Assembly: GCA_020137815.1 (NCBI GenBank)
Contig: CM035358.1
Coordinates: 2,728,001-2,792,000 of the forward strand
Source of the DNA: Hormiphora californensis
Lineage: Eukaryota > Animalia > Ctenophora
DNA: 64,000 nucleotides
Direction of reading: 5' to 3'
Numbering within the stretch: position 1 is the first letter of the stretch; each line of letters starts with the position of its first letter. Below are positions 1 to 64,000 of this stretch, piece by piece. The position numbers and the translations under genes were made by a program. A model generated the notes under the pieces. That model did not search any database. It saw only the letters and a list, made by a program, of their open reading frames with translations, and was not told the DNA's origin.

Positions 1-2848
1 TCAGTTTAGAATTTGCATTAATGCTCGACAGCTTCGGGTACTGGAGCTTATAAGGGTCTGGAACAGCAGTCGATCTGGTACGGCAAGTAACATCAACGAT
101 ATCTGTAGGTATTTGCTCAATGAGGTAATCTGGAGCACTTCCATGTACAATCTTATAGGCCATGAGACAGGCCTTAAAGATCACCCGTTGCTCCACAGGG
201 AGAATGTGGGTTTCTCTCATGTAAGGGAGGTAGTCCTCTTGATGACCGTGGAGTCCATAGATAAACCTTATACAAGAGTTGAGCACTTTCTGTAACCGAG
301 AGATGAGCTTCATTGGCAAACCTCCATAGAGGACATTGCAGTAATCCAAGCGGGATATAACCAGCTGCTTAACAAGAAGGATTCTGGTAGAGAAGTCCAG
401 GCATCGGTGGACTTGCCATAAATTCCTCAGTAGCATTCCACAGTTTCTTCTGACACTGTTCACCTGACGTTCCAATGTCAGGTTCTCATCCATATAAATA
501 CCCAGAGTCTTTCCGGTAGTACCTGTGAAGTCAACTGGGTAGATATCTGCATCCCCAAACCTAATACAGGGCTCAAAAGCCAGCTTGTCAATGGCACTGC
601 TCTTCCCTAGAAGAAGGAGCTCCGTCTTCGACTCATTACACTTCAGCCAATGCTGAACCATCCAAGTCTTGATCTGATCAAGACACTCTTCAACTTTCCT
701 CCTCGTGATACTCCATCCACTTTCATCAAGAGGGACTAGACTCACATAGATTTGAGAGTCATCCGCATAGAGTTTGATTTTGAGTCCATACTTGTGTACC
801 AGATCCTGTAGTTCCTCAACATATAAAAGAAACAAAACCGGTCCGAGAAGGGACCCTTGTGGCACTCCACAAATCAAGTAGATAATCTTCGATAGTTCTC
901 CTCTAACGTTGACTCTGAAGTTCCTCAGTCCAAGATAGCTAGTAAACCACTTGAGTGCTGTTCCTCTTATTCCAAATCTCCTTCTCAAAACATCCACAAG
1001 TTTAGCATGGTCAACCGTGTCGAACGCTGCACTCATGTCCAAAAGGAGTAGAGCTACAACATTTCCCTTATCCATCTCCTGCAGTAGATCATCAAACATC
1101 CCCATGAGTAGAGTTTCACAGGAATGACCAACTCTATATCCTGACTGGTGAGAGTTGAGTAGGTCATTTTCATTCAGAGCCTGATTCAGTTGATCAAGGA
1201 CAACTTTCTCTAGAACCTTAGAGACAAAGGGAAGGTTAGACACAGGACGGTAGTTGGAAAGGCTATCACGATCACCATAGGGGTTCTTGATGGTTGGAAA
1301 AACCAGTGCTTGCTGGAACAATTCTGGAACAATACCTTGACGGATAGAAGAATTGATAATCTTAGTAAAGAGTGGAGCAAAAACTTCCACGCACTCTTTG
1401 ATCAACCATGTCGGTATAAGATCAAGATCACACGTTTTATCCGACATATTCTTAATGATCCTCTTCATCTCATCCTCAGAGACTTCCCTGAATTCCTCAA
1501 GAATACAATCCTTATCCAGGTCCACAAGAGAGTCCACATCCTCCGCAGGAAAGTCCATATCTGCCTTCACTGAGTTCCTGATTTTTTCCACTTTTCCAGT
1601 AAAGAAGTCCGCAAAATCCTCGGCCAGTTTACGATCACAATCCACATCCGGCAACAACACCTCACTGTTTCCAAGTAGTCGATTTAGTTTCCTCTGTAAC
1701 GCTTTGGAATCCCCTTTTGATTCTTCAAGATCTTCTTTCAGATAGTTAGTCCTCGCTTCCTTATCAACTCTACTAAACATCTTCTTCATCACGTTATACT
1801 GCATCTTCGTAACAGGCGTCTTCTTGCTTCTCCAAGTCCTCTCCGCAGTCCGACGTCTTCTTAGCGCATCCCTGACATCATCATTGTCTCTCCACGGGCG
1901 AACCTTTTTCACTTTCTTTCTTCTCTTCAAAGGGACAAAACTATCTACTAACTCCTTGAGTTCTCTTTCATAGATCTCAAACAAATCATCTGGGGACTCC
2001 AAATCAAACCGTCCTTCAAGGCCACTTCCTCTGAGGGCCTTCATGAACAATACCGGGTCCACTGATTTAAAGTCTCTGTAGGTGTTAACTCGATCCCGTT
2101 GCTGTAGGTTTCCAACCTTAGTCTCCAGTACGACTTCACTCAGAACAAGAAAATGGTCAGACTCTGTTCCCTCAGGATGTATTTCCACAGATTTAACTTT
2201 CTCCTCTACCTCCTTTGGACATATAACCAGGTCAAGAGTGCCTCCACGGTTGTGTGTTGGTTGCCTGGGGACAAGCTGAGAAAACTCATGTGAGTCCAGG
2301 AGTTCAGCAAGCTTCTTAGTGTAGAAGTTGTCCCTATCCTGCCATTGAAAATTAAAGTCTCCCATAATAAGGGGAAGACCAGTCTTCAATACTAGCTCTG
2401 AGAGATAGTCTGTGAATTCCTCTAGGAACTTCGCTTCAGTGAACCTAGCTTTACCGGTATAGGGCGGTCTGTAAACATTACATATCCGAGTAAGGTCCGC
2501 TCCATTACCAATTAAAATCTCCTGAATCTGGAACGATTTAAATTTCCTCACTGGTGGTAGTTTCATCTTAACTCCATCCCTGTAGAGTATCCCAATACCG
2601 CCTCCTGCCCTCTCCGCCCTAGGGGATGAGAAAATATTCCAGCCATAGTCTCTTATCTCCTGAAGTTTCGCGGTATCACTAGTCTTCAAGTAGGTTTCCT
2701 GAATCAGACAGATATCACATTCCATGTCCTCAAGATGCGCTATAACCCCAGACGTTTTATTCATTATCGAGTGCACATTTAGTGTGCCAACACGCCACGT
2801 CTCTTTACCTTCAGTTCCTCCCACGCCCTCGTCAGATAAGCGTTTTTT
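1..2848 (-). CDS. LINE ORF2: AP endonuclease plus reverse transcriptase (runs off the window start)
   Basis: Manual translation: WRVGTLNVHSIMNK...ICLIQETYLK (APE start, ~2800-2690), LDMSAAFDTVDH (~1010-1045), GVPQGSLLGP (~840-870), KLYADDSQ (~750-775). I did not check every codon for stops; its absence from the ORF track fits an ORF open to the edge. Confidence 0.9.
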
Positions 2849-4086
2849 CTCTCCTTACTGACACCACTTGTGTTCTCCATCAGTCTTCCTCGAGCATTAA
2901 CATAATGCGGACACAAGTTACTTGATGCTGGATGGGATTTCGCATACTTCTTGTCATCCTTACTACCTCCAACATCACAGTTTACACACTTCATCCGATT
3001 GAGTTCATTCCCACTCTTCGCCCTACATTGTCTGGTGTCATGATCTCCTGCACAGAAGGCACAGGTGGCGCTTTTATCTTTACTCGGACAATAGACAGAT
3101 CCAGCTACGTGTCCATAACGCTGGCAGTGGAAACACTGAGTAACGTAGAATCTGTCCTTCACAATGTGCTGTCTTAACTTCAGGAAAATCCTATCTCGAT
3201 TATCAGCAATGGCTTCTCGTATATCAGGTGTAACCTTGAGCACCGCATACCTCCCAGCAGTGTTAACATGAATGACACTGACAGCCTGCCCAGACTCATA
3301 TAGCCTCTTCACCACTTCATTCTTATCACTCAAGATGGCGTCCAATAGCACCTCTTTGTTCAACAGGTCATGGTCCAGATCGGAAATCAATACCCGAGGA
3401 TCCATCTTCTTCTGCTTCTCAACAAACGGAGTAACATTCAGAAACGGGGACAGCACTTTCTCTGCTTCTTTGAGGTCGTCATCAGTTGCAAAAAACAACT
3501 GAGTGCCCTTCCTGTTCACCGAAGTGTCCAAGACGGGGATGTTCTTCAGAGCTTTCACGACCTTTGGTTTCACTACCATTTTCCACTTCTCCTCACACAT
3601 TGGTGTCACTCCTTCCTCATTGCTGTCTTTGATGCTCATATACCGTTTCACAGGGGTAGCTGGTGCAGCTTTCTTCTCCTGCTGACCAGAACTACACGTT
3701 ACTTCACTCTCCTCTCGGTTCTTCTTCAATATCTCATTGACTACTGGGGCCATGAGTCCAGGTAGGCTATCCATCAACTCTTGCTTCAGTTTTGAGAAAC
3801 CATCCTTCAGATCATCACTTGAAATCGAGACTCCAGAATCTGACGATGGTGTAGGACTCCGGGAACTGTCCGGAAGCATCCGGTAACACATAATCAACAT
3901 CTGCCAAAGATCCTTCTTCGTAGGTCCACCTGGAGCATCCATAGGCTCACCCGGGGTACCAGCATCCTCCTCCAATTTCTTCCACACTGTACTGCCTTTA
4001 CATTTGTCAGAGAAGCTCGTGACAAGGAGCTTACCTTCGAAGTCCTTCTTCGTTCCACTTTCATACTGGGGTGCCAATCCCGACAT
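2779..4086 (-). CDS. LINE ORF1, gag-like nucleic-acid-binding protein with C-terminal zinc knuckles
   Basis: ORF 2779-4164 has CFHCQRYGHVAGSVYC, CAFCAGDHDTRQC and CVNC...H...C knuckles. The first ATG after the SL is at 4086 and is in frame (4164 is a TTG). Confidence 0.9.
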   Translation of the reverse strand: MSGLAPQYESGTKKDFEGKLLVTSFSDKCKGSTVWKKLEEDAGTPGEPMDAPGGPTKKDLWQMLIMCYRMLPDSSRSPTPSSDSGVSISSDDLKDGFSKLKQELMDSLPGLMAPVVNEILKKNREESEVTCSSGQQEKKAAPATPVKRYMSIKDSNEEGVTPMCEEKWKMVVKPKVVKALKNIPVLDTSVNRKGTQLFFATDDDLKEAEKVLSPFLNVTPFVEKQKKMDPRVLISDLDHDLLNKEVLLDAILSDKNEVVKRLYESGQAVSVIHVNTAGRYAVLKVTPDIREAIADNRDRIFLKLRQHIVKDRFYVTQCFHCQRYGHVAGSVYCPSKDKSATCAFCAGDHDTRQCRAKSGNELNRMKCVNCDVGGSKDDKKYAKSHPASSNLCPHYVNARGRLMENTSGVSKERKNAYLTRAWEELKVKRRGVLAH

Positions 4087-4272
4087 TCTATCCTGTAACA
4101 GTGGCGCGAGGATCCGATCCACCAAGATTTGGCTTCCTGGATTTGGCTCAACGAGGTCTCCCAAGATCTGCCCAACTTAGAAAGAGACAGGAACACCAGG
4201 CTTGTCTTGTCTTGAAAAGAGGGGGATTGAGCAGAAGTCTTAGAAGAGTAACGAGGAGCAGTTGAACGGAAC

Positions 4273-4314
4273 CTCAAATTAATTTGTTTAAAGTAGTGTT
4301 GAAAAGTTTGAAAC
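4273..4314 (-). other. Retroposed spliced-leader (SL) exon copy at the LINE 5' end
   Basis: Minus strand reads GTTTCAAACTTTTCAACACTACTTTAAACAAATTAATTTGAG, identical to 63104-63145 (+); it matches my recollection of the ctenophore SL. Confidence 0.85.
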
Positions 4315-5108
4315 CATAATGTTTCTAACTGCTACTTGAAAGTTTAAAAACATGAGAAGTGTTCATGAGAAATAAGTGCATCAGGTCCTCATTCCTTTAT
4401 GTTCCTTCTGTTATATTTTACAAGCACAGTTCAAAATTGTCACGCAAACATGGCAGTAAAGAGAGGGATAGAGGGAATGAGAGAGAAGAGAGAGAAAAGA
4501 GAAAGGAAATAAAGAGAGAGAATGAGAGAAAGGGACAGGATGATAGTCCCTTGTTCCACCACATGCAAGTGAGGTGGGAATTTGAGGAATGCAACTTGGA
4601 ATGTTTGCACAATGCGTTTTACACAATGTGTTTTACACTAGGGTTCAGAAAACTGAATTTCTATGCAACTGGAGTTTATACAATCATTACAATGTACATG
4701 CTTTTTCTCCCGCTCTCTTACTCTCTCGAAATATTGAACTTTTGTTCGTTTAGCACGCAAAATCATCATGATTGTGTGTATAGGGACATAGAAGAAGAGA
4801 GAGAGGGAGAGAGAGAAAGAAGAGAGAGAAAGAAAAAGAGAGATTGATTGGCAATTTGTTGATGGGCGCCTGGATATTGTTGACATTGGTTTAATCGTCT
4901 ATTTGACTCCAACGTCCTAGCATGACTTTACCTACATTCATCTCCTAATATGGCATAATGACGGATGTAAAAAGGTCATCAAGTTTTTAATCGTCCTAAG
5001 ACCGCACATTATACACAGGTGAAATTATGAATATGCAATGAGAATTGTTGCAGCTCTTGTAGTGCTGTGGTAGTCGTGTAATCAGACCTTACGGAAATGA
5101 TTACGACT

Positions 5109-5157
<49 letters not shown>

Positions 5158-5560
5158 CTTGGATTTCCGCTCGCTCCTGATTCGGTGGCACATGGTCTGT
5201 CCACGTGGTAGAAACACGACGAGAAATCTAGCCAGAAAGTAAGATAGTGGGGGAGAGAGGAAGAGAGAGACAAAGAGAGGGGAAGCCATATTTTTCCTAT
5301 GCAATATCATGCAAGCACATAAGTAATTAACGATGCCTGGACCATTTGCAGACACACTACACAATTAGCCACTCCCCCTCTTTCCTATAGTGAATTATAT
5401 TATTTCACTCATTGCCATTATTATTGGCCCAATAAGTTATTGGCTTCAATGAATTGATTGTAATTTAGTTTTCCTGGCATCAATAACTCCCTCTCTGATT
5501 TGCACCCTACCAAATTGTCCTATTCCCTCCACACTCTAACCCCCTTTAATTCCCTTTCAG

Positions 5561-6362
5561 AGGAGGCGAATGCATCCAAGATGCCCACGAGGGCCCCTGG
5601 TACCTATGTGCCTCCTGCAATTAGAAAGGGAGACAGCCGCGATGACAGCCAGTCAAGGCAACGAGGTAATAAGGCTACATTTTTATTTCACAGTTAATAC
5701 TGTGTGTTTTTAAATGACTGAGACTGTTCAAATCGACATAGCATCAAAAGTTGTGAATATTTTGCTCTGAAATTTTAGGACAAGGTAGATGGCTACCTGC
5801 CATTTATTGTACTCGAATTTCAGCAAAATCGGTCGTTCCTGAATGAACCTATAGCCCAAAAACCTCCTCTAACTTTGAGCGCTCAGATCTCTGCAACCTG
5901 ATGAGGTAGAGAGCTCAAACTTTCACAATATGTTCATTAGACAATTTACAAACTTTTGGCTGCTTGGTTTGGCGATATCTTTTTTAGTTCCTTCGCAGGA
6001 ACGCGGCAAAGTGGTGTAAGTCGGCCTAATTGGGAGCATTTTTGCACTCAGGTATCACGTATCACGTGTCTTACTGGGGGTAATCAGCCCCAGCAATGTG
6101 TTACACCGATTCTGTAATTGGTTCCGAGTGTGGCAAAGTGTGGCGCTTCGTCAGCAGACGTGATCATAGTGTCTGAAGTCGTTGACAAGGTCACGTGACT
6201 AGCTGTGGTGCTGAGTGTGGTAGAGCGTGGCGCTTCGTCATGACAAGAGAGAGGGAGAGAGAGAAAGAGTTATACTCAGCAGATAGAGAGAGAGCGAATC
6301 GGTGACACTAGACGTTGTTATCATGTCGAGATGTTCCACATCTAATCACGTGACCTTGTAAC

Positions 6363-6405
<43 letters not shown>

Positions 6406-7860
6406 CAGAATGTAAAGGAAGAGAATTAGAAAAGTTTGTCTGGATTTCAGAGTGTGACCGATTTCGGACATTATGTCTGATCACGCCTGCTGACGAAGCG
6501 CCATGCACTTTACCACACTCAGCACCAATTACATAATCGGTTTAACACATGGCTGGGGGCTGATTACCTCCAGTAAGACACGTGATACGTGATACCTGAG
6601 TGCAAAAATGCTCCCAATTAGGCCGACTTACACCACTTTGCCGCGTTCCTGCGAAGGAACTAAAAAAGATATCGCCAAACCAAGCAGCCAAAAGTTTGTA
6701 AATTGTCTAATGAACATATTGTGAAAGTTTGAGCTCTCTACCTCATCAGGTTGCAGAGATCTGAGCGCTCAAAGTTAGAGGAGGTTTTTGGGCTACAGGT
6801 TCATTCATGAACGACCGATTTTGCTGAAATTCGAGTACAATAAATGGCAGGTAGCCATCTACCTTGTCCTAAAATTTCAGAGCAAAATATTCACAACTTT
6901 TGACGCTATGTCGATTTGAACAGTCTCAGTCATTTAAAAACACACAGTAGTTATGTCTTAACAAATAGCTCTTTTCTTGACATTTCTTCACTGCGAATAA
7001 GATATCATCGCATCTAACAATAGTTCCGAATATAGCAAATACCCTCTCTTTTCCAAAGATGAAAACCCGACTATCCGAGTATCGAATTTGGCGGAGGAGA
7101 CATCAGATAAGGATCTACAGGAGCTGTTCAAGCCATTTGGAACTCTCTCCAGGATCTACCTGGCAAAGGACAAGAATACTGGAATTTCCAAGGTTCGTAC
7201 AGTAGCAAATTACAGGGTGATGGACAATCAGGCAAAATGGCTTCGGTCCCGTCCCCTGCCTCCTCTCTCATCCCGCTAGAACTTAGCGGCGGCAGCGGAC
7301 AGGTGTTTCGCAGTGCGCGCACGAACAAACTTATAACGGAAAGGACACAATTTCAGCAGTTGGTCCGCGCGTCATCCAATGTTTAAACTTCACATCCAAG
7401 ACCAGGGGTGTTGAAATCTCCGACACACACTGTCAGAGATTTCACAATGTGATGAATGAAACACGCTCTTGTACAATAACTTTAGACGATGAAGCATTAT
7501 CCAACATTTTAAGTTAGCTAGTAAAATGTGAAAACTGCCTGAACAATAAACAATAAGTTGCCGGGGGTTACTTTTTCCCGCTCCAATTCACCACTACTTC
7601 CGGTGCTAACACCTCCCCCTCTCTCCTAACAGGGTTTCGCCTATATAACATACAACCGACGAGAGTCAGCGGAGAAAGCCTTGAAGCAACTGCACAGATA
7701 CAGATATGGACATCTTATCCTGCAAGTGGAATGGGCAAAGTAAGTTTAGAAGGGGGTCCCCAGGGAATATTTGGTAACCTAGCAGTACTAGAAATCCGTC
7801 TAAATATTCTCATATTTTCTAACCCACATTCTCCCTTTTTTCAGGCCCTCCGGATCGTGA
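5561..7860 (+). CDS. EIF3G: Translation initiation factor 3 subunit G, last four exons (5561-5665, 7059-7192, 7633-7739, 7845-7860); 5' exons not found in the window
   Basis: GT-AG exons join in phase to give GTYVPPAIRKG...DENPTIRVSNLAEETSDKDLQELFKPFGTLSRIYLAKDKNTGISKGFAYITY...YGHLILQVEWAKPSGS*, the eIF3g C-terminal RRM. Confidence 0.95.
5700..6947. mobile_element. Non-autonomous fold-back DNA transposon (MITE), ~470-bp TIRs, TA target duplication (Tc1/mariner-type), in an eIF3g intron
   Basis: TA|CTGTGTGTTTTTAAATGACTGAG ... CTCAGTCATTTAAAAACACACAG|TA; the arms are near-perfect reverse complements. Confidence 0.9.
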
Positions 7861-7972
7861 TTGTGACGAGTTTTCTGTTTTAATTACGCACACACGGGGG
7901 ACACTGACAGAGCATGTTGTTAAGTTATTTTACCGTTTAAACCGTGGTGAAACTTGTTGTTATATTTCTCTC

Positions 7973-8265
7973 ACAACGGTTACCCCTTTATTGAAAACTT
8001 TGGTATGTCAGAGAATGGATAATATAATTAGTGGATTGGATGCGAATGAACAACGCACTAGATTTTGGAAATAGAGGGATTGTAGTTGGATTGCTTGTAT
8101 CCTGTTCGGGCCAGGCTGTGAGCAATTCAACCGACAAGCTGTCTGGCGGTGCCGACTTGATCTGACCGCACTGTGTGAAAACGGGGTCTGGCGGCGCCAG
8201 ACAGCCGAAGAGCAAGGTTGTGGGCCTGGGAGAAGCTGATTTTAATCTACAGGGGTAACCGTTGT
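7973..8265. mobile_element. Small MITE-like element with 15-bp TIRs between the convergent EIF3G and ATP6V0B 3' ends
   Basis: ACAACGGTTACCCCT (7973-7987) and AGGGGTAACCGTTGT (8251-8265). It contains the CTGTCTGGCGG...GCCAGACAG motif that recurs at 38.4-40.6 kb. No clear TSD. Confidence 0.55.
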
Positions 8266-8615
8266 TGTGTCAAAATTCAAAACTAAAAGACGGATCTTTT
8301 TAAAAATAAATTACACAAGAAGAGACTATTGCACATACACACACACATGGGAATAAATCCTTCACACAATCACACGTCACAAAATCCTTGTTGTGTAACT
8401 TGATTACACACAACAAAATCCAATATCATATCAGATGTATATCAATCCGATTGCATCGCCCTACCCGAGGAGGGTTAGAACATCGGCAATCAATCCAATA
8501 TGTTAGAGTTTCAAATGTTGGAGCAACAATATATCACATGCGAGGGAAAGTTGCAAAAAGCTGCCTTTGCCCGCAAAGACAGAGGAGAGAGATCCTTTTG
8601 TTGTCTGTGGTCTTT

Positions 8616-10549
8616 TTAACTGGACGAGATCTTCCTGTTGTTTCCCTAAAGAAAGAAAGAAAGTTGGTGAGAGAAAGGAACAATAAATTGAGGCACAAAT
8701 CATGTGCACTTTGGTAGCAATGAAAAAAATCAAGAGCCACTTTCAGCCCCCCCCCCCCTCCCCATAATTTGGGGCCGTGTTGCTTACCAAAAGTACGGCG
8801 ATGATAACTCCAAACAGACCAATGGCACTTCCGAAAATCTCAATGACCAGAATCTGAAATTGAGTAGGTTTTACAGGGGCGTATATTGTGAAAATGCAAT
8901 GCACCGCCTATTTTGTGTGTCTTGGTAATTTGTGAACACACTCACCCTAACAAAGAGTTCTCCATTCTGCGCATCAGCCAGAGCGGCACCACTGAAAAGA
9001 GAACCAGGGTTAGAAATCAAAGGCCGCTTTTGCCCCTGGATCAGAGAGAACCAGTCCGGGATTGGATGTGAATGTACAGGCTGTGCGCGCGGCGTCGTGT
9101 GTAACCTATTGCTAGTTTTAAATGCTAACAACTCCCTGCTACCATTGTGCGCGGTGGAAAGTTTCCGGACGTATGTCAGTAGACCCCCCTCATTACCTCC
9201 CCACAATCCCAACGCAGATCCCACATGCCAAGTTGCACATTCCGGTCAGGAGTCCAGCGAAGAAGAGGCAGTATCCGTTGAAGATGTAGGTGTTGTAATT
9301 GTCAAGCCAATCCTCTGGGGTGGTATCCTGGGGAGGGATGGTGTGACCGTGTGTTAGTGGGACATATTGTGGCAGTTGTGTGTAATCCTAGTAGGCTAGG
9401 AGAGAGATAACAGGGGAGAGAGGAAATACACGTCTAGCATGTGCCTGTACAAACGAAACGCATACTACGCTCATAACAAAAACCTCCTTACTTTATCACA
9501 AAACAAGAACTTCCCAAGTTATAAATTGAGAACATGTACGAACCGGAACCCCAAGGAATCGAACCAAACCCCCTGAACTGCACCTTTACACCACTCCCCC
9601 AAAAATACCGCAACACCAACCTCCAACACTACTAATACTTACATCGATATTCTGAACAAGAATAATTGCAATGATAATTCCATAGATAGCCACGGCCTCA
9701 CAGAAGATAACAGATACCAGATTCTTGGTTTTAATTCGAGGTGCCTTCACTCCAGCTCCCACAATAGAGGCTCCGGTGATAAACATACCCCTGAAAATTG
9801 AGCAAGATTACGGAGTGGAGGGGGAGATAGAGGGGGAGATAGGGGTTGTGCCTCTGTAAAGAGAGGTGCAGTGGATTTGGTAGAGTTTGTATATCATACA
9901 GCTTTAGGGAGACGTTAGAAGAAGAAGGGGACTGTAAGAGCAGGTACTTTGGTATTTAGACTGGCCACTGGGTGGGGTTGTATTTTTAGAAGTCAGGATA
10001 AGAATGTGTAAAGACAGTATTGAGGTTGCATATATCACCATTCACACACAATGAGACAAGTAACTACTCCAGGTGTATGTGTATGACCGGGTATAACAGG
10101 TTCTACGACCCAAGTCCCACACTAAACTGTTACTTTTGTTTTAGTTTATCGTCGCTTGTAATACTGTCGAAAAAACCCCAAATTCTCACTTACCATGCTG
10201 CCCCAAGAACAGAGAATGAGATGGCAATTGCGATCCCAACGCAAGCCCATGTGTAGGAAGAGATGCTCTCTAAAACCCAACCAACATCAAACTCTGATCC
10301 ACGTCCACTGAACATGTAGAACAGTCCTGGGAATTAGGGGGTTAATAATGGAAGTACATCTGTGGTTCCATGACTAGGAAAACAAAAAGATTGCTCCTTT
10401 AACCTAACTCATCTCCCTTCTTTTTATTCCCTAATTTCCAGTTGTAGATTACCAATAGAAATGAAGACCAATAGAATTATGACATAGGCAGCATAGCATC
10501 CAGTTGCGTAGCTTCCCTTTCCCCCGCGGCCGCTATCATATGCCCCCAT
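8616..10549 (-). CDS. ATP6V0B: V-type ATPase 21-kDa proteolipid subunit c'' (7 exons: 10453-10549, 10194-10326, 9643-9790, 9197-9327, 8946-8991, 8788-8853, 8616-8645)
   Basis: Spliced translation includes [59 protein letters not shown] and [18 protein letters not shown]. Confidence 0.95.
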
Positions 10550-10862
10550 ATCTCTCTTGTGTTTGAGATTGGTTAACAACTACTGCTATTGTAGAAGGAA
10601 GTGGGGTTAGACTTTACAACAGGAATAAGAATTCAAATTCTATAGAAATATCTGAAGATAAAAGTTTCAAGTACTAAAAAGTCAGGACACATTCCACAAA
10701 CAGACTTCTGTAAAATCAGAAAACACAGTACATGCAAACAGTAAACACACATTCAAATATTTGTAGGTCGCACAGCGAGACAACATGTAAAAATACATTC
10801 TATACCAGAAAATCAAAAAGAAAATAATTTACTTCCCAGAGCATTAATTAACCCATATCAAA

Positions 10863-11900
10863 CTAGGACGAGTACTCAAAACTAAATGTTATATTCCTCT
10901 TATACTCCTGGTCAGGTTGAAGAATACAATCCGGGAAGCCCTTCACATTAACCGCATTTGGGAAGTTCTGAGCCTCCAGAGCGACCCCTGAATGTTTATC
11001 ATACCTCTTCCCACCCTTACCCTCGGCTGTTCCATCTAGATAATTACCGGTGTACACATGAATACCAGGCTGATTTGTGTGAATCTTTACCCTCCTCGTA
11101 TCACTGGCTATCTCCGCTGCTGGAACCACCCAGCCATCCTTAGCTAGCAATGCAAACGTGTGATCGAATCCACCGCTGACAGAACTTATCTTGTCGCAGA
11201 TGGGCGTGTCCCTGAACTCAAATGCCGTCCCTTTGCAGTCGATAATCTCACCCGTTGGGAGAATTGTGTCAGAGTTCATTTCAATATACCCTGCGTAATC
11301 ATAAACAGTTAATTTATCTTTAAGGGCACTCTCCTCACCACCTGACATATTGAAATACGGATGGAAGGTAAGGTTAATGGGGGTAACCTGATCACATGTT
11401 GCAGTCATATCAATGCTCAGGAAGGTACCCTTCACCCTCCCTCCTCTTGTCTTACTCCTAAGCGATATGTCAACTGTGACAGTCAGACTTCCCGGATACC
11501 CATCCGTGCCATCCGGCTGGAAGTGAGACAACCTTAGCACATTGTCCAGAACCTCAACATCCCAGACGACCTTGGACAAACCAATAAACCCGCCATGCAG
11601 GTGTGTGTCATTATTATTGTTCAAACTCAGCTGATAATCATTGTCACCGATTGAGAACTGTCCACCTCCGATACGACCCGCAACTCGACCAACTATACAG
11701 CCGGAGTAGAAATCATGATCCTCATACCCACTGACATCATCAAAACCCAGCAATACATCAACACCATCCGGGAAGATAAATGAGACAAGTGAGGCACCGT
11801 AGTCTGTTACAGATATCTCAATTCCAGATTCACTCTTGCACGTGTACAAATTACATGCTTTGCCACTTTTTAGAGTGCCAAATGGCTTAACTTCCCACAT
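10863..11900 (-). CDS. GALM: Aldose 1-epimerase (galactose mutarotase), intronless
   Basis: 345-aa ORF with GRVAGRI, HLHGG, NLTFHPYFN, GFDHTF, QPGIHVYTGN and LEAQNFPNAVN motifs. Confidence 0.93.
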   Translation of the reverse strand: MWEVKPFGTLKSGKACNLYTCKSESGIEISVTDYGASLVSFIFPDGVDVLLGFDDVSGYEDHDFYSGCIVGRVAGRIGGGQFSIGDNDYQLSLNNNNDTHLHGGFIGLSKVVWDVEVLDNVLRLSHFQPDGTDGYPGSLTVTVDISLRSKTRGGRVKGTFLSIDMTATCDQVTPINLTFHPYFNMSGGEESALKDKLTVYDYAGYIEMNSDTILPTGEIIDCKGTAFEFRDTPICDKISSVSGGFDHTFALLAKDGWVVPAAEIASDTRRVKIHTNQPGIHVYTGNYLDGTAEGKGGKRYDKHSGVALEAQNFPNAVNVKGFPDCILQPDQEYKRNITFSFEYSS

Positions 11901-12230
11901 GCTAAAAACAGCTGGATATGTCTATTAATATGTGTTTTAGAAAAAAATTCAATTTATAAGTTCTTCTGTAAACTGTAAAAAGTTCTGGTATCATGCCTTT
12001 ATCTTCTCAGGAAAAACAAAACCGAGCAAAATCGAGTGTGGCAACTTTTTTACTAAAAAAAGAAAGATTTTTAGATGGCATGCACTGTAAAAATCGCAGT
12101 AATGCCGTATAGTGTCTTGTAAAAGTTTGAGTTACAAAAAAGACTACAGACTGTGAATTTATCAGTATGTAATAAAAATACTCTGAGATTTTGAGTTTGA
12201 TTTGTTCTTATTTAGATATGCTACGCTTTG

Positions 12231-13679
12231 TCAGTCTAAATCGGAATAAAAAGGTTCAAACATCGGATCATAGTAGACTAGTCCTCTAAGTGACTCCGGC
12301 TCCCTATAAAGTTTTGAATAAGCTGGGTTAAGATAGCTTTCCGGAAATCGATAACGTTTTATATGACAATGGCCGGAAGTCGGTTTCAATTGGGTACATG
12401 TTAAGTTGTAACTGTCGTCGTCAACATCTTCTCGATCGATAACAATTTTCAAACACCTGCATTTTTCATAACACATTGGCCAATTATAGTCATCACCAGG
12501 CTTGCCATTATTCATGGGAGCAAGGTTCATTGGATCGCTAATTTCTGAAAAAGGAACCCGCCAGCCTCCTTCGAGTAACATGCTATTTCTAAGGTAAAAA
12601 TCACATGCAAACCACTCTGGAATTGACACGTGTATAGATTTCCATCCCCGCTCTCTCTTTACTACCTCAATCCGCTCTTCTGCTTCATACACATCGGCAA
12701 CAAAAGGGATATGAGTACATATTGTCCCCAAAAAGTTCCACAAGTTATAGAACTTATAACTATTGTCAATAAGAAATTGAAATCGTTCCTCATCCGTATT
12801 GCCAGGAATGTTAGTATAACAAAACCAAGTCGCTACCATACCATCATCCGTAGCGGCAAGACATGATTTTCTAAAGTTTAACAACCACTGAAAATCAGCC
12901 GAAGTTAGCAGCATATGGCTATCAAGGATAATACCAAAGTGCAGTGCGAACTGTGTCGTATCCGATTTAGCAAGGCTATGAAGACAGGACCTTTCCAGCA
13001 GAAACTTGAGGTTATCATTCAAACAAAACATTCCATGCTCTATATCTGAGCCGAGTTTGGCAAATAGATGAGTCAGCAGAATACAGGTCTCTCTATCGCA
13101 CTCGGAACACACCAGTAGCAGTTTCAGTTCAATCTTGGAGAGACTCTGATACCGTTGGCAGAGTAGCTCGACTAAAGCATCTCTGGCATTCAGTTCATAC
13201 ACCCTCGTCACTATAGAGTTGAGGGGGTTTGTTTCTTCGAAGAGGTTTGTTGGGTAGTGATTGGTCCACATGAAGCATGCTTCCTTTAGTAGTGGACCCA
13301 CAGTATCAGCTGTAATTTCTTGCAAAGCAGCTACTTGTTCCCCGAACCACCAAAAACATCTCTTGCTCGCCCAATCAATTAACCAATCACCGCACAATTT
13401 GATAAGATCACGGAAATACTCAAGGGAAATCTCCAGCCTTCCAGATTTAACAGCCGCAACCAAAGATCGGACAGCCATGTCACTGTACTCTGAAAGGTCT
13501 AAATCAATGTCCCCCTCTCCATCTGCCTTTATTTTAGAGAAAAGTTTATGGCTATCATGCGCTAAAACAAACGTCCTGAGTTTAAGTGTATCTCCAGAGT
13601 TTAGGAAGAGATTAAAAAATCTAACATTCTTGAACTCCCATTCCAGTAAAAGGCGATGATGGGACGGAAGCTGAAACAA
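12231..13679 (-). CDS. Intronless lineage-specific protein with a divergent N-terminal BTB/POZ-like domain; true start uncertain
   Basis: 482-aa ORF that begins at a TTG inside a splice acceptor (TTGTTTCAG). FNLFLNSGDTLKLRTFVLAHDS...DLDLSEYSDMAVRSLVAAVKSG fits the BTB pattern and resembles the BTB region of 31544-33316. Confidence 0.65.
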   Translation of the reverse strand: MFQLPSHHRLLLEWEFKNVRFFNLFLNSGDTLKLRTFVLAHDSHKLFSKIKADGEGDIDLDLSEYSDMAVRSLVAAVKSGRLEISLEYFRDLIKLCGDWLIDWASKRCFWWFGEQVAALQEITADTVGPLLKEACFMWTNHYPTNLFEETNPLNSIVTRVYELNARDALVELLCQRYQSLSKIELKLLLVCSECDRETCILLTHLFAKLGSDIEHGMFCLNDNLKFLLERSCLHSLAKSDTTQFALHFGIILDSHMLLTSADFQWLLNFRKSCLAATDDGMVATWFCYTNIPGNTDEERFQFLIDNSYKFYNLWNFLGTICTHIPFVADVYEAEERIEVVKRERGWKSIHVSIPEWFACDFYLRNSMLLEGGWRVPFSEISDPMNLAPMNNGKPGDDYNWPMCYEKCRCLKIVIDREDVDDDSYNLTCTQLKPTSGHCHIKRYRFPESYLNPAYSKLYREPESLRGLVYYDPMFEPFYSDLD

Positions 13680-14379
13680 TTGCCAATTTTAGTAGGCTTC
13701 GATTGTCGCTGTTAGTGCAGGGGTGACTGCGATACCAAAAATCAGTACTGAAAGGGTATTCCAAAAATGGCAGTAGTTTTTTAGACAATAAAATTAGGAG
13801 TAAAAATTTATCAAAGTCAAAAAAAATCTTTGACAAACCTGGTTGTAGTATTGGGGGGCGTGTGAGATGATAGGTACGTTGTTTAGAATTGGGTGCAGCG
13901 GGTTAAATTTGTTTGACTGAAAAAGATACTCATTAAAAGCAAATACCCCATACTGCGGGTTATAATTGAGGGGGGGGGGTATAAAATGTTGTTCCTATTA
14001 GCACCATCAAGCGTCGCACAAACACATGCTATATATTACCTGGTTCATGGTAGAACATGAAATCGGAACGATGGATGCTATCGGCAGATTGAATTGTTAA
14101 CAATATGAACATGATATTATAACAAAGTGGGGCACCGCTAAGATTTTGGATCTGGGCTGTACGCTCCAGTTACAGATTTGAAACTAGCACCAGGATCGGT
14201 AACCAGCACCAGGCGCTAGCTGGGAGAATCCCTATGCGCGCGACATCTTCGATTGACTAGCAGGGATTTCGATGTGAATTGCATCTAAAGTAGCGCGCGC
14301 GACAGTGTCAGCAGTGTCAGCAGGGCCCTGCACCATTGTAACTAGCTCCGGTAGCAAAATCTCTAACTGGACCCTTAAA

Positions 14380-15450
14380 AGACGTGGTTACAGGTGCACG
14401 CTGCCGGCTGCCAACCTTCACTAAAAGTCCATTTTGGCAACTGTTCGGACTTCGGTGAGGACAAACATAAATTAGTACCGGGCCCCAACCCCGATTGGCA
14501 TCAATTTTTAACAGCCGAAGAGAAGCTGCCGGAAAGAAGCGGGCGCCGTTACGATCCGGGTGTTTGCTGGCCTTTTTACAGAAGTACCCTGCACTAAATT
14601 GGCAAACGCCGCTGGCCACCGGTGCGATTATAATCTGGGTGCCTTGCAGCCTGTTTAAAGTCGGATTTTTGAAGTTGATAAATTGTTAGCAATGGAAGGC
14701 ACCCAGATTTTAACTTTGCCCCTTTTCAAACCAAATACGGGCCAGCGTTAAAATCTGGGTGTTTCGTGAGTGCTCTGTGCTGACAAACGGTTTTTTAGGG
14801 TTAGGGCTAAAGTAGGGTTAGGGTTAGGGTTGGGGTTGGGGTTAGACCTTGACACTTCCTACCAGATAAACTTTGAATTAGCCAAAACGGTTGAGTCGTT
14901 TGGCGGTAAGAGCCATTTTAGTGAATCAACTTTCTTTTCTATCTCTCTTTTCCCACGGTCGAAAACTTTCCCACGGTCCGTGGGAAATACCGTAAGAGCT
15001 TCCACTAAAGTTGGATTTTTTGAAGTTGTCACCCCTCTTCTCGTGCACGGAATGTTTTAGCGTGTCACATCACATGTTTTAAAAAACGTGTGGTGTGCAC
15101 GTCAAAATTGATAAATTTCACATGCGCGGTCATTTGGGGTGACAACGGGCGCGATTATAATTTGGGTGCATTGCAACGTGTTTACAGGTGCGTGCTGCCA
15201 AAAAAGTAGACCTAAAACCACTTAGACCGACTTTTTCAAACGGCTATAGCCGTGCAACCACATGGCCGATTTGAGTAAACTAAACGGTATCTGATAGAGA
15301 ATCTATAGTCCTAACCGATAACCCCAAACAAACCCCTAACCCGACCCTAACGACAGCCCTAGAGGCTAGAACCCGTCTCGAACGCCAAAATCGATGAAAG
15401 GAAGGCACCCAGATTTTAACTTTTTCCGGTGACAACTTCAAAAAATCCGG
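14380..15450. repeat. Complex repeat element with internal direct/inverted duplications and telomere-like TTAGGG tracts
   Basis: GAAGGCACCCAGATTTTAACTTT at ~14695 and ~15401; GCGATTATAATYTGGGTGC at ~14624 and ~15152; GGGTTAGGG array at 14797-14845 and degenerate CCCTAA units at ~15310-15362. Confidence 0.6.
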
Positions 15451-16320
15451 GCGCCGCTGAAAAGACTGCGCGGCTTGGTATTCGCAGCGCTTTTGGCAAA
15501 TTTTTTTCGCCGCGGCGCTTAATTCACGCCAGTATGCGGCGCTCAATCCGATAAAACGCCAAAAATTTTTACACCCGCGCGCGCGCCTGCGCGGCGACGA
15601 AACTTCTCGAAGCAACAAACGCGTTTGTTGCTTCGCGAAATTTCGTTTAAACGTACGCGATCGTTGAAAACTCGCACCTACCTAAGGTGGTCTGACATCT
15701 GTGGCAACGGTTTTTCTTTCAAATAACGACACTTTCTCTCTTTTTTTGTCTGTCTTTACCGAGACCCTATCGCCCTCCAAAGTCTAATTGGTTCCTCACG
15801 GCACTTCGAAGTTAGAATTTCTTTTTGTGGCTCACGCCTTTCCGTAGATTATTGGTGCTATGAAAACTATAATTTAAAGCATTTCCCAACTCCCTGGCGT
15901 CTCCTGCTTCATCATTAGGGGTTCGTTAGTGGTGGCGGGAGTCTAGCCTGTTGCGTGGTGCCCTTGCAGTGTGTCCTGAATCTGGGATGACTGAGCGGCA
16001 TGCTTGTTTGTGAAGTTTGGCGTGTTTCCTCGTCTCGCGGGTGCGCTCACGACGAAGGGACACGACAAGCCGAGTACACCCTGATAACATGGATGATGGA
16101 CTTTCTATTCTATATCGGACTCCCGTTTAATTACTCGCCAAAAGGAGTGTAAATATTTATATCTAATTGCTATTGTTATGTGTATTGTACTAGATTGAAT
16201 AATAAGTTATCATTGGTCTTTGCTTCGTGTGCCGTGCCCGTCTCTGTTCTTAAATTCCTGGCATCCCTTAAAAAGTTGCTGTTCTTACCGAATTTTAGTA
16301 CCGGTGTGCTTGGTACTCCA

Positions 16321-16545
16321 ATGAAATAAGTGTGACACGTCTTTAACACACAACTCGCCAATTTGAACTCAATATCTCTGCTGAATAACTTCTAACCCAC
16401 AAGTCCTTGAGAGGGTTCCGCTCCATCTGGGTTCTAGTCTAGAAATAAGTGACAAGTCTACACAGAACTCGCCAATTTTATTTCAATATCTCTGGTGACG
16501 AAACCGCAAGTCCTTGAGAGGGTTCCGCTCCATTAGGGTTCTACC
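16321..16545 (+). repeat. Tandem ~115-bp imperfect duplication just upstream of SERBP1
   Basis: GAAATAAGTG...AACTCGCCAATTT...CAATATCTCTG...CAAGTCCTTGAGAGGGTTCCGCTCCAT occurs twice. Confidence 0.8.
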
Positions 16546-16602
16546 ACCAACCGGAGAACCACAACCACTTATAATATTACCATTGAAATAGGGAGAGAGA
16601 CA

Positions 16603-17397
16603 ATGGGGGAAGGTCCTACTTACGGGATTGCCACGGGAAACCGTTTCGCGATGGTCGAACTATCAGACGATGAATTGGAGGACCCTTCTGACTTCATCAA
16701 CCTTATTGAACAGGTAATTGTAATATGTGGTAAGTTTTTGTTTCTCTTTTGCCATTTTTTCGAAGTCTAAATATTCCACTGCTGGAGAAATCTAAGATCT
16801 AAGACCCTCCCTTTTTATTGGCCCACGCGGTATATCAGCTAACAGCTCCATGTTCCTGTCCAGAAAACTGAAGCCGCTAAGAAAATTGAACAGAAGAAAG
16901 GAAAGAAAGAGAAAAAGGTAGAGGAGAAGAAAAAGGAGGAAGAAAAGAAACCTGAGAAGAAGGACAGGAAAGGTAAGTTGTTGGTTTGGAGCAGGATCGA
17001 CCTCGTATCACAATTATGTTACTACTTGCTGTAATACAGTTCATCACTTTCCGATTTACACTATCTGTCACGCTCATTTTCAAATCCCTTTCTCTAATCC
17101 TTCTCTCTATATTTCTCTCCCCCTTCCATAGCGACACTATTTTCACATGCACACACAGACATCCATGCATTTACTGGACACCTTGTCGCTAAACACACCC
17201 TTGCTCCAATTTTCTATCTCTGTCGTCTTTTTATCACTCCCTCGCTCTTTGTCTCTCTATCTTTCTCCCTTGCTCTCTCATGGAAGGGTGTCAATGTGAA
17301 TAATGTATGTGTCATATTTTCAAGCGCCCCCAACCAAAAATAGTCGACATTATATCATCCATACATGTCTACAGGTCTCCCGTCTATTTTCTGTGCC

Positions 17398-17454
<57 letters not shown>

Positions 17455-17590
17455 CCTGTGTCTATCTCTCTTTTTCTGCCATGTGTGCAGTTGGTGGTGA
17501 ATTTGACGCTGGTTTTATCTTTGGTGCCCATCACGATAGGAAAGGGAATCACCAGCTGGGGGATAGTGTGTTGTATTCTTGGAAAACATG

Positions 17591-17640
<50 letters not shown>

Positions 17641-17836
17641 GTGAGAGAGATAGAGAGAGTGTGTGTGTGTCAGGGCTACCAAGTTGTAGGGTATTGGATT
17701 GGTTAAAGGGGTTAGCACTTAGTGATGTAGAGAGAGGGGGGACAGAGAGGAAAACTCTCTTACACACACGGACAGGATGTACAGTGACAGTGTCTCCTTC
17801 CTGTCTGTGTCTCTACATGAATGTCTCTTCTCTCTA

Positions 17837-17882
<46 letters not shown>

Positions 17883-18011
17883 TCTCTTGCCCTCTGTCTG
17901 TAATACCTCTTGCCTGCTGCATTTTCTCATTCTCACTTTCTAGTCACCCTCTCGCGGTTTATCATCATTTCAGCCTCATTTTACAATCTAAACCAGCAGT
18001 GCTGATCTCTT

Positions 18012-18068
<57 letters not shown>

Positions 18069-19126
18069 TTCTCTCTTCCGACTTCCACTCATTTCATTGA
18101 CCCTACTTCACGCTTGATCTACCTCTATCTGCTATCTTTGCGTCGCAATCATTGCAACACAGCTGTTCATCAAATGGTTGCAAAATATTTTATCATATTA
18201 CTTACATATCCCCCCATCATATCCCATCCAACCCCCCATCATATCCCCCAATTCTATCAAATAATAAACCCCTCCCTCAGACGAAGACAAGGAGAACAGC
18301 CGAGGTCGAGGAGGCCGAGGTGGACGTGGTGGCCGAGGAAGGAGGGACGGAGAGAGGGGAGATCGCCGAGAGGGTGGTGGAGAGCGAAGGAATGACGGTG
18401 AGAGGAGGCCACGATACAACAAGGATGACGGTGACCGACCACCCCGAATGCAGGTATATTGGGAAGTCATACCACTCTTTCCCTAGATATTTTTTCCATC
18501 CATAAACCATCATATGATACAGCTCAATTGTCTGACCAGTGACCAGTATCCCCTGGGCCCTGACCTAAACTCCTCCAGGACGATGGTGAGGGCAAGACAG
18601 ATGACGGTGAAAGGAGGACAGGAGGTTACAGGGGATCAAGGGATGGAGGAAGAGGCAACAACAGGAGCCGAGGACGAACTGGATACCGTGGAACCAACCG
18701 AACATTCGACCGACACTCTGGAGACTCACGAACGTAAGTTTCTTCCCCACAATCCATCCGATTTAGACATGATATGTCACTTTTTGTCGAACCGGGATAT
18801 CTCTGTCTCCTCTCAGTTAGGAGACAGACAGATCTCTCTTTCTTTCTCCATCTCTATACAGTCTGTCTCACCCGTAGCGCGGGAAGTATGATACTGTGTA
18901 AACAAATGTGTTGCCGCTGGCGCCAAAATTGTTAAAACCACTCTCAAAGAAAAATAGAAGTAGAGAGAGAGAGAAAGAGAGGCGTGAGAGTTAGCCCACT
19001 GTGGTTATTATGTTACCACAGGCTGTACGTTTTCTCAACAACTACTAGAAGTGTGTTTTTGTCCATTATGTGTGTTCGAATGTGTGGCCTACGGCAAAAA
19101 AATACTCAGGAAGTTCTGTTTCTCGC

Positions 19127-19201
<75 letters not shown>

Positions 19202-21354
19202 TCATCGGATAACTATTAGACCTCACACAAACAGCAATTCAATTTCCCCTTCAAGCTAGCTAGTAGCTACAGCTGGAGTAGTAGCCCACCACAGACGTGA
19301 GAGAGAGAAATATATGTTTAATAAGGATTTCTATTCTAGAAAGAATAAGAAAGTATGATTTCTGCACCTGTATAGCTGTTATAATTGGTACTAATTACTA
19401 CGATGTGTCATATGTGTGTTTGTTAAGTTGTCTATCAGACTGGGAACGGTAATATAATGAAATGAATAGGGATACTAGTTATGTAGCTGTCCTACGTGTT
19501 ACACACAGTGAGATGTTACATTTTGTGTGTGTAACATAATGTCACACAAGTCTCCTTCCTTCTGAGTTTCTGAGAGAGCTGTGTGGTTTACGAGTTGAGA
19601 CAACCACCAGGTTTAGGACCTTCATTTAAAATCGTTTTTCAACATCGTGATATCACACCTTTCCCGCACCTGGTTCATAATCTAACACCTATTTAACACA
19701 TCTCCCTCTCTCCCAGTGGTGTCCGATCCCAAGACAAGAGGGACGGTGGCGGTGCCCACAACTGGGGCTCTCCCACTGAGGAACCTGCTGGTGGCGATGC
19801 ATGGGATGCTGCTGCTACTACCGGTGGAAATGATGCCTGGGACGCTGCCGCTCAGTAAGTCATTCTGAAATATCGGCCAGCTTTTGTGAGACACCCCCCC
19901 CCCCCCCGACAAATCTTGCCAGGGAGTTTTGTGGTTTTCCCCAGTTTTTTAGTTGGTGGGAAACCGGAGAAGGGCCCAGTGAGAGAAGCTTAATTACTAC
20001 TGGAAAAAGCATTGCCCCAATATAGTATTTTAGAACCAGGGTGTACACTAAATATTACAACTCTAGATTCATTCAGACAGTAGTATGATAAATCACCTCA
20101 ATGTACAGTCATTTCTTAATATGACTTAATCGCTAATTCTCCCCCAGACAAGCCGATGCCGCACCCAGTGGATTTGACAACGTTGAGGGAGCCGGAGATG
20201 CACCCAGTGGATTTGATGCTGTAGAAGGAGCTAACGGGTAAGAGAAAGTTCAACGTTGTGGTAACATTCTGGAAACTGCTCGATGCGGCCGCGTGTGGAG
20301 GAGAGTGCGGTTGCTGGGACTGATGTTGGGAGTGAATTCAAATGTTGTGTACGGAACGCGCGGGCGAGTAAACCCCACGCAGAAGACCCCCAAACGAGCA
20401 CAAGAAGTGCAAAAGTTGAGGGTGGGACAGGGGTGCCGCGCAACACGCTTCCCGCACGTGCGAGGTGGGTTGGTAATTTCCGCTCATGACCCTCCCTTTC
20501 TGTCACAGTGACGATGGCCCTGCTGCCCCCAAGGAGGAAGATGAAGCCCCAACCATGACCCTGGAGGAATACCAAGCGAAACAGGCCGCCGAGAAGAAGG
20601 GAACTGCTTTCCAGACCAGGAAGGCCGGTGAAAATGAGGATGATAGTCAATGGAAGAACTTTGCTCCCCTGAAGAAGGATGAGGAGGGAACCTACATGGG
20701 AGGACTGGTAAGAGTGTGAGATAGATAGAGAGCGAGGGGGGTGCACCATTGTATTTGGAGTTCAAGGAGCTTTCCTGTCCTACGGCGGGCTCGCGACTGT
20801 CGGGGGATAGTGTGTGTATTTGAGAGAAGGATATGCTTTGATCCATCACTAAATCTGTGACTTTTACCACCCAAGACAACCTCGTATCTATCTCTCAATT
20901 CTAACCCCACCCATCCAAGACATCCTCCCTCCTCCAGGACGAATACGAGAAGGTCATTGTCAGGACTGGCCGACAGAAGAAGATGGTTGCGGTCGATGTC
21001 AAGTTTGCCAACAACCCCCGTCGAGGAGGCGGTGGTGGTGGACGTGGAGGACGAGGTAAGAACATTTCCTCTTATATTTCAAACTTTATCTCTTTTATCT
21101 TATCTTTTTCAAACCTCATTTCTCTGAGGTTTTTCCTAAAACCAAACCCCGTCCCTAACACCCATCTTTCCCCGTCAGACGACCGTGGTGACCGTGGAGA
21201 TCGTGGAGATAGGCGAGACCGACGTGACGACCGTGGTGATCGACGTGACAACGACAGACGAGACAACAAGCCCAAACAGAAGCAGGGTGGAGGAAATCAG
21301 AAAGCCCCCAATCTGGAGAGCTTCTCGGAGACTGAGTTCCCCTCTCTCTCATAA
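16603..21354 (+). CDS. SERBP1: SERBP1/HABP4/VIG-family RGG-rich RNA- and ribosome-binding protein (~9 exons)
   Basis: MGEGPTYGIATGNRFAMV..., RGG repeats, NRTFDRHSGDSR + GVRSQDKRDGGGAHNWG (HABP4 domain), TMTLEEYQA, FQTRKAGE and C-terminal APNLESFSETEFPSLS*. Confidence 0.9.
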
Positions 21355-22828
21355 CAAGGGTTCCTTCCTCCATTTGTCTTGCATAGACACCCACACTTCT
21401 CTTCTCAATACCGCGATGATCTCTGAAGAACACTTACACCTCGAGATTTCCGATCACAGTAGTTATTTTCCAACTCGTTTATTTTTATTTATATAGAATG
21501 TGGAAAATTTCTTATTTGTTTTACACGAAAAAAACCGCTACGTTTTCAATTTGTCTCAAAACGTAACGCGCCAATATATTTTAAAAGCAATGCGCGGGGT
21601 TTTCACGCCGCGCGTATTTTGAAATCTGACAAATAAAAAGTTTTCGGTCCGAAGTCAAAAAATTCGGCAGTTTTTTAAACTCTTGAAAAGCGCTGCCTTA
21701 TCCCGCGGGGGCCAGCAACGTTTGCCAAGTTCGTTTCCGGTTTTTGAGCTCTCTGTTGCTCCTACCGCCGGTTAAGATCTTCAAATATTGAGATAACTTA
21801 TCTCCCCACCGATATTTAGAGACCGAATTGTGAAAATGTCCGACTGAAGCGTGATGTTTGAAAAACTACAAAATCTCTTTGCTGGAAGCGAGGTAAAAAT
21901 ACATTAAATACACACGTTATACAGTATACACACACACACACCCATGTTAGTTTAGTAGACCTGTACGACTGGGTTTAATCCGGTTATCCCAGCGCAATAG
22001 AGGCAAATAACGACTGTGGTATAGCCCCTGGTTTCAATCGCACAACCTGCCTCTGCCGAGCCACCACTATCGATTATCTAGGAATGGGAATGTTAATTAA
22101 TTACGTCCTGAAGTACCTCTTCAACTAAATTAAAAACAACATGGCAATTATAGAATTTTGTTTCAGAATTGTCTGCTTCCATTGCTAAGTTAACGATTCT
22201 ATTTTCTAACTATCAAGTTACCTTGTTCACGATGACTGACTTCATGTCTATATAGTCGTCACATATGTCTCCAAGTGGGTCAGATGAATATTTGTTCTGG
22301 CTCCTCAAGATGATAACATCGTGCCTGAGAGATATTTCAGCTTAGTTTTAAAACCAAAACGTGAAGCTAATCTGTACTGTCGAATGATTCGTCTCAAAGA
22401 TTCTTTGACAAAGAAGCTAGTTTAATTTATGCCAAAGCAAAAGAGTTGAAGTTATTAAGATTATTTCGGCCTTGCTCGACCCTCTCTCACCGTGCCCAGA
22501 CTTAGAACATAACAAGAGACTTATCTTACCCTTTTTTATCGGTTGAAGTGCCGTCCTGGCCCTTTCTTCTTAGTCTCCTGAGTTCCGAAAACCGATCTTT
22601 TGCATCCTGAGCCAGCTCACTATCCCATCTGAAACAAGTCAAATATTATGGGTGACGTGGGTTGGTCAAATGATCTATAACAGAAATAGTAGGTTGAGTA
22701 CTGTGTAGTCTGAATTTACATGAGCCATATGGCGGAGTAGACACTACTATCCAGCCTAACATAATAACTGTGTAATTTGTTGTCACACTAAACATTGTAT
22801 CTCCTTCTATTAATATTAACTCGTTTAA

Positions 22829-24183
22829 GGGTACGCTAACCAAAAATTTTTTTCGAGTGCAGGGAAATCTCTCACCGTAGGGTTGTAGGCCATGCCAAGG
22901 AGACCTCAAATATGCAATTTGAGCTCTCAAGTCGAATTCATATTTTTGCTACAGCTGCTTGAAAAATGAACTGAAAATAAGTTTTTGGCATCTTAAAAAT
23001 ACATTTGTAAAGATAGGATCATAAAAATTTGTGGATTTGAAGAGGACAAAGAGGTGAGTAGCCACAAAAAATTTTTTTGAAATCCGAGCTGATTTCCGGT
23101 CCTGAGATGGATTTCTTTTTTTTGACTTTAACGCCATATTTGGCCAAGTTCCGAAAATATGTGAAAGCTGTAAATTGGTCAAAAGTTGCGTCTAACGATT
23201 CTCTATATGGCCATAAATTTTGGGCGTGTCCTTATTTGAGATAAGCTGTACAGAGTTTTTTTTGTGAAAGCCGTCATTTCAGAAATAAATAAATTCCCTG
23301 TATCTCAAAAACGGTTGATCGTAGAGACCTGAGACTATGCTTAAACGATTCAGAAGGTCCGATTTTGGGGGGGTCTTCTGAGAGACATTTTGCTCCTACT
23401 TCAACCGTTTTTGCTGTAATTGCGAAAAACAAAAACCCATCTTCGCCATCGTGGATTTTTTGTGTTTTTGTTTTTGATGATTATAGGGACCCATATGGAC
23501 CAAATAGTGAAGGAATTAGCTTGTTAAACATTTTTCCATAGTTTCGGTCCTTTCTTAGCTAAAATTCCCTAATTACAGGATATTGGAGTTTAGCTTTTGC
23601 CCTTTTCATAGAATTTGTTTTTCGCAATTACAGCAAAAACGGTTGAAGTAGGAGCAAAATGTCTCTCAGAAGACCCCCCCAAAATCGGGCCTTCTGAATC
23701 GTTTAAGCATAGTCTCAGGTCTCTACGATCAACCGTTTTTGAGATACAGGGAATTTATTTATTTCTGAAATGACGGCTTTCACAAAAAAAACTCTGTACA
23801 GCTTATCTCAAATAAGGACACGCCCAAAATTTATGGCCATATAGAGAATCGTTAGACGCAACTTTTGACCAATTTACAGCTTTCACATATTTTCGGAACT
23901 TGGCCAAATATGGCGTTAAAGTCAAAAAAAAGAAATCCATCTCAGGACCGGAAATCAGCTCGGATTTCAAAAAAATTTTTTGTGGCTACTCACCTCTTTG
24001 TCCTCTTTAAATCCACAAATTTTTATGATCCTATCTTTACAAATGTATTTTTAAGATGCCAAAAACTTATTTTCAGTTCATTTTTCAAGCAGCTGAGAAA
24101 AAATGAAAGATGGAGAAAAGAAATTGAGGGGCCCCGGAGGTAAACCCCCCGGAGGGGGACAAAAAAAAAAAGGTGGGGACCCT
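22829..24183. mobile_element. Fold-back element with ~600-bp TIRs; left end TTAA|GGG (Kolobok-like termini); right end garbled
   Basis: About 22950-23434 is the reverse complement of 23613-24095, which explains the identical spurious ORFs on both strands. Beyond 24095 the match decays into noisy sequence. Confidence 0.75.
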
Positions 24184-25630
24184 GTGAAAAAAAGGTTTTA
24201 ACCACCAAAAAGGCCCAAAGAAAGAAACAAAAGGATCCCCGAAAAAGAAAGAAAAGAAAAAGAGGGGAAAAAAAGGAAAAAGAAGAGAAGGGGAGAGAAA
24301 GAAAAGAGGGGGGGAAAAAAGGGGGGAAAAAAAGAAAGAACAAAAAAAAAGCAAAAAAAAAAAGGGGAGGAGAGAAAGAGGAGGGGAGAGAGAAAACAAA
24401 GGGGAAAGGAGAGGGGAGAGGGGAGAGAAAGAGGGAGGGGGAAAGGGGAGGGGGGAGAAGGGGAAAGGGAGGGGAAAAAGGGAGCAAAAGAAAGAAGAAA
24501 AGGAAAGGAGGGGGGAGGGAAGGGGAGGGGGGGAAAGGAGAGAAGGGGGGGAGAGGAAAAAGGAAAGGAAGGGGGAAGGGGGGCCCGGGGGGGGGGGAGG
24601 GAGGGGGAGGGCCCCCTAAAACAAAACCCCAAAAAAAAAGGAGCAAACGGGGCCCCCCCCCCCTTTTTTTTTCTCCAAAACCGATTTTTTCCCCCCCCAT
24701 ATCCTTTCCTTTCCGGAAAAGGCCCGAAAAAAAACAATGGAAGTTTGGCAAAAGAGAAACAATGAAAAATGAGGGAAAAAAAAAAAAAAAAAAGTTTTAT
24801 TAATTGGGAAAGAAAAAAATGAGAGGGGAAAAGGAGAGAAAACGATTTTTCCGCAAAAGGCAGTTTTTTTTCTCCATATTTCAAAAAAAATACCAATCAA
24901 GGAATCTGAGCTGGGGATTTTTTTGGTTCTTTTTTTTTTGGGGGGTTGGAGGGATTCTGGTTTGAGGGGGGGGGAAAAAAAAAAAAAAAAAAAAAACAAG
25001 GATTTTAACGCCCCCTCTCAAATCCGGTGTTTTTTGTTTTTTTTTTTTTGTTTTTGTGTCTTTTTTTTTTTCATTCTTTACCCCCCCCCCCTTTTTCCCT
25101 TTCACACTCAGTATCACTTCATTTTTTTTCCCCCCCATGTCGAGTACATTTGGTTAAATCTTATCTTTTTTGTACCACCCTTTTTTTATTGGGTTTTTTA
25201 AAAAAACGCTTTGCTTTTAGATTCCCTCTCCTTCTCCTCTCCTCTCTTCTTCTTTTTCCTCTTCCTTCTTCCTCCTCTCTCCCCCTACACAAAGTTTGTT
25301 TTAGTGAGCCAAACAAAAGTGCATTTTGGTCACTTTTACTTTCATTTCCCTATGATCAGCCAATTTGGGGCCAGCATTCAAGTCACGTGAGCATCCCCAC
25401 CCAATTCGTTCATTTTCACTTGCCTCTCTCAAAAACCCTGTGTTTTTGTTTTTGTTTTTTTGCTTTCGTTCTTCATTTTGGTTTCCCCACCCCCCCCCCC
25501 CCCCTTTTCCCCCCCCTCGTACATTCTTATTTTTTGACCCCCCTGTCGAGCACAGGGAAAAACTTTTTCGTACAAAAAATTTTAGATTTGGGGGGGAAAA
25601 AGATTTGCTTAAAAAGGAAAATTTTGGGGG
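24096..25630. other. Low-quality, homopolymer-inflated sequence (probable long-read consensus artefact)
   Basis: Runs of A/G/C/T with recognisable garbled copies of the TIR end and of the ~420-bp unit at 25640-26010 (CACTCAGTATCACTTC, TATGATCAGCCAATT, AAGTCACGTGAGCA). Confidence 0.85.
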
Positions 25631-25648
25631 CCCCTCTTCCCTCTTTTC

Positions 25649-25710
<62 letters not shown>

Positions 25711-26252
25711 GTTTTGTCAGTGCAGCCAATCAAATTGCTGCATTATGGTCACTTTCACTTTCACTTTCACTATGATCAGCCAATTGGGTGCCAGCATTCT
25801 AAGTCACGTGAGCACCTCCCGATCCCAATCTCGTTCATTTATCACTTGCCCTCTCTCAAATCCGTGTGTTTTGTGTTTATGTTTTCTTGCTTTCGTGTCT
25901 TCATTTTTGTTTCATCTCTTCACCCCCCCCCCCTTTTTCCCTTCTCACACTCAGTATCACTTCTTATCTTTTTGTACCCCCCACTGTCGAGCTACATTTT
26001 GGTCTAATATTACCCACCGCCCCACAACCCCACCCGCCCTCCCCCACCCACCTCTCCCAATATAGCGGGCATTCATATACTGCATACTACAGAGACAATC
26101 CTTGTGTTTTGGTGCACTAAGTCGCTTATCGCGTGTAACAATTAACAAATGTTCTTAGCTTTCCCGCCCGACTTGTCTTCTAGAACATTCTAGTGGTGCT
26201 ACATTCTGTCCAACCCCTTTTTGTGTTTGATCGTTCTCGTTTATCTTTTATA

Positions 26253-26898
26253 CAGGGTGTTCATATGGGATCTTTACAAGCGTTGGGCTTTACCCAGAAA
26301 AAAGTTGACAAATTTAGCTCATGAAACTTCATACTTGGACTATTCTATACCCTCATTCAAGGTTCCTGGTGTTTCCGGAGCTCTACTACCCCTGGAAGTG
26401 TGTTTTTGGCATCAAAACTACCAGAAGGAATTTTTTGCTGATTCTGAGACTTTGCTAGAATGTTTTTTGGGTATTTTTTATGTCAATTCCAAAGTTTCGT
26501 GATGATTGGATGTGTTTTATGAACTCAAAATTTCGAAAAAAGTGCCTGGAAAAGCTCTAAAACATCAATTTTTGCCGTTTTTGAGCTGTTTTTGGGCCTT
26601 TCCAGCCAGTTTATTTTGACCTTGGTGACTGAACCACACATCCAATCATCATGAAACTTTAGAATTGACATAGAAAATACCCAAAAAACATTCTAGCAAA
26701 GTCTCAGCATCAGCAAAAAATTCCTTCTGGTAGTTTTGATGCCAAAAACACACTTCCAGGGGTAGTAGAGCTCCGGAAACACCAGGAACCTTGAATGAGG
26801 GTATAGAATAGTCCAAGTATGAAGTTTCATGAGCTAAATTTGTCAACTTTTTTCTGGGTAAAGCCCAACGCTTGTAAAGATCCCATATGAACACCCTG
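26253..26898. mobile_element. MITE, ~260-bp TIRs, TA TSD, CAGGGTGT termini (Tc1/mariner-type)
   Basis: TA|CAGGGTGTTCATATGGGATC ... GATCCCATATGAACACCCTG|TA. Confidence 0.92.
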
Positions 26899-28735
26899 TA
26901 TATCTCTGCTGGAAACATACCTCTCAGTCTCATCTCATCACCAACAACATCACGGTACCAATCACCCATCAAAATGCTGTAAGTTTGTCAGTCCGTAATG
27001 TTTGTTGTTTTTAAAATTAGATACATCTAGAAAGCCCTGGTCCAATTTATTTCATGAACCTTCCACTCACCAATACTCGCTCATTCGTTTCTAGTTTCAA
27101 GATGATCACAATCAATTCACTGATTCACTGTTATCATTCCAAATCCGTTCATTCATAATTTGTTAAAGTTTTATATTTCCATTCATTGCATACCTTATTA
27201 TTATTATTGATACGAAATCACCAGAGTCATATTAGATCAAATGATCTTGTGCTACAGTTACCCCAAGAAAATTTATTGGTATTTTTCCATTGTTTCTTGC
27301 TTAAATTATTTTAGAATTCGGACTGAAAAATAAGAATTTTCATCTACACCACCATTATTATATCTAGCTTGCGAATGAGCCCTAGTATAGCTAAAGTTAC
27401 TGAGAAGAATTAAGTTTTACGATCTAGAAGTATGATTTCATATTCTTTCACCAATGACAGACCCCCGACAGACAGAAGACGATCTGGTGGTGATTCCGAA
27501 AGGATGATCCGGCACTATGCTGTCTCGCCTGTTCGGCGAGACTTGGCTGTGTGACTGTTTACAGTCCCAGATGAGTGGTCCAAACCAAACCAAACCAAAC
27601 TGAAAAAACAGAAATGGCAGAATGGGCTAGAAGTATTTGAAGAATAAAGGAATTGGATGAAGGCGGTACTTTCACCTTTACATTGCATGAGTTGTTAAAA
27701 GGTTTCAGTTTTATGGAACTAAAAATATAACATGGAAAGGTGTGTTGGAAAATTGGATGAAAATATTTGCCGATATTTCCTGCATTTTAATGACTTCTTT
27801 ATGTTTCTACACCTCTCTTTCTCTTTTTCTAAATATTTTCTATCTCACTCTCTCCCCTTCTCTCTCTGCATCTGAGAGCCCTTTTTCTCTACGAGACTAA
27901 GCAGGATAATCTATATGCAATTGTCTTTCCAAGTGTACAGTTTACGAATGTGCTAGAAAATTTGGAGAAGCAGACATTTTAAATCAGTCAACGTGTGATG
28001 AATAAAATGAAGAGAGAATGGGAGTCAGATTTAGCTCTTTTTAATCTTGACATGAAAAAGTCGACTCGAGAAAAAAGGACTTTCTGTGGAAAAATGTCCA
28101 ATGCTCCACCCTCAAACTCCCATGTGATTTGAAAATTGCAGGATTACCTAACTTTGACATCACACCTACGTCACAGCATATGTCATTTAAATAGATTCCT
28201 TTGAGAGAGAGAAGGGCGTTATAACTAAATTGTAGTTATGCAGTCCTGACTTGAGAGATAGAGAAAGAAAACAGGAGAGATGGAGAGAGAAGGGGGAGAG
28301 AAAGAGAGAAGGGAGAGAGAGGGCATTGTACTGCATTGCAGCTGACCAGCCCTGTCCAGTAATTAGCAAATTTTAATTGACATCTGTTTAGTATTTCCGT
28401 TAGTTGAACAAGCGAGAATTATTTAGTCAAGAATATGTAACTGCATAGTGCATGACACTGTAAAATGTGAACAATTTTATATGAGTTCTGGCCCATCATG
28501 ATAATACACCGTCGGGATGAGATATTGAAGGAGTGAGATATTGAGATATTGAAGGGGCGAGAGATTGGAGTGGTAAGATATTCAAATTATGAGGTAGGTA
28601 GTTAGAAGGATATAGAGTCTGGGTAAGAGAGAGAGATGGAGGGTCTGTGTGTAAACTGTAAACCGAGTATTGCTATTTTATAATGCTACACACACCCAAT
28701 TCTACACACTGCAGCAGCAAGAGTTAGATTGTCTG

Positions 28736-28875
28736 TTACAATCTGTGTGTCTGTCATTGTGTCTGTCTGGCTGTGTGTGTGTTTGTCAGTTTGTATGTGT
28801 GTCTATCTGTATGTCTGCCAGTGTGTATGTCTGTTTGTCAGTGTGTCTATCTGTGTGTCATTGTGTCTGTGTGCC
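28736..28875. repeat. Degenerate (TG)/(TGTC) microsatellite
   Basis: TGTGTGTCTGTC-type low-complexity tract. Confidence 0.8.
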
Positions 28876-29449
28876 AGCTACTTCACTACAAATGTTTTCT
28901 TGTTAAAATGTTTGTGACTGGTTGTCAACGTGTATAGTATAGTAGGACCAAGAGCACTACTCCTGTTTGTGTGTTTGAATGTTTTCAGACAGTTTATTTT
29001 CACATCATTCATGTCCCTTTGCTAAGCATAGTATGCTTACTCTTGATTTCTAAGCAAACATGAACATAGCACGATCACCCTATCAGTTTACTATCGGTCA
29101 ACTGTTCATAACGTCAACCGTGCATTACGTCAACTGTTCACTACGTCAATCAGTTTAATAACTTACCGGCAGATGCCGAGGAGAGAAGGGTCGGGATAAC
29201 TAACGCCAAATGAAACAACAACATCATCACTCCCATGTTTCTAGCTCTCTTGCCCCCTTTAAACTACACCATTTCAACTAATACAGGTGTTTCAAGTGCA
29301 CCCAGGCAGAGAATTAACACCCACGTGCCTTACAACTGTTTTCTGTCCCCTAATTGTCCCTTTCATCTCTCTATCATGTCATCTCTCTTTTTCTTTCTAT
29401 CTCTCTTTTTCTCTTTCTCTATCTATCTTCATCTATCTTCCTCTCGCAG

Positions 29450-31128
29450 GCCCAATTTGCGAGAACTCAACAGCAATTTGTGGAGCACTGGTACTGCGTC
29501 AAAGAGAGTTTGAAGAACAGCAGCGGATCGTTAAATGCAGGTGGATGAAACTATATTCGTGCTCGATTCTAAGTATTATAGTGAGCCCTTTTTTATGAGA
29601 GCTTTCAGGTTGACAGCTGTGCGCTCCCTTTCTTTTGAAGTAGGGAGATAAGAAACATTAAGTAGAAAAAGTAGAACAGCTCTTATTATAATGGGTTTTT
29701 ATCTTTACTGTGCCGAGTTTTTAGGATGCTGCAAGAGAAGGAACGAGGTTGAGATTTAAAACAGCTGGAATCTCTGCATTCCGTCACTCAGCTGCATTGA
29801 GAGTTAGAAAGATTCGGACCTTATAAAAACGAGAGAGAGGTTGAATATATGGGCACTGTATTACAACAAGCTGTAACACCTTGCCTCTCAATTCTCCCCC
29901 TTGTCCCACGTACAACCTTCTGATACATTTTGTACTGAAAAGAGTTTGTATAGAGAAAGATCGACTGTGTTTATGTTCTAAATTGTCTCACAAATGATAG
30001 CTCTCTCCGTGAGCGATGATAGTACAGTCCCGTAGATCAATGACAATTGACAAGTTCCGTGCAAGCTACCAAAGTTGATAACGTCACTCCTAGCTCTCAT
30101 CACCCTCTCTCTCCTCCCCAGATGTATACGACAGCAAAGCGGCCAGCCACATCGCCGAGATGATTTATATGATTGAAAATGACAAGGCACCACCAGAATC
30201 CGATTATGTAAGTGTTCTGTGGGTGGTTCGGAATAAGAGAGATAAGATTTCATATGTCATGATTCGTGTGGCTCACATTGGTAACGAAGTTACCCCTCCC
30301 TTGCCGGCGCGGCGTGCGAAGCACGCCAAACGAAGGCCGCGAAGCGGCCTGAGTGTGAGGTGTCTTCGATAGATTTGACTCGTGCAAACTACTAGCTTAC
30401 TACAGAACAGAGAACAGAATTTTGTGTAATTTAACTGATTAAGTCATGACAAGGTACACCAAGGACTGTCCGCGGTGTCATCTGACACACAACTCCTGAA
30501 AATATTGTGTACAGCGTGGTGGTGGAACGCGCGTCCGCCGAACTGCTTTCGAACAGTGATTTGTGCGCGCTTTGGGGGAACATCTCCCCCATACCCCGCC
30601 ATCGCACGCGTCATCAATCGATCTCCCCTCGATCTCACATGATTCTCATCCGATGCTTTCCTAACCCTTTCCAATTATTTCCAGGGTCCGTGCGTAGAGT
30701 TTATCCTTCAGCACGATGTGCTAGGAACACTACAGAAACACGCTCAAAATGATGTACCAGTCGGAATCAGGAAGATTGTCCTGACCTTTCTTTCTCAGCT
30801 AATCCAGAAACTTCCCCGCTCTGCCCTCCCTCATCTTCACATACATCGTCCACTTCAGGTATTATGATAACTAGTGTATGTGCTAACGAAGATTAATAAG
30901 TTAAGACATCTCTAATAACACAAATTGTTTCTCTCAGGATATGCTGTGCATATGCGGGAGCGGGAAATATCCTATTGACGAAATTAACTTCATAACTTCT
31001 ATTCTTGGGAAGTTCCACGAGGATCCATCTCTGGTTAACTTGTTCATGAACGAAACACTCGGACGTAACGGCTCAAAGGTATTTATACTCGTGAATTGTG
31101 ATTTGCCCATAGCTTCCGTGGCGCAATA

Positions 31129-31161
<33 letters not shown>

Positions 31162-31280
31162 CTGGTTCAAGTCCAGCCGGTAGCGAAGACTTTTTGCACT
31201 TTTTTTAGTCCAACAAAAGCAGATGAAAGGGAACACATTTTCCCACTTTCTTTTCCAGACAGAGCTTCCGTGGCGCAATA

Positions 31281-31313
<33 letters not shown>

Positions 31314-34300
31314 CTGGTTCAAGTCCAGCCGGTAGCGAATACTTTTTGCACTTTTTTAGTCAAATAAAACACCTTTTTCTCACAACAGAATATAATGTAC
31401 ACGCCAAAGTTTTCATACTACATACGAGAATCATAAACACACAGCATGTTTTCACACATTTTTTCTGAGAAACAATTATTTTTTCTGAGAAACAATTATT
31501 TTGTATAAATCCCTGTCATGACTGACCATTATGATTATGGCAATTATGTCGATGTTTTACCAAAATTAAACTTTATTTGGCGGGAGAAAAATACCCTCTC
31601 CTTCGTAGAAAACGGTCTCTGTGACTTCGTGCATGGCCAGCAGGAATCCTTTATCCTGTACCAATGGTTCCTAGCCAGTGTTGCTAATGTGCCATCGATT
31701 GGCTTCAGCTCTTCTTTATTTTTGGGTAGCTCTCCAGTGAAATTATATTTTGAACACATGTCGTACTTCAGTGATAGGGCATCATGAAGAACAATAAGTA
31801 ATTCATTGTCATAGAGAGCAATGTTGAAGTTTTCTATTACGTACTGAAGTAAAGGAATGTCGTTTTTCGAAGCCATAAATAGAAGTGAACATAGTTGCTG
31901 ATGAAATTCAGAAAGAAGGTCAAACTGAACAACCACAACCAGTAGCAAGTCCATTTCAGATCGTTTTGTAATGGTTGTTAGCAATCTGGAAAGGTGAAAC
32001 TGGAAATATTTTTTTCTCTCAGGGACGAAGGGCTGCGACATAAGGTGATCCAAAAACGTGGTGTTTTCATATTTTACACATGCGTCCAATGCCAAAGTTG
32101 CAATATCCCAGAACTGTCCAATTTCTAATGCCTCCATCTTGGATTTGGAACGGGCAGTAGTGGCCGAACCCCATTCATTGTAGAGTATAAAATACAATTC
32201 AGAAAGTTCCCATTCAACTTTAAAAACTGCGAACATTTTGAATAATTCCTTCTTCACACTAAAAGGATAGGGACCTCTATACCAAGGGTAGTTACTCAAT
32301 ACCTTCTTAATGCTTCCCGAATAACAGGCATTGACAAATACCCGTACCGATTTTGGGTCAAAGTCAGTCACATCATGGTCTAGTTCTCCCTCCTTCTCGA
32401 TAAGATTCTTCAGGACCGGAGAGCTTTTGGTCAGAATGTAGGAGTTCAGAGGAATGGTTTTGCCATCTTTTAGAGTAAAACTGATGTTATGATGTACTGT
32501 TTCTTCTCGACAGTGTTCACCAAAATCAGGCGTATCATGTTGAGAGTGAGCAAGTGGTAAAGAAGCTGCCCTGTCTATCATGAAAGTAACCACAGATTTT
32601 TTATCAGGAATTTCAGAGTTATCAAAATGTATATATCTTCCAAGAGGTTTTTCTTTCCCCGGTTTGGATCGACTTCCAATAGTTATAGTCAGTAGAAGTT
32701 CTTTAACACTGATGGTACCGCTTGTGTTATCTACGACAACTGTAAATTTTACTCCATATTTGGATTTCCGTCCCTCAGCAATCCATGTTATTCCATCCTC
32801 TGTATGGCTTGTAGAGACAGTATCATCTGTCATAAAGTCCTCTAACTTTCTGTGGAAGACCACTACGTTGTTCCGAACTGGTGGAGCCAAAGGTAGTCCA
32901 ATGTAGCTGTTGTTAATCTTAATATGAACTTCAATGTCCAAATATTCAATTCCATCCAGATCCAATCTTACTGGATTGATGAATTTTTCCAACCTCTGTG
33001 GCGAGCTTTTCGAAAATATGTGATGGAACAGCTCTGTTTGAGTTTTTAGACCGTAGAGAATCGGATCTTCATCCCCGGTATCCATGTATCGCATTTGTTT
33101 GAGTACAAAATAACTTGCATCACAGTACCATTCTTTTGCCGAGTTAATTGGTTGTATAGAAAACTGAACATCAAAGTCTTTGCCATTATTCTGCATTTTA
33201 AGCTGTAATCTGAATTCCTTGTAGAACACCATGGCACTTGAATAACAGATATCCGTCTCAGAGTACTCGGACCGCATCCGATTCTCCCAAAAACTCCCCA
33301 TTTTGACTATATCCATTCCACTCTGCAGGTAGTAAATAATTAGTTATGAAGATTGTGTATAACAGGCCAACGAAGCCGATACTAAAACAGCTGCGGGCTT
33401 TAGATGGCAGAAAAAGCATATTCAACAGAAGACAAGCATCACAAGCGTTCTTATCTCACTCATATTCTGTCACGGGGTGGGGTTAGACTAGCAAAAAAAG
33501 CGGCGTTAAATTTCACTGGACCAAAGATAAACACAAGAATTCTAAAATCTAACCTTTTTTCAGAGTTACGAGTTGAGACTCCTGGACGCCCTGATATCCC
33601 TGTCCCATTTGAAGGATGACAGAGTGGTGAAGAAGAGTTGTGAGAGTTTGTTATTGTGTGTAGCGGCTGATAGTGAATATGTGATTGACAACATTCTCTC
33701 CTATACCATTCTCGTCCAGGATTTGGTGAGTGAAAATGACAGACTGACACAGTATTACACGCGGTACAGTCGAACCAAACCAAACTACACAACTGTTTCT
33801 TCGCTTTAGCTTCGCACACAGCATCAAAGCTAAAGGTAGCTACGCGACAAGACAGTCTTTTGTGAGACTGATCATATGCAGTACAAATTCAATACAAAAT
33901 TGTCTAACACTGCACCTTCCCTAGTAAAATCCAGCTCCCCTGTCCAATTCCCCTACTTCTAACTCCCCCTCCCCTGCTTCAGGTATCCCGGTTATGTCAG
34001 AGGTACGGCTGTCTCCGTGCTGAGCCCTCTGTTCTACTTTACACTAACGTATCATGGACCTCCCAGTTGGAACACACCATCGCAGAACACACGGACTCAT
34101 CTGCAATCCGCCTTTTATTATGGGTTAGTGTTGGTGACATACATACACATGTGCGAGATCGATATTACACTAAGTGAATGGGTGGCAATGGCACTAAGGG
34201 TTAGTGTTGGATAATGTGGGAAGGGGAGCGTGAGTGTGATAGGAGTTGGTGGTTTGAATTTTAATTAGGAGGTGTTTAGGGATTTAGTGGTTTGGAAATT

Positions 34301-37088
34301 GAAGTTGTGTGACGTAACTACTGTTCTATTTCAGGTAGATTTTCTGAACACCCTGGCCAAATCAGCTCACCCAAACTTCGCCAACAAGCTTCTTAAACAC
34401 CTATCAAAGGTGACATATCAGACATAACAAACGAAACCCTTTTGTACGTTATGAGAACCCAAAGAGTTTCCATTTGTGTCTACTGTTAACTAAATCCCAC
34501 CTTGCTTTGCTTGACCGGTGACCCTCTCTACCCGTGAACCGTGCAGTTTGAACATAACAGCTCCCTCCCTCCCAGGTATTCTTCTACACACACCTCCTCC
34601 ATGATTTCGAATGTAAGGACACTAGAATGGTGACTGTGAAGGCCATTGTAACATGCCTCAAAATGCTAAGGATTTCAACCTCTGAACTACTTCTAGTTGA
34701 GGTAATAGGAGGGACCAAGGGGTTGTATTGTGTTAGAGGGCGGGGCTAGCTTTTTTTATAAAAACACCCTATTTTTGCAAAAAAAAAACTTTAGGGTTGT
34801 GACACCACTATCTTAATCACCCAAAGACTACTCTCACCTAATTTCTGACCCTCATCCTCCCGTAGTTACTAAAATTCCTGACCGACGACAAAGTGGTGGC
34901 AGTGTTATGCTCTCTGTTGAGTTGTGAGGAGCCAAGTGTCGTGGAGAGCACGCTACACCTGTTTACTGAAATGTTTGGAACTCGGCACTCTCTAGTTGTC
35001 GAAACACTTGTCCTCAGGTGAGCTGGAATTATAACAGTACTTGGAGGGCTGGATGTCAATGGTGCTATCTAATGGCCGCCGTTAAGTACGCGTGGCGCTA
35101 TTCAGTGGAACAGCCAAATACTATTTTTGTAAAAAAAGTGAGTTTAACCTTTTCACATCAGGTACACTAAAAAGAATGTGGATGTCAGAACGAAGCTTCT
35201 GTTAACTTCTGAATCAAGCACCCTTCAGCGATCTGCTAGCTGGTATGAATTTGAGATTAAAAGATTACTCCTTAGATTATTTCGTTTCAACTCCCCGTTT
35301 CAACTCCCCACTTGTGCACTAGGGAGTTGTTGAGTAAGGGGTGGAACTCAACAACTAGGGAGGGGGTGTCCGGGACAGATATATAATATATATTTCTTCC
35401 TCTCCAGTGACAGCGGTGTCGATGAGGAGACGTGTAGTGATGAGGAAACTAGTTTCATACACATGAACACCGCCTGTTTCTCTTACTTTGAACCTGACTC
35501 TGAATCTCCCTCTCTCCTGCGTCGTGTCATCCAATCCGAGGGCTCAGCTTCGTCCGGACCTGCTACTGAAGATAGCGATAATAACTTTGCGCAGAGTAGC
35601 GCTACACCAGATAATGATAATAACTTTGCGGCTGCGTCATCACCGTCCCCTTCGTTTGGAGAACAATATCCCTCGTCTTCTACCGAGACAATTTCAGCGG
35701 TGGAGGTAGATCGGATCACATTGGAACATAACCGGGTCGGATCACCGAACCATTTTAAAACGGTGATAGTTTCTCATGATCATGTGGAGGATGTTAGGAA
35801 ACCGGGAAAGGGGAAGAGGAACACTCTCAAACTTGGTAGGCAGACCAAATCATGAATTTATATTCTCTAGACTAAAACCTCCAGCTTCCCCAGAGTATCC
35901 TATCCCTAAACTCTCACTCCCAAGAAACTTGTAGATTTTCTCTTACCTCCTCTCCCAGATTTTCTAATCACCACTACCAAGTTTTCTCCCCAAGATTATT
36001 TAATTTCCTAACTTGCTAACATCAGTCACCTCACCACATACCATCTCCCCTCAACAGATCACGCGGTGCATGATTTCCTGGAGGTAATGCCGGCCCTCAG
36101 TCAGCCTCGAATGGTCGGATTCACAGAGTACTTACATGATGCTCACATCAAGGTAGCATGATCAAAAATTGTTGTGTTAAGTAATTAGTAATTAGTCGAT
36201 TAATTAATAATTAGTAAAGTAGTTAGTTGAAGTTGAACTGTTCGTACTGTGAGTGTGTCTGCGATACCGGAACGAAAGGTTCAATTAGTGGTTCATCCGA
36301 GATTCTCCTAGTCTGATTAATTATTGAATTTGATCCTTGTCAGGCGAAAGAAGTGTCTGCAGGGTACAGCTGGATTTCAACACAGAAAACAGAGTCAGAG
36401 GTTACTAACGATTGTGGGATATTCCTGCGCAAAGTTATCGAGATGGTTCCCTCAATACCCTACCAGGTAACGATTCACATACCACCTTGCGTTGTTTTGT
36501 TCGAGCAAGTTCCCACGGGCACTGCCGATTGCAAAACAGATTTAAATATTCTACTATTTTAAATACAAAAGTACTCTGAATTCTCCACTACAAAGTTATC
36601 CCGTTTTTCTCAGAGTTACAATGTGAACATGTACCTGATGGCGCTTATCTCGGAGATCTGTTACATACCTCATACCTCCGTTACCATATACCTCCTTGAC
36701 ACCTCACTACCTCCCTCACCACCCCTCTTTAAACACCTCAAGGACGTGGCGGAACAGTTTACTGACATATTTGAGGTAAGCACTTCACCTTAATTGTACC
36801 ACCAGATTTTTCGTTTATTGATATCGTACACGAGGTTCGAGGGGTTACCCCGTTATAGGCTGTTCCCCTACACAGATCGTACCTCATGAGCCTTACTCCT
36901 TAGCTCCTAGTTACCAACTAAAATCCTCTCAAAACCCTCTCCTTTCTCTCTAGGCAAGTCCGACGTTAAAAGAGCAGCTTCTCTGTGTCGAAGAGGAAAT
37001 GAGCGATGTTTGTAAGGCGGCTACACTATCTGAGGAATTCTGTAAAGAACTAGCAGCAATAACTCTTGTCAAGTCTACAACCTGTTAG
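29450..37088 (+). CDS. FHIP2: FHF complex subunit FHIP2 (FAM160B), multi-exon; possible first exon MLSRLF at 27517
   Basis: Exons translate to QQQFVEHWY, GPCVEFILQHDVLGTL...DVPVGIRKIVLTFL...LPHLHIHRPLQ and C-terminal EEFCKELAAITLVKSTTC*, which match FAM160B hallmarks. The start is uncertain. Confidence 0.88.
31112..31185 (+). tRNA. tRNA-Asn(GTT), copy 1, in a FHIP2 intron
   Basis: Cloverleaf: TGGCGCAATAGG A-box, TTCGG-CTGTTAA-CCGAA anticodon arm, GTTCAAGT T-loop, downstream T-run terminator. Confidence 0.95.
31264..31337 (+). tRNA. tRNA-Asn(GTT), copy 2, identical to copy 1
   Basis: Same 74-nt sequence, followed by a TTTTT terminator. Confidence 0.95.
31544..33316 (-). CDS. Intronless BTB/POZ protein with N-terminal MATH-like region(s), nested antisense in a FHIP2 intron
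   Basis: 590-aa ORF. ISFTLKDGKTIPLNSYILTKSSPVLKNLI...DVTDFDPKSVRVFVNACYSG is BTB-like; the beta-rich N-terminus (EFRLQLK...EWYCDASYF...LDIEVHIKI) resembles MATH. Confidence 0.75.
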   Translation of the reverse strand: MDIVKMGSFWENRMRSEYSETDICYSSAMVFYKEFRLQLKMQNNGKDFDVQFSIQPINSAKEWYCDASYFVLKQMRYMDTGDEDPILYGLKTQTELFHHIFSKSSPQRLEKFINPVRLDLDGIEYLDIEVHIKINNSYIGLPLAPPVRNNVVVFHRKLEDFMTDDTVSTSHTEDGITWIAEGRKSKYGVKFTVVVDNTSGTISVKELLLTITIGSRSKPGKEKPLGRYIHFDNSEIPDKKSVVTFMIDRAASLPLAHSQHDTPDFGEHCREETVHHNISFTLKDGKTIPLNSYILTKSSPVLKNLIEKEGELDHDVTDFDPKSVRVFVNACYSGSIKKVLSNYPWYRGPYPFSVKKELFKMFAVFKVEWELSELYFILYNEWGSATTARSKSKMEALEIGQFWDIATLALDACVKYENTTFLDHLMSQPFVPERKKYFQFHLSRLLTTITKRSEMDLLLVVVVQFDLLSEFHQQLCSLLFMASKNDIPLLQYVIENFNIALYDNELLIVLHDALSLKYDMCSKYNFTGELPKNKEELKPIDGTLATLARNHWYRIKDSCWPCTKSQRPFSTKERVFFSRQIKFNFGKTST

Positions 37089-37359
37089 CGGGGCTGCACG
37101 TGATGTCAGGCCAATGCTCTGACCACAGATCTCTGAGAATGCTCTGACAGTGCACATGAGTCATGATGAGATAGTGTCGAGGAAGGCAACCATGTTATCA
37201 TGAGGAGGACTATCGAGTTGTTACTCAGAAGGGGGAATGGGGTCGTGAAGAGAACTTTGAGATCTGGAATCTTTAGTAGATTAAAATGATAGTGCGATTC
37301 TTTGCTAGTGATTTTAATCAATGGTGAAGTGTTATATTTGGTAATGGTAGTGGTACGGT

Positions 37360-37900
37360 ATCAACTGTCAATTGTACCCCAAGTTAAACCTCTTTCCACT
37401 TGTTTCCACTATGAAGATAAACTTATTAATTGTTGAGTTACTCAACAACTTATTACTGGGTTAGTTTCTATAGAAGAGCAATCTTTTTATTTCTCTGTTT
37501 TATTTATAACTGCTCTGATTGTTTTTCTATTTCGATTCAGCTGGTCATGCGCAAGGTGCAGTTTTTATCTATTGGAGATCCAGTTATGGGGATTGTCTTA
37601 GGTATCTTTGACTATCATTGAATTAAATAAATGTTTATTTGCTTTTAGCTATATTCAGGCCGATTTACGATTTGTAAATGGTAGGGGGAGGTTATCAACT
37701 TCATGTATCCAAGGTAATCCTCTATCCACTTGTTTCCATCGGGTTACGATAAATCTTTTAATTGTTGGTTACTCATCACTTTAGTTACTCGGATTCGTCC
37801 ATATAGGCATCTTTTTTCTGCTGCCCTACCCCATTTTTACCAACTGCTCTGTTGTTCAAATTGGGTCGATTCGGCGCCTGATCAGCTACAGCTGTCTGGA
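37360..37900. repeat. Diverged ~330-bp tandem duplication
   Basis: TATCAACT...CCTCTWTCCACTTGTTTCCA...GATAAA...TTAATTGTTG.GTTACTCA...CAWCTTTTT recurs at ~37360 and ~37693. Confidence 0.6.
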
Positions 37901-38359
37901 AGTGAAATAGAGTTAGTAATGTCTATTGCATGGATCCGACTTTAGCATTCTCTTCTCTTATGTGAGAAATTGAGATAACTCGTAATTTGCTATGTCTGAA
38001 CTTACATGACCGTCGGCCCCACTGATTCCTGACTATTTAGCACTAGTGTTAACCACTGCTCAGATCGGGGTTTGGTAATCTGGGTGCATGGTACATTTTG
38101 TCCTGAGCCGGTACCGCAAACTTGGTCCATTTGCCAGGCCTATGCTGACCCGGTTGGAAAAAAGGTTGATTGTTAAGGTCCACCTACTCACCAAGCGCTA
38201 GTTTTGCCATCACATCTCTGACCAAGATTCTCGGCCGATGGTCTCGGCCATCTCTGCAGCCCTTGACCCCTCTGTGATGATTGGCACGTCGTGACCCATA
38301 ATGTCCGCGCCGTAGAGAGTGCTTCTGTTCTGTATCGCGCCATACCCCATTTGATTCTC

Positions 38360-40640
38360 AAATCGCGACAGTGCGCTCAGATGGGTCGCGGCGCCAGACA
38401 GTTCGGGGTGGTAGCCGTGCTACCTCTGTGCGTGCTATCTGACGCCAACCCGACAGATCAGGTCGGCGCCGCCAGACAGTGTGCATGCTGACAAACTCGA
38501 TGGTACAACGTTGTACCATCGAGTTAGTCCTCCTCTGCAAGATGAAGATTTCGGCAGAGTTCCAATCCTACTGTCAGCTTTCTGGCATGGCGCCGTAGAC
38601 CCCATCTGTGATCTGAGCGCACCGTCGTTGAGAATTAAATCGGACAGGCTGTCAGAGTATTGGCCTGATCCTATTCTCATTATTCACAACGGCGGTCAGA
38701 GCATTGGCATGACAGAGTTCCTGACTGCTGCAGGTCAGATTCTGACTCAGAAGGAAGAAAAGGGATTGTCAGGGCGAGGTTTTCACGGCTAGTGGTATCG
38801 TATGGATAGATGTGCATGGCACGGAGAGTTGAAGTTAGAGGAGTGGTAGAAGGTGTGGCGGAAGTGGAGAAATGAGTGAACATCACTGATGTCATCAGTG
38901 AGAAAGCAGGGTGACGTTGGTGGTGGCCGTGCCAAGTTATTTGATGGGTATTGGTCAATCTATGCAATGCTTGCCCGGAGACGCCGACCCAATCTGAGGG
39001 CGTTGAGAATTACAGGGTGTCCCACTGTCTTTGCATCACCTGTGATTTTGGGTCATGACCGGGCTCCATTAAACTAACCAAAACTCATCGAAAAATTGGT
39101 CAAAATGGTTCTAACAAAAAGCAGTGTTCTAGAGAATTGTCTGGCGAACATTTTGGTGGCAAGATTGACGTTCCAAATCTTACCAATCGTCAGATATATC
39201 GTCGTAAAGTCAAAAGTACGTGTTCATGAAATCCGACCGGGGTTCACGTTTTGAAAAATTCACAAATGCAAAGTTGCTCGGATCACATTGCATCCCTCAT
39301 AAGAGTTGTAGGAAATTGTCTGGCGGTCATTTTGGTACCCGGGTTTTTGTCCTAGCTCAATGTTTAGAGTGTCTTATGACTGTCTAAAGACGAAATTCAA
39401 CCAGCATTTTTGAGGGGATCACGTGTCATCAACAAATGGGTAAAATGATATGAAATTTACAAGAGATTCATTGGAATCGTCTAAGGTTCATTTTGATACC
39501 ATGATTTTTTCCATAGCTCTATGTTTTAGTTGCGTTATGACTGTAGGAACATGAAAATTGTTCTATGCTGAGTCTTAGTTGGTATCGGCTCACAACCCCT
39601 AATTAGGTGGCTCGGTGTCGTGTGTAATCCCATGATAATCAGCACATATCGTCTCAATTTCATCTAGACACTTGACAGGGTTGTTATGACGATTTGGCAA
39701 GGCCCCTGTTAATGTGTAGGATACGCAAGTGGTCTATCTCAACCCTTTCATGCACTAACATGTTATTCAAGCAGCAATGAGCTTCATAACAGGGCAAAAT
39801 GCAATGCGATACCTGAGACCACTTTTGGAAAAATTCCAGTTCTGACAGTCATAAGACACTCTAAACATTGAGCTAGGACAAAAACCCGGGTACCAAAATG
39901 ACCGCCAGACAATTTCCTACAACTCTTATGAGGGATGCAATGTGATCCGAGCAACTTTGCATTGGTGAATTTTTCAAAACGTGAACCCCGGTCGGATTTC
40001 ATGAACACGTACTTTTGACTTTACGACGATATATCTGACGATTGGTAAGATTTGGAACGTCAATCTTGCCACCAAAATGTTCGCCAGACAATTCTCTAGA
40101 ACACTGCTTTTTGTTAGAACCATTTTGACCAATTTTTCGATGAGTTTTGGTTAGTTTAATGGAGCCCGGTCATGACCCAAAATCACAGGTGATGCAAAGA
40201 CAGTGGGACACCCTGTACAACAGCCAACGGCGTCTGGCGCGAGTACAGTGCGGAGAGTTAAGTGCCAGACACCGTTTTGATTCTCAAATCGGGTCGGCGC
40301 CGCCAGACAGTTCAACCTTGTGGTGTTGAGGTGTTCTGCGAAAACATTGGCACCTCTAGTAGGTTGTGGGTGACCCACTGGGTGGGATACTGTCAGGCCA
40401 ATGCTCTGACAGGTGGGATACTGGAATAGTCCCTGACACTGGGTCATCCCTCATCATGATCAGGCCAACGCTCTGACAGCTCAAGACCGTGGTGCATGAG
40501 GCTTATGCACCACGGTCTTGAGCTGTCAGAGCGATGGCCTGATCCTATTCTCATTTCTTTCACAAGAACCGCAGTCAGAGCATTGGCCTGACAGGTCTTG
40601 AGTCAATTCCTTGACCCCTGAGCCTTCTGGCGGCATCAGA
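38360..40640. repeat. Nest of short dispersed palindromic repeats (GGCGCCGCCAGACAG and GTCAGGCCAATGCTCTGAC families), including a hairpin at ~40458-40544
   Basis: The motifs recur in both orientations at ~37105, 38390, 38465, 38695, 40295, 40392, 40460 and 40575. Confidence 0.7.
39013..40215. mobile_element. MITE, ~370-bp TIRs, TA TSD, CAGGGTGT termini (Tc1/mariner-type)
   Basis: TA|CAGGGTGTCCCACTGTCTTTGC ... GCAAAGACAGTGGGACACCCTG|TA. Confidence 0.92.
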
Positions 40641-41211
40641 CACTGTTTTGATTCTCAAAATCTGATGGTGATAAAACAAGAGAAAACAAGTTATTTTTTG
40701 ATAGCAACATAGCTCAATGATCGCTTGCAATAAATATGAGATATATTATAGCTTGTCAACAAATAAAGTATTTACAGACGTGTCATACACACACACATCA
40801 TATATCGGACAAGTTACTTAGTTACAGTCCGTGGTTTTCACACCCTCTCTATTTCTTGTCAATATTTTCACCATTTAATTGAACCGTTCGTGCCGTTTTT
40901 CTCAAATAATAGGTATCGTAAGAACAGTACGAATCGGTTTTCTGCGATTCAATAGAATGGTTTTAAACTGGGTAGTCACTAATCACGGTGCATAAACTTT
41001 CCTTTCATCAACTTAAATCAACCCAAAACTCACACACACACATACACACATAAACATAAAAGTCAATGGTCATCTCTCTCTTGAGCTTTATTGTCTTTCG
41101 CACTGATTTACCATCCTCTTCCAAGATCAAATTGTAGATCACTGTAGCGTCTCACATCATCTGTATGCATCACTGTCGTCTCACTTCACCAACATCTGTA
41201 TAATATACTCT

Positions 41212-42650
41212 TCAACTCCCGGTTGAGCTTGTTGGACCCTCGGCAGGTGTGGCGGTTCCCGGGTGCACTCTTGATACGTTCCCTGCAGCACCACTGAACA
41301 CGCTGTGTAGATTGTGGTTGAAACTGGGCGGTCTGGAGGGAGAGGGAGGGGGGTTAGTGGTGATGGATCATTACATGGAATAAACCTCGAAATAAAAACA
41401 AAAGGATCTCAGGATATGGATTACTGATTAGATTCAAATTGTTTACCTGAAAGCACTATCAAGAGAAACATTATCCAAAGACAGGGGGTGGGTAGACTTG
41501 AACCCTTCCTTTCTCTCTGGAGATTTGTTCATGCTGGTGGCGGCAACGCTAGCTGCAGCCGAGAGTGCAGAGGCAATATCAGCCGCTGAACAGATTGGAG
41601 AAGTTGTGGTACTGATAACGGGTCCCTGTTTGTGGTTCGCTCTTTATTGGGCCAGCTGTGGTGAAGGGTGAGGTGAAGCAGCCAGCCAGCTCCTGGGTAG
41701 GAAGGGAGAGGAGACCATGCTTTTGGGGGATGTCGTGGCGTTCCCTGTTAGAGATGTCGGGGATGCTGAAATGGGGGGGGGAGGTTAGTTACTGGGAGGG
41801 CAGTATCAGGATCATATAATGACAGATGAAAATAACTCAGACAATCCTAAATAACTCCTGAATAAGGACTAAGGTAGACTTGGGGTACTCTGCTAACCTG
41901 CTGATACGGGGCTGGATGTCCTCCAGTGAAGGGTGTGGTGAAGAGACCCAGGGTGGTTGGGATGTTGAGGGGTAGGTTCAGGTTAGCTGGCAGGTTGCCA
42001 AGACCACCTGGCATGCTCAGGAGGTTGGGGTTGGCCAGGGCGGTGGATAGGGCGGTGGAGGAGAGACCAAATGAGGCTGGGAGACTGATAGGAACGGTCA
42101 TGTGGTCATTTTTCATCTGTAGCGGCTCCTCCAATGCAGCAATTACCTGGAGAGAGATGGAATGTTATGATTAATTCTATCACTGCGTCCTTTTGTGTTT
42201 TGTCCCAAATCATTTCCACATTGTTAGAAAGTTGGATTTTGTAATCACCTCCCAACCCCCATTTCCCCCATCTCCCCATTATATCTGTGTAAAATGTTAC
42301 CTTGTCAATTTCAGCCGAGTTTGCAGCAGCATTATAAAAGGCAGCAGCCGTGTTATTGTTGGTATATATGGGGTTGTTGGCTGTAGTGGGGACTGTATTC
42401 TGGTGATGGGATGTCACTGATGAGAGGTTCTTCCTTGGCCTATGATTATTCATCCAAACCTGAGGGGGGAGATATTTGGTAAATGTTGAGGCATTTCGAT
42501 CAAATTTAACCATCAACTGCTTTCTAAGTAGTAGAGTAGATAGTTAATTAATGAGTACTGAGATAGTAGCCCTCCCAAAGTTTAATTAGCCGCTTTTTGA
42601 TAAGTTTCGCAACGTGCATCAGTTCTCTGATAGAGATACAGTGCACTGCG

Positions 42651-42720
<70 letters not shown>

Positions 42721-43161
42721 ACGTGAACCCCAGTTACTCAATCTAATCTAGTGATACACATGGAATAGAAGGGTAAGATGGCTATTCACTTTCTCAGGGG
42801 GAACGTAAGAGATTGTGATAGCCAGACTTAAGAGAGAGAGACAACTAAACTGATACAATTAATCATGCTTGAAACTTGGACTCACGACGCAGGTTTTCAA
42901 AGCCGTCATCTTCTCTCTCTCTCTCTCTCTCTACGTATATGATTGGCTAACAGTTGATCACTGACAAGATATATCTCAGAAAAAACGGTGTATCACGTGG
43001 GTGGGAAGATGCAATGGTGTATCAACTGCAAATTCCCTCTCTCTATCTCTCTCTATCACTCCCAAGCACAGGGGGTATACCACCAGTGAGGGTAGCCGAT
43101 TATAGCAAGCTGAGTTGGAAAAAGTGAGAGAGAGAGATAGAGAGAGAGAGATAGAGAGAGA

Positions 43162-43236
<75 letters not shown>

Positions 43237-44347
43237 AGAGAGAAAGAAAAAGAGAGAGCTTTTAATGAAAAGTGTAGCGAAAGAGATCGCGATTGGATGC
43301 TAATTTGCAAGGTGGTGTGAAAAGTAGTGGACCATAGTTATTGTGAGATGGAGTGAATAGACAACTCGTCGGGGAAAGTGAATAAAAAACTCAGGTGCTC
43401 AGTTTCTTACAACTTTTTTATTATTTCATTCTTTAGATGAAACATGGGGCTGATAATAAAAACATTGATGTGTGACTTTTAGGAGGAAAAACAAAGACCT
43501 CAACTCTTAAACTTCTAACTATCCAACCTAAAACACAAAGTACTACAAACAAATAAAAATGTTTTCCTCTCACCTTTACTTGATAAAATGTGAGGCCATG
43601 TTTCTTGGCGAAGTCATTGATCTTCTCACTTTCACCTCTCTTCCAGTTAATGGAGTTGGCAAAGTGCTCGAGGGACAGGGTGGTTGCGGGGCTGAATGAG
43701 GTTCTTTTTCGCCTGAAAACGGAGGAAAATAGTTAGTTAAACTGCCAATGACAGGATAAGAATGAAGGGTCGAGCTAGGCGATGAATGAACTGGTAAGGT
43801 TCCAGTGGAACCAAAGAGGCCAGAGGGAGTTTTTTTCAGAGCCGCACGTGGGCGCGTCTTGACTGCGCGCGCTTTCTCCCCCATACTTGTTGTCGCGCCC
43901 TCCAACTATGTACCGCCTTGTCTCTCTGTGAACCATTGTGCCACAGTCATGGACAACCATTCTGAATTTGAAGAACTGGCACTTAGCAGGCACAATGAAC
44001 AGGTTTCTCACTATTGGCCAAACCCACCAAAACTTGAACCCCCCATGTCAGATTTGATGCACCAACCTACCCACAGTTTAGTTAGAGCTGTTATAGATCA
44101 GAGAGAGCGGAATATAGGATGGTTTATTAAGGAACTCGGAACTCTGTCCCTCTCATTATACTGGTTATTGTAATAGATGACACCTATTCAACGTCATCAA
44201 GCAATTGGGAACACGAGGGGTGTTGACCGATTGTTCATTAGCATATGTCAATAAGCGGAGGAGGGACGCGAATAAAAATCTCGGAACCAAGAAGCTTGAG
44301 ATCGCGGGAAAGAGAGAGGATAATATTGGAAGAATGAGAGAGATGGG

Positions 44348-44405
<58 letters not shown>

Positions 44406-45747
44406 CATTGTCTCATTGGTTCATTAATGGAACACTCAATAGGTGGGGGACAGTTTTTGACAGGTAAATTATTAATAAAAACCAACCCCGTCAATGAGCG
44501 AGATGATGGCTTTCTTTACTGCGAGTGACACCTGTTTAAATCTATTAACCCATCATGCACGGGCCAAGATGAGGGGAATGAGGGAGGGGGAGGTAGGGAG
44601 AGGGAGGGAGGTGGAGGGAGAATCATAGAGATCTAGAGAGAGAGAGAGAGAGAGAGAGAGGAAGAGAGGGAATGATAGAGATGATCTAGAGAGAGAGAGA
44701 GAGACATCAGACCAATATTGATTGGAGCCAGTTCGGCGGTCAAACAACGGGAACCCCTACTGTAACAAGACGGACTGATAGGGCGCTATCTTTTACAGAA
44801 GACTCTCTCACTATCTCTCTCTCCCTCACCCCTCTCTCTCTCTCTCCCAGTGGCATTCACAGTCAAAGAATACATAATAATTTTGTAGGATTCCCTTGAA
44901 TATAATTTGTGAGATATGAATATAACAAAGGTTCCCCCGAACACCCTCTCCGATAACACACACTATCATCATGGGAGTTTTGACATGTCTAGTGAGGTGT
45001 ACCATGGTACCCGGTTCTTTTAACCCTCTCAAGTCTGTCAAACCTTTTTTCTGGCCGTCATAAATTACCAATTGAGAGAGACTTGGGGGCGTCGATTTTT
45101 CGTAGCCCGCTCCATCCCTCTCTCTCCCTATGTCAACACCATGGCCCCGGTTCTCTCTGTCTTTTGCCGTTGATCTCACTCTAGGCATCAAATTATCACA
45201 ATACTTATATGCATTGCATACCCAGCAGATACTCAGAAAATTCCAACAACTCTTAGAGGGAGAATGGGAGAGAGATAGGTCTGTCTTTTTCATAGCTTGC
45301 TTTCTCTCTCCCTCTCTCTCTCTCTCTCTCACCCTCTCTCTCTCACCCTCTCTCTCTCTGTTCGGCGGGGGTAAAGCACTTTTTAGTGGTCAACTCTCAC
45401 CCAAGAAAACAAAGCTAAATTTGCAGACACCCCATTCCATGACAATCACGAGCAGCAGGGAACTCAAACAGAGGTTATAACTGCCTCTAATTGATAGGGC
45501 GGGGGATGGGTAGTCTAACTATCTCCCACGCCAAGTTCTTATTTAGCTAATAAAAACATGATAATAATTCATATATCCAGGGGATTAGTAGTGACGACTG
45601 CTCAAGATGCTACCACTCCCTCTAAAGTCTAATATCTATTCATGTTAGGTCCTCCATTCTTCAGCTTTCATGCTATGATTTGTCGCTACCAATTCACACT
45701 CTTTACTATTGACAGATGAATTGCGGGGGAGCTGTCTCCTCTCTCTC

Positions 45748-45786
<39 letters not shown>

Positions 45787-47388
45787 GTTGGGTGTGAGAA
45801 AAAGGTGCTCCATTCTGTCTGAATAGGTAATAATAATGGGCATCTCACAAGGAAGATGAAACACAATAAAATTAACGCCCCCGATGACTCTGCACCAAGT
45901 GTCTGTAGCTGAATTAATATTAATTAATAACTATGTTCCCCACCGTTCTGTCTAGCCGTGTTCATTGATATCACGGGATCTCACGTGTTTACTGGGCAAT
46001 AAATTTCCTAGCCCCGGCCAATATATTCGTCACTACTATTTCATTTCTACTTCTGCAAGTCCTGCCGTGCCCCATAGATACTCTCTTTTACACTCTCCAT
46101 CTCTCTCTTTCTTTCTCTTTTTTGAGACTCGTAATACGGTAGTGAACGGTGAAAGACACTAACACGCGACTGCAGAAGTACTGTTTTATAATAAATTGGG
46201 CCTAAAATATCACACACACACAGAGGCAGTATTACCGATAGCCATCGGTATAGCCTTCCCTCAGAGCTATTTGGAAAGCAGACACGTGGTCTTGAAACAT
46301 GTGTGCGCACGAGCCTGTTCGAGACCAATGCTATACAGCCCTTAATTTGATCTGCGAATAAGGAAATTTTGATTAACGGCCACTCTCGCTATTTGTTAGA
46401 GAGAGAGGGAGGGAGAAACAATAACAATTAATATATCTAAGCAGAAATACGGTCTGTTTAATGCGTTTAGAGGAAAAAGAGAGATAGATTGAAGAGCTAT
46501 GCTCTCTTTCTAGCTACTGTAAACGATAAAAAGTGAAAGTAAATAATTTGGAAAGTAAATATGGTGACACATGAAAGGCCTTGCATGGGTAGGGAGATGA
46601 AGAGAGAGAAATTATCGATTACTATCAGAATTACTGACACGGTTATCACGTGGTGAACTCCTATTTTGTCTTCTTGTTTTCTAAGAAAAATCCGGAATGG
46701 ACATCCCCCTGGGCGGTTGTAATTTCTTAACAGCTGCCATACACAGACAGATGGTCTTGTTTAGTACGTAATATGTACCAAGTTGTCAAAGATTTTGAAA
46801 ACCAGATCAAAAATCCAATCAGCTCTGAAACGGAAATATATTTCTGAAAAGACTTTTAATCTGGGATTATTTTGATAAATATATGCCAGTGATGCTGGTA
46901 TCACGATCGTTAAAAGACTTTAGGGAATCTTTTTTCCCGAATAAGTTGACGTGTTTAGTCTAGAGCTGAGTTGGATTTTCAAATGAGGAATGATTCGTAG
47001 AAAGTTGGTAAATGCATGGAATTGGAATGGGAACTATGGAACTAAAATACCTACATAGGCCAAGAATAACTATATGGGTTGAGTTCTTTATAAAGAATTT
47101 GTCACCAAGACTCTTGAATTAAACATACTTGCTATATTGGAGAATTATCATTGAACACCGTGTGCAGGTATTGGAGAATTATTGCGGACCTCGTGTGTTA
47201 TATCATTTATTATTTTGCAAAGTTATCTTTAACACCTTCATCACCAGCTTGCATACCGTGCAACAAGCGTCTACCGACCAATACCCACTGTCTCTCTATC
47301 TCTCTATCTCTCTATCTCTCTATCTCTCTATCTCTCTATCTCTCTATCTCTCTATCTCTCTATCTCTCTATCTCTCTATCTCTCTATC

Positions 47389-47430
<42 letters not shown>

Positions 47431-50400
47431 TCTCCCTCTCTCTTTCAATATACTGCCTCTCTCCATACCAATCCCGAACCCCCCCATGTCACCACTACAG
47501 CTCACGACCAAGCTCTAATTCAATTCAATTTCTCCTTCGGTACCTTTTAACATACAAATCCACAGCTGGTCAAATTCTCAACCCCTACACAACGCTCTCT
47601 CCAGCCCCTCAATTACCTTACTCCTTTGTCCCGTCACACTTTTTTAACCAAATTTTGACTAGCTCCTAAATTATTTCCCTTCAAACCCTATGAACCCACC
47701 GTGGTGGTACCTTATCAGCTGCGTACCGACATGGCAGCAAATAGCCCCGTGAACCGGAATCGGTACTGCTGTGCCAGGAATTATTTCCCCGAATGCAGCA
47801 GTGCACCCAGTGGTGGGTGGGTGGTTTTATTTGACAGTCCGACATATCGGAAACAATTAGCAGGTACCACGGCGTGGGCCGAGTCGACACAAACTCAATT
47901 CCTGGTACATTTCTTTTCAATAACATTAGTTTTTAGGAAAAAAGATGATTCTTGGAGGAATCACGACAGGGAGAGAAAGCAAAATAAAGAGAGAGGATGG
48001 AAAAAACAAGAGTAAGAAACTTTCGCTAGAAGCCTGTGTGCACCACCGTTCACGCCATTAGGCGTAACACGCCCACAAGCCCTCCTTTTCTCTCTCTCCT
48101 CCTCTCTCCTCTCTCTCTCTCTCTCTCTCTACTCTGCTCCCTCTCCCGCTCCCTTCATCTCTCTCTCTCTCATATATTTTTCCAGAATGTCTCTGTATAT
48201 TTTTGCAGCACGTGTGGTCTATACTGCTAACTAACATTTGCAGCAACGGCACATGTAATCGGAAGTTTTTTCAATTTGATTATCAATAAAAATGGAATAG
48301 CTGAGTCACAAAAATTTCGGGGGATTCTAATCCCTTCTTTTTTCTTCGTTCTTTTCTTCCCAAACCATCTTTCACAACCTTCTCTCTCCCCTTTCTCTTC
48401 TTTCTCTTCTTTCTCTCCTCTCGCTCCCCTCTCCCCCTCTTTCTAATTCTCTTCCTCCCCTTTTTACCCCCCTTTTTTTTTTTTTTTAAATGCGAAAAAA
48501 CCCGTTTTCAGGTGGCATTTAATTAGTTGAACCTACTCAATCCCAAACTTCCAAACCTTTTGCCCGAGTACTAGCCGTGAATATACTGGGCATGGTTTAT
48601 TTCTGTCTGATTGAACTCAGATCGAGGGAAAGAGAGATAGAAAGATAGTGATAGAAAGAGAGAGATAGAGAATGATAGAAAGATAAAATGGGGGAGATGC
48701 TGTTCGGTGGAACCCAGCAGAATAATGCAACAGCCATGTCACATGACACACTAGAAGTTTAATACTAAACGTTCCTTGGAAAACATCTACGGAAAATTCT
48801 GTCAACCTCTCCTCTCTCTGGGTGACTCCCCCGACCCCCTGAGGGGAATGGAAACCCGATTTTGGAAGTACCATCGAATTGGTCCACACCGAATTTTGTT
48901 CAAGAGGGGGCATTGGGCTGTCAGCCCCCGTCGAGTTACAACCGTTAATTCAAAGAGGTCCACCCTTGACATACAGGCCAGTTTCAAACTCTTTCTCTCA
49001 TTTTCTCTTTCTCCTCTCTCTCACCCCCCGCTCTTCTTCATTAAGTGCATACTAACTGGATATTGTCCTGTAGTTGGGCGCACTAATCCTTCACACTAAA
49101 ACGCTAATGGGACAGGGTGGTAAGAGAGAGGGAGGGGAGATCAGGGGAGGGGAGATCAAATCAGGGCGATTTAGAGTACTGAACAGATGGCACAAGACTG
49201 ACCCTCCCCGGTTGTCAGTTGATTGCAGGTCATGTGATATAGCTGTTAATTGTAACTGTTTGGATTAACCCGTGTGAGCGGGAGAGAAAGGAAGGGGGAC
49301 CACAGGAGCAGGTGCAACAATACCATGTCAAACTCAGCACTCTGTGATGGTTCGGTAGATCAAGTGCAACCATGATGATATACCATTACTGATCTATGAT
49401 ATGGGTGGGCAAAACACCATTCTATGTACTACCGCGAGAGCATGGCCAATCATGGACCTCAATTATATCGAACTTTCGGGTCGGTTGAATATTATTACCA
49501 GTTTTGCCCCATCAAGGGCCCATGTGAAATGTGCAATTAAAAAACCCAGTTACTCGTTGAAAATTCCCCCAATCGAGATCTGGGCGTAGGTTTTTAATGG
49601 GAAAAGAAATAAAGTTATTTTAACCATCAATGGTGAAAAAATTCAATTTATATTTCGCTCGATCCACTTGAGAGCTCCGTCAACCCACAGCTGAGAATCT
49701 TAAGAATAAAGTGAATGGGATGATGTGAGTGATTTTTTGGGAGTGGATTGGAAAAGATGAAAAGGATTTAATTGTGATGATTTTTTTAAGTGCTGGGGGA
49801 TAGGGGGGAAAAATATTTTGGGGGGAGAGAGGGGATGGAGAGAGGGAGAGAGAGGGGGCTTGATAGAGAGAAAGACATGAATTGATCAACGATAACATGT
49901 AACGTGTTTTTAAGCGCAATTTGCAACAACTTGTCTCTTATCCCCTGCATTGATTATTATCCTCTCTCTTTTTTCTTTCTCTTTCTCTCCCCTGTCTCAT
50001 TCCCCATTATCTTTTTCTCTATTCTCTCTCTCCCCCCATAATCAAGCAAACACCGTGGCGGGGGGTATTAACCCTTCCAATGAACACCCCTTTATTCGAT
50101 CACATGGTGTAAACACATGCACATGTTGGGTCAAAGAAAGGGGACCCATTAAGAGAGGGGGAGAAAGGAAGAAGGTGAAAAAGGAGAAAAAAAGGGGGGG
50201 GGGGAAAAAAAAGGGGGAAAAAAAGGGAAAGGGGAAAAGAGGGGGGGGAAAAAAGGAAAGGGGAAGAAAAAAGAGGAGAAGGAGGAAAAAAAGGGGGGGA
50301 AAAAGAGAGAGAAAAAAGGGGAAGGGGAGGAGTGGAAAAAAGGGGGGGGGAAGGCCGGTTTTCCATGAAAAAACCGGGAGAGGGGGATAGCCAAAGGAGT

Positions 50401-51023
50401 ATTAGAGGGACCAAAAAAAGAAAGGGAAGAGAAAAAATTTTGGTAAAAAAAGGGATTATCAACTTCCAACCTGGGGGCCCCCCGGGGTTTTTTTCCCCCC
50501 TTTTCTTTTTCCTGGGGGATCCCTTTTATTTTTTTAAATTTTTTTGGGTTTCCAATATCATAGGGTTTGGGGGTTTTTAAAAATGCTATTTTACCCCCGG
50601 GGGTTTAACCTTCTCCCCCTGTTTTCCTACCCCTTTCTCAACTTTTTCTCCCTTCGTTTTTTTCCTTCTTTCTCCCCCCCCAAAAAATTTTTTTCCCAAA
50701 TCGCGCCGGACAACTCCAAAAAATTAGAAAAGGGAAAAGGTGGGGGGTTTTTGGAAAATAAAAAGGAAAAATTTTTTTGGGGTCCTCCCTGGGTGGGCCC
50801 TTCCCCCACGGGGGAAAAACTGGAAGGTTTTTTTTTTAAAAGGAATTTTTTAAGAACCGTAGGGGGGGGTGCGCCAAACCTTTTTCCCTTACACCCCGGA
50901 CAAAAATTTTCCCCCCATGTTTTAGAAGGGGGGGGTTTGGGAGAAAAGGGGGAAAAAAAGGGGAAATTTTGGGGGGGGAAAGAAAAAAATGAGAGGGGGG
51001 AAAGAAGGAGGAGAGAGAGAGAG

Positions 51024-51058
<35 letters not shown>

Positions 51059-51285
51059 GGTATGTTAAAGAAGGTTTTTAGAAGGAACACTTGTGAATTG
51101 AATGGAAAAGAAACACTAAAAAGTAGATCAAGGGAGAGAAAGAGAGTCTCTGATTGGGCCTCTGTGTCCTTTATTTGGGTGTGAAAATAGCTGTCCGCCT
51201 GCCTCTCTCGAATATTGGGGAATTGATAATTCTATTTTCACGAGCACAATAGATCGATAAAGCAGGTGGTGTAATTTAGAAAAAG

Positions 51286-51372
<87 letters not shown>

Positions 51373-51988
51373 GAGAGAGAGAGAGAAAGAGAAAGTTGGG
51401 CAGCTGCGATATAGCTGATGATGGTGGTGGGACGTGGCTAATCCTGTTAACATTTTCACATAATCTTTGAACACCACCCCTCCCATCTCTAAACCTACTC
51501 GGTCAGCCATTGGTCGCGTGTGTCACAACATCGGAGATAGATGAGTAAGATCGGGGGAGAGTGTTGTTGCTCTTTTTCTATCTATTTTCTGCACGCTCTT
51601 CCAGAACAAATGCCCAATAAACTTCCACTTTCGGCTCTCCCTCTCTATCTATGTACAACTACCAGTGACCTAAACTTCAGGTTTTGGTGCCCGTGCCAAC
51701 AAAACAATCACCATTCACACAATGATAATAAGTTGGCGAACTGGAATTGTTGTTCAGCCAATAAAGATAGAGATATAGATAGAGATATAGTCGGGGTGAT
51801 GTTCCGATTGTGCTCTATATAACGATTAACGATAGTGGTAGTTGAGCTCGAAACCAATTGCATTGTGTGACGTTGTGGGAAAAGGGGTGAGATCAGAGAT
51901 GATGGGGGACGATATAGAATCAGGTAGGAAATAGTGAGAAACATTGTCCCCCAAACTATCCATTGTTTTAGAGGGAGAGAGAGAGAGT

Positions 51989-52066
<78 letters not shown>

Positions 52067-54896
52067 ACGCGGTGCATGTTAAACCCACTGTGGGGGAGAT
52101 TTGTCCGATCAGAGAGAGAGGGAAATACCCGGAAAATTAGCAACCGATTGGAGGACAAAGAACAATGGCAACACGACAAATTACCCCCCACCCAGAGCAG
52201 CCGGGACCCAAATAATAGACAGATTTTCCAAGGAGTGGTGGACTAGACCGTCCACCTTGGCACCTAACTAATCATGATACCTCCCACTGTTAGCATGAAA
52301 AAACTAGTAGATGAAGCAAAACTCGAAAGAATTCATCTAATACCTACTCCTAATGTATTTCTTAGCTCATTTTGCTACTCATTATGTTACTAATCATGTT
52401 ACTAACCTACGACAACGTGGTCGATCTCCGCCTGTAAGTCAGCCGCAGGATCTGAAGATGGGGTACGGGGTCCTGGTGCTGGGGGCGTAGTATTGGTAGG
52501 GGTTGCTGCCGTTGTTACTGGGGTGCTACAGTTGTTCATGTTGGGCTCAAGTTTCACCTGGTGGAAAATGTGGGAGTTAAAAAACGAATCACTCACATAA
52601 TTTTCTGGAATTTAACTATTGAATCATTCATGTGAGAATAATTAATACTGGAATTACAACCAACCTGCACAGTTGAATTATTGTTGCTGTTAGTGATACT
52701 GTTGGGGGTAAGTAGAGCAGTTGGCGTCGTTGTGTCCATGGGGGTATCCTTTCCACCCTCCCCACTATCGCTACCACTCTCCTGTTCTAGCTCCTTTATT
52801 TTTAGTTTAATGCAACAACCACTCTTCTGAAGGCTATTCAGGGCGTCTACCACCTCTCGATTTGAGCTGACCTGCAAATATAAAGGGGGTAGTAACTCAG
52901 CAAAAAGGGCGTGTATAAATTGTAGAAATGGAACAACACTCCAAAGTGCAGAACTTTACTAAAATATTAAGACCTACTAAAAATGAGTTGTAGCTGGTAA
53001 ACTCGGCAGTAAAAAAAACTCGTGCACAAACTATAAAGTGTACTCAGGAGAAAGACCGATTGGAGAATGGAAGAAAGCTAGAAAAATGCAGATTTTAACA
53101 ACTATTCAGTAGAATAATATGGGTAATATGGTAGTTCTGGGCTGAACATTTTCGACCGCTTTAAAGCGCTTTAAAGCGTTTGAGAAAGCGCTTTATAGCG
53201 CTATAAAGCGCTTTAAAGCGGTACCGCTTTAAAGCGCACCGCTTTAAAGCGCTTTTAAAGCGCTAAAAGCGCTTTAAAGCGATTCTTGTAACGATTTAAA
53301 GCGCTTTTGAAAGCGCTATAAAGCGCTTTCGCAAGCGCTTTAAAGCGCTACCGCTTTAAAGCGCTTTTTTTTGTTCAAAATCCAAAAATAAAGCGCTTTA
53401 AAGCGCTTTAAAAGCGCTTTAAAAAGCGCTATAAAGCGCTTTTAAGAACGCTTTATAGCGCTTTAAAGCGCTTTAAATCGTACAGTAGCGCTTTAAAGCG
53501 CTTTTTAAAGCACTTTTAAAAGCGGTCTAAAAAGCACTTTTAAAAAGCACTTTTAAAAAGCGCTACAAAGCGCTATAAAGCGCTTTTTAAAGCGCTATAA
53601 AGCGCTTTGTAGCGCTACAAAAAGCGCTTTATAGCGCTTTAAAAAGCGCTTTATAGCGCTTTCGAAAGCGCTTTATAGCGCTTTATAGCGCTTTGAAAAG
53701 CGCTTTAAAAAGCGCTTTTTATAGCGCTACAAAGCGCTTTAAAGCGCTATAAAAAGCGCTTTTTAGCGCTTTAAAAAGCGCTATGAAAAGCGATTTCGAA
53801 AGCGCCTTTTAGCGCTACAAAAAGCGCTTTAAAGCGCTATAAAAAGCGCTTTAAAGCGCTTTATAGCGCTATAAAAAGCGCTTTAAAAAGCGGTTTTAAA
53901 AGCGCTTTAAAGCGCTATAAAAAGCGCTTTATAGCGCTTTGTAGCGCTTTTAAAAGCGCTTTCGAAAGCGCTATAAAGCGCTAGAAAGCGCTTTAAAGCG
54001 TTTGAGAAAGCGCTTTATAGCGCTTTTTAAAGCGCTTTTAAAGCGCTTTAAAGCGCTTTATTTTTGGATTTTGAACAAAAAAAGCGCTTTAAAGCGGTAG
54101 CGCTTTAAAGCGCTTGCGAAAGCGCTTTATAGCGCTTTCGAAAGCGCTTTAAATCGTTACAAGAATCGCTTTAAAGCGCTTTTAGCGCTTTAAAAGCGCT
54201 TTAAAGCGGTGCGCTTTAAAGCGGTACCGCTTTAAAGCGCTTTATAGCGCTATAAAGCGCTTTCTCAAACGCTTTAAAGCGCTTTAAAGCGGTCGAAAAT
54301 GTTCAGCCCAGAACTACCATATTACCATAATATGAACTCAAGTCGCTGAAGTGCGTGTGCGTCTGAGTGGGGCTTCCCCGAACAAAATAACTCTTAGCAG
54401 TGCCAGTCACAACTCTGCTGCAAATACACCATGCTCGAACACAATGTTACATGCTAGTTCCTTACCGGTCAAAATGAAAAACTGAGATATCTAGGCAATT
54501 ATGATAACTGGTAATAATTGTTATTTTACAAATCTGTGTTACAAAGTTACGACGTTCGGGAACACTACAATCAGGATCTGTCATGATTCAAGACAAATAT
54601 TATTATCTTAGTAAGATAGAGAGAGAGACGATGGTTGTGATGTTACTACCCTCCCTAAATCTACTAAGATTTCTACTCACCGTAATCTCGTCATCGTCAT
54701 CATCAACATAGCTTAACCGAACATTCCCGTTACTATAACAATCAAAGTCGTACTGCCGTGATAACAAATTCAGGATGTCATCGTACGGTTTCTCGTGGTC
54801 AAGAATCTTGAACTTTCTGATCTCATCCCGGTATGCTACCTTCACGTATATTCCCCCGTTCAAACAGTGCTCGATAGCATCATTCTGCATTTTCAT
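41212..54896 (-). CDS. PB1-domain protein with a long low-complexity S/T/P/N-rich tail; ~10-kb intron (~42461-52408); apparent frameshifts in the 3' exons
   Basis: Exon 1 IYVKVAYRDEIRKF...VRLSYVDDDDDEIT and exon 2 VSSNREVVDAL...IKLKI form a PB1 domain with the basic K and acidic OPCA motif. Further GT-AG exons at ~52409-52557, 42301-42460, 41898-42146, 41448-41765 and 41212-41332. Confidence 0.75.
47292..47442. repeat. (CTCTATCT)n octamer microsatellite merging into (CT)n
   Basis: Directly visible; one of many (GA/TC)n tracts in the window. Confidence 0.9.
50130..51055. other. Low-quality, homopolymer-inflated sequence (probable assembly artefact)
   Basis: Abrupt switch to long A/G/C/T runs, with the same signature as 24096-25630. 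Confidence 0.8.
53122..54326. mobile_element. Non-autonomous TIR element with 8-bp TSD (ATAATATG) and GGTAAT termini (Merlin-like), filled with AAAGCGCTTT palindromic repeats
   Basis: ATAATATG|GGTAATATGGTAGTTCTGGGCTGAACATTTTCGACC ... GGTCGAAAATGTTCAGCCCAGAACTACCATATTACC|ATAATATG. The superfamily call is inferred from the GG ends and 8-bp TSD. Confidence 0.85.
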
Positions 54897-55813
54897 CCTG
54901 ACAGAGAGCGGGTACTATTTCAATGTGCAACAATGGGTCACAATTTGGAATTATTCACTCTTTAGGGATGTCAAGATAAGCAGAGATTGAGAACTCGAAA
55001 CAAAAAAATACAAATCTAGAATACAAATCACAACTCAAGATGCAACATCAAACAAATCAAAGTTCAAACTAAAACAAGTAAGCACGTACTACATACTACA
55101 GGAAAAGGTTTAACAGCAGTTTTCACTTGGTTTAACAAGATGAGGAAACACAAATTACGAGTCAATAACAAAGAAACAGGACACCAACATTAGGGTATTA
55201 GGAAAACAACTGAGTGGAAAGCGAACCCAATCAACGAAAGCTAATTACGATAATTAAGCAATGTAGTTTTTGAGGAGGGTGAAGGGCAAGTGTAACGCGT
55301 GTGTGGTAACGCACGACTGGCTTGGGTCGCGTCCCAACACGTGAACGGTGAAAGAGAGCCCGTGGCGCGCCTTACAGCCAGAGCCGGGCTGAGCTGAGCT
55401 GAGTTGATCTGAGCTCTGAACTTGTATTGGGTGAGCGCGCAGCTATGTAAACAAAAATGCAGCAGTTGAACGATTTCGTAGCGTGTTACATTAAACACTT
55501 GAAAAAGCGGCGCAAAGTGGCAAAATAAATGCTGCTTTTAAAAAAATCAAAAATGTAAGATTTTCGTGATTTTCGTGATTTTTGTGATTTTCGTTGTTCC
55601 CTTTTCACTTTTGTTGACTGTTCTCCCTCTAAAGTGCAGCTTTTGAGATCTCTAGCGCTAGCATTCCGTCATTTTAGTCGTTTTAAATATATTTGTATCG
55701 CCTAAATTGCTTTGTCACACCTTAAACCAGAAATAAAGCAACTTTCAAAATTCACCAAAAATGGTCGATATCTCATTCCCAATCCCGAATTCGGTAGGAG
55801 TTAGGGGAAGGAA

Positions 55814-56269
55814 ATGGAAACCCCGGCCTCGGTTAAGATGAAGGAATTCCTGTCAGGACCCATGGGCGATAAACCTGTAAGCGCTCTCCCTGGAGTAGAA
55901 AGTGGCATTGAAACGAAACTTATCGCTGAGGTGCGGCGTCTGGTTTGAAATCTAGGTCTTAGGATAAACTCTTAAAATTAGCAGAACTGGCACATAAACT
56001 TATTATGGTCTCTGTCCTTTCCAGGGGTTTACGCACGCATATTCCGTTCTTAGTAAATTTCTTATGCTGAGCAAAAGTGAGGCCAAACTGTCCTGCTGGC
56101 TTGAAGAAAGTATGGGAGCCGAGCCTCATCAAGGTACACAGATATTGAGTAACTCGACCATTTGTTTCAAAGAGTTGTTGTGTTGCAATTTGAATGCTGA
56201 AGTTGTTCCCCCTTTTTAGCTCAAGATTGTGCGAGGTGTCTCCGGGAATGGTGCGAGATATTCATGTAG
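55814..56269 (+). CDS. Divergent barrier-to-autointegration factor paralogue (3 exons)
   Basis: METPASVKMKEFLSGPMGDKPVSALPGVESGIETKLIAE/GFTHAYSVLSKFLMLSKSEAKLSCWLEESMGAEPHQ/AQDCARCLREWCEIFM*; same intron positions as the adjacent BAF gene. Confidence 0.88.
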
Positions 56270-56404
56270 CAGCAGACAATCAGCACCTTGGAATACTGCA
56301 TCATTGTTGAAATTGTTTGAGACGAGATGTTTGTTTCTCGCTTTATATTATTTGTAACCCTCATTTTCACTATTTCCCTTCCCTGCAGTAGTAGCAGACT
56401 AGCC

Positions 56405-57013
56405 ATGTCGACATCACAAAAGATGAAGGACTTCACGTCCGAGCCCATGGGTGATAAACCTGTCAAGGCACTAGCGGGAATTGGAGAAGTTCTAGGAGAT
56501 AAACTTATTGAGGAGGTCAGTAAACTAAATTTTATTCCACGAGTGTTTATTGTGGCCTTATGTATGTGTTTAACTTTAAAGGTCAAAGATTTAACCACCG
56601 TGTCTTTATCATCCCTAATTAGGAGTGCTGTACACATTTTAGTATGCATGACAGTTAGCGTCTATCTCAAATTGCTGCTATTATAGCTCTCTCATTAAAT
56701 TCTCACTCTCCCAGGGATTTACATACGCCTATACAGTTTTGGGTCAGTTCCTTGTGCTTGGAAAAGACGAAGAGCTGCTGAAAATGTGGCTGAAAGACCG
56801 AGTGAGGGCTAATTCCAAACAAGGTAAAGAAGTGGTTCTTTTTTAACCACTTTATATTTTGTCTTTCTTGATATTATCGCCTTTGTTGTTTGTCTCTTTA
56901 GCCAACCATGTTTAACTTTTTTAATACCACATGACGTCCAGTTCTGACAACCACTCCTTTCAGCTGGCGACTGTGCCCGATGTCTCAAGGAGTGGTGCGA
57001 TGCTTTCTTGTAA
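56405..57013 (+). CDS. BANF1: Barrier-to-autointegration factor (3 exons)
   Basis: [89 protein letters not shown]. Confidence 0.95.
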
Positions 57014-57312
57014 CCGGAGTGCGTGCTACAATTGGTTTTGTTTTACTAATTTTTAATATGCACTTTTTATTCAAATTTGTAGCCTTTTCTCTCTCTATAT
57101 CTCTCTTCAAAAAGACACAGTGTGATGTTACTCGACCATGTCTCCTATTTATTAGTTGTTATAAAAAATAAGTTGTTCAAACATATATTCAATTATCGCT
57201 GTTTGTAATTTAACCACTTTTACTATAAAATCCTTTGTCCCTAATAAAATACACCCCTAGATCCTATCCTCTATTGAATCCGCCCCAAATAAACTTTTCA
57301 ATTTCTATAGCC

Positions 57313-59387
57313 ATGTCGCGAGACAATTGGGAAGGTGCTGACCCCAAGTACATAGGCAAGTGTTATATTGGTGGCCTGGGTGGTGATGTTACCCGGGGAC
57401 AGATAGAAGAGGAATTCAGGGAGTTTGGGTCAATCAGGGAAATCTGGGTGGCACATAACCCTCCCGGTTTTGCGTTTGTGGAGTTTTACGAAGAGAGAGA
57501 TGGTGAGTAAGGCGGTTTTTACTTACTTGAACTCTGTCTTTTGTCGTTGAACACCAATCACCCCGCCACATTGATTTATTATTTCTCATTTCTCAATCAT
57601 TTTCTTTGTCTCATTGCTTTGTCTCAGGGACGGATGCTATCCGAGCTATGGATGGAAAGAGAGTGTTTGGCTACAAGCTGTCTGTGGAGGCCAGTCATGG
57701 GAAAAAGAGTAAGAAGAAACGGTATCTTGAGGATGTGAGATGCTACAAGTGAGTGCTCATCTTTGCATTGTCCATAAAGTTATCCGAAAGAGAGATATAG
57801 AGGGTTTGAACTGGTTTGAATAGCCCTCCAACGGCCCTTGTCCTTACCAGTTCCTTGTTCTTTAACCGTTCTAAATAGTTTTCAATTCTGACTTACCCCA
57901 TTCGTATTCCACATGACTAACCTCCGATCCCCCCAGTTGTAACAGGTGGGGTCATCTTGCCAAAGTGTGTACCCGTAGCAGTAGGGACTACAAGAATAAT
58001 TCACCGGGTCGACGTGGCCGATCTCGTTCATTCTCTCCCGGTCCTGGACGAGGCAGGAGGTCTCCTCCCAGATACCGATCCAGGTTAGAAATAAAACCTG
58101 AGTAGCTAGCTAACCTCGAAATTACATTTCTCCTGCAAAAAAAGACATAACATTGCATTTCAAATGTTTGAATCTTCATTTTTAACACTTTCCACCTTCC
58201 TAGGTCGCCACGACGCTCCAGGTCCCCTCGCCGCCGATCTCCATCTCCCCGCCGCCGATCTCCCTCTCCCCGACGACGATCTCCCCCTCGACGTGACCGA
58301 TCTGGATCTAGGCGAAGATCTGGATCCCGAAAAAGGTCCGGGTCCAGGCGACGATCCGGCTCTAGGCGGCGATCTGGCTCCGGATCCAGGCGACGATCCG
58401 TCTCTAGGAAACGGTCCGGGTCCAGGCGACGATCCGGCTCTAGAAAGAGGTCCGGTTCCAGGCGGCGATCTGGATCCCGAAAAAGGTCTGGCTCCCGAAA
58501 AAGGTCTGGCTCCAGGCGACGATCTGGCTCTAGACGACGATCTGGATCCCGAAAAAGGTCCAGCTCTAGGAAGAGGTCCGGCTCCCGTAAAAAGTCAAGG
58601 AGTCCCTCTCGAAAGAGGTCCCGATCTGGGTCTCGAAAGAGGAGCAGGTCTGGGTCTCGAAAGAGGAGCAGGTCTGGTTCTGTGAAGAAAGAGAGAGTAT
58701 CTGCCTCACCCCACCGATCTAGATCTCGAGATAAAAGAGCAAGGAGTGGCTCTCGGTCACCGCGAAGGTGCGTGTGTTGTTGTTTTTGTAAACCTACATC
58801 CTAGTTATATTTTACACATTTCCATCGGCGAGACAATCATAACAAACATCTTCCTCCTTCAGGAGTGAAAGTCCATCAGAACGATCAAAAAGGTAAGAAC
58901 TGACATTTGGGGACAAATCCAAACTTTTTAAACCCCAAAAAGAACTTGTCCATTTCAATCTTCCCACACAATCTCTCTTGTACAGTTAGTTGCTACTGAA
59001 TTTTCAACTTAATTCTACATTCAACTACTGCTAAAATTCAACAACTCAACTACTTAATTCAACTAATTACTACTACTACTACTACTACTGTCTGTGTGTA
59101 ATTCAACCACTACACTGAGAGCTACAATCCACCACTCTCCGTATGCTCTAGTTTAACCACACTCGCCCCCTGTCGCATACGTAAGTGTGTGCTTTATTGG
59201 GAGAGATAAAGGGTGGCCCGAAAAAACATTGCCGCCCAAATGTTCAGCTAAACCGTGACCCTGTTTGTTTGAAATGAAAGTCACCTAAATTCTTCTTTTT
59301 GTCATAAGAGTTCCTACATTAACACCCTTTTTATTCAGATCACGAGACGACCAAGACCAGGAATTTGTTGACAAAGACGATATGTAA
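57313..59387 (+). CDS. SRSF7: SR splicing factor, SRSF7/9G8-like (RRM, CCHC knuckle, long RS domain)
   Basis: KCYIGGLG...IWVAHNPPGFAFVEF, CYN/CNRWGHLAKVC knuckle, RRRSPSP and R[RK]RSGS heptad repeats at 58204-58767. Confidence 0.85.
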
Positions 59388-59873
59388 ATCCTTTGGGGGG
59401 AAATGGTCATCATATCAGGAGAAAGTGACACCAAGAAAAACGGATATTTCAAGAGACTCGTGTTTTTATTTTAGCCAGAAAGAGTTGTATCAGCTGCAGC
59501 TGTGTTCTAACTTTGTTTACTTTTGAGATAACGCCTTTTCTTTACTTCTGGCTCGATAGATCTGTCCAGACTCCACTCTCCAGTGTTGGACACTGTGGGA
59601 CACAAGGCGGGGTGGCATTGAAATGGATTCCGAACGGAACGCGCGGCCATTGAGGGTGGTCTCCCAAGTTGAAAGTACAGCATTTCAGCACTGCTCGCAC
59701 GTCTCTGAAGGCGGGGTAGTTTTGCACGCGCAAATAATAACGCGCGCCGCGTTTTAATACCGAATTGATAAAAACGTGAACTTTTTCAGCTGCAAATGAC
59801 TTTTCAACACGTTTTTTGTCGTTTCGTTCCGCTTTCCAAGTTCCCAAACATTCAAAATACCCCTTCCCCTAGA

Positions 59874-60188
59874 ATGTTCAATCTAGCAAGGACCGTTCGT
59901 CCTGCTGCCATAGCTCGATTTAGTCGAGCTTGTGCCAGCACCCATACTGGTCAATCATACGAAGTGAACGACCCCCGAAACGCCCGATTTATCGGAGGAA
60001 AAATGAAGGAAGTGAACCCCAACTTTGCTGTCAATATGGTAGCTGCGGAACCCATCGATGTGGTTGGTAAAACACACATTTATTGCGATGGAGGGCACGG
60101 AGCTCTTGGACACCCCAGGGTTTTCATTAATTTGGAAAAGGGAGTTACAAAGTCGTGCGGGTACTGCGGTAAACAGTTTAGAGCTTGA
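59874..60188 (+). CDS. NDUFS6: NADH dehydrogenase Fe-S protein 6 (13 kDa, zf-CHCC), intronless
   Basis: Mitochondrial presequence MFNLARTVRP..., THTGQ..DPRNARF..KEVNPNFA, CDGGHGALGHPRVFINL..CGYCG. Confidence 0.95.
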   Translation: MFNLARTVRPAAIARFSRACASTHTGQSYEVNDPRNARFIGGKMKEVNPNFAVNMVAAEPIDVVGKTHIYCDGGHGALGHPRVFINLEKGVTKSCGYCGKQFRA

Positions 60189-60448
60189 ATTGTTGTGATA
60201 TAAATTATAAGACTGTTTTGGAAGAGAGACTAATGCATCTTATTTGGTTATGAGCATAATGATGAGTTTTATAGTGAACGAAGATCAGATTGTTTTCTCT
60301 ATGTGGCATATTTAACCACACTATTTTGAATGAGCCCTCCCTCTTGGAATGAATCCAGGCCAGAGAGCAAGTCCGTTTTCTAATTCTCCCACCTTCTCCC
60401 TTCTAGTTACATGATCAATGTGAGAAGTGGCGATGAGGCAAGCGTGGC

Positions 60449-63726
<3,278 letters not shown>

Positions 63727-64000
63727 GTACGTCTAGTAGAGGATTCACGATAAATCAGGCTCTACTAAAAATGTCTGTAGTGTTCCATTATTATTTTTTC
63801 GATGCCCTACACCCTTCTTTGATAATGCTTCAAGTCTAAAATTATACGTCCACTATTACTACAGCATGATAATATAAGTGTGTACAACGCGAGTAGCCCG
63901 CTTACTAAAGAGTTGAGAGTATTTACCTCCAATTATTCGATACCAAATAGTCTCTCGCTATTCTAGAGATCGATGAGTTTCTCTCTATGTTTCGCTCGGC

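What the first reader, a model, noticed from the sequence alone, without database searches (positions are those of the whole stretch)
2760..2860. LINE ORF1/ORF2 overlap with a canonical -1 frameshift heptamer A AAA AAC
Seen: the ORF2 frame is -1 relative to ORF1. It opens after a TAA at ~2855, just before A AAA AAC (2848-2842, correctly phased in ORF1), and overlaps ORF1 by ~70 nt. The first APE motif (WRVGTLNVHS) lies upstream of the first in-frame ATG, so ATG initiation would drop the conserved Asn. Knowledge: A AAA AAC is a retroviral gag-pro slippery site, while studied LINE ORF2s are mostly made by reinitiation. Inference: an ORF1-ORF2 fusion made by programmed frameshifting. I see only weak downstream hairpins (GCACA-CTAAA-TGTGC).
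Basis: partly seen in the sequence, partly recalled or inferred. Interest (0 to 1): 0.7.

Follow-up and report, generated by a model that had tools for sequence, protein, structure and literature searches.

The report
Comb-jelly LINE with conserved frameshift site
A large family of comb-jelly jumping genes (LINE retrotransposons) keeps the same seven-letter slippery sequence exactly where its second gene opens one base out of step and usually without a start codon, so its copying enzyme is likely made by ribosomes slipping back one base and fusing the two proteins, a route that appears untested in animal LINEs.

Summary
Confirmed and strengthened. The element is an intact APE+RT LINE of a ctenophore. 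ORF2 opens in the -1 frame six bases before a phased A_AAA_AAC (2848-2842), and its first ATG lies five codons past the endonuclease Asn that aligns with L1 N14.

The phased A_AAA_AAY recurs in 19 of 20 related loci (ORF1 26-86% identical, about 12 lineages; the miss is a decayed copy), against 0 of 40 other ORF1 Lys-Asn pairs. Lys-Asn sits at the same place in 106 of 150 distant ORF1 proteins. In 13 of 20 sequences ORF2 has no ATG before the Asn. Best explanation: programmed -1 ribosomal frameshifting giving an ORF1-ORF2 fusion (0.8; inferred, no fusion product observed).

No local hairpin or pseudoknot stimulator was found. Pairing with the element's 3'-terminal hairpin is a lead (rank 1 of 278 positions, five loci, post hoc). 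The element also begins with the host spliced leader.

A review already asserts -1 frameshifting for Dictyostelium TRE5-A/TRE3-A, and this scan noted similar LINE junctions on other DNA. New variant of a known kind.

The parts
4273..4314 (-). 5' head of the element: 42 nt identical to the last 42 nt of the published ctenophore spliced leader
   Evidence: leader sequence in PMC8527503 passage
4087..4272 (-). 5' untranslated region
   Evidence: Between the leader and the ORF1 ATG; blastn similarity to L001 runs from 4321 to the window edge
2779..4086 (-). ORF1, 435 aa, gag-like, with three Cys/His knuckle-like motifs at about 3135-2911
   Evidence: no Pfam hit; weak zf-CCHC look-alike at 0.89; 34 homologs, 3566 hits at E<=0.001
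2855..2857 (-). TAA closing the ORF2 frame two codons upstream of the heptamer
   Evidence: a stop lies 1-3 codons upstream in 13 of 20 sequences
2842..2848 (-). Slippery heptamer A_AAA_AAC, phased on ORF1 Lys-Asn; predicted -1 shift site
2817..2838 (-). Segment +4..+25 after the heptamer; in relatives partly complementary to the 3' arm of the element's terminal hairpin (candidate long-range stimulator, unproven; partner lies outside this window)
2779..2854 (-). ORF1/ORF2 overlap (76 nt): ORF1 C-terminal tail in frame 0; G/E/K/T-rich stretch (inferred linker) and first endonuclease strand in frame -1
2773..2787 (-). Weak 5-6 bp hairpin with the ORF1 stop in its loop; weakly kept in the 10 closest sequences; 54 nt from the shift site
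2777..2779 (-). Codon of the endonuclease Asn equivalent to L1 N14
2762..2764 (-). First ATG in the ORF2 frame, five codons after the Asn
2..2848 (-). ORF2 (APE endonuclease + reverse transcriptase), no stop, runs off the window

Best explanation
This ctenophore LINE likely makes its endonuclease/reverse transcriptase as an ORF1-ORF2 fusion by programmed -1 ribosomal frameshifting at the conserved A_AAA_AAC: most ribosomes would finish ORF1, and a minority would slip back one base with tRNA-Lys and tRNA-Asn and read on into ORF2. Shown: the phased heptamer, the -1 layout, their conservation, and the missing start codon. Inferred: slippage, the fusion protein, and an excess of ORF1p over fusion. 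Not found: a local stimulator. The efficiency may be low and rest on the heptamer alone, or be raised by pairing with the element's 3' end (lead only).
For: (1) Phased A_AAA_AAY with ORF2 in -1 in 19 of 20 loci (16 AAC, 3 AAT) plus the window; the search patterns lie upstream of the site. (2) ORF1 identity is 26-86% and fourfold third positions are near random between about 12 groups, yet both free positions (the A before Lys, and AAA over AAG) are fixed. The five other conserved ORF1 Lys columns use AAA in 9/13, 5/17, 3/16, 3/17 and 2/19 rows. Other K-N pairs are A_AAA_AAY in 0 of 40 (ORF1) and 3 of 49 (ORF2). (3) The ORF2 frame becomes stop-free at the heptamer: a stop lies within 16 codons upstream in 18 of 20 and within 16 codons downstream in 0 of 20; background stop-free rate is 22.7%. 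(4) No Met between heptamer and Asn in 15 of 20, and none anywhere in the open frame before the Asn in 13 of 20. In 10 of 20 the ORF1 stop overlaps the Asn codon, so a forward restart would lose it. (5) K-N at the aligned place in 106 of 150 distant ORF1 representatives; 104 of 136 within an 11-residue window against 10.2% background. The preceding residue can end in A in 104 of 106 against 368 of 486 elsewhere. The ORF1 tail after K-N varies from 0 to 20 residues in all but one. (6) Phased canonical heptamers are depleted elsewhere: 7 vs 19.2 expected in ORF1, 14 vs 34.4 in ORF2, 0 of 200 shuffles as low. (7) A_AAA_AAC is among the shiftiest heptamers for mammalian ribosomes (PMC5009743 passage).
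Against: No fusion peptide, ribosome profile or RNA read was examined. There is no local stimulator: mean folding z is +0.45 (60 nt) and +0.47 (100 nt) over 20 sequences, and no pseudoknot beats its shuffles (best 3 of 40; window 32 of 40). 5 of 20 sequences have an ATG between heptamer and Asn, and 2 more have one upstream. L020 lacks the heptamer (decayed copy). 29 of 150 distant ORF1s lack K-N, and only 13 of 27 such tails hold any heptamer-compatible tripeptide, against 33% background. The profile used for included the K-N columns, a small bias. The distant evidence is protein-only. An A6 run also fits polymerase slippage.
Confidence: 0.8

Rival explanations
1. Transcriptional slippage: RNA polymerase II adds an extra A in the A6 run in a small share of transcripts, which fuses ORF1 and ORF2 in the mRNA, as in potyvirus GAAAAAA.
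For: A run of at least six A is what is invariant. The window reads GAAAAAA. No RNA stimulator is needed, and none is found locally. Potyviral slippage gives about 2% edited transcripts (PMC5009743 passage).
Against: Slippage would not care about codon phase or the base after the run, yet K-N outnumbers K-K 104 to 7 and the seventh base is always C or T. The base before the run is C in 8 of 12 lineage representatives. An element that copies its own RNA should leave +A genomic copies; no indel is listed there in contigs of 4 runs, though contigs drop rare variants. That Pol II rarely slips on A6 is recalled.
Confidence: 0.08
2. AUG-independent termination-reinitiation as in mammalian L1: ribosomes finish ORF1 and restart ORF2 near the stop; the heptamer is kept for another reason, such as a pause or a protein motif.
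For: L1 ORF2 is considered to start independently of its AUG (PMC5009743 passage). In 9 loci the ORF1 stop lies 14 nt, and in one 35 nt, before the Asn codon, which leaves room. A weak hairpin surrounds the stop in the 10 closest sequences. Three loci carry an ATG at codon 9, where the window has GTG.
Against: It does not explain the fixed synonymous positions, the stop-free ORF2 frame starting at the heptamer, or the constant -1 phase. In 10 of 20 the stop overlaps the Asn codon. No start codon, cognate or near-cognate, is conserved.
Confidence: 0.07
3. A subgenomic or spliced mRNA: spliced-leader trans-splicing or a cis intron near the junction gives ORF2 its own message.
For: The element's RNA appears to be trans-spliced at its 5' end. 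Two Mnemiopsis gene models join ORF1 to ORF2 right after S-K-N.
Against: The published leader holds no ATG, and 13 of 20 junctions have no ATG before the Asn. No GT or AG is invariant between 12 bases before and 24 bases after the heptamer. Both gene models skip the first endonuclease motif, which I read as predicted introns bridging the frame change.
Confidence: 0.03
4. Protein constraint or artefact: Lys-Asn is needed in ORF1p and the DNA match is incidental, or the frame break is a homopolymer sequencing error or decay.
For: K-N is conserved as residues. The window has low-complexity stretches elsewhere.
Against: Synonymous positions are fixed. The layout is the same in 19 independently assembled contigs and shows no listed change in 4 runs. 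Stops close both frames on either side. K-N is the last pair of residues in 10 proteins.
Confidence: 0.02

Closest known systems
Dictyostelium TRE5-A and TRE3-A (APE-type non-LTR elements)
   Same: Two ORFs, APE+RT in ORF2; a review legend states that both need a -1 frameshift for ORF2 (PMC5911963, passages; primary papers not seen).
   Different: Amoebozoan, tRNA-gene-targeting elements. The passages seen give no slippery site, conservation analysis or assay. Here a canonical heptamer is fixed at synonymous sites across a large animal family.
Retroviral and coronaviral -1 frameshift sites of the A_AAA_AAC type (MMTV gag-pro; that MMTV uses this heptamer is recalled)
   Same: Same X_XXY_YYZ heptamer, listed among the shiftiest (PMC5009743); gag-like Cys/His ORF1 upstream of a polymerase ORF in -1.
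   Different: No LTRs, and no protease or integrase domain among the Pfam hits. No hairpin or pseudoknot 5-9 nt downstream.
Mammalian L1 (AUG-independent ORF2 initiation) and Bombyx SART1 (UAAUG termination-reinitiation)
   Same: Bicistronic LINE RNA with APE+RT ORF2 needed in small amounts (PMC3894237 parts 1-2; PMC10275272 passages).
   Different: L1 ORFs are separated by a spacer and SART1 joins stop and start; here the ORFs overlap by 16-130 nt in -1 with no conserved AUG and no ORF2-frame UAAUG.
Barley yellow dwarf virus long-distance frameshift element
   Same: [quoted passage not shown]
   Different: In BYDV two accessible loops kiss. Here the partner is the arm of a strong hairpin that would have to open, and support is statistical only.
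Paramecium non-LTR groups 1-2
   Same: Frameshifting suggested from consensus layout (PMC5405496).
   Different: +1 frame, ciliate, frameshift or reinitiation left open.

Membership tests
APE-type non-LTR retrotransposon (LINE) | ORF2 with APE endonuclease upstream of RT | tested here: met
   Pfam PF03372/PF14529 and PF00078 above cut-off; L1 endonuclease structures hit
APE-type non-LTR retrotransposon (LINE) | 3' end with a simple-repeat tail, no LTR | tested here: inconclusive
   Met in 5 relatives (terminal hairpin plus tandem tail); the window's own 3' end lies beyond the window
Jockey/CR1-L2 group with type I ORF1 (RRM + CCHC) | CCHC knuckles at the ORF1 C-terminus, RRM upstream | tested here: inconclusive
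   Three invariant Cys/His motifs; no Pfam hit and no RRM detected; atlas lead 0.89 only; types from PMC4120745
Jockey/CR1-L2 group with type I ORF1 (RRM + CCHC) | Placement by RT phylogeny among named clades | not tested
   No reference elements were held; resemblance to CR1/L2 motifs is recalled
Programmed -1 ribosomal frameshift site | X_XXY_YYZ heptamer phased on the upstream ORF, conserved at nucleotide level | tested here: met
Programmed -1 ribosomal frameshift site | Downstream ORF in -1, open from the site, lacking its own start | tested here: met
   -1 in 19 of 19 intact loci; no ATG before the Asn in 13 of 20
Programmed -1 ribosomal frameshift site | Local 3' hairpin or pseudoknot 5-9 nt downstream | tested here: not met
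   Common but not universal; this lowers 'classical retroviral-type signal', not 'works by -1 slippage'
Programmed -1 ribosomal frameshift site | Trans-frame fusion product | not testable with these tools
   No proteomic or ribosome data
BYDV-type long-distance frameshift element | Conserved, covarying pairing between the 3' side of the shift site and a distal 3' stem-loop | tested here: inconclusive
   Rank 1 of 278 and 1-6 of 819 over 5 loci; registers differ; hairpin largely wins in co-folding; cognate pairs not consistently best in swaps
SART1-type translational coupling | Overlapping UAAUG stop-start | tested here: not met
   The ATG after the window's ORF1 stop is in the ORF1 frame and opens 4 codons; no ORF2-frame AUG at the stop in the loci
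Potyvirus-type polymerase slippage | GAAAAAA motif and +A transcripts | tested here: inconclusive
   A6 invariant, preceding G in 1 of 12 representatives; no raw RNA reads available

The most novel reading that the evidence does not exclude
A widespread ctenophore LINE lineage makes its reverse transcriptase only as a frameshifted ORF1 fusion, and the slip is switched by the element's own 3'-terminal hairpin: its 3' arm pairs either locally (the form the enzyme grips to start copying) or with the bases just behind the slippery site. The first enzyme made would then bind the tail and shut off further frameshifting on that RNA. The RNA is capped by the host spliced leader, which is copied into each full-length insertion.
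Probability: 0.25. Interest if true: 0.88.

Novelty: new variant of a known kind. Interest (0 to 1): 0.7.

Why it matters
How LINEs translate ORF2 is described as an open question (PMC3894237), and the tested cases (L1, SART1) use restart mechanisms. This family gives a sharp, testable alternative: one seven-base site, fixed at synonymous positions across many diverged lineages, with a predicted junction peptide. If right, some animal LINEs use the retroviral Gag-Pol solution, the enzyme stays tethered to its RNA-binding protein (which would bear on cis preference), and gene models and consensus ORF2 starts for such elements are wrong at the N-terminus. An apparently stimulator-poor site that is still under selection is also useful for frameshift research. 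Separately, leader-headed copies could explain part of the 718 leader loci reported in a ctenophore genome (PMC8527503).

Tried and rejected
No whole genome is held for the window, and the window has only this one copy, so within-genome copy statistics rest on run contigs. Scans of viral contigs and prokaryote genomes found no relatives, so no DNA was obtained for the distant non-K-N lineages. A search for longer fused ORF1 forms found none among 7997 candidates; this is weak, since it missed the Mnemiopsis models seen. Those models were rejected as real fusions because they skip the first endonuclease motif. Local hairpins and pseudoknots were rejected as stimulators. An unbiased scan of long-range duplexes gave no common best target across 15 sequences. 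Alternative heptamers in non-K-N tails were not significant overall (13 of 27 vs 33%). Rfam found only two tRNAs. The earlier-findings look-ups by sequence and by relatives returned nothing. The SART1 primary paper is not held. The table headed 'ORF2' for fourfold sites was computed on ORF1. L020 was dropped and from the counts.
Full report
Observation. On the minus strand the window holds one LINE: ORF1 from ATG 4086 to TAA 2781-2779, and an ORF2 frame that opens after TAA 2857-2855 and runs without a stop to the window edge. ORF2 has endonuclease and RT domains above Pfam cut-offs; ORF1 has no Pfam hit. ORF2 is -1 to ORF1 with a 76-nt overlap, and AAAAAAC at 2848-2842 is phased AGA|AAA|AAC. 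The Asn of GTLN aligns with residue 14 of the L1 endonuclease (its functional importance is recalled), and the first ATG is five codons later.

Host. Two named relatives are from Pleurobrachia bachei and Mnemiopsis leidyi. The element's first 42 bases (4314-4273) equal the last 42 bases of the spliced leader published for the ctenophore Hormiphora californensis. The host is therefore most likely a ctenophore. No genome is held.

Conservation in DNA. A scan of metagenome contigs with two peptide patterns from upstream of the junction gave 20 loci from 89 candidate stretches. In 19 of 20, ORF2 is in -1 and a phased A_AAA_AAY sits at the homologous place (16 AAC, 3 AAT). The miss, L020, has several indels and an AAAAAAG run there; it was dropped from later counts, which use 19 loci plus the window (n = 20). 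ORF1 identities are 26-86%. Fourfold third positions are near random between about 12 groups (my grouping by eye). The five other conserved ORF1 Lys columns use AAA in 9/13, 5/17, 3/16, 3/17 and 2/19 rows and A_AAA in 4, 1, 1, 0 and 0. Other K-N pairs spell the heptamer in 0 of 40 (ORF1) and 3 of 49 (ORF2). Among 12 lineage representatives the six A are invariant, while the base before is C 8, A 3, G 1 and the seventh is C 10, T 2. Contigs of four public runs (47, 32, 6 and 5 laid) list no change at 2842-2848 and no indel, while seven nearby positions vary; the wider lay showed one indel, at 3064. Contigs drop rare variants.

The frame switch sits at the heptamer. The ORF2 frame has a stop within 16 codons upstream in 18 of 20 (within 1-3 codons in 13) and none downstream; 22.7% of 16-codon windows of the ORF1 body are stop-free in -1. 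There is no Met between heptamer and Asn in 15 of 20, and none in the whole open frame before the Asn in 13 of 20. The window's GTG at codon 9 is ATG in L001-L003 and neither in L004-L009; L007, L008, L010 and L012 have no ATG, GTG, CTG, TTG or ACG before the Asn. The ORF1 stop overlaps the Asn codon in 10 of 20, and lies 14 nt (9) or 35 nt (1) before it in the rest.

Reach of the family. A profile search gave 3566 proteins at E<=0.001, of which the best 150 were examined. 106 have K-N 14-33 residues after the last knuckle, 29 do not, 14 lack the anchor motif and 1 is too short. In a tighter window the count is 104 of 136, against 10.2% background. The residue before K-N can end in A in 104 of 106, against 368 of 486 elsewhere. 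The tail after K-N is 0-4 residues in 43 of 106 (some may be contig ends). This is protein-only evidence, and the profile included the K-N columns. Among 27 tails without K-N, four have D-F-L, two D-P-F and one Q-G-N at the same offset, each compatible with another canonical heptamer, but the overall rate (13 of 27 vs 33%) is not significant. Phased canonical heptamers are depleted elsewhere in both ORFs (7 vs 19.2; 14 vs 34.4; 0 of 200 shuffles); for A_AAA_AAY alone, 0 vs 4.3 in ORF1 (3 of 200) and 3 vs 5.2 in ORF2 (44 of 200). Two Mnemiopsis gene models join ORF1 to ORF2 right after S-K-N and skip the first endonuclease motif; I read these as predicted introns bridging the frame change.

Stimulator. 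None is local. Mean folding z is +0.45 and +0.47 for 60 and 100 nt, with one of 20 below -2. No H-type pseudoknot beats its shuffles (a simple enumeration). Five of the 20 loci have a complete 3' end; the last 100 nt of each fold at -25 to -37 kcal/mol into a long hairpin before a tandem tail. The segment just behind the heptamer is complementary to the hairpin's 3' arm. It falls in the best 1.3-7.1% of element windows in 4 of 5 loci (17% in L001). Windows starting at -2 to +4 take ranks 1-6 of 819 aligned positions, the best being 1, 3 and 1 in three settings. After normalising to shuffled targets, +4 ranks 1 of 278 (every third position plus 7 junction positions), with z of -1.0, -1.8, -1.4, -3.2 and -5.7. 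Against it: settings were chosen after the lead; two loci carry the signal; registers differ; cognate pairs are not consistently best in swaps; the hairpin stays largely closed in co-folding; an open scan found no common target; and the window's own tail is outside the window. It is a lead.

Mechanism. The simplest account of fixed synonymous positions, constant phase, Asn after Lys, a frame that opens at the site and a missing start codon is tandem -1 slippage giving a minor ORF1-ORF2 fusion (0.8). The 23 residues between site and Asn would be a linker plus the first strand (inference). Polymerase slippage (0.08) explains the A run but not the phase or the pyrimidine. AUG-independent restart (0.07) explains the missing ATG but not the heptamer. 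Splicing (0.03) and artefact or protein constraint (0.02) fit poorly.

What is known. PMC5009743 (passages; first 300,000 of 449,034 characters held) lists A_AAA_AAC among the shiftiest sites, describes L1 ORF2 as AUG-independent initiation, and gives the BYDV long-distance element and potyviral slippage; the passages found name no -1 site at a LINE ORF1/ORF2 junction. PMC5911963 (passages) states that TRE5-A and TRE3-A need a -1 frameshift; PMC5006619 (passages) adds nothing on this. PMC5405496 (passages) suggests +1 shifting or restart in Paramecium. PMC3894237 (parts 1-2 of 3) calls ORF2 initiation an open question. PMC10275272 (passages) covers SART1; the primary paper was not held. PMC13343379 and PMC4120745 have no occurrence of 'frameshift' or 'overlap' in the main text. 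PMC7175516 and PMC7986045 were read as passages and add nothing. PMC8527503 was read as passages. Searches (listings and abstract starts) showed no report of this site in ctenophore LINEs. The library lacks most subscription papers and Repbase reports, and no supplements were read, so a prior note there cannot be excluded. I recall, without retrieving it, a proposal of -1 overlap in Arabidopsis ATLN elements. This scan's earlier notes report similar junctions in vertebrate CR1 and other LINEs and leader-headed LINEs in other phyla; these are unchecked and are not counted as support.

Verdict. A real, strongly conserved recoding signal in an APE-type LINE family. It works like a retroviral -1 site and meets the heptamer and frame criteria, but not the local-stimulator one. 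New variant of a known kind; interest 0.7.

Noticed in passing
window 4273-4314 (-); L001, L004, L005, L006, L007 5' ends; partial in L008; diverged in L017, L018: The element begins with the ctenophore spliced leader. The same leader heads 5 of 20 loci nearly in full and 3 more in part or diverged, although their ORF1s are far apart and the DNA 5' of it differs each time. Likely copied from trans-spliced RNA; the leader's final AG could serve as the next acceptor (inference).
   Followed up: partly
window 63104-63145 (+): A second exact 42-nt leader copy, followed by unrelated DNA with no long ORF; possibly another retroposed, leader-capped RNA.
   Followed up: no
L001:4815-4914, L003:4591-4690, L007:4984-5083, L015:5038-5137, L018:4688-4787: Each complete relative ends in a long hairpin followed by a (TTA)n, (TTTCA)n or (GTTTC)n tail; the outer stem looks compensated in L001 by eye.
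   Followed up: partly
window 2842-2779 and loci L001-L018: The distance from heptamer to ORF1 stop is exactly 60 nt in 10 sequences and 48 nt in 9 (3 nt in L019), and TA at +4/+5 is invariant in 12 of 12 representatives, even in L019 where it is the stop.
   Followed up: no
proteins P0074, P0077, P0106, P0153, P0080, P0173, P0092: Distant ORF1s without K-N have D-F-L, D-P-F or Q-G-N at the same offset, each able to encode a different canonical heptamer; no DNA was available.
   Followed up: partly
proteins P0162, P0183 (Mnemiopsis leidyi gene models): Annotated ORF1-ORF2 fusions that break right after S-K-N and lack the first endonuclease motif; their ORF1 has an N-terminal Cys-rich, PHD-like stretch (label recalled) that the window's ORF1 lacks.
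   Followed up: partly
window 31112-31185 and 31264-31337 (+): Two tRNA genes with the same score, 152 nt apart.
   Followed up: no
window 10866-11921 (-), 31547-33343 (-), 12234-13688 (-), 7001-7276 (+): Long single-frame ORFs of host genes: aldose 1-epimerase, a BTB-domain protein, a 485-codon ORF with no Pfam hit, and an RRM exon resembling eIF3g (name recalled).
   Followed up: no
window about 24000-26000 and 49900-51100: Low-complexity, homopolymer-rich stretches that look like poor-quality sequence.
   Followed up: no
window 39393-39459: 88% match to the 5' flank of L003, probably a different repeat.
   Followed up: no

Follow-up and report, generated by a model that had tools for sequence, protein, structure and literature searches.

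Host spliced leader at the 5' ends of a ctenophore LINE and most of its relatives: a probable origin by trans-splicing

The LINE described here and most of its relatives start with the spliced leader (SL) of their host, and sequence comparison makes it probable that this leader was gained through trans-spliced RNA and that the RNA is spliced again at the leader's own AG. That the LINE head derives from trans-spliced RNA in some form is very likely. The element lies at the edge of a 64,000-nucleotide stretch of the Hormiphora californensis genome (hereafter the window), in which the following features bear on the argument.

2..2764, minus strand: ORF2, 921 aa, stop-free and continuing past the window edge
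2779..4086, minus strand: ORF1, 435 aa, uninterrupted
4087..4272, minus strand: ATG-free 5' UTR, 186 nt
4273..4314, minus strand: spliced-leader copy forming the LINE 5' end, the 44-nt leader without its first 2 nt
4313..4391, minus strand: upstream flank (target site), matched by contigs of two samples
7004-7279, opposite strand to the LINE: RRM_1 exons, the nearest recognisable ones upstream of the LINE
63104..63145, plus strand: second spliced-leader copy (site B), 43 nt including the preceding A

Leader-headed LINEs in the window and in other loci

A sequence-only reading of this DNA had drawn attention to a 42-mer shared by two sites, and the observations on which it was built hold. Exactly two copies of the 42-mer are present in the 64-kb window, one on the minus strand (4314-4273) and one on the plus strand (63104-63145). 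The base before it is G at the LINE and A in the other copy, and in the LINE it is followed by 186 nt (4272-4087) that contain no ATG. The range of 4086-4320 originally given for the head takes in 6 nt of flank. The runner-up ungapped match to the 42-mer anywhere in the window is 25/42, so the pair cannot be put down to chance, and by the same measure (best 25/42) no degenerate leader relics were found elsewhere in the 64-kb window. The identification as a ctenophore SL proved correct, with 42 of 42 bases matching the 3' end of the 44-nt leader given for Hormiphora californensis in the available text of PMC8527503; the match by itself points to a pleurobrachiid-like ctenophore. According to the same text, this leader is present on 56% of Iso-Seq reads and in 718 genomic copies, and 491 leader copies are counted in the Mnemiopsis genome.

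The body of the element is that of an APE-type LINE, as had been supposed. Pfam matches in ORF2 are RVT_1, Exo_endo_phos, and Exo_endo_phos_2, and the N-terminal end of ORF2 holds the APE domain both in the window copy and in all six relatives scanned. A restriction-like endonuclease of the NeSL/CRE/SLACS type was rejected for the same seven copies, and an RNase H domain was not matched by Pfam in the element or in the scanned relatives. ORF1 carries a CCHC zinc-knuckle-like motif at residue 318; its Pfam search returned no family at E 0.001, and zf-CCHC is weakly matched in ORF1 of three of the seven relatives scanned. Two ORFs, APE and RT domains, the lack of an RNase H match, and tandem-repeat tails (seen in the relatives) are likewise found in the CR1 group (L2-like) of LINEs, and we regard the element as L2-like within that group, a label that rests on RT motifs which we take to be of L2 type and not on placement in a reference tree. 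The window LINE departs from the CR1 group in that its 5' end comes from the host leader and not from element-specific promoter sequence. The ORF2 frame stays open for 20 codons further upstream into the end of ORF1 (2824-2764, minus), as far as a GTG at 2824; in its place L001 and L002 carry an ATG, which L004 and L009 also lack. As the sequence stands, translation of the first endonuclease strand of ORF2 would depend on a non-AUG start or on coupling to ORF1.

ORF1 has 33 relatives at 29-79% identity, and alignment of the window ORF1 with 24 of them yielded 14 loci out of 166 candidate stretches. Three were excluded from the leader count, L003 and L014 because they begin within ORF1 and L006 because it begins within the UTR (judged by eye against L007). 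In ten of the 11 loci that reach far enough upstream, the element starts with a leader that is immediately followed by 118-188 nt of ATG-free UTR, which makes it most likely that, as proposed, the RNA was trans-spliced before reverse transcription. ATG is absent from all 11 UTRs (window plus ten), with shuffles giving P 0.03-0.10 for each, although related UTRs are not independent. The remaining locus, L002, has no leader and a different sequence upstream; its alignment with the UTR is confined to the final ~45 nt, near the start codon, and it looks like a 5'-truncated copy. The layout of a copy can be summarised as flank, leader minus its first few bases, ATG-free UTR, ORF1, ORF2, and a short tandem-repeat tail. 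Such tails were found in L001, L002, L009, L010, L012, and L013, the 3' end of the window copy lying beyond the window. No target-site duplication was found in the three loci compared, two of which have 6-nt flanks, and these repeat contigs are possibly mosaics.

In all 11 heads the boundary between leader and UTR is exactly the splice junction. The expectation that the SL would be joined at the same base in different surroundings is thus borne out, with one junction in 11 heads and upstream flanks that are unrelated to one another in the seven loci compared. Every head has a single leader, and tandem relict leaders are absent. The exact match to the window leader extends over 42 nt in L001 and L009, 41 in L004 and L007, 40 in L005, and 28 in L008, and these six loci show no difference from the window in the last 27 nt. 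Five of them come from one assembly and the sixth from another. The four remaining leader-headed loci come from four assemblies and carry variants that differ from the window leader at 2-4 positions over the last 27 nt:

L010:1-27: variant leader
L011:133-178: variant leader
L012:322-367: variant leader
L013:133-174: variant leader

The leader matches in L011-L013 were reached by none of 200 shuffles and the weaker match in L010 by 2 of 200. Judged by their sequence and position, the variants are candidate spliced leaders of other ctenophores. Three of the four are absent from the literature covered (open PubMed Central and bioRxiv text), and a search for the L013 variant found no match there. 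The Mnemiopsis leader of Derelle et al. (2010) is reportedly similar to the L013 variant. The leader pattern had 0 matches in viral contigs.

The insertion site in DNA contigs

Contigs from four of the 22 listed DNA runs were compared with positions 3400-4700. Summed contig depth, which is not a copy number, was about 390-35,000 over the LINE body, 0-310 in non-repetitive flank bins, and 301,000-442,000 in the leader bin. Contigs passing from the UTR into the leader were present in X3 (record 12, 4165-4298, depth 679, 0 differences), in X6 (records 21 and 22, with 10 and 8 differences), and in X8, which bears a second organism label (records 29 and 30, with 15 and 28 differences). Contigs of family depth join UTR to leader under both organism labels, diverged subfamilies included. 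X6 record 21 alone has at least 31 letters on each side of the junction; the remaining four records cover 17-26 letters of the leader. Per run, 20-24 contigs part from the window at 4273 with an agreement of 0.42-0.44, which means that many different sequences adjoin the leader in DNA. One contig in X2 (depth 31; 4314 to 4285) apparently holds two tandem leaders two letters apart, an arrangement that appears to be rare and to lie somewhere in the genome.

None of the contigs listed from the four DNA runs links the window LINE's own flank to the leader, as might be the case if the head were an assembly artefact or a one-off chimera. However, L001 and contigs from several runs have the same leader-UTR junction, and ten other loci share the same anatomy. 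Such an explanation is scarcely credible, and at worst it touches the placement of the window copy alone.

Two contigs, X3 record 13 (exact) and X6 record 23 (4 differences), track the flank from 4391 to 4313 and then exit, continuing with 48 and 60 non-leader letters, respectively. The four flank contigs listed have a depth of 16-53, compared with 679 for X3 record 12. By their sequence, X3 record 13 and X6 record 23 likely represent the LINE-free allele. Since they are free of both leader and LINE, the two likely arrived together, and the insertion of the window LINE is probably polymorphic. The flank contigs agree with the window through G4315, G4314, and T4313 before departing; most simply, the target and the start of the leader share a 2-nt microhomology and G4315 is target DNA. 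The idea that the extra G before the leader is a copied cap is therefore unnecessary, and it fails on the presence of the same G in the LINE-free flank contigs of two samples. A cap-derived G was also rejected among the relatives, as the five with a near-full identical leader have A, C, A, T, and T before it.

The same contigs bear on the possibility that the LINE inserts beside an existing leader, as NeSL, CRE, and SLACS do, or that its head was donated by an SL RNA gene. Genomic leaders are abundant, and a GT stands directly after the leader in 4 of the 11 heads (window, L001, L010, and L013), which would suit a target or donor of this kind. Yet the leader is missing from the LINE-free flank contigs, the flanks are unrelated and the leaders 5'-truncated, 7 of the 11 heads have no GT, all five folds are no better than shuffles, and the endonuclease is APE and not restriction-like. 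We consider this account very improbable, and insertion into SL genes or leader targets is largely refuted. A head that is itself an SL RNA gene or donor was rejected on the GT counts and folds, and the earlier remark that the LINE has no SL-RNA context is sustained by the leader-free flank contigs and the seven unrelated flanks. No ribozyme or stable 5' structure was found when the five folds were compared with shuffles (z -0.29 to +1.76), and an Rfam scan of the window and four loci recovered only two tRNAs.

Constancy of the leader and its possible renewal

The leader has stayed the same while the rest of the element has diverged. The window ORF1 is 44-48% identical to those of L004, L005, L007, L008, and L009, identity at fourfold sites is 24-29% (saturated), and UTR similarity to the same loci is near the shuffle level (z 1.2-2.8). 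The window UTR is 87% identical to that of L001 and cannot be aligned with those of other families. The ORF1 sequences of L012 and L013 are more similar (53%), yet the two leaders differ at 5 of 27 bases. Moreover, none of the eight copies of the window leader type (the LINE head, site B, and the six loci) keeps all 44 nt, and seven of the eight are 40-43 nt long. If each copy is trimmed by at least one base and this length is nevertheless held, the trimmed bases must be restored. The only AG in the leader is its terminal one, which we propose from the sequence as the acceptor in the next round of trans-splicing, and it is likely that the leader is renewed there.

It is also conceivable that the leader was captured once and has been inherited since, with an internal promoter acting from its first base and no re-splicing; its identity would then be maintained by selection on translation or promoter function, or by template switching to host leaders in the course of reverse transcription. 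Leader type does track the ORF1 tree (13 rows; L003 and L014 left out), in which the families with identical leaders are found on the same side of a branch supported at 100/100, a topology compatible with inheritance under strong selection. The proposed acceptor, a GAG with a short T run, would be weak relative to host sites; four cis-acceptors of the neighbouring ATP-synt_C gene, identified by eye, are all pyrimidine-rich CAG. In addition, internal promoters are the rule for LINEs. L1Tc produces unspliced transcripts from an internal promoter (available text of PMC1874656). Inheritance would nonetheless have to accommodate zero leader changes despite saturated synonymous sites, whereas the leaders of other loci vary; a length that is held although every copy is short by at least one 5' base; and a 3' boundary that coincides exactly with the splice junction in 11 of 11 heads. 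On balance, we regard it as unlikely.

A further possibility is that rare master copies, equipped with an upstream promoter and an outron, are the only active ones and that their SL-headed daughters are dead ends. This would account for the exact junction, the identity of the leader, and the ragged 5' ends without calling on a GAG acceptor. Contigs drop rare variants and may thus conceal a single-copy master, and L002 does carry other upstream sequence. However, L002 matches only the last ~45 nt of the UTR, as expected of a 5'-truncated copy; contigs of family depth span the junction without a break, with no loose end at 4272 among those listed; and a promoter that is removed by splicing is not heritable. 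A lineage should accordingly end with its master, yet several lineages have lasted to synonymous saturation. Reliance on masters is decidedly improbable. If everything upstream of the junction is lost in each cycle, SL-headed copies must be able to restart a lineage.

Under renewal by trans-splicing, a cycle of the element could proceed as follows. Transcription would start at or upstream of the old leader, from an internal promoter or by host read-through. The AT-rich old leader would then serve as the outron, which the spliceosome would exchange at its terminal AG for a fresh capped leader, an exchange that would restore the lost 5' bases, reset mutations, and leave no relict chain. Ribosomes would scan from the cap to the ORF1 AUG. 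LINE ORF2 proteins insert element RNA by target-primed reverse transcription, and here the reaction would come to a ragged stop within the first bases of the leader.

Promoter independence, which had been put forward for this LINE, does not follow from such a cycle, as identical products would be expected from an internal promoter located at the old leader or a little upstream of it. That the LINE is fully promoter-independent is possible but doubtful. No same-strand host transcript was identified beside the LINE in the window sequence. The RRM gene near the LINE, which is presumably eIF3g-like, lies on the opposite strand, and the nearest gene on the LINE's strand, ATP-synt_C, ends about 4.4 kb from the leader. 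On a wider reading, likewise possible but doubtful, an old ctenophore LINE clade would have no promoters at all: each copy would be a trans-splice acceptor in transcribed DNA with its old leader as the outron, and the host spliceosome would free it from read-through RNA, cap it, and supply the current host leader in each cycle. If this were true, many of the hundreds of ctenophore "leader loci" would be insertion heads, and each would be a portable trans-splicing site.

Known systems and further features of the window

The occurrence of SL-headed retroelements is not wholly new, as it has already been suggested in passing for flatworms. In parasitic flatworms, 597 discarded loci with partial leaders were tied to LTR and LINE elements, and the available text of PMC12582326 reads them as what "may be" integration of trans-spliced RNA; six SL-containing retroelements were also described in parasitic flatworms, where assembly chimeras are possible (available text of PMC5832876). 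In Hydra, about 30% of transposable-element Iso-Seq reads carry an SL (available text of PMC12220107). As in the window LINE, the leader is thus found on LINE or LTR loci or on their transcripts. Insofar as these texts go, the flatworm and Hydra cases consist of a passing remark or of RNA only, whereas the ctenophore LINEs present an exact clade-wide junction, a likely allele free of both leader and LINE, and signs of long-continued renewal. For ctenophores, or at the level of a clade, no report of SL-headed LINEs was found in open PubMed Central and bioRxiv text, a coverage that leaves most subscription papers and Repbase outside. The available parts of PMC7986045, PMC9911081, PMC12460157, PMC11067881, PMC4558846, PMC2566580, and bioRxiv 10.64898/2026.05.21.726589 hold nothing on ctenophore SL-headed LINEs.

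In dinoflagellates, an AG inside the genomic leader is re-used as an acceptor (available text of PMC3229502). This mRNA recycling resembles what is proposed for the ctenophore LINE, in that trans-spliced RNA is retroposed and the AG of a genomic leader is used again. On that account, however, the dinoflagellate genes are host passengers and the inner AG gives rise to decaying relict chains, whereas in ctenophores an autonomous element would cycle. With its only AG at the end of the leader, replacement in ctenophores would be clean and leave one leader per head, as seen in 11 of 11. NeSL, CRE, SLACS, and CZAR are also non-LTR retrotransposons that adjoin a leader, and the clades with restriction-like endonucleases and their targets are described in the available text of PMC4640811. 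These elements use a restriction-like endonuclease and have the leader as their target, whereas the window LINE has APE, is dispersed, and carries its leader in.

LINEs must rebuild their 5' end in each cycle, a problem whose known solutions are an internal promoter or a ribozyme that cleaves itself. In R2 elements, a self-cleaving ribozyme defines the 5' end. Trypanosome L1Tc/ingi elements (Pr77) and R2 also have to define their 5' end inside host transcription and do so in different ways, the former with an internal promoter and the latter with its self-cleaving ribozyme, whereas the window LINE has no ribozyme-like fold or Rfam match. The present data point to a third answer, host trans-splicing, which would have been retained clade-wide and to the point of synonymous saturation in an early-branching animal. 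This answer offers an explanation for the leader copies counted in Hormiphora (718) and Mnemiopsis (491) and is a reason not to equate these copies with SL RNA genes. LINE heads also provide a way to read a ctenophore leader from DNA alone.

The second leader copy in the window, site B, is followed by CC and not by a GT donor, and thus is not an SL RNA gene. It stands in sense orientation, 37 nt within a putative 467-nt intron (63067-63533) that is predicted from two flanking in-frame exon candidates; the putative host gene is acidic and serine-rich. After the leader comes a 13-codon ORF whose stop overlaps an AATAAA. No target-site duplication of at least 6 nt was found at site B within the window. 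Site B is possibly the head of another retro-insertion.

Other features of the window include four single-exon ORFs, none with a leader relic upstream, and the two tRNA genes:

10863-11900, minus strand: single-exon ORF, aldose epimerase
12231-13478, minus strand: single-exon ORF with no assigned family
31544-33316, minus strand: single-exon ORF, BTB
59796-60188, plus strand: single-exon ORF, zf-CHCC
31112-31185 and 31264-31337, plus strand: pair of tRNA genes of equal Rfam score, offset by 152 nt

Among the near matches to the 42-mer, a unit of the AAAGCGCTTT type is repeated on both strands at about 53400-54070. Finally, identical stop-to-stop translations on opposite strands at about 5730-6920, between exons of the RRM gene, indicate a putative ~1.2-kb element with long terminal inverted repeats.
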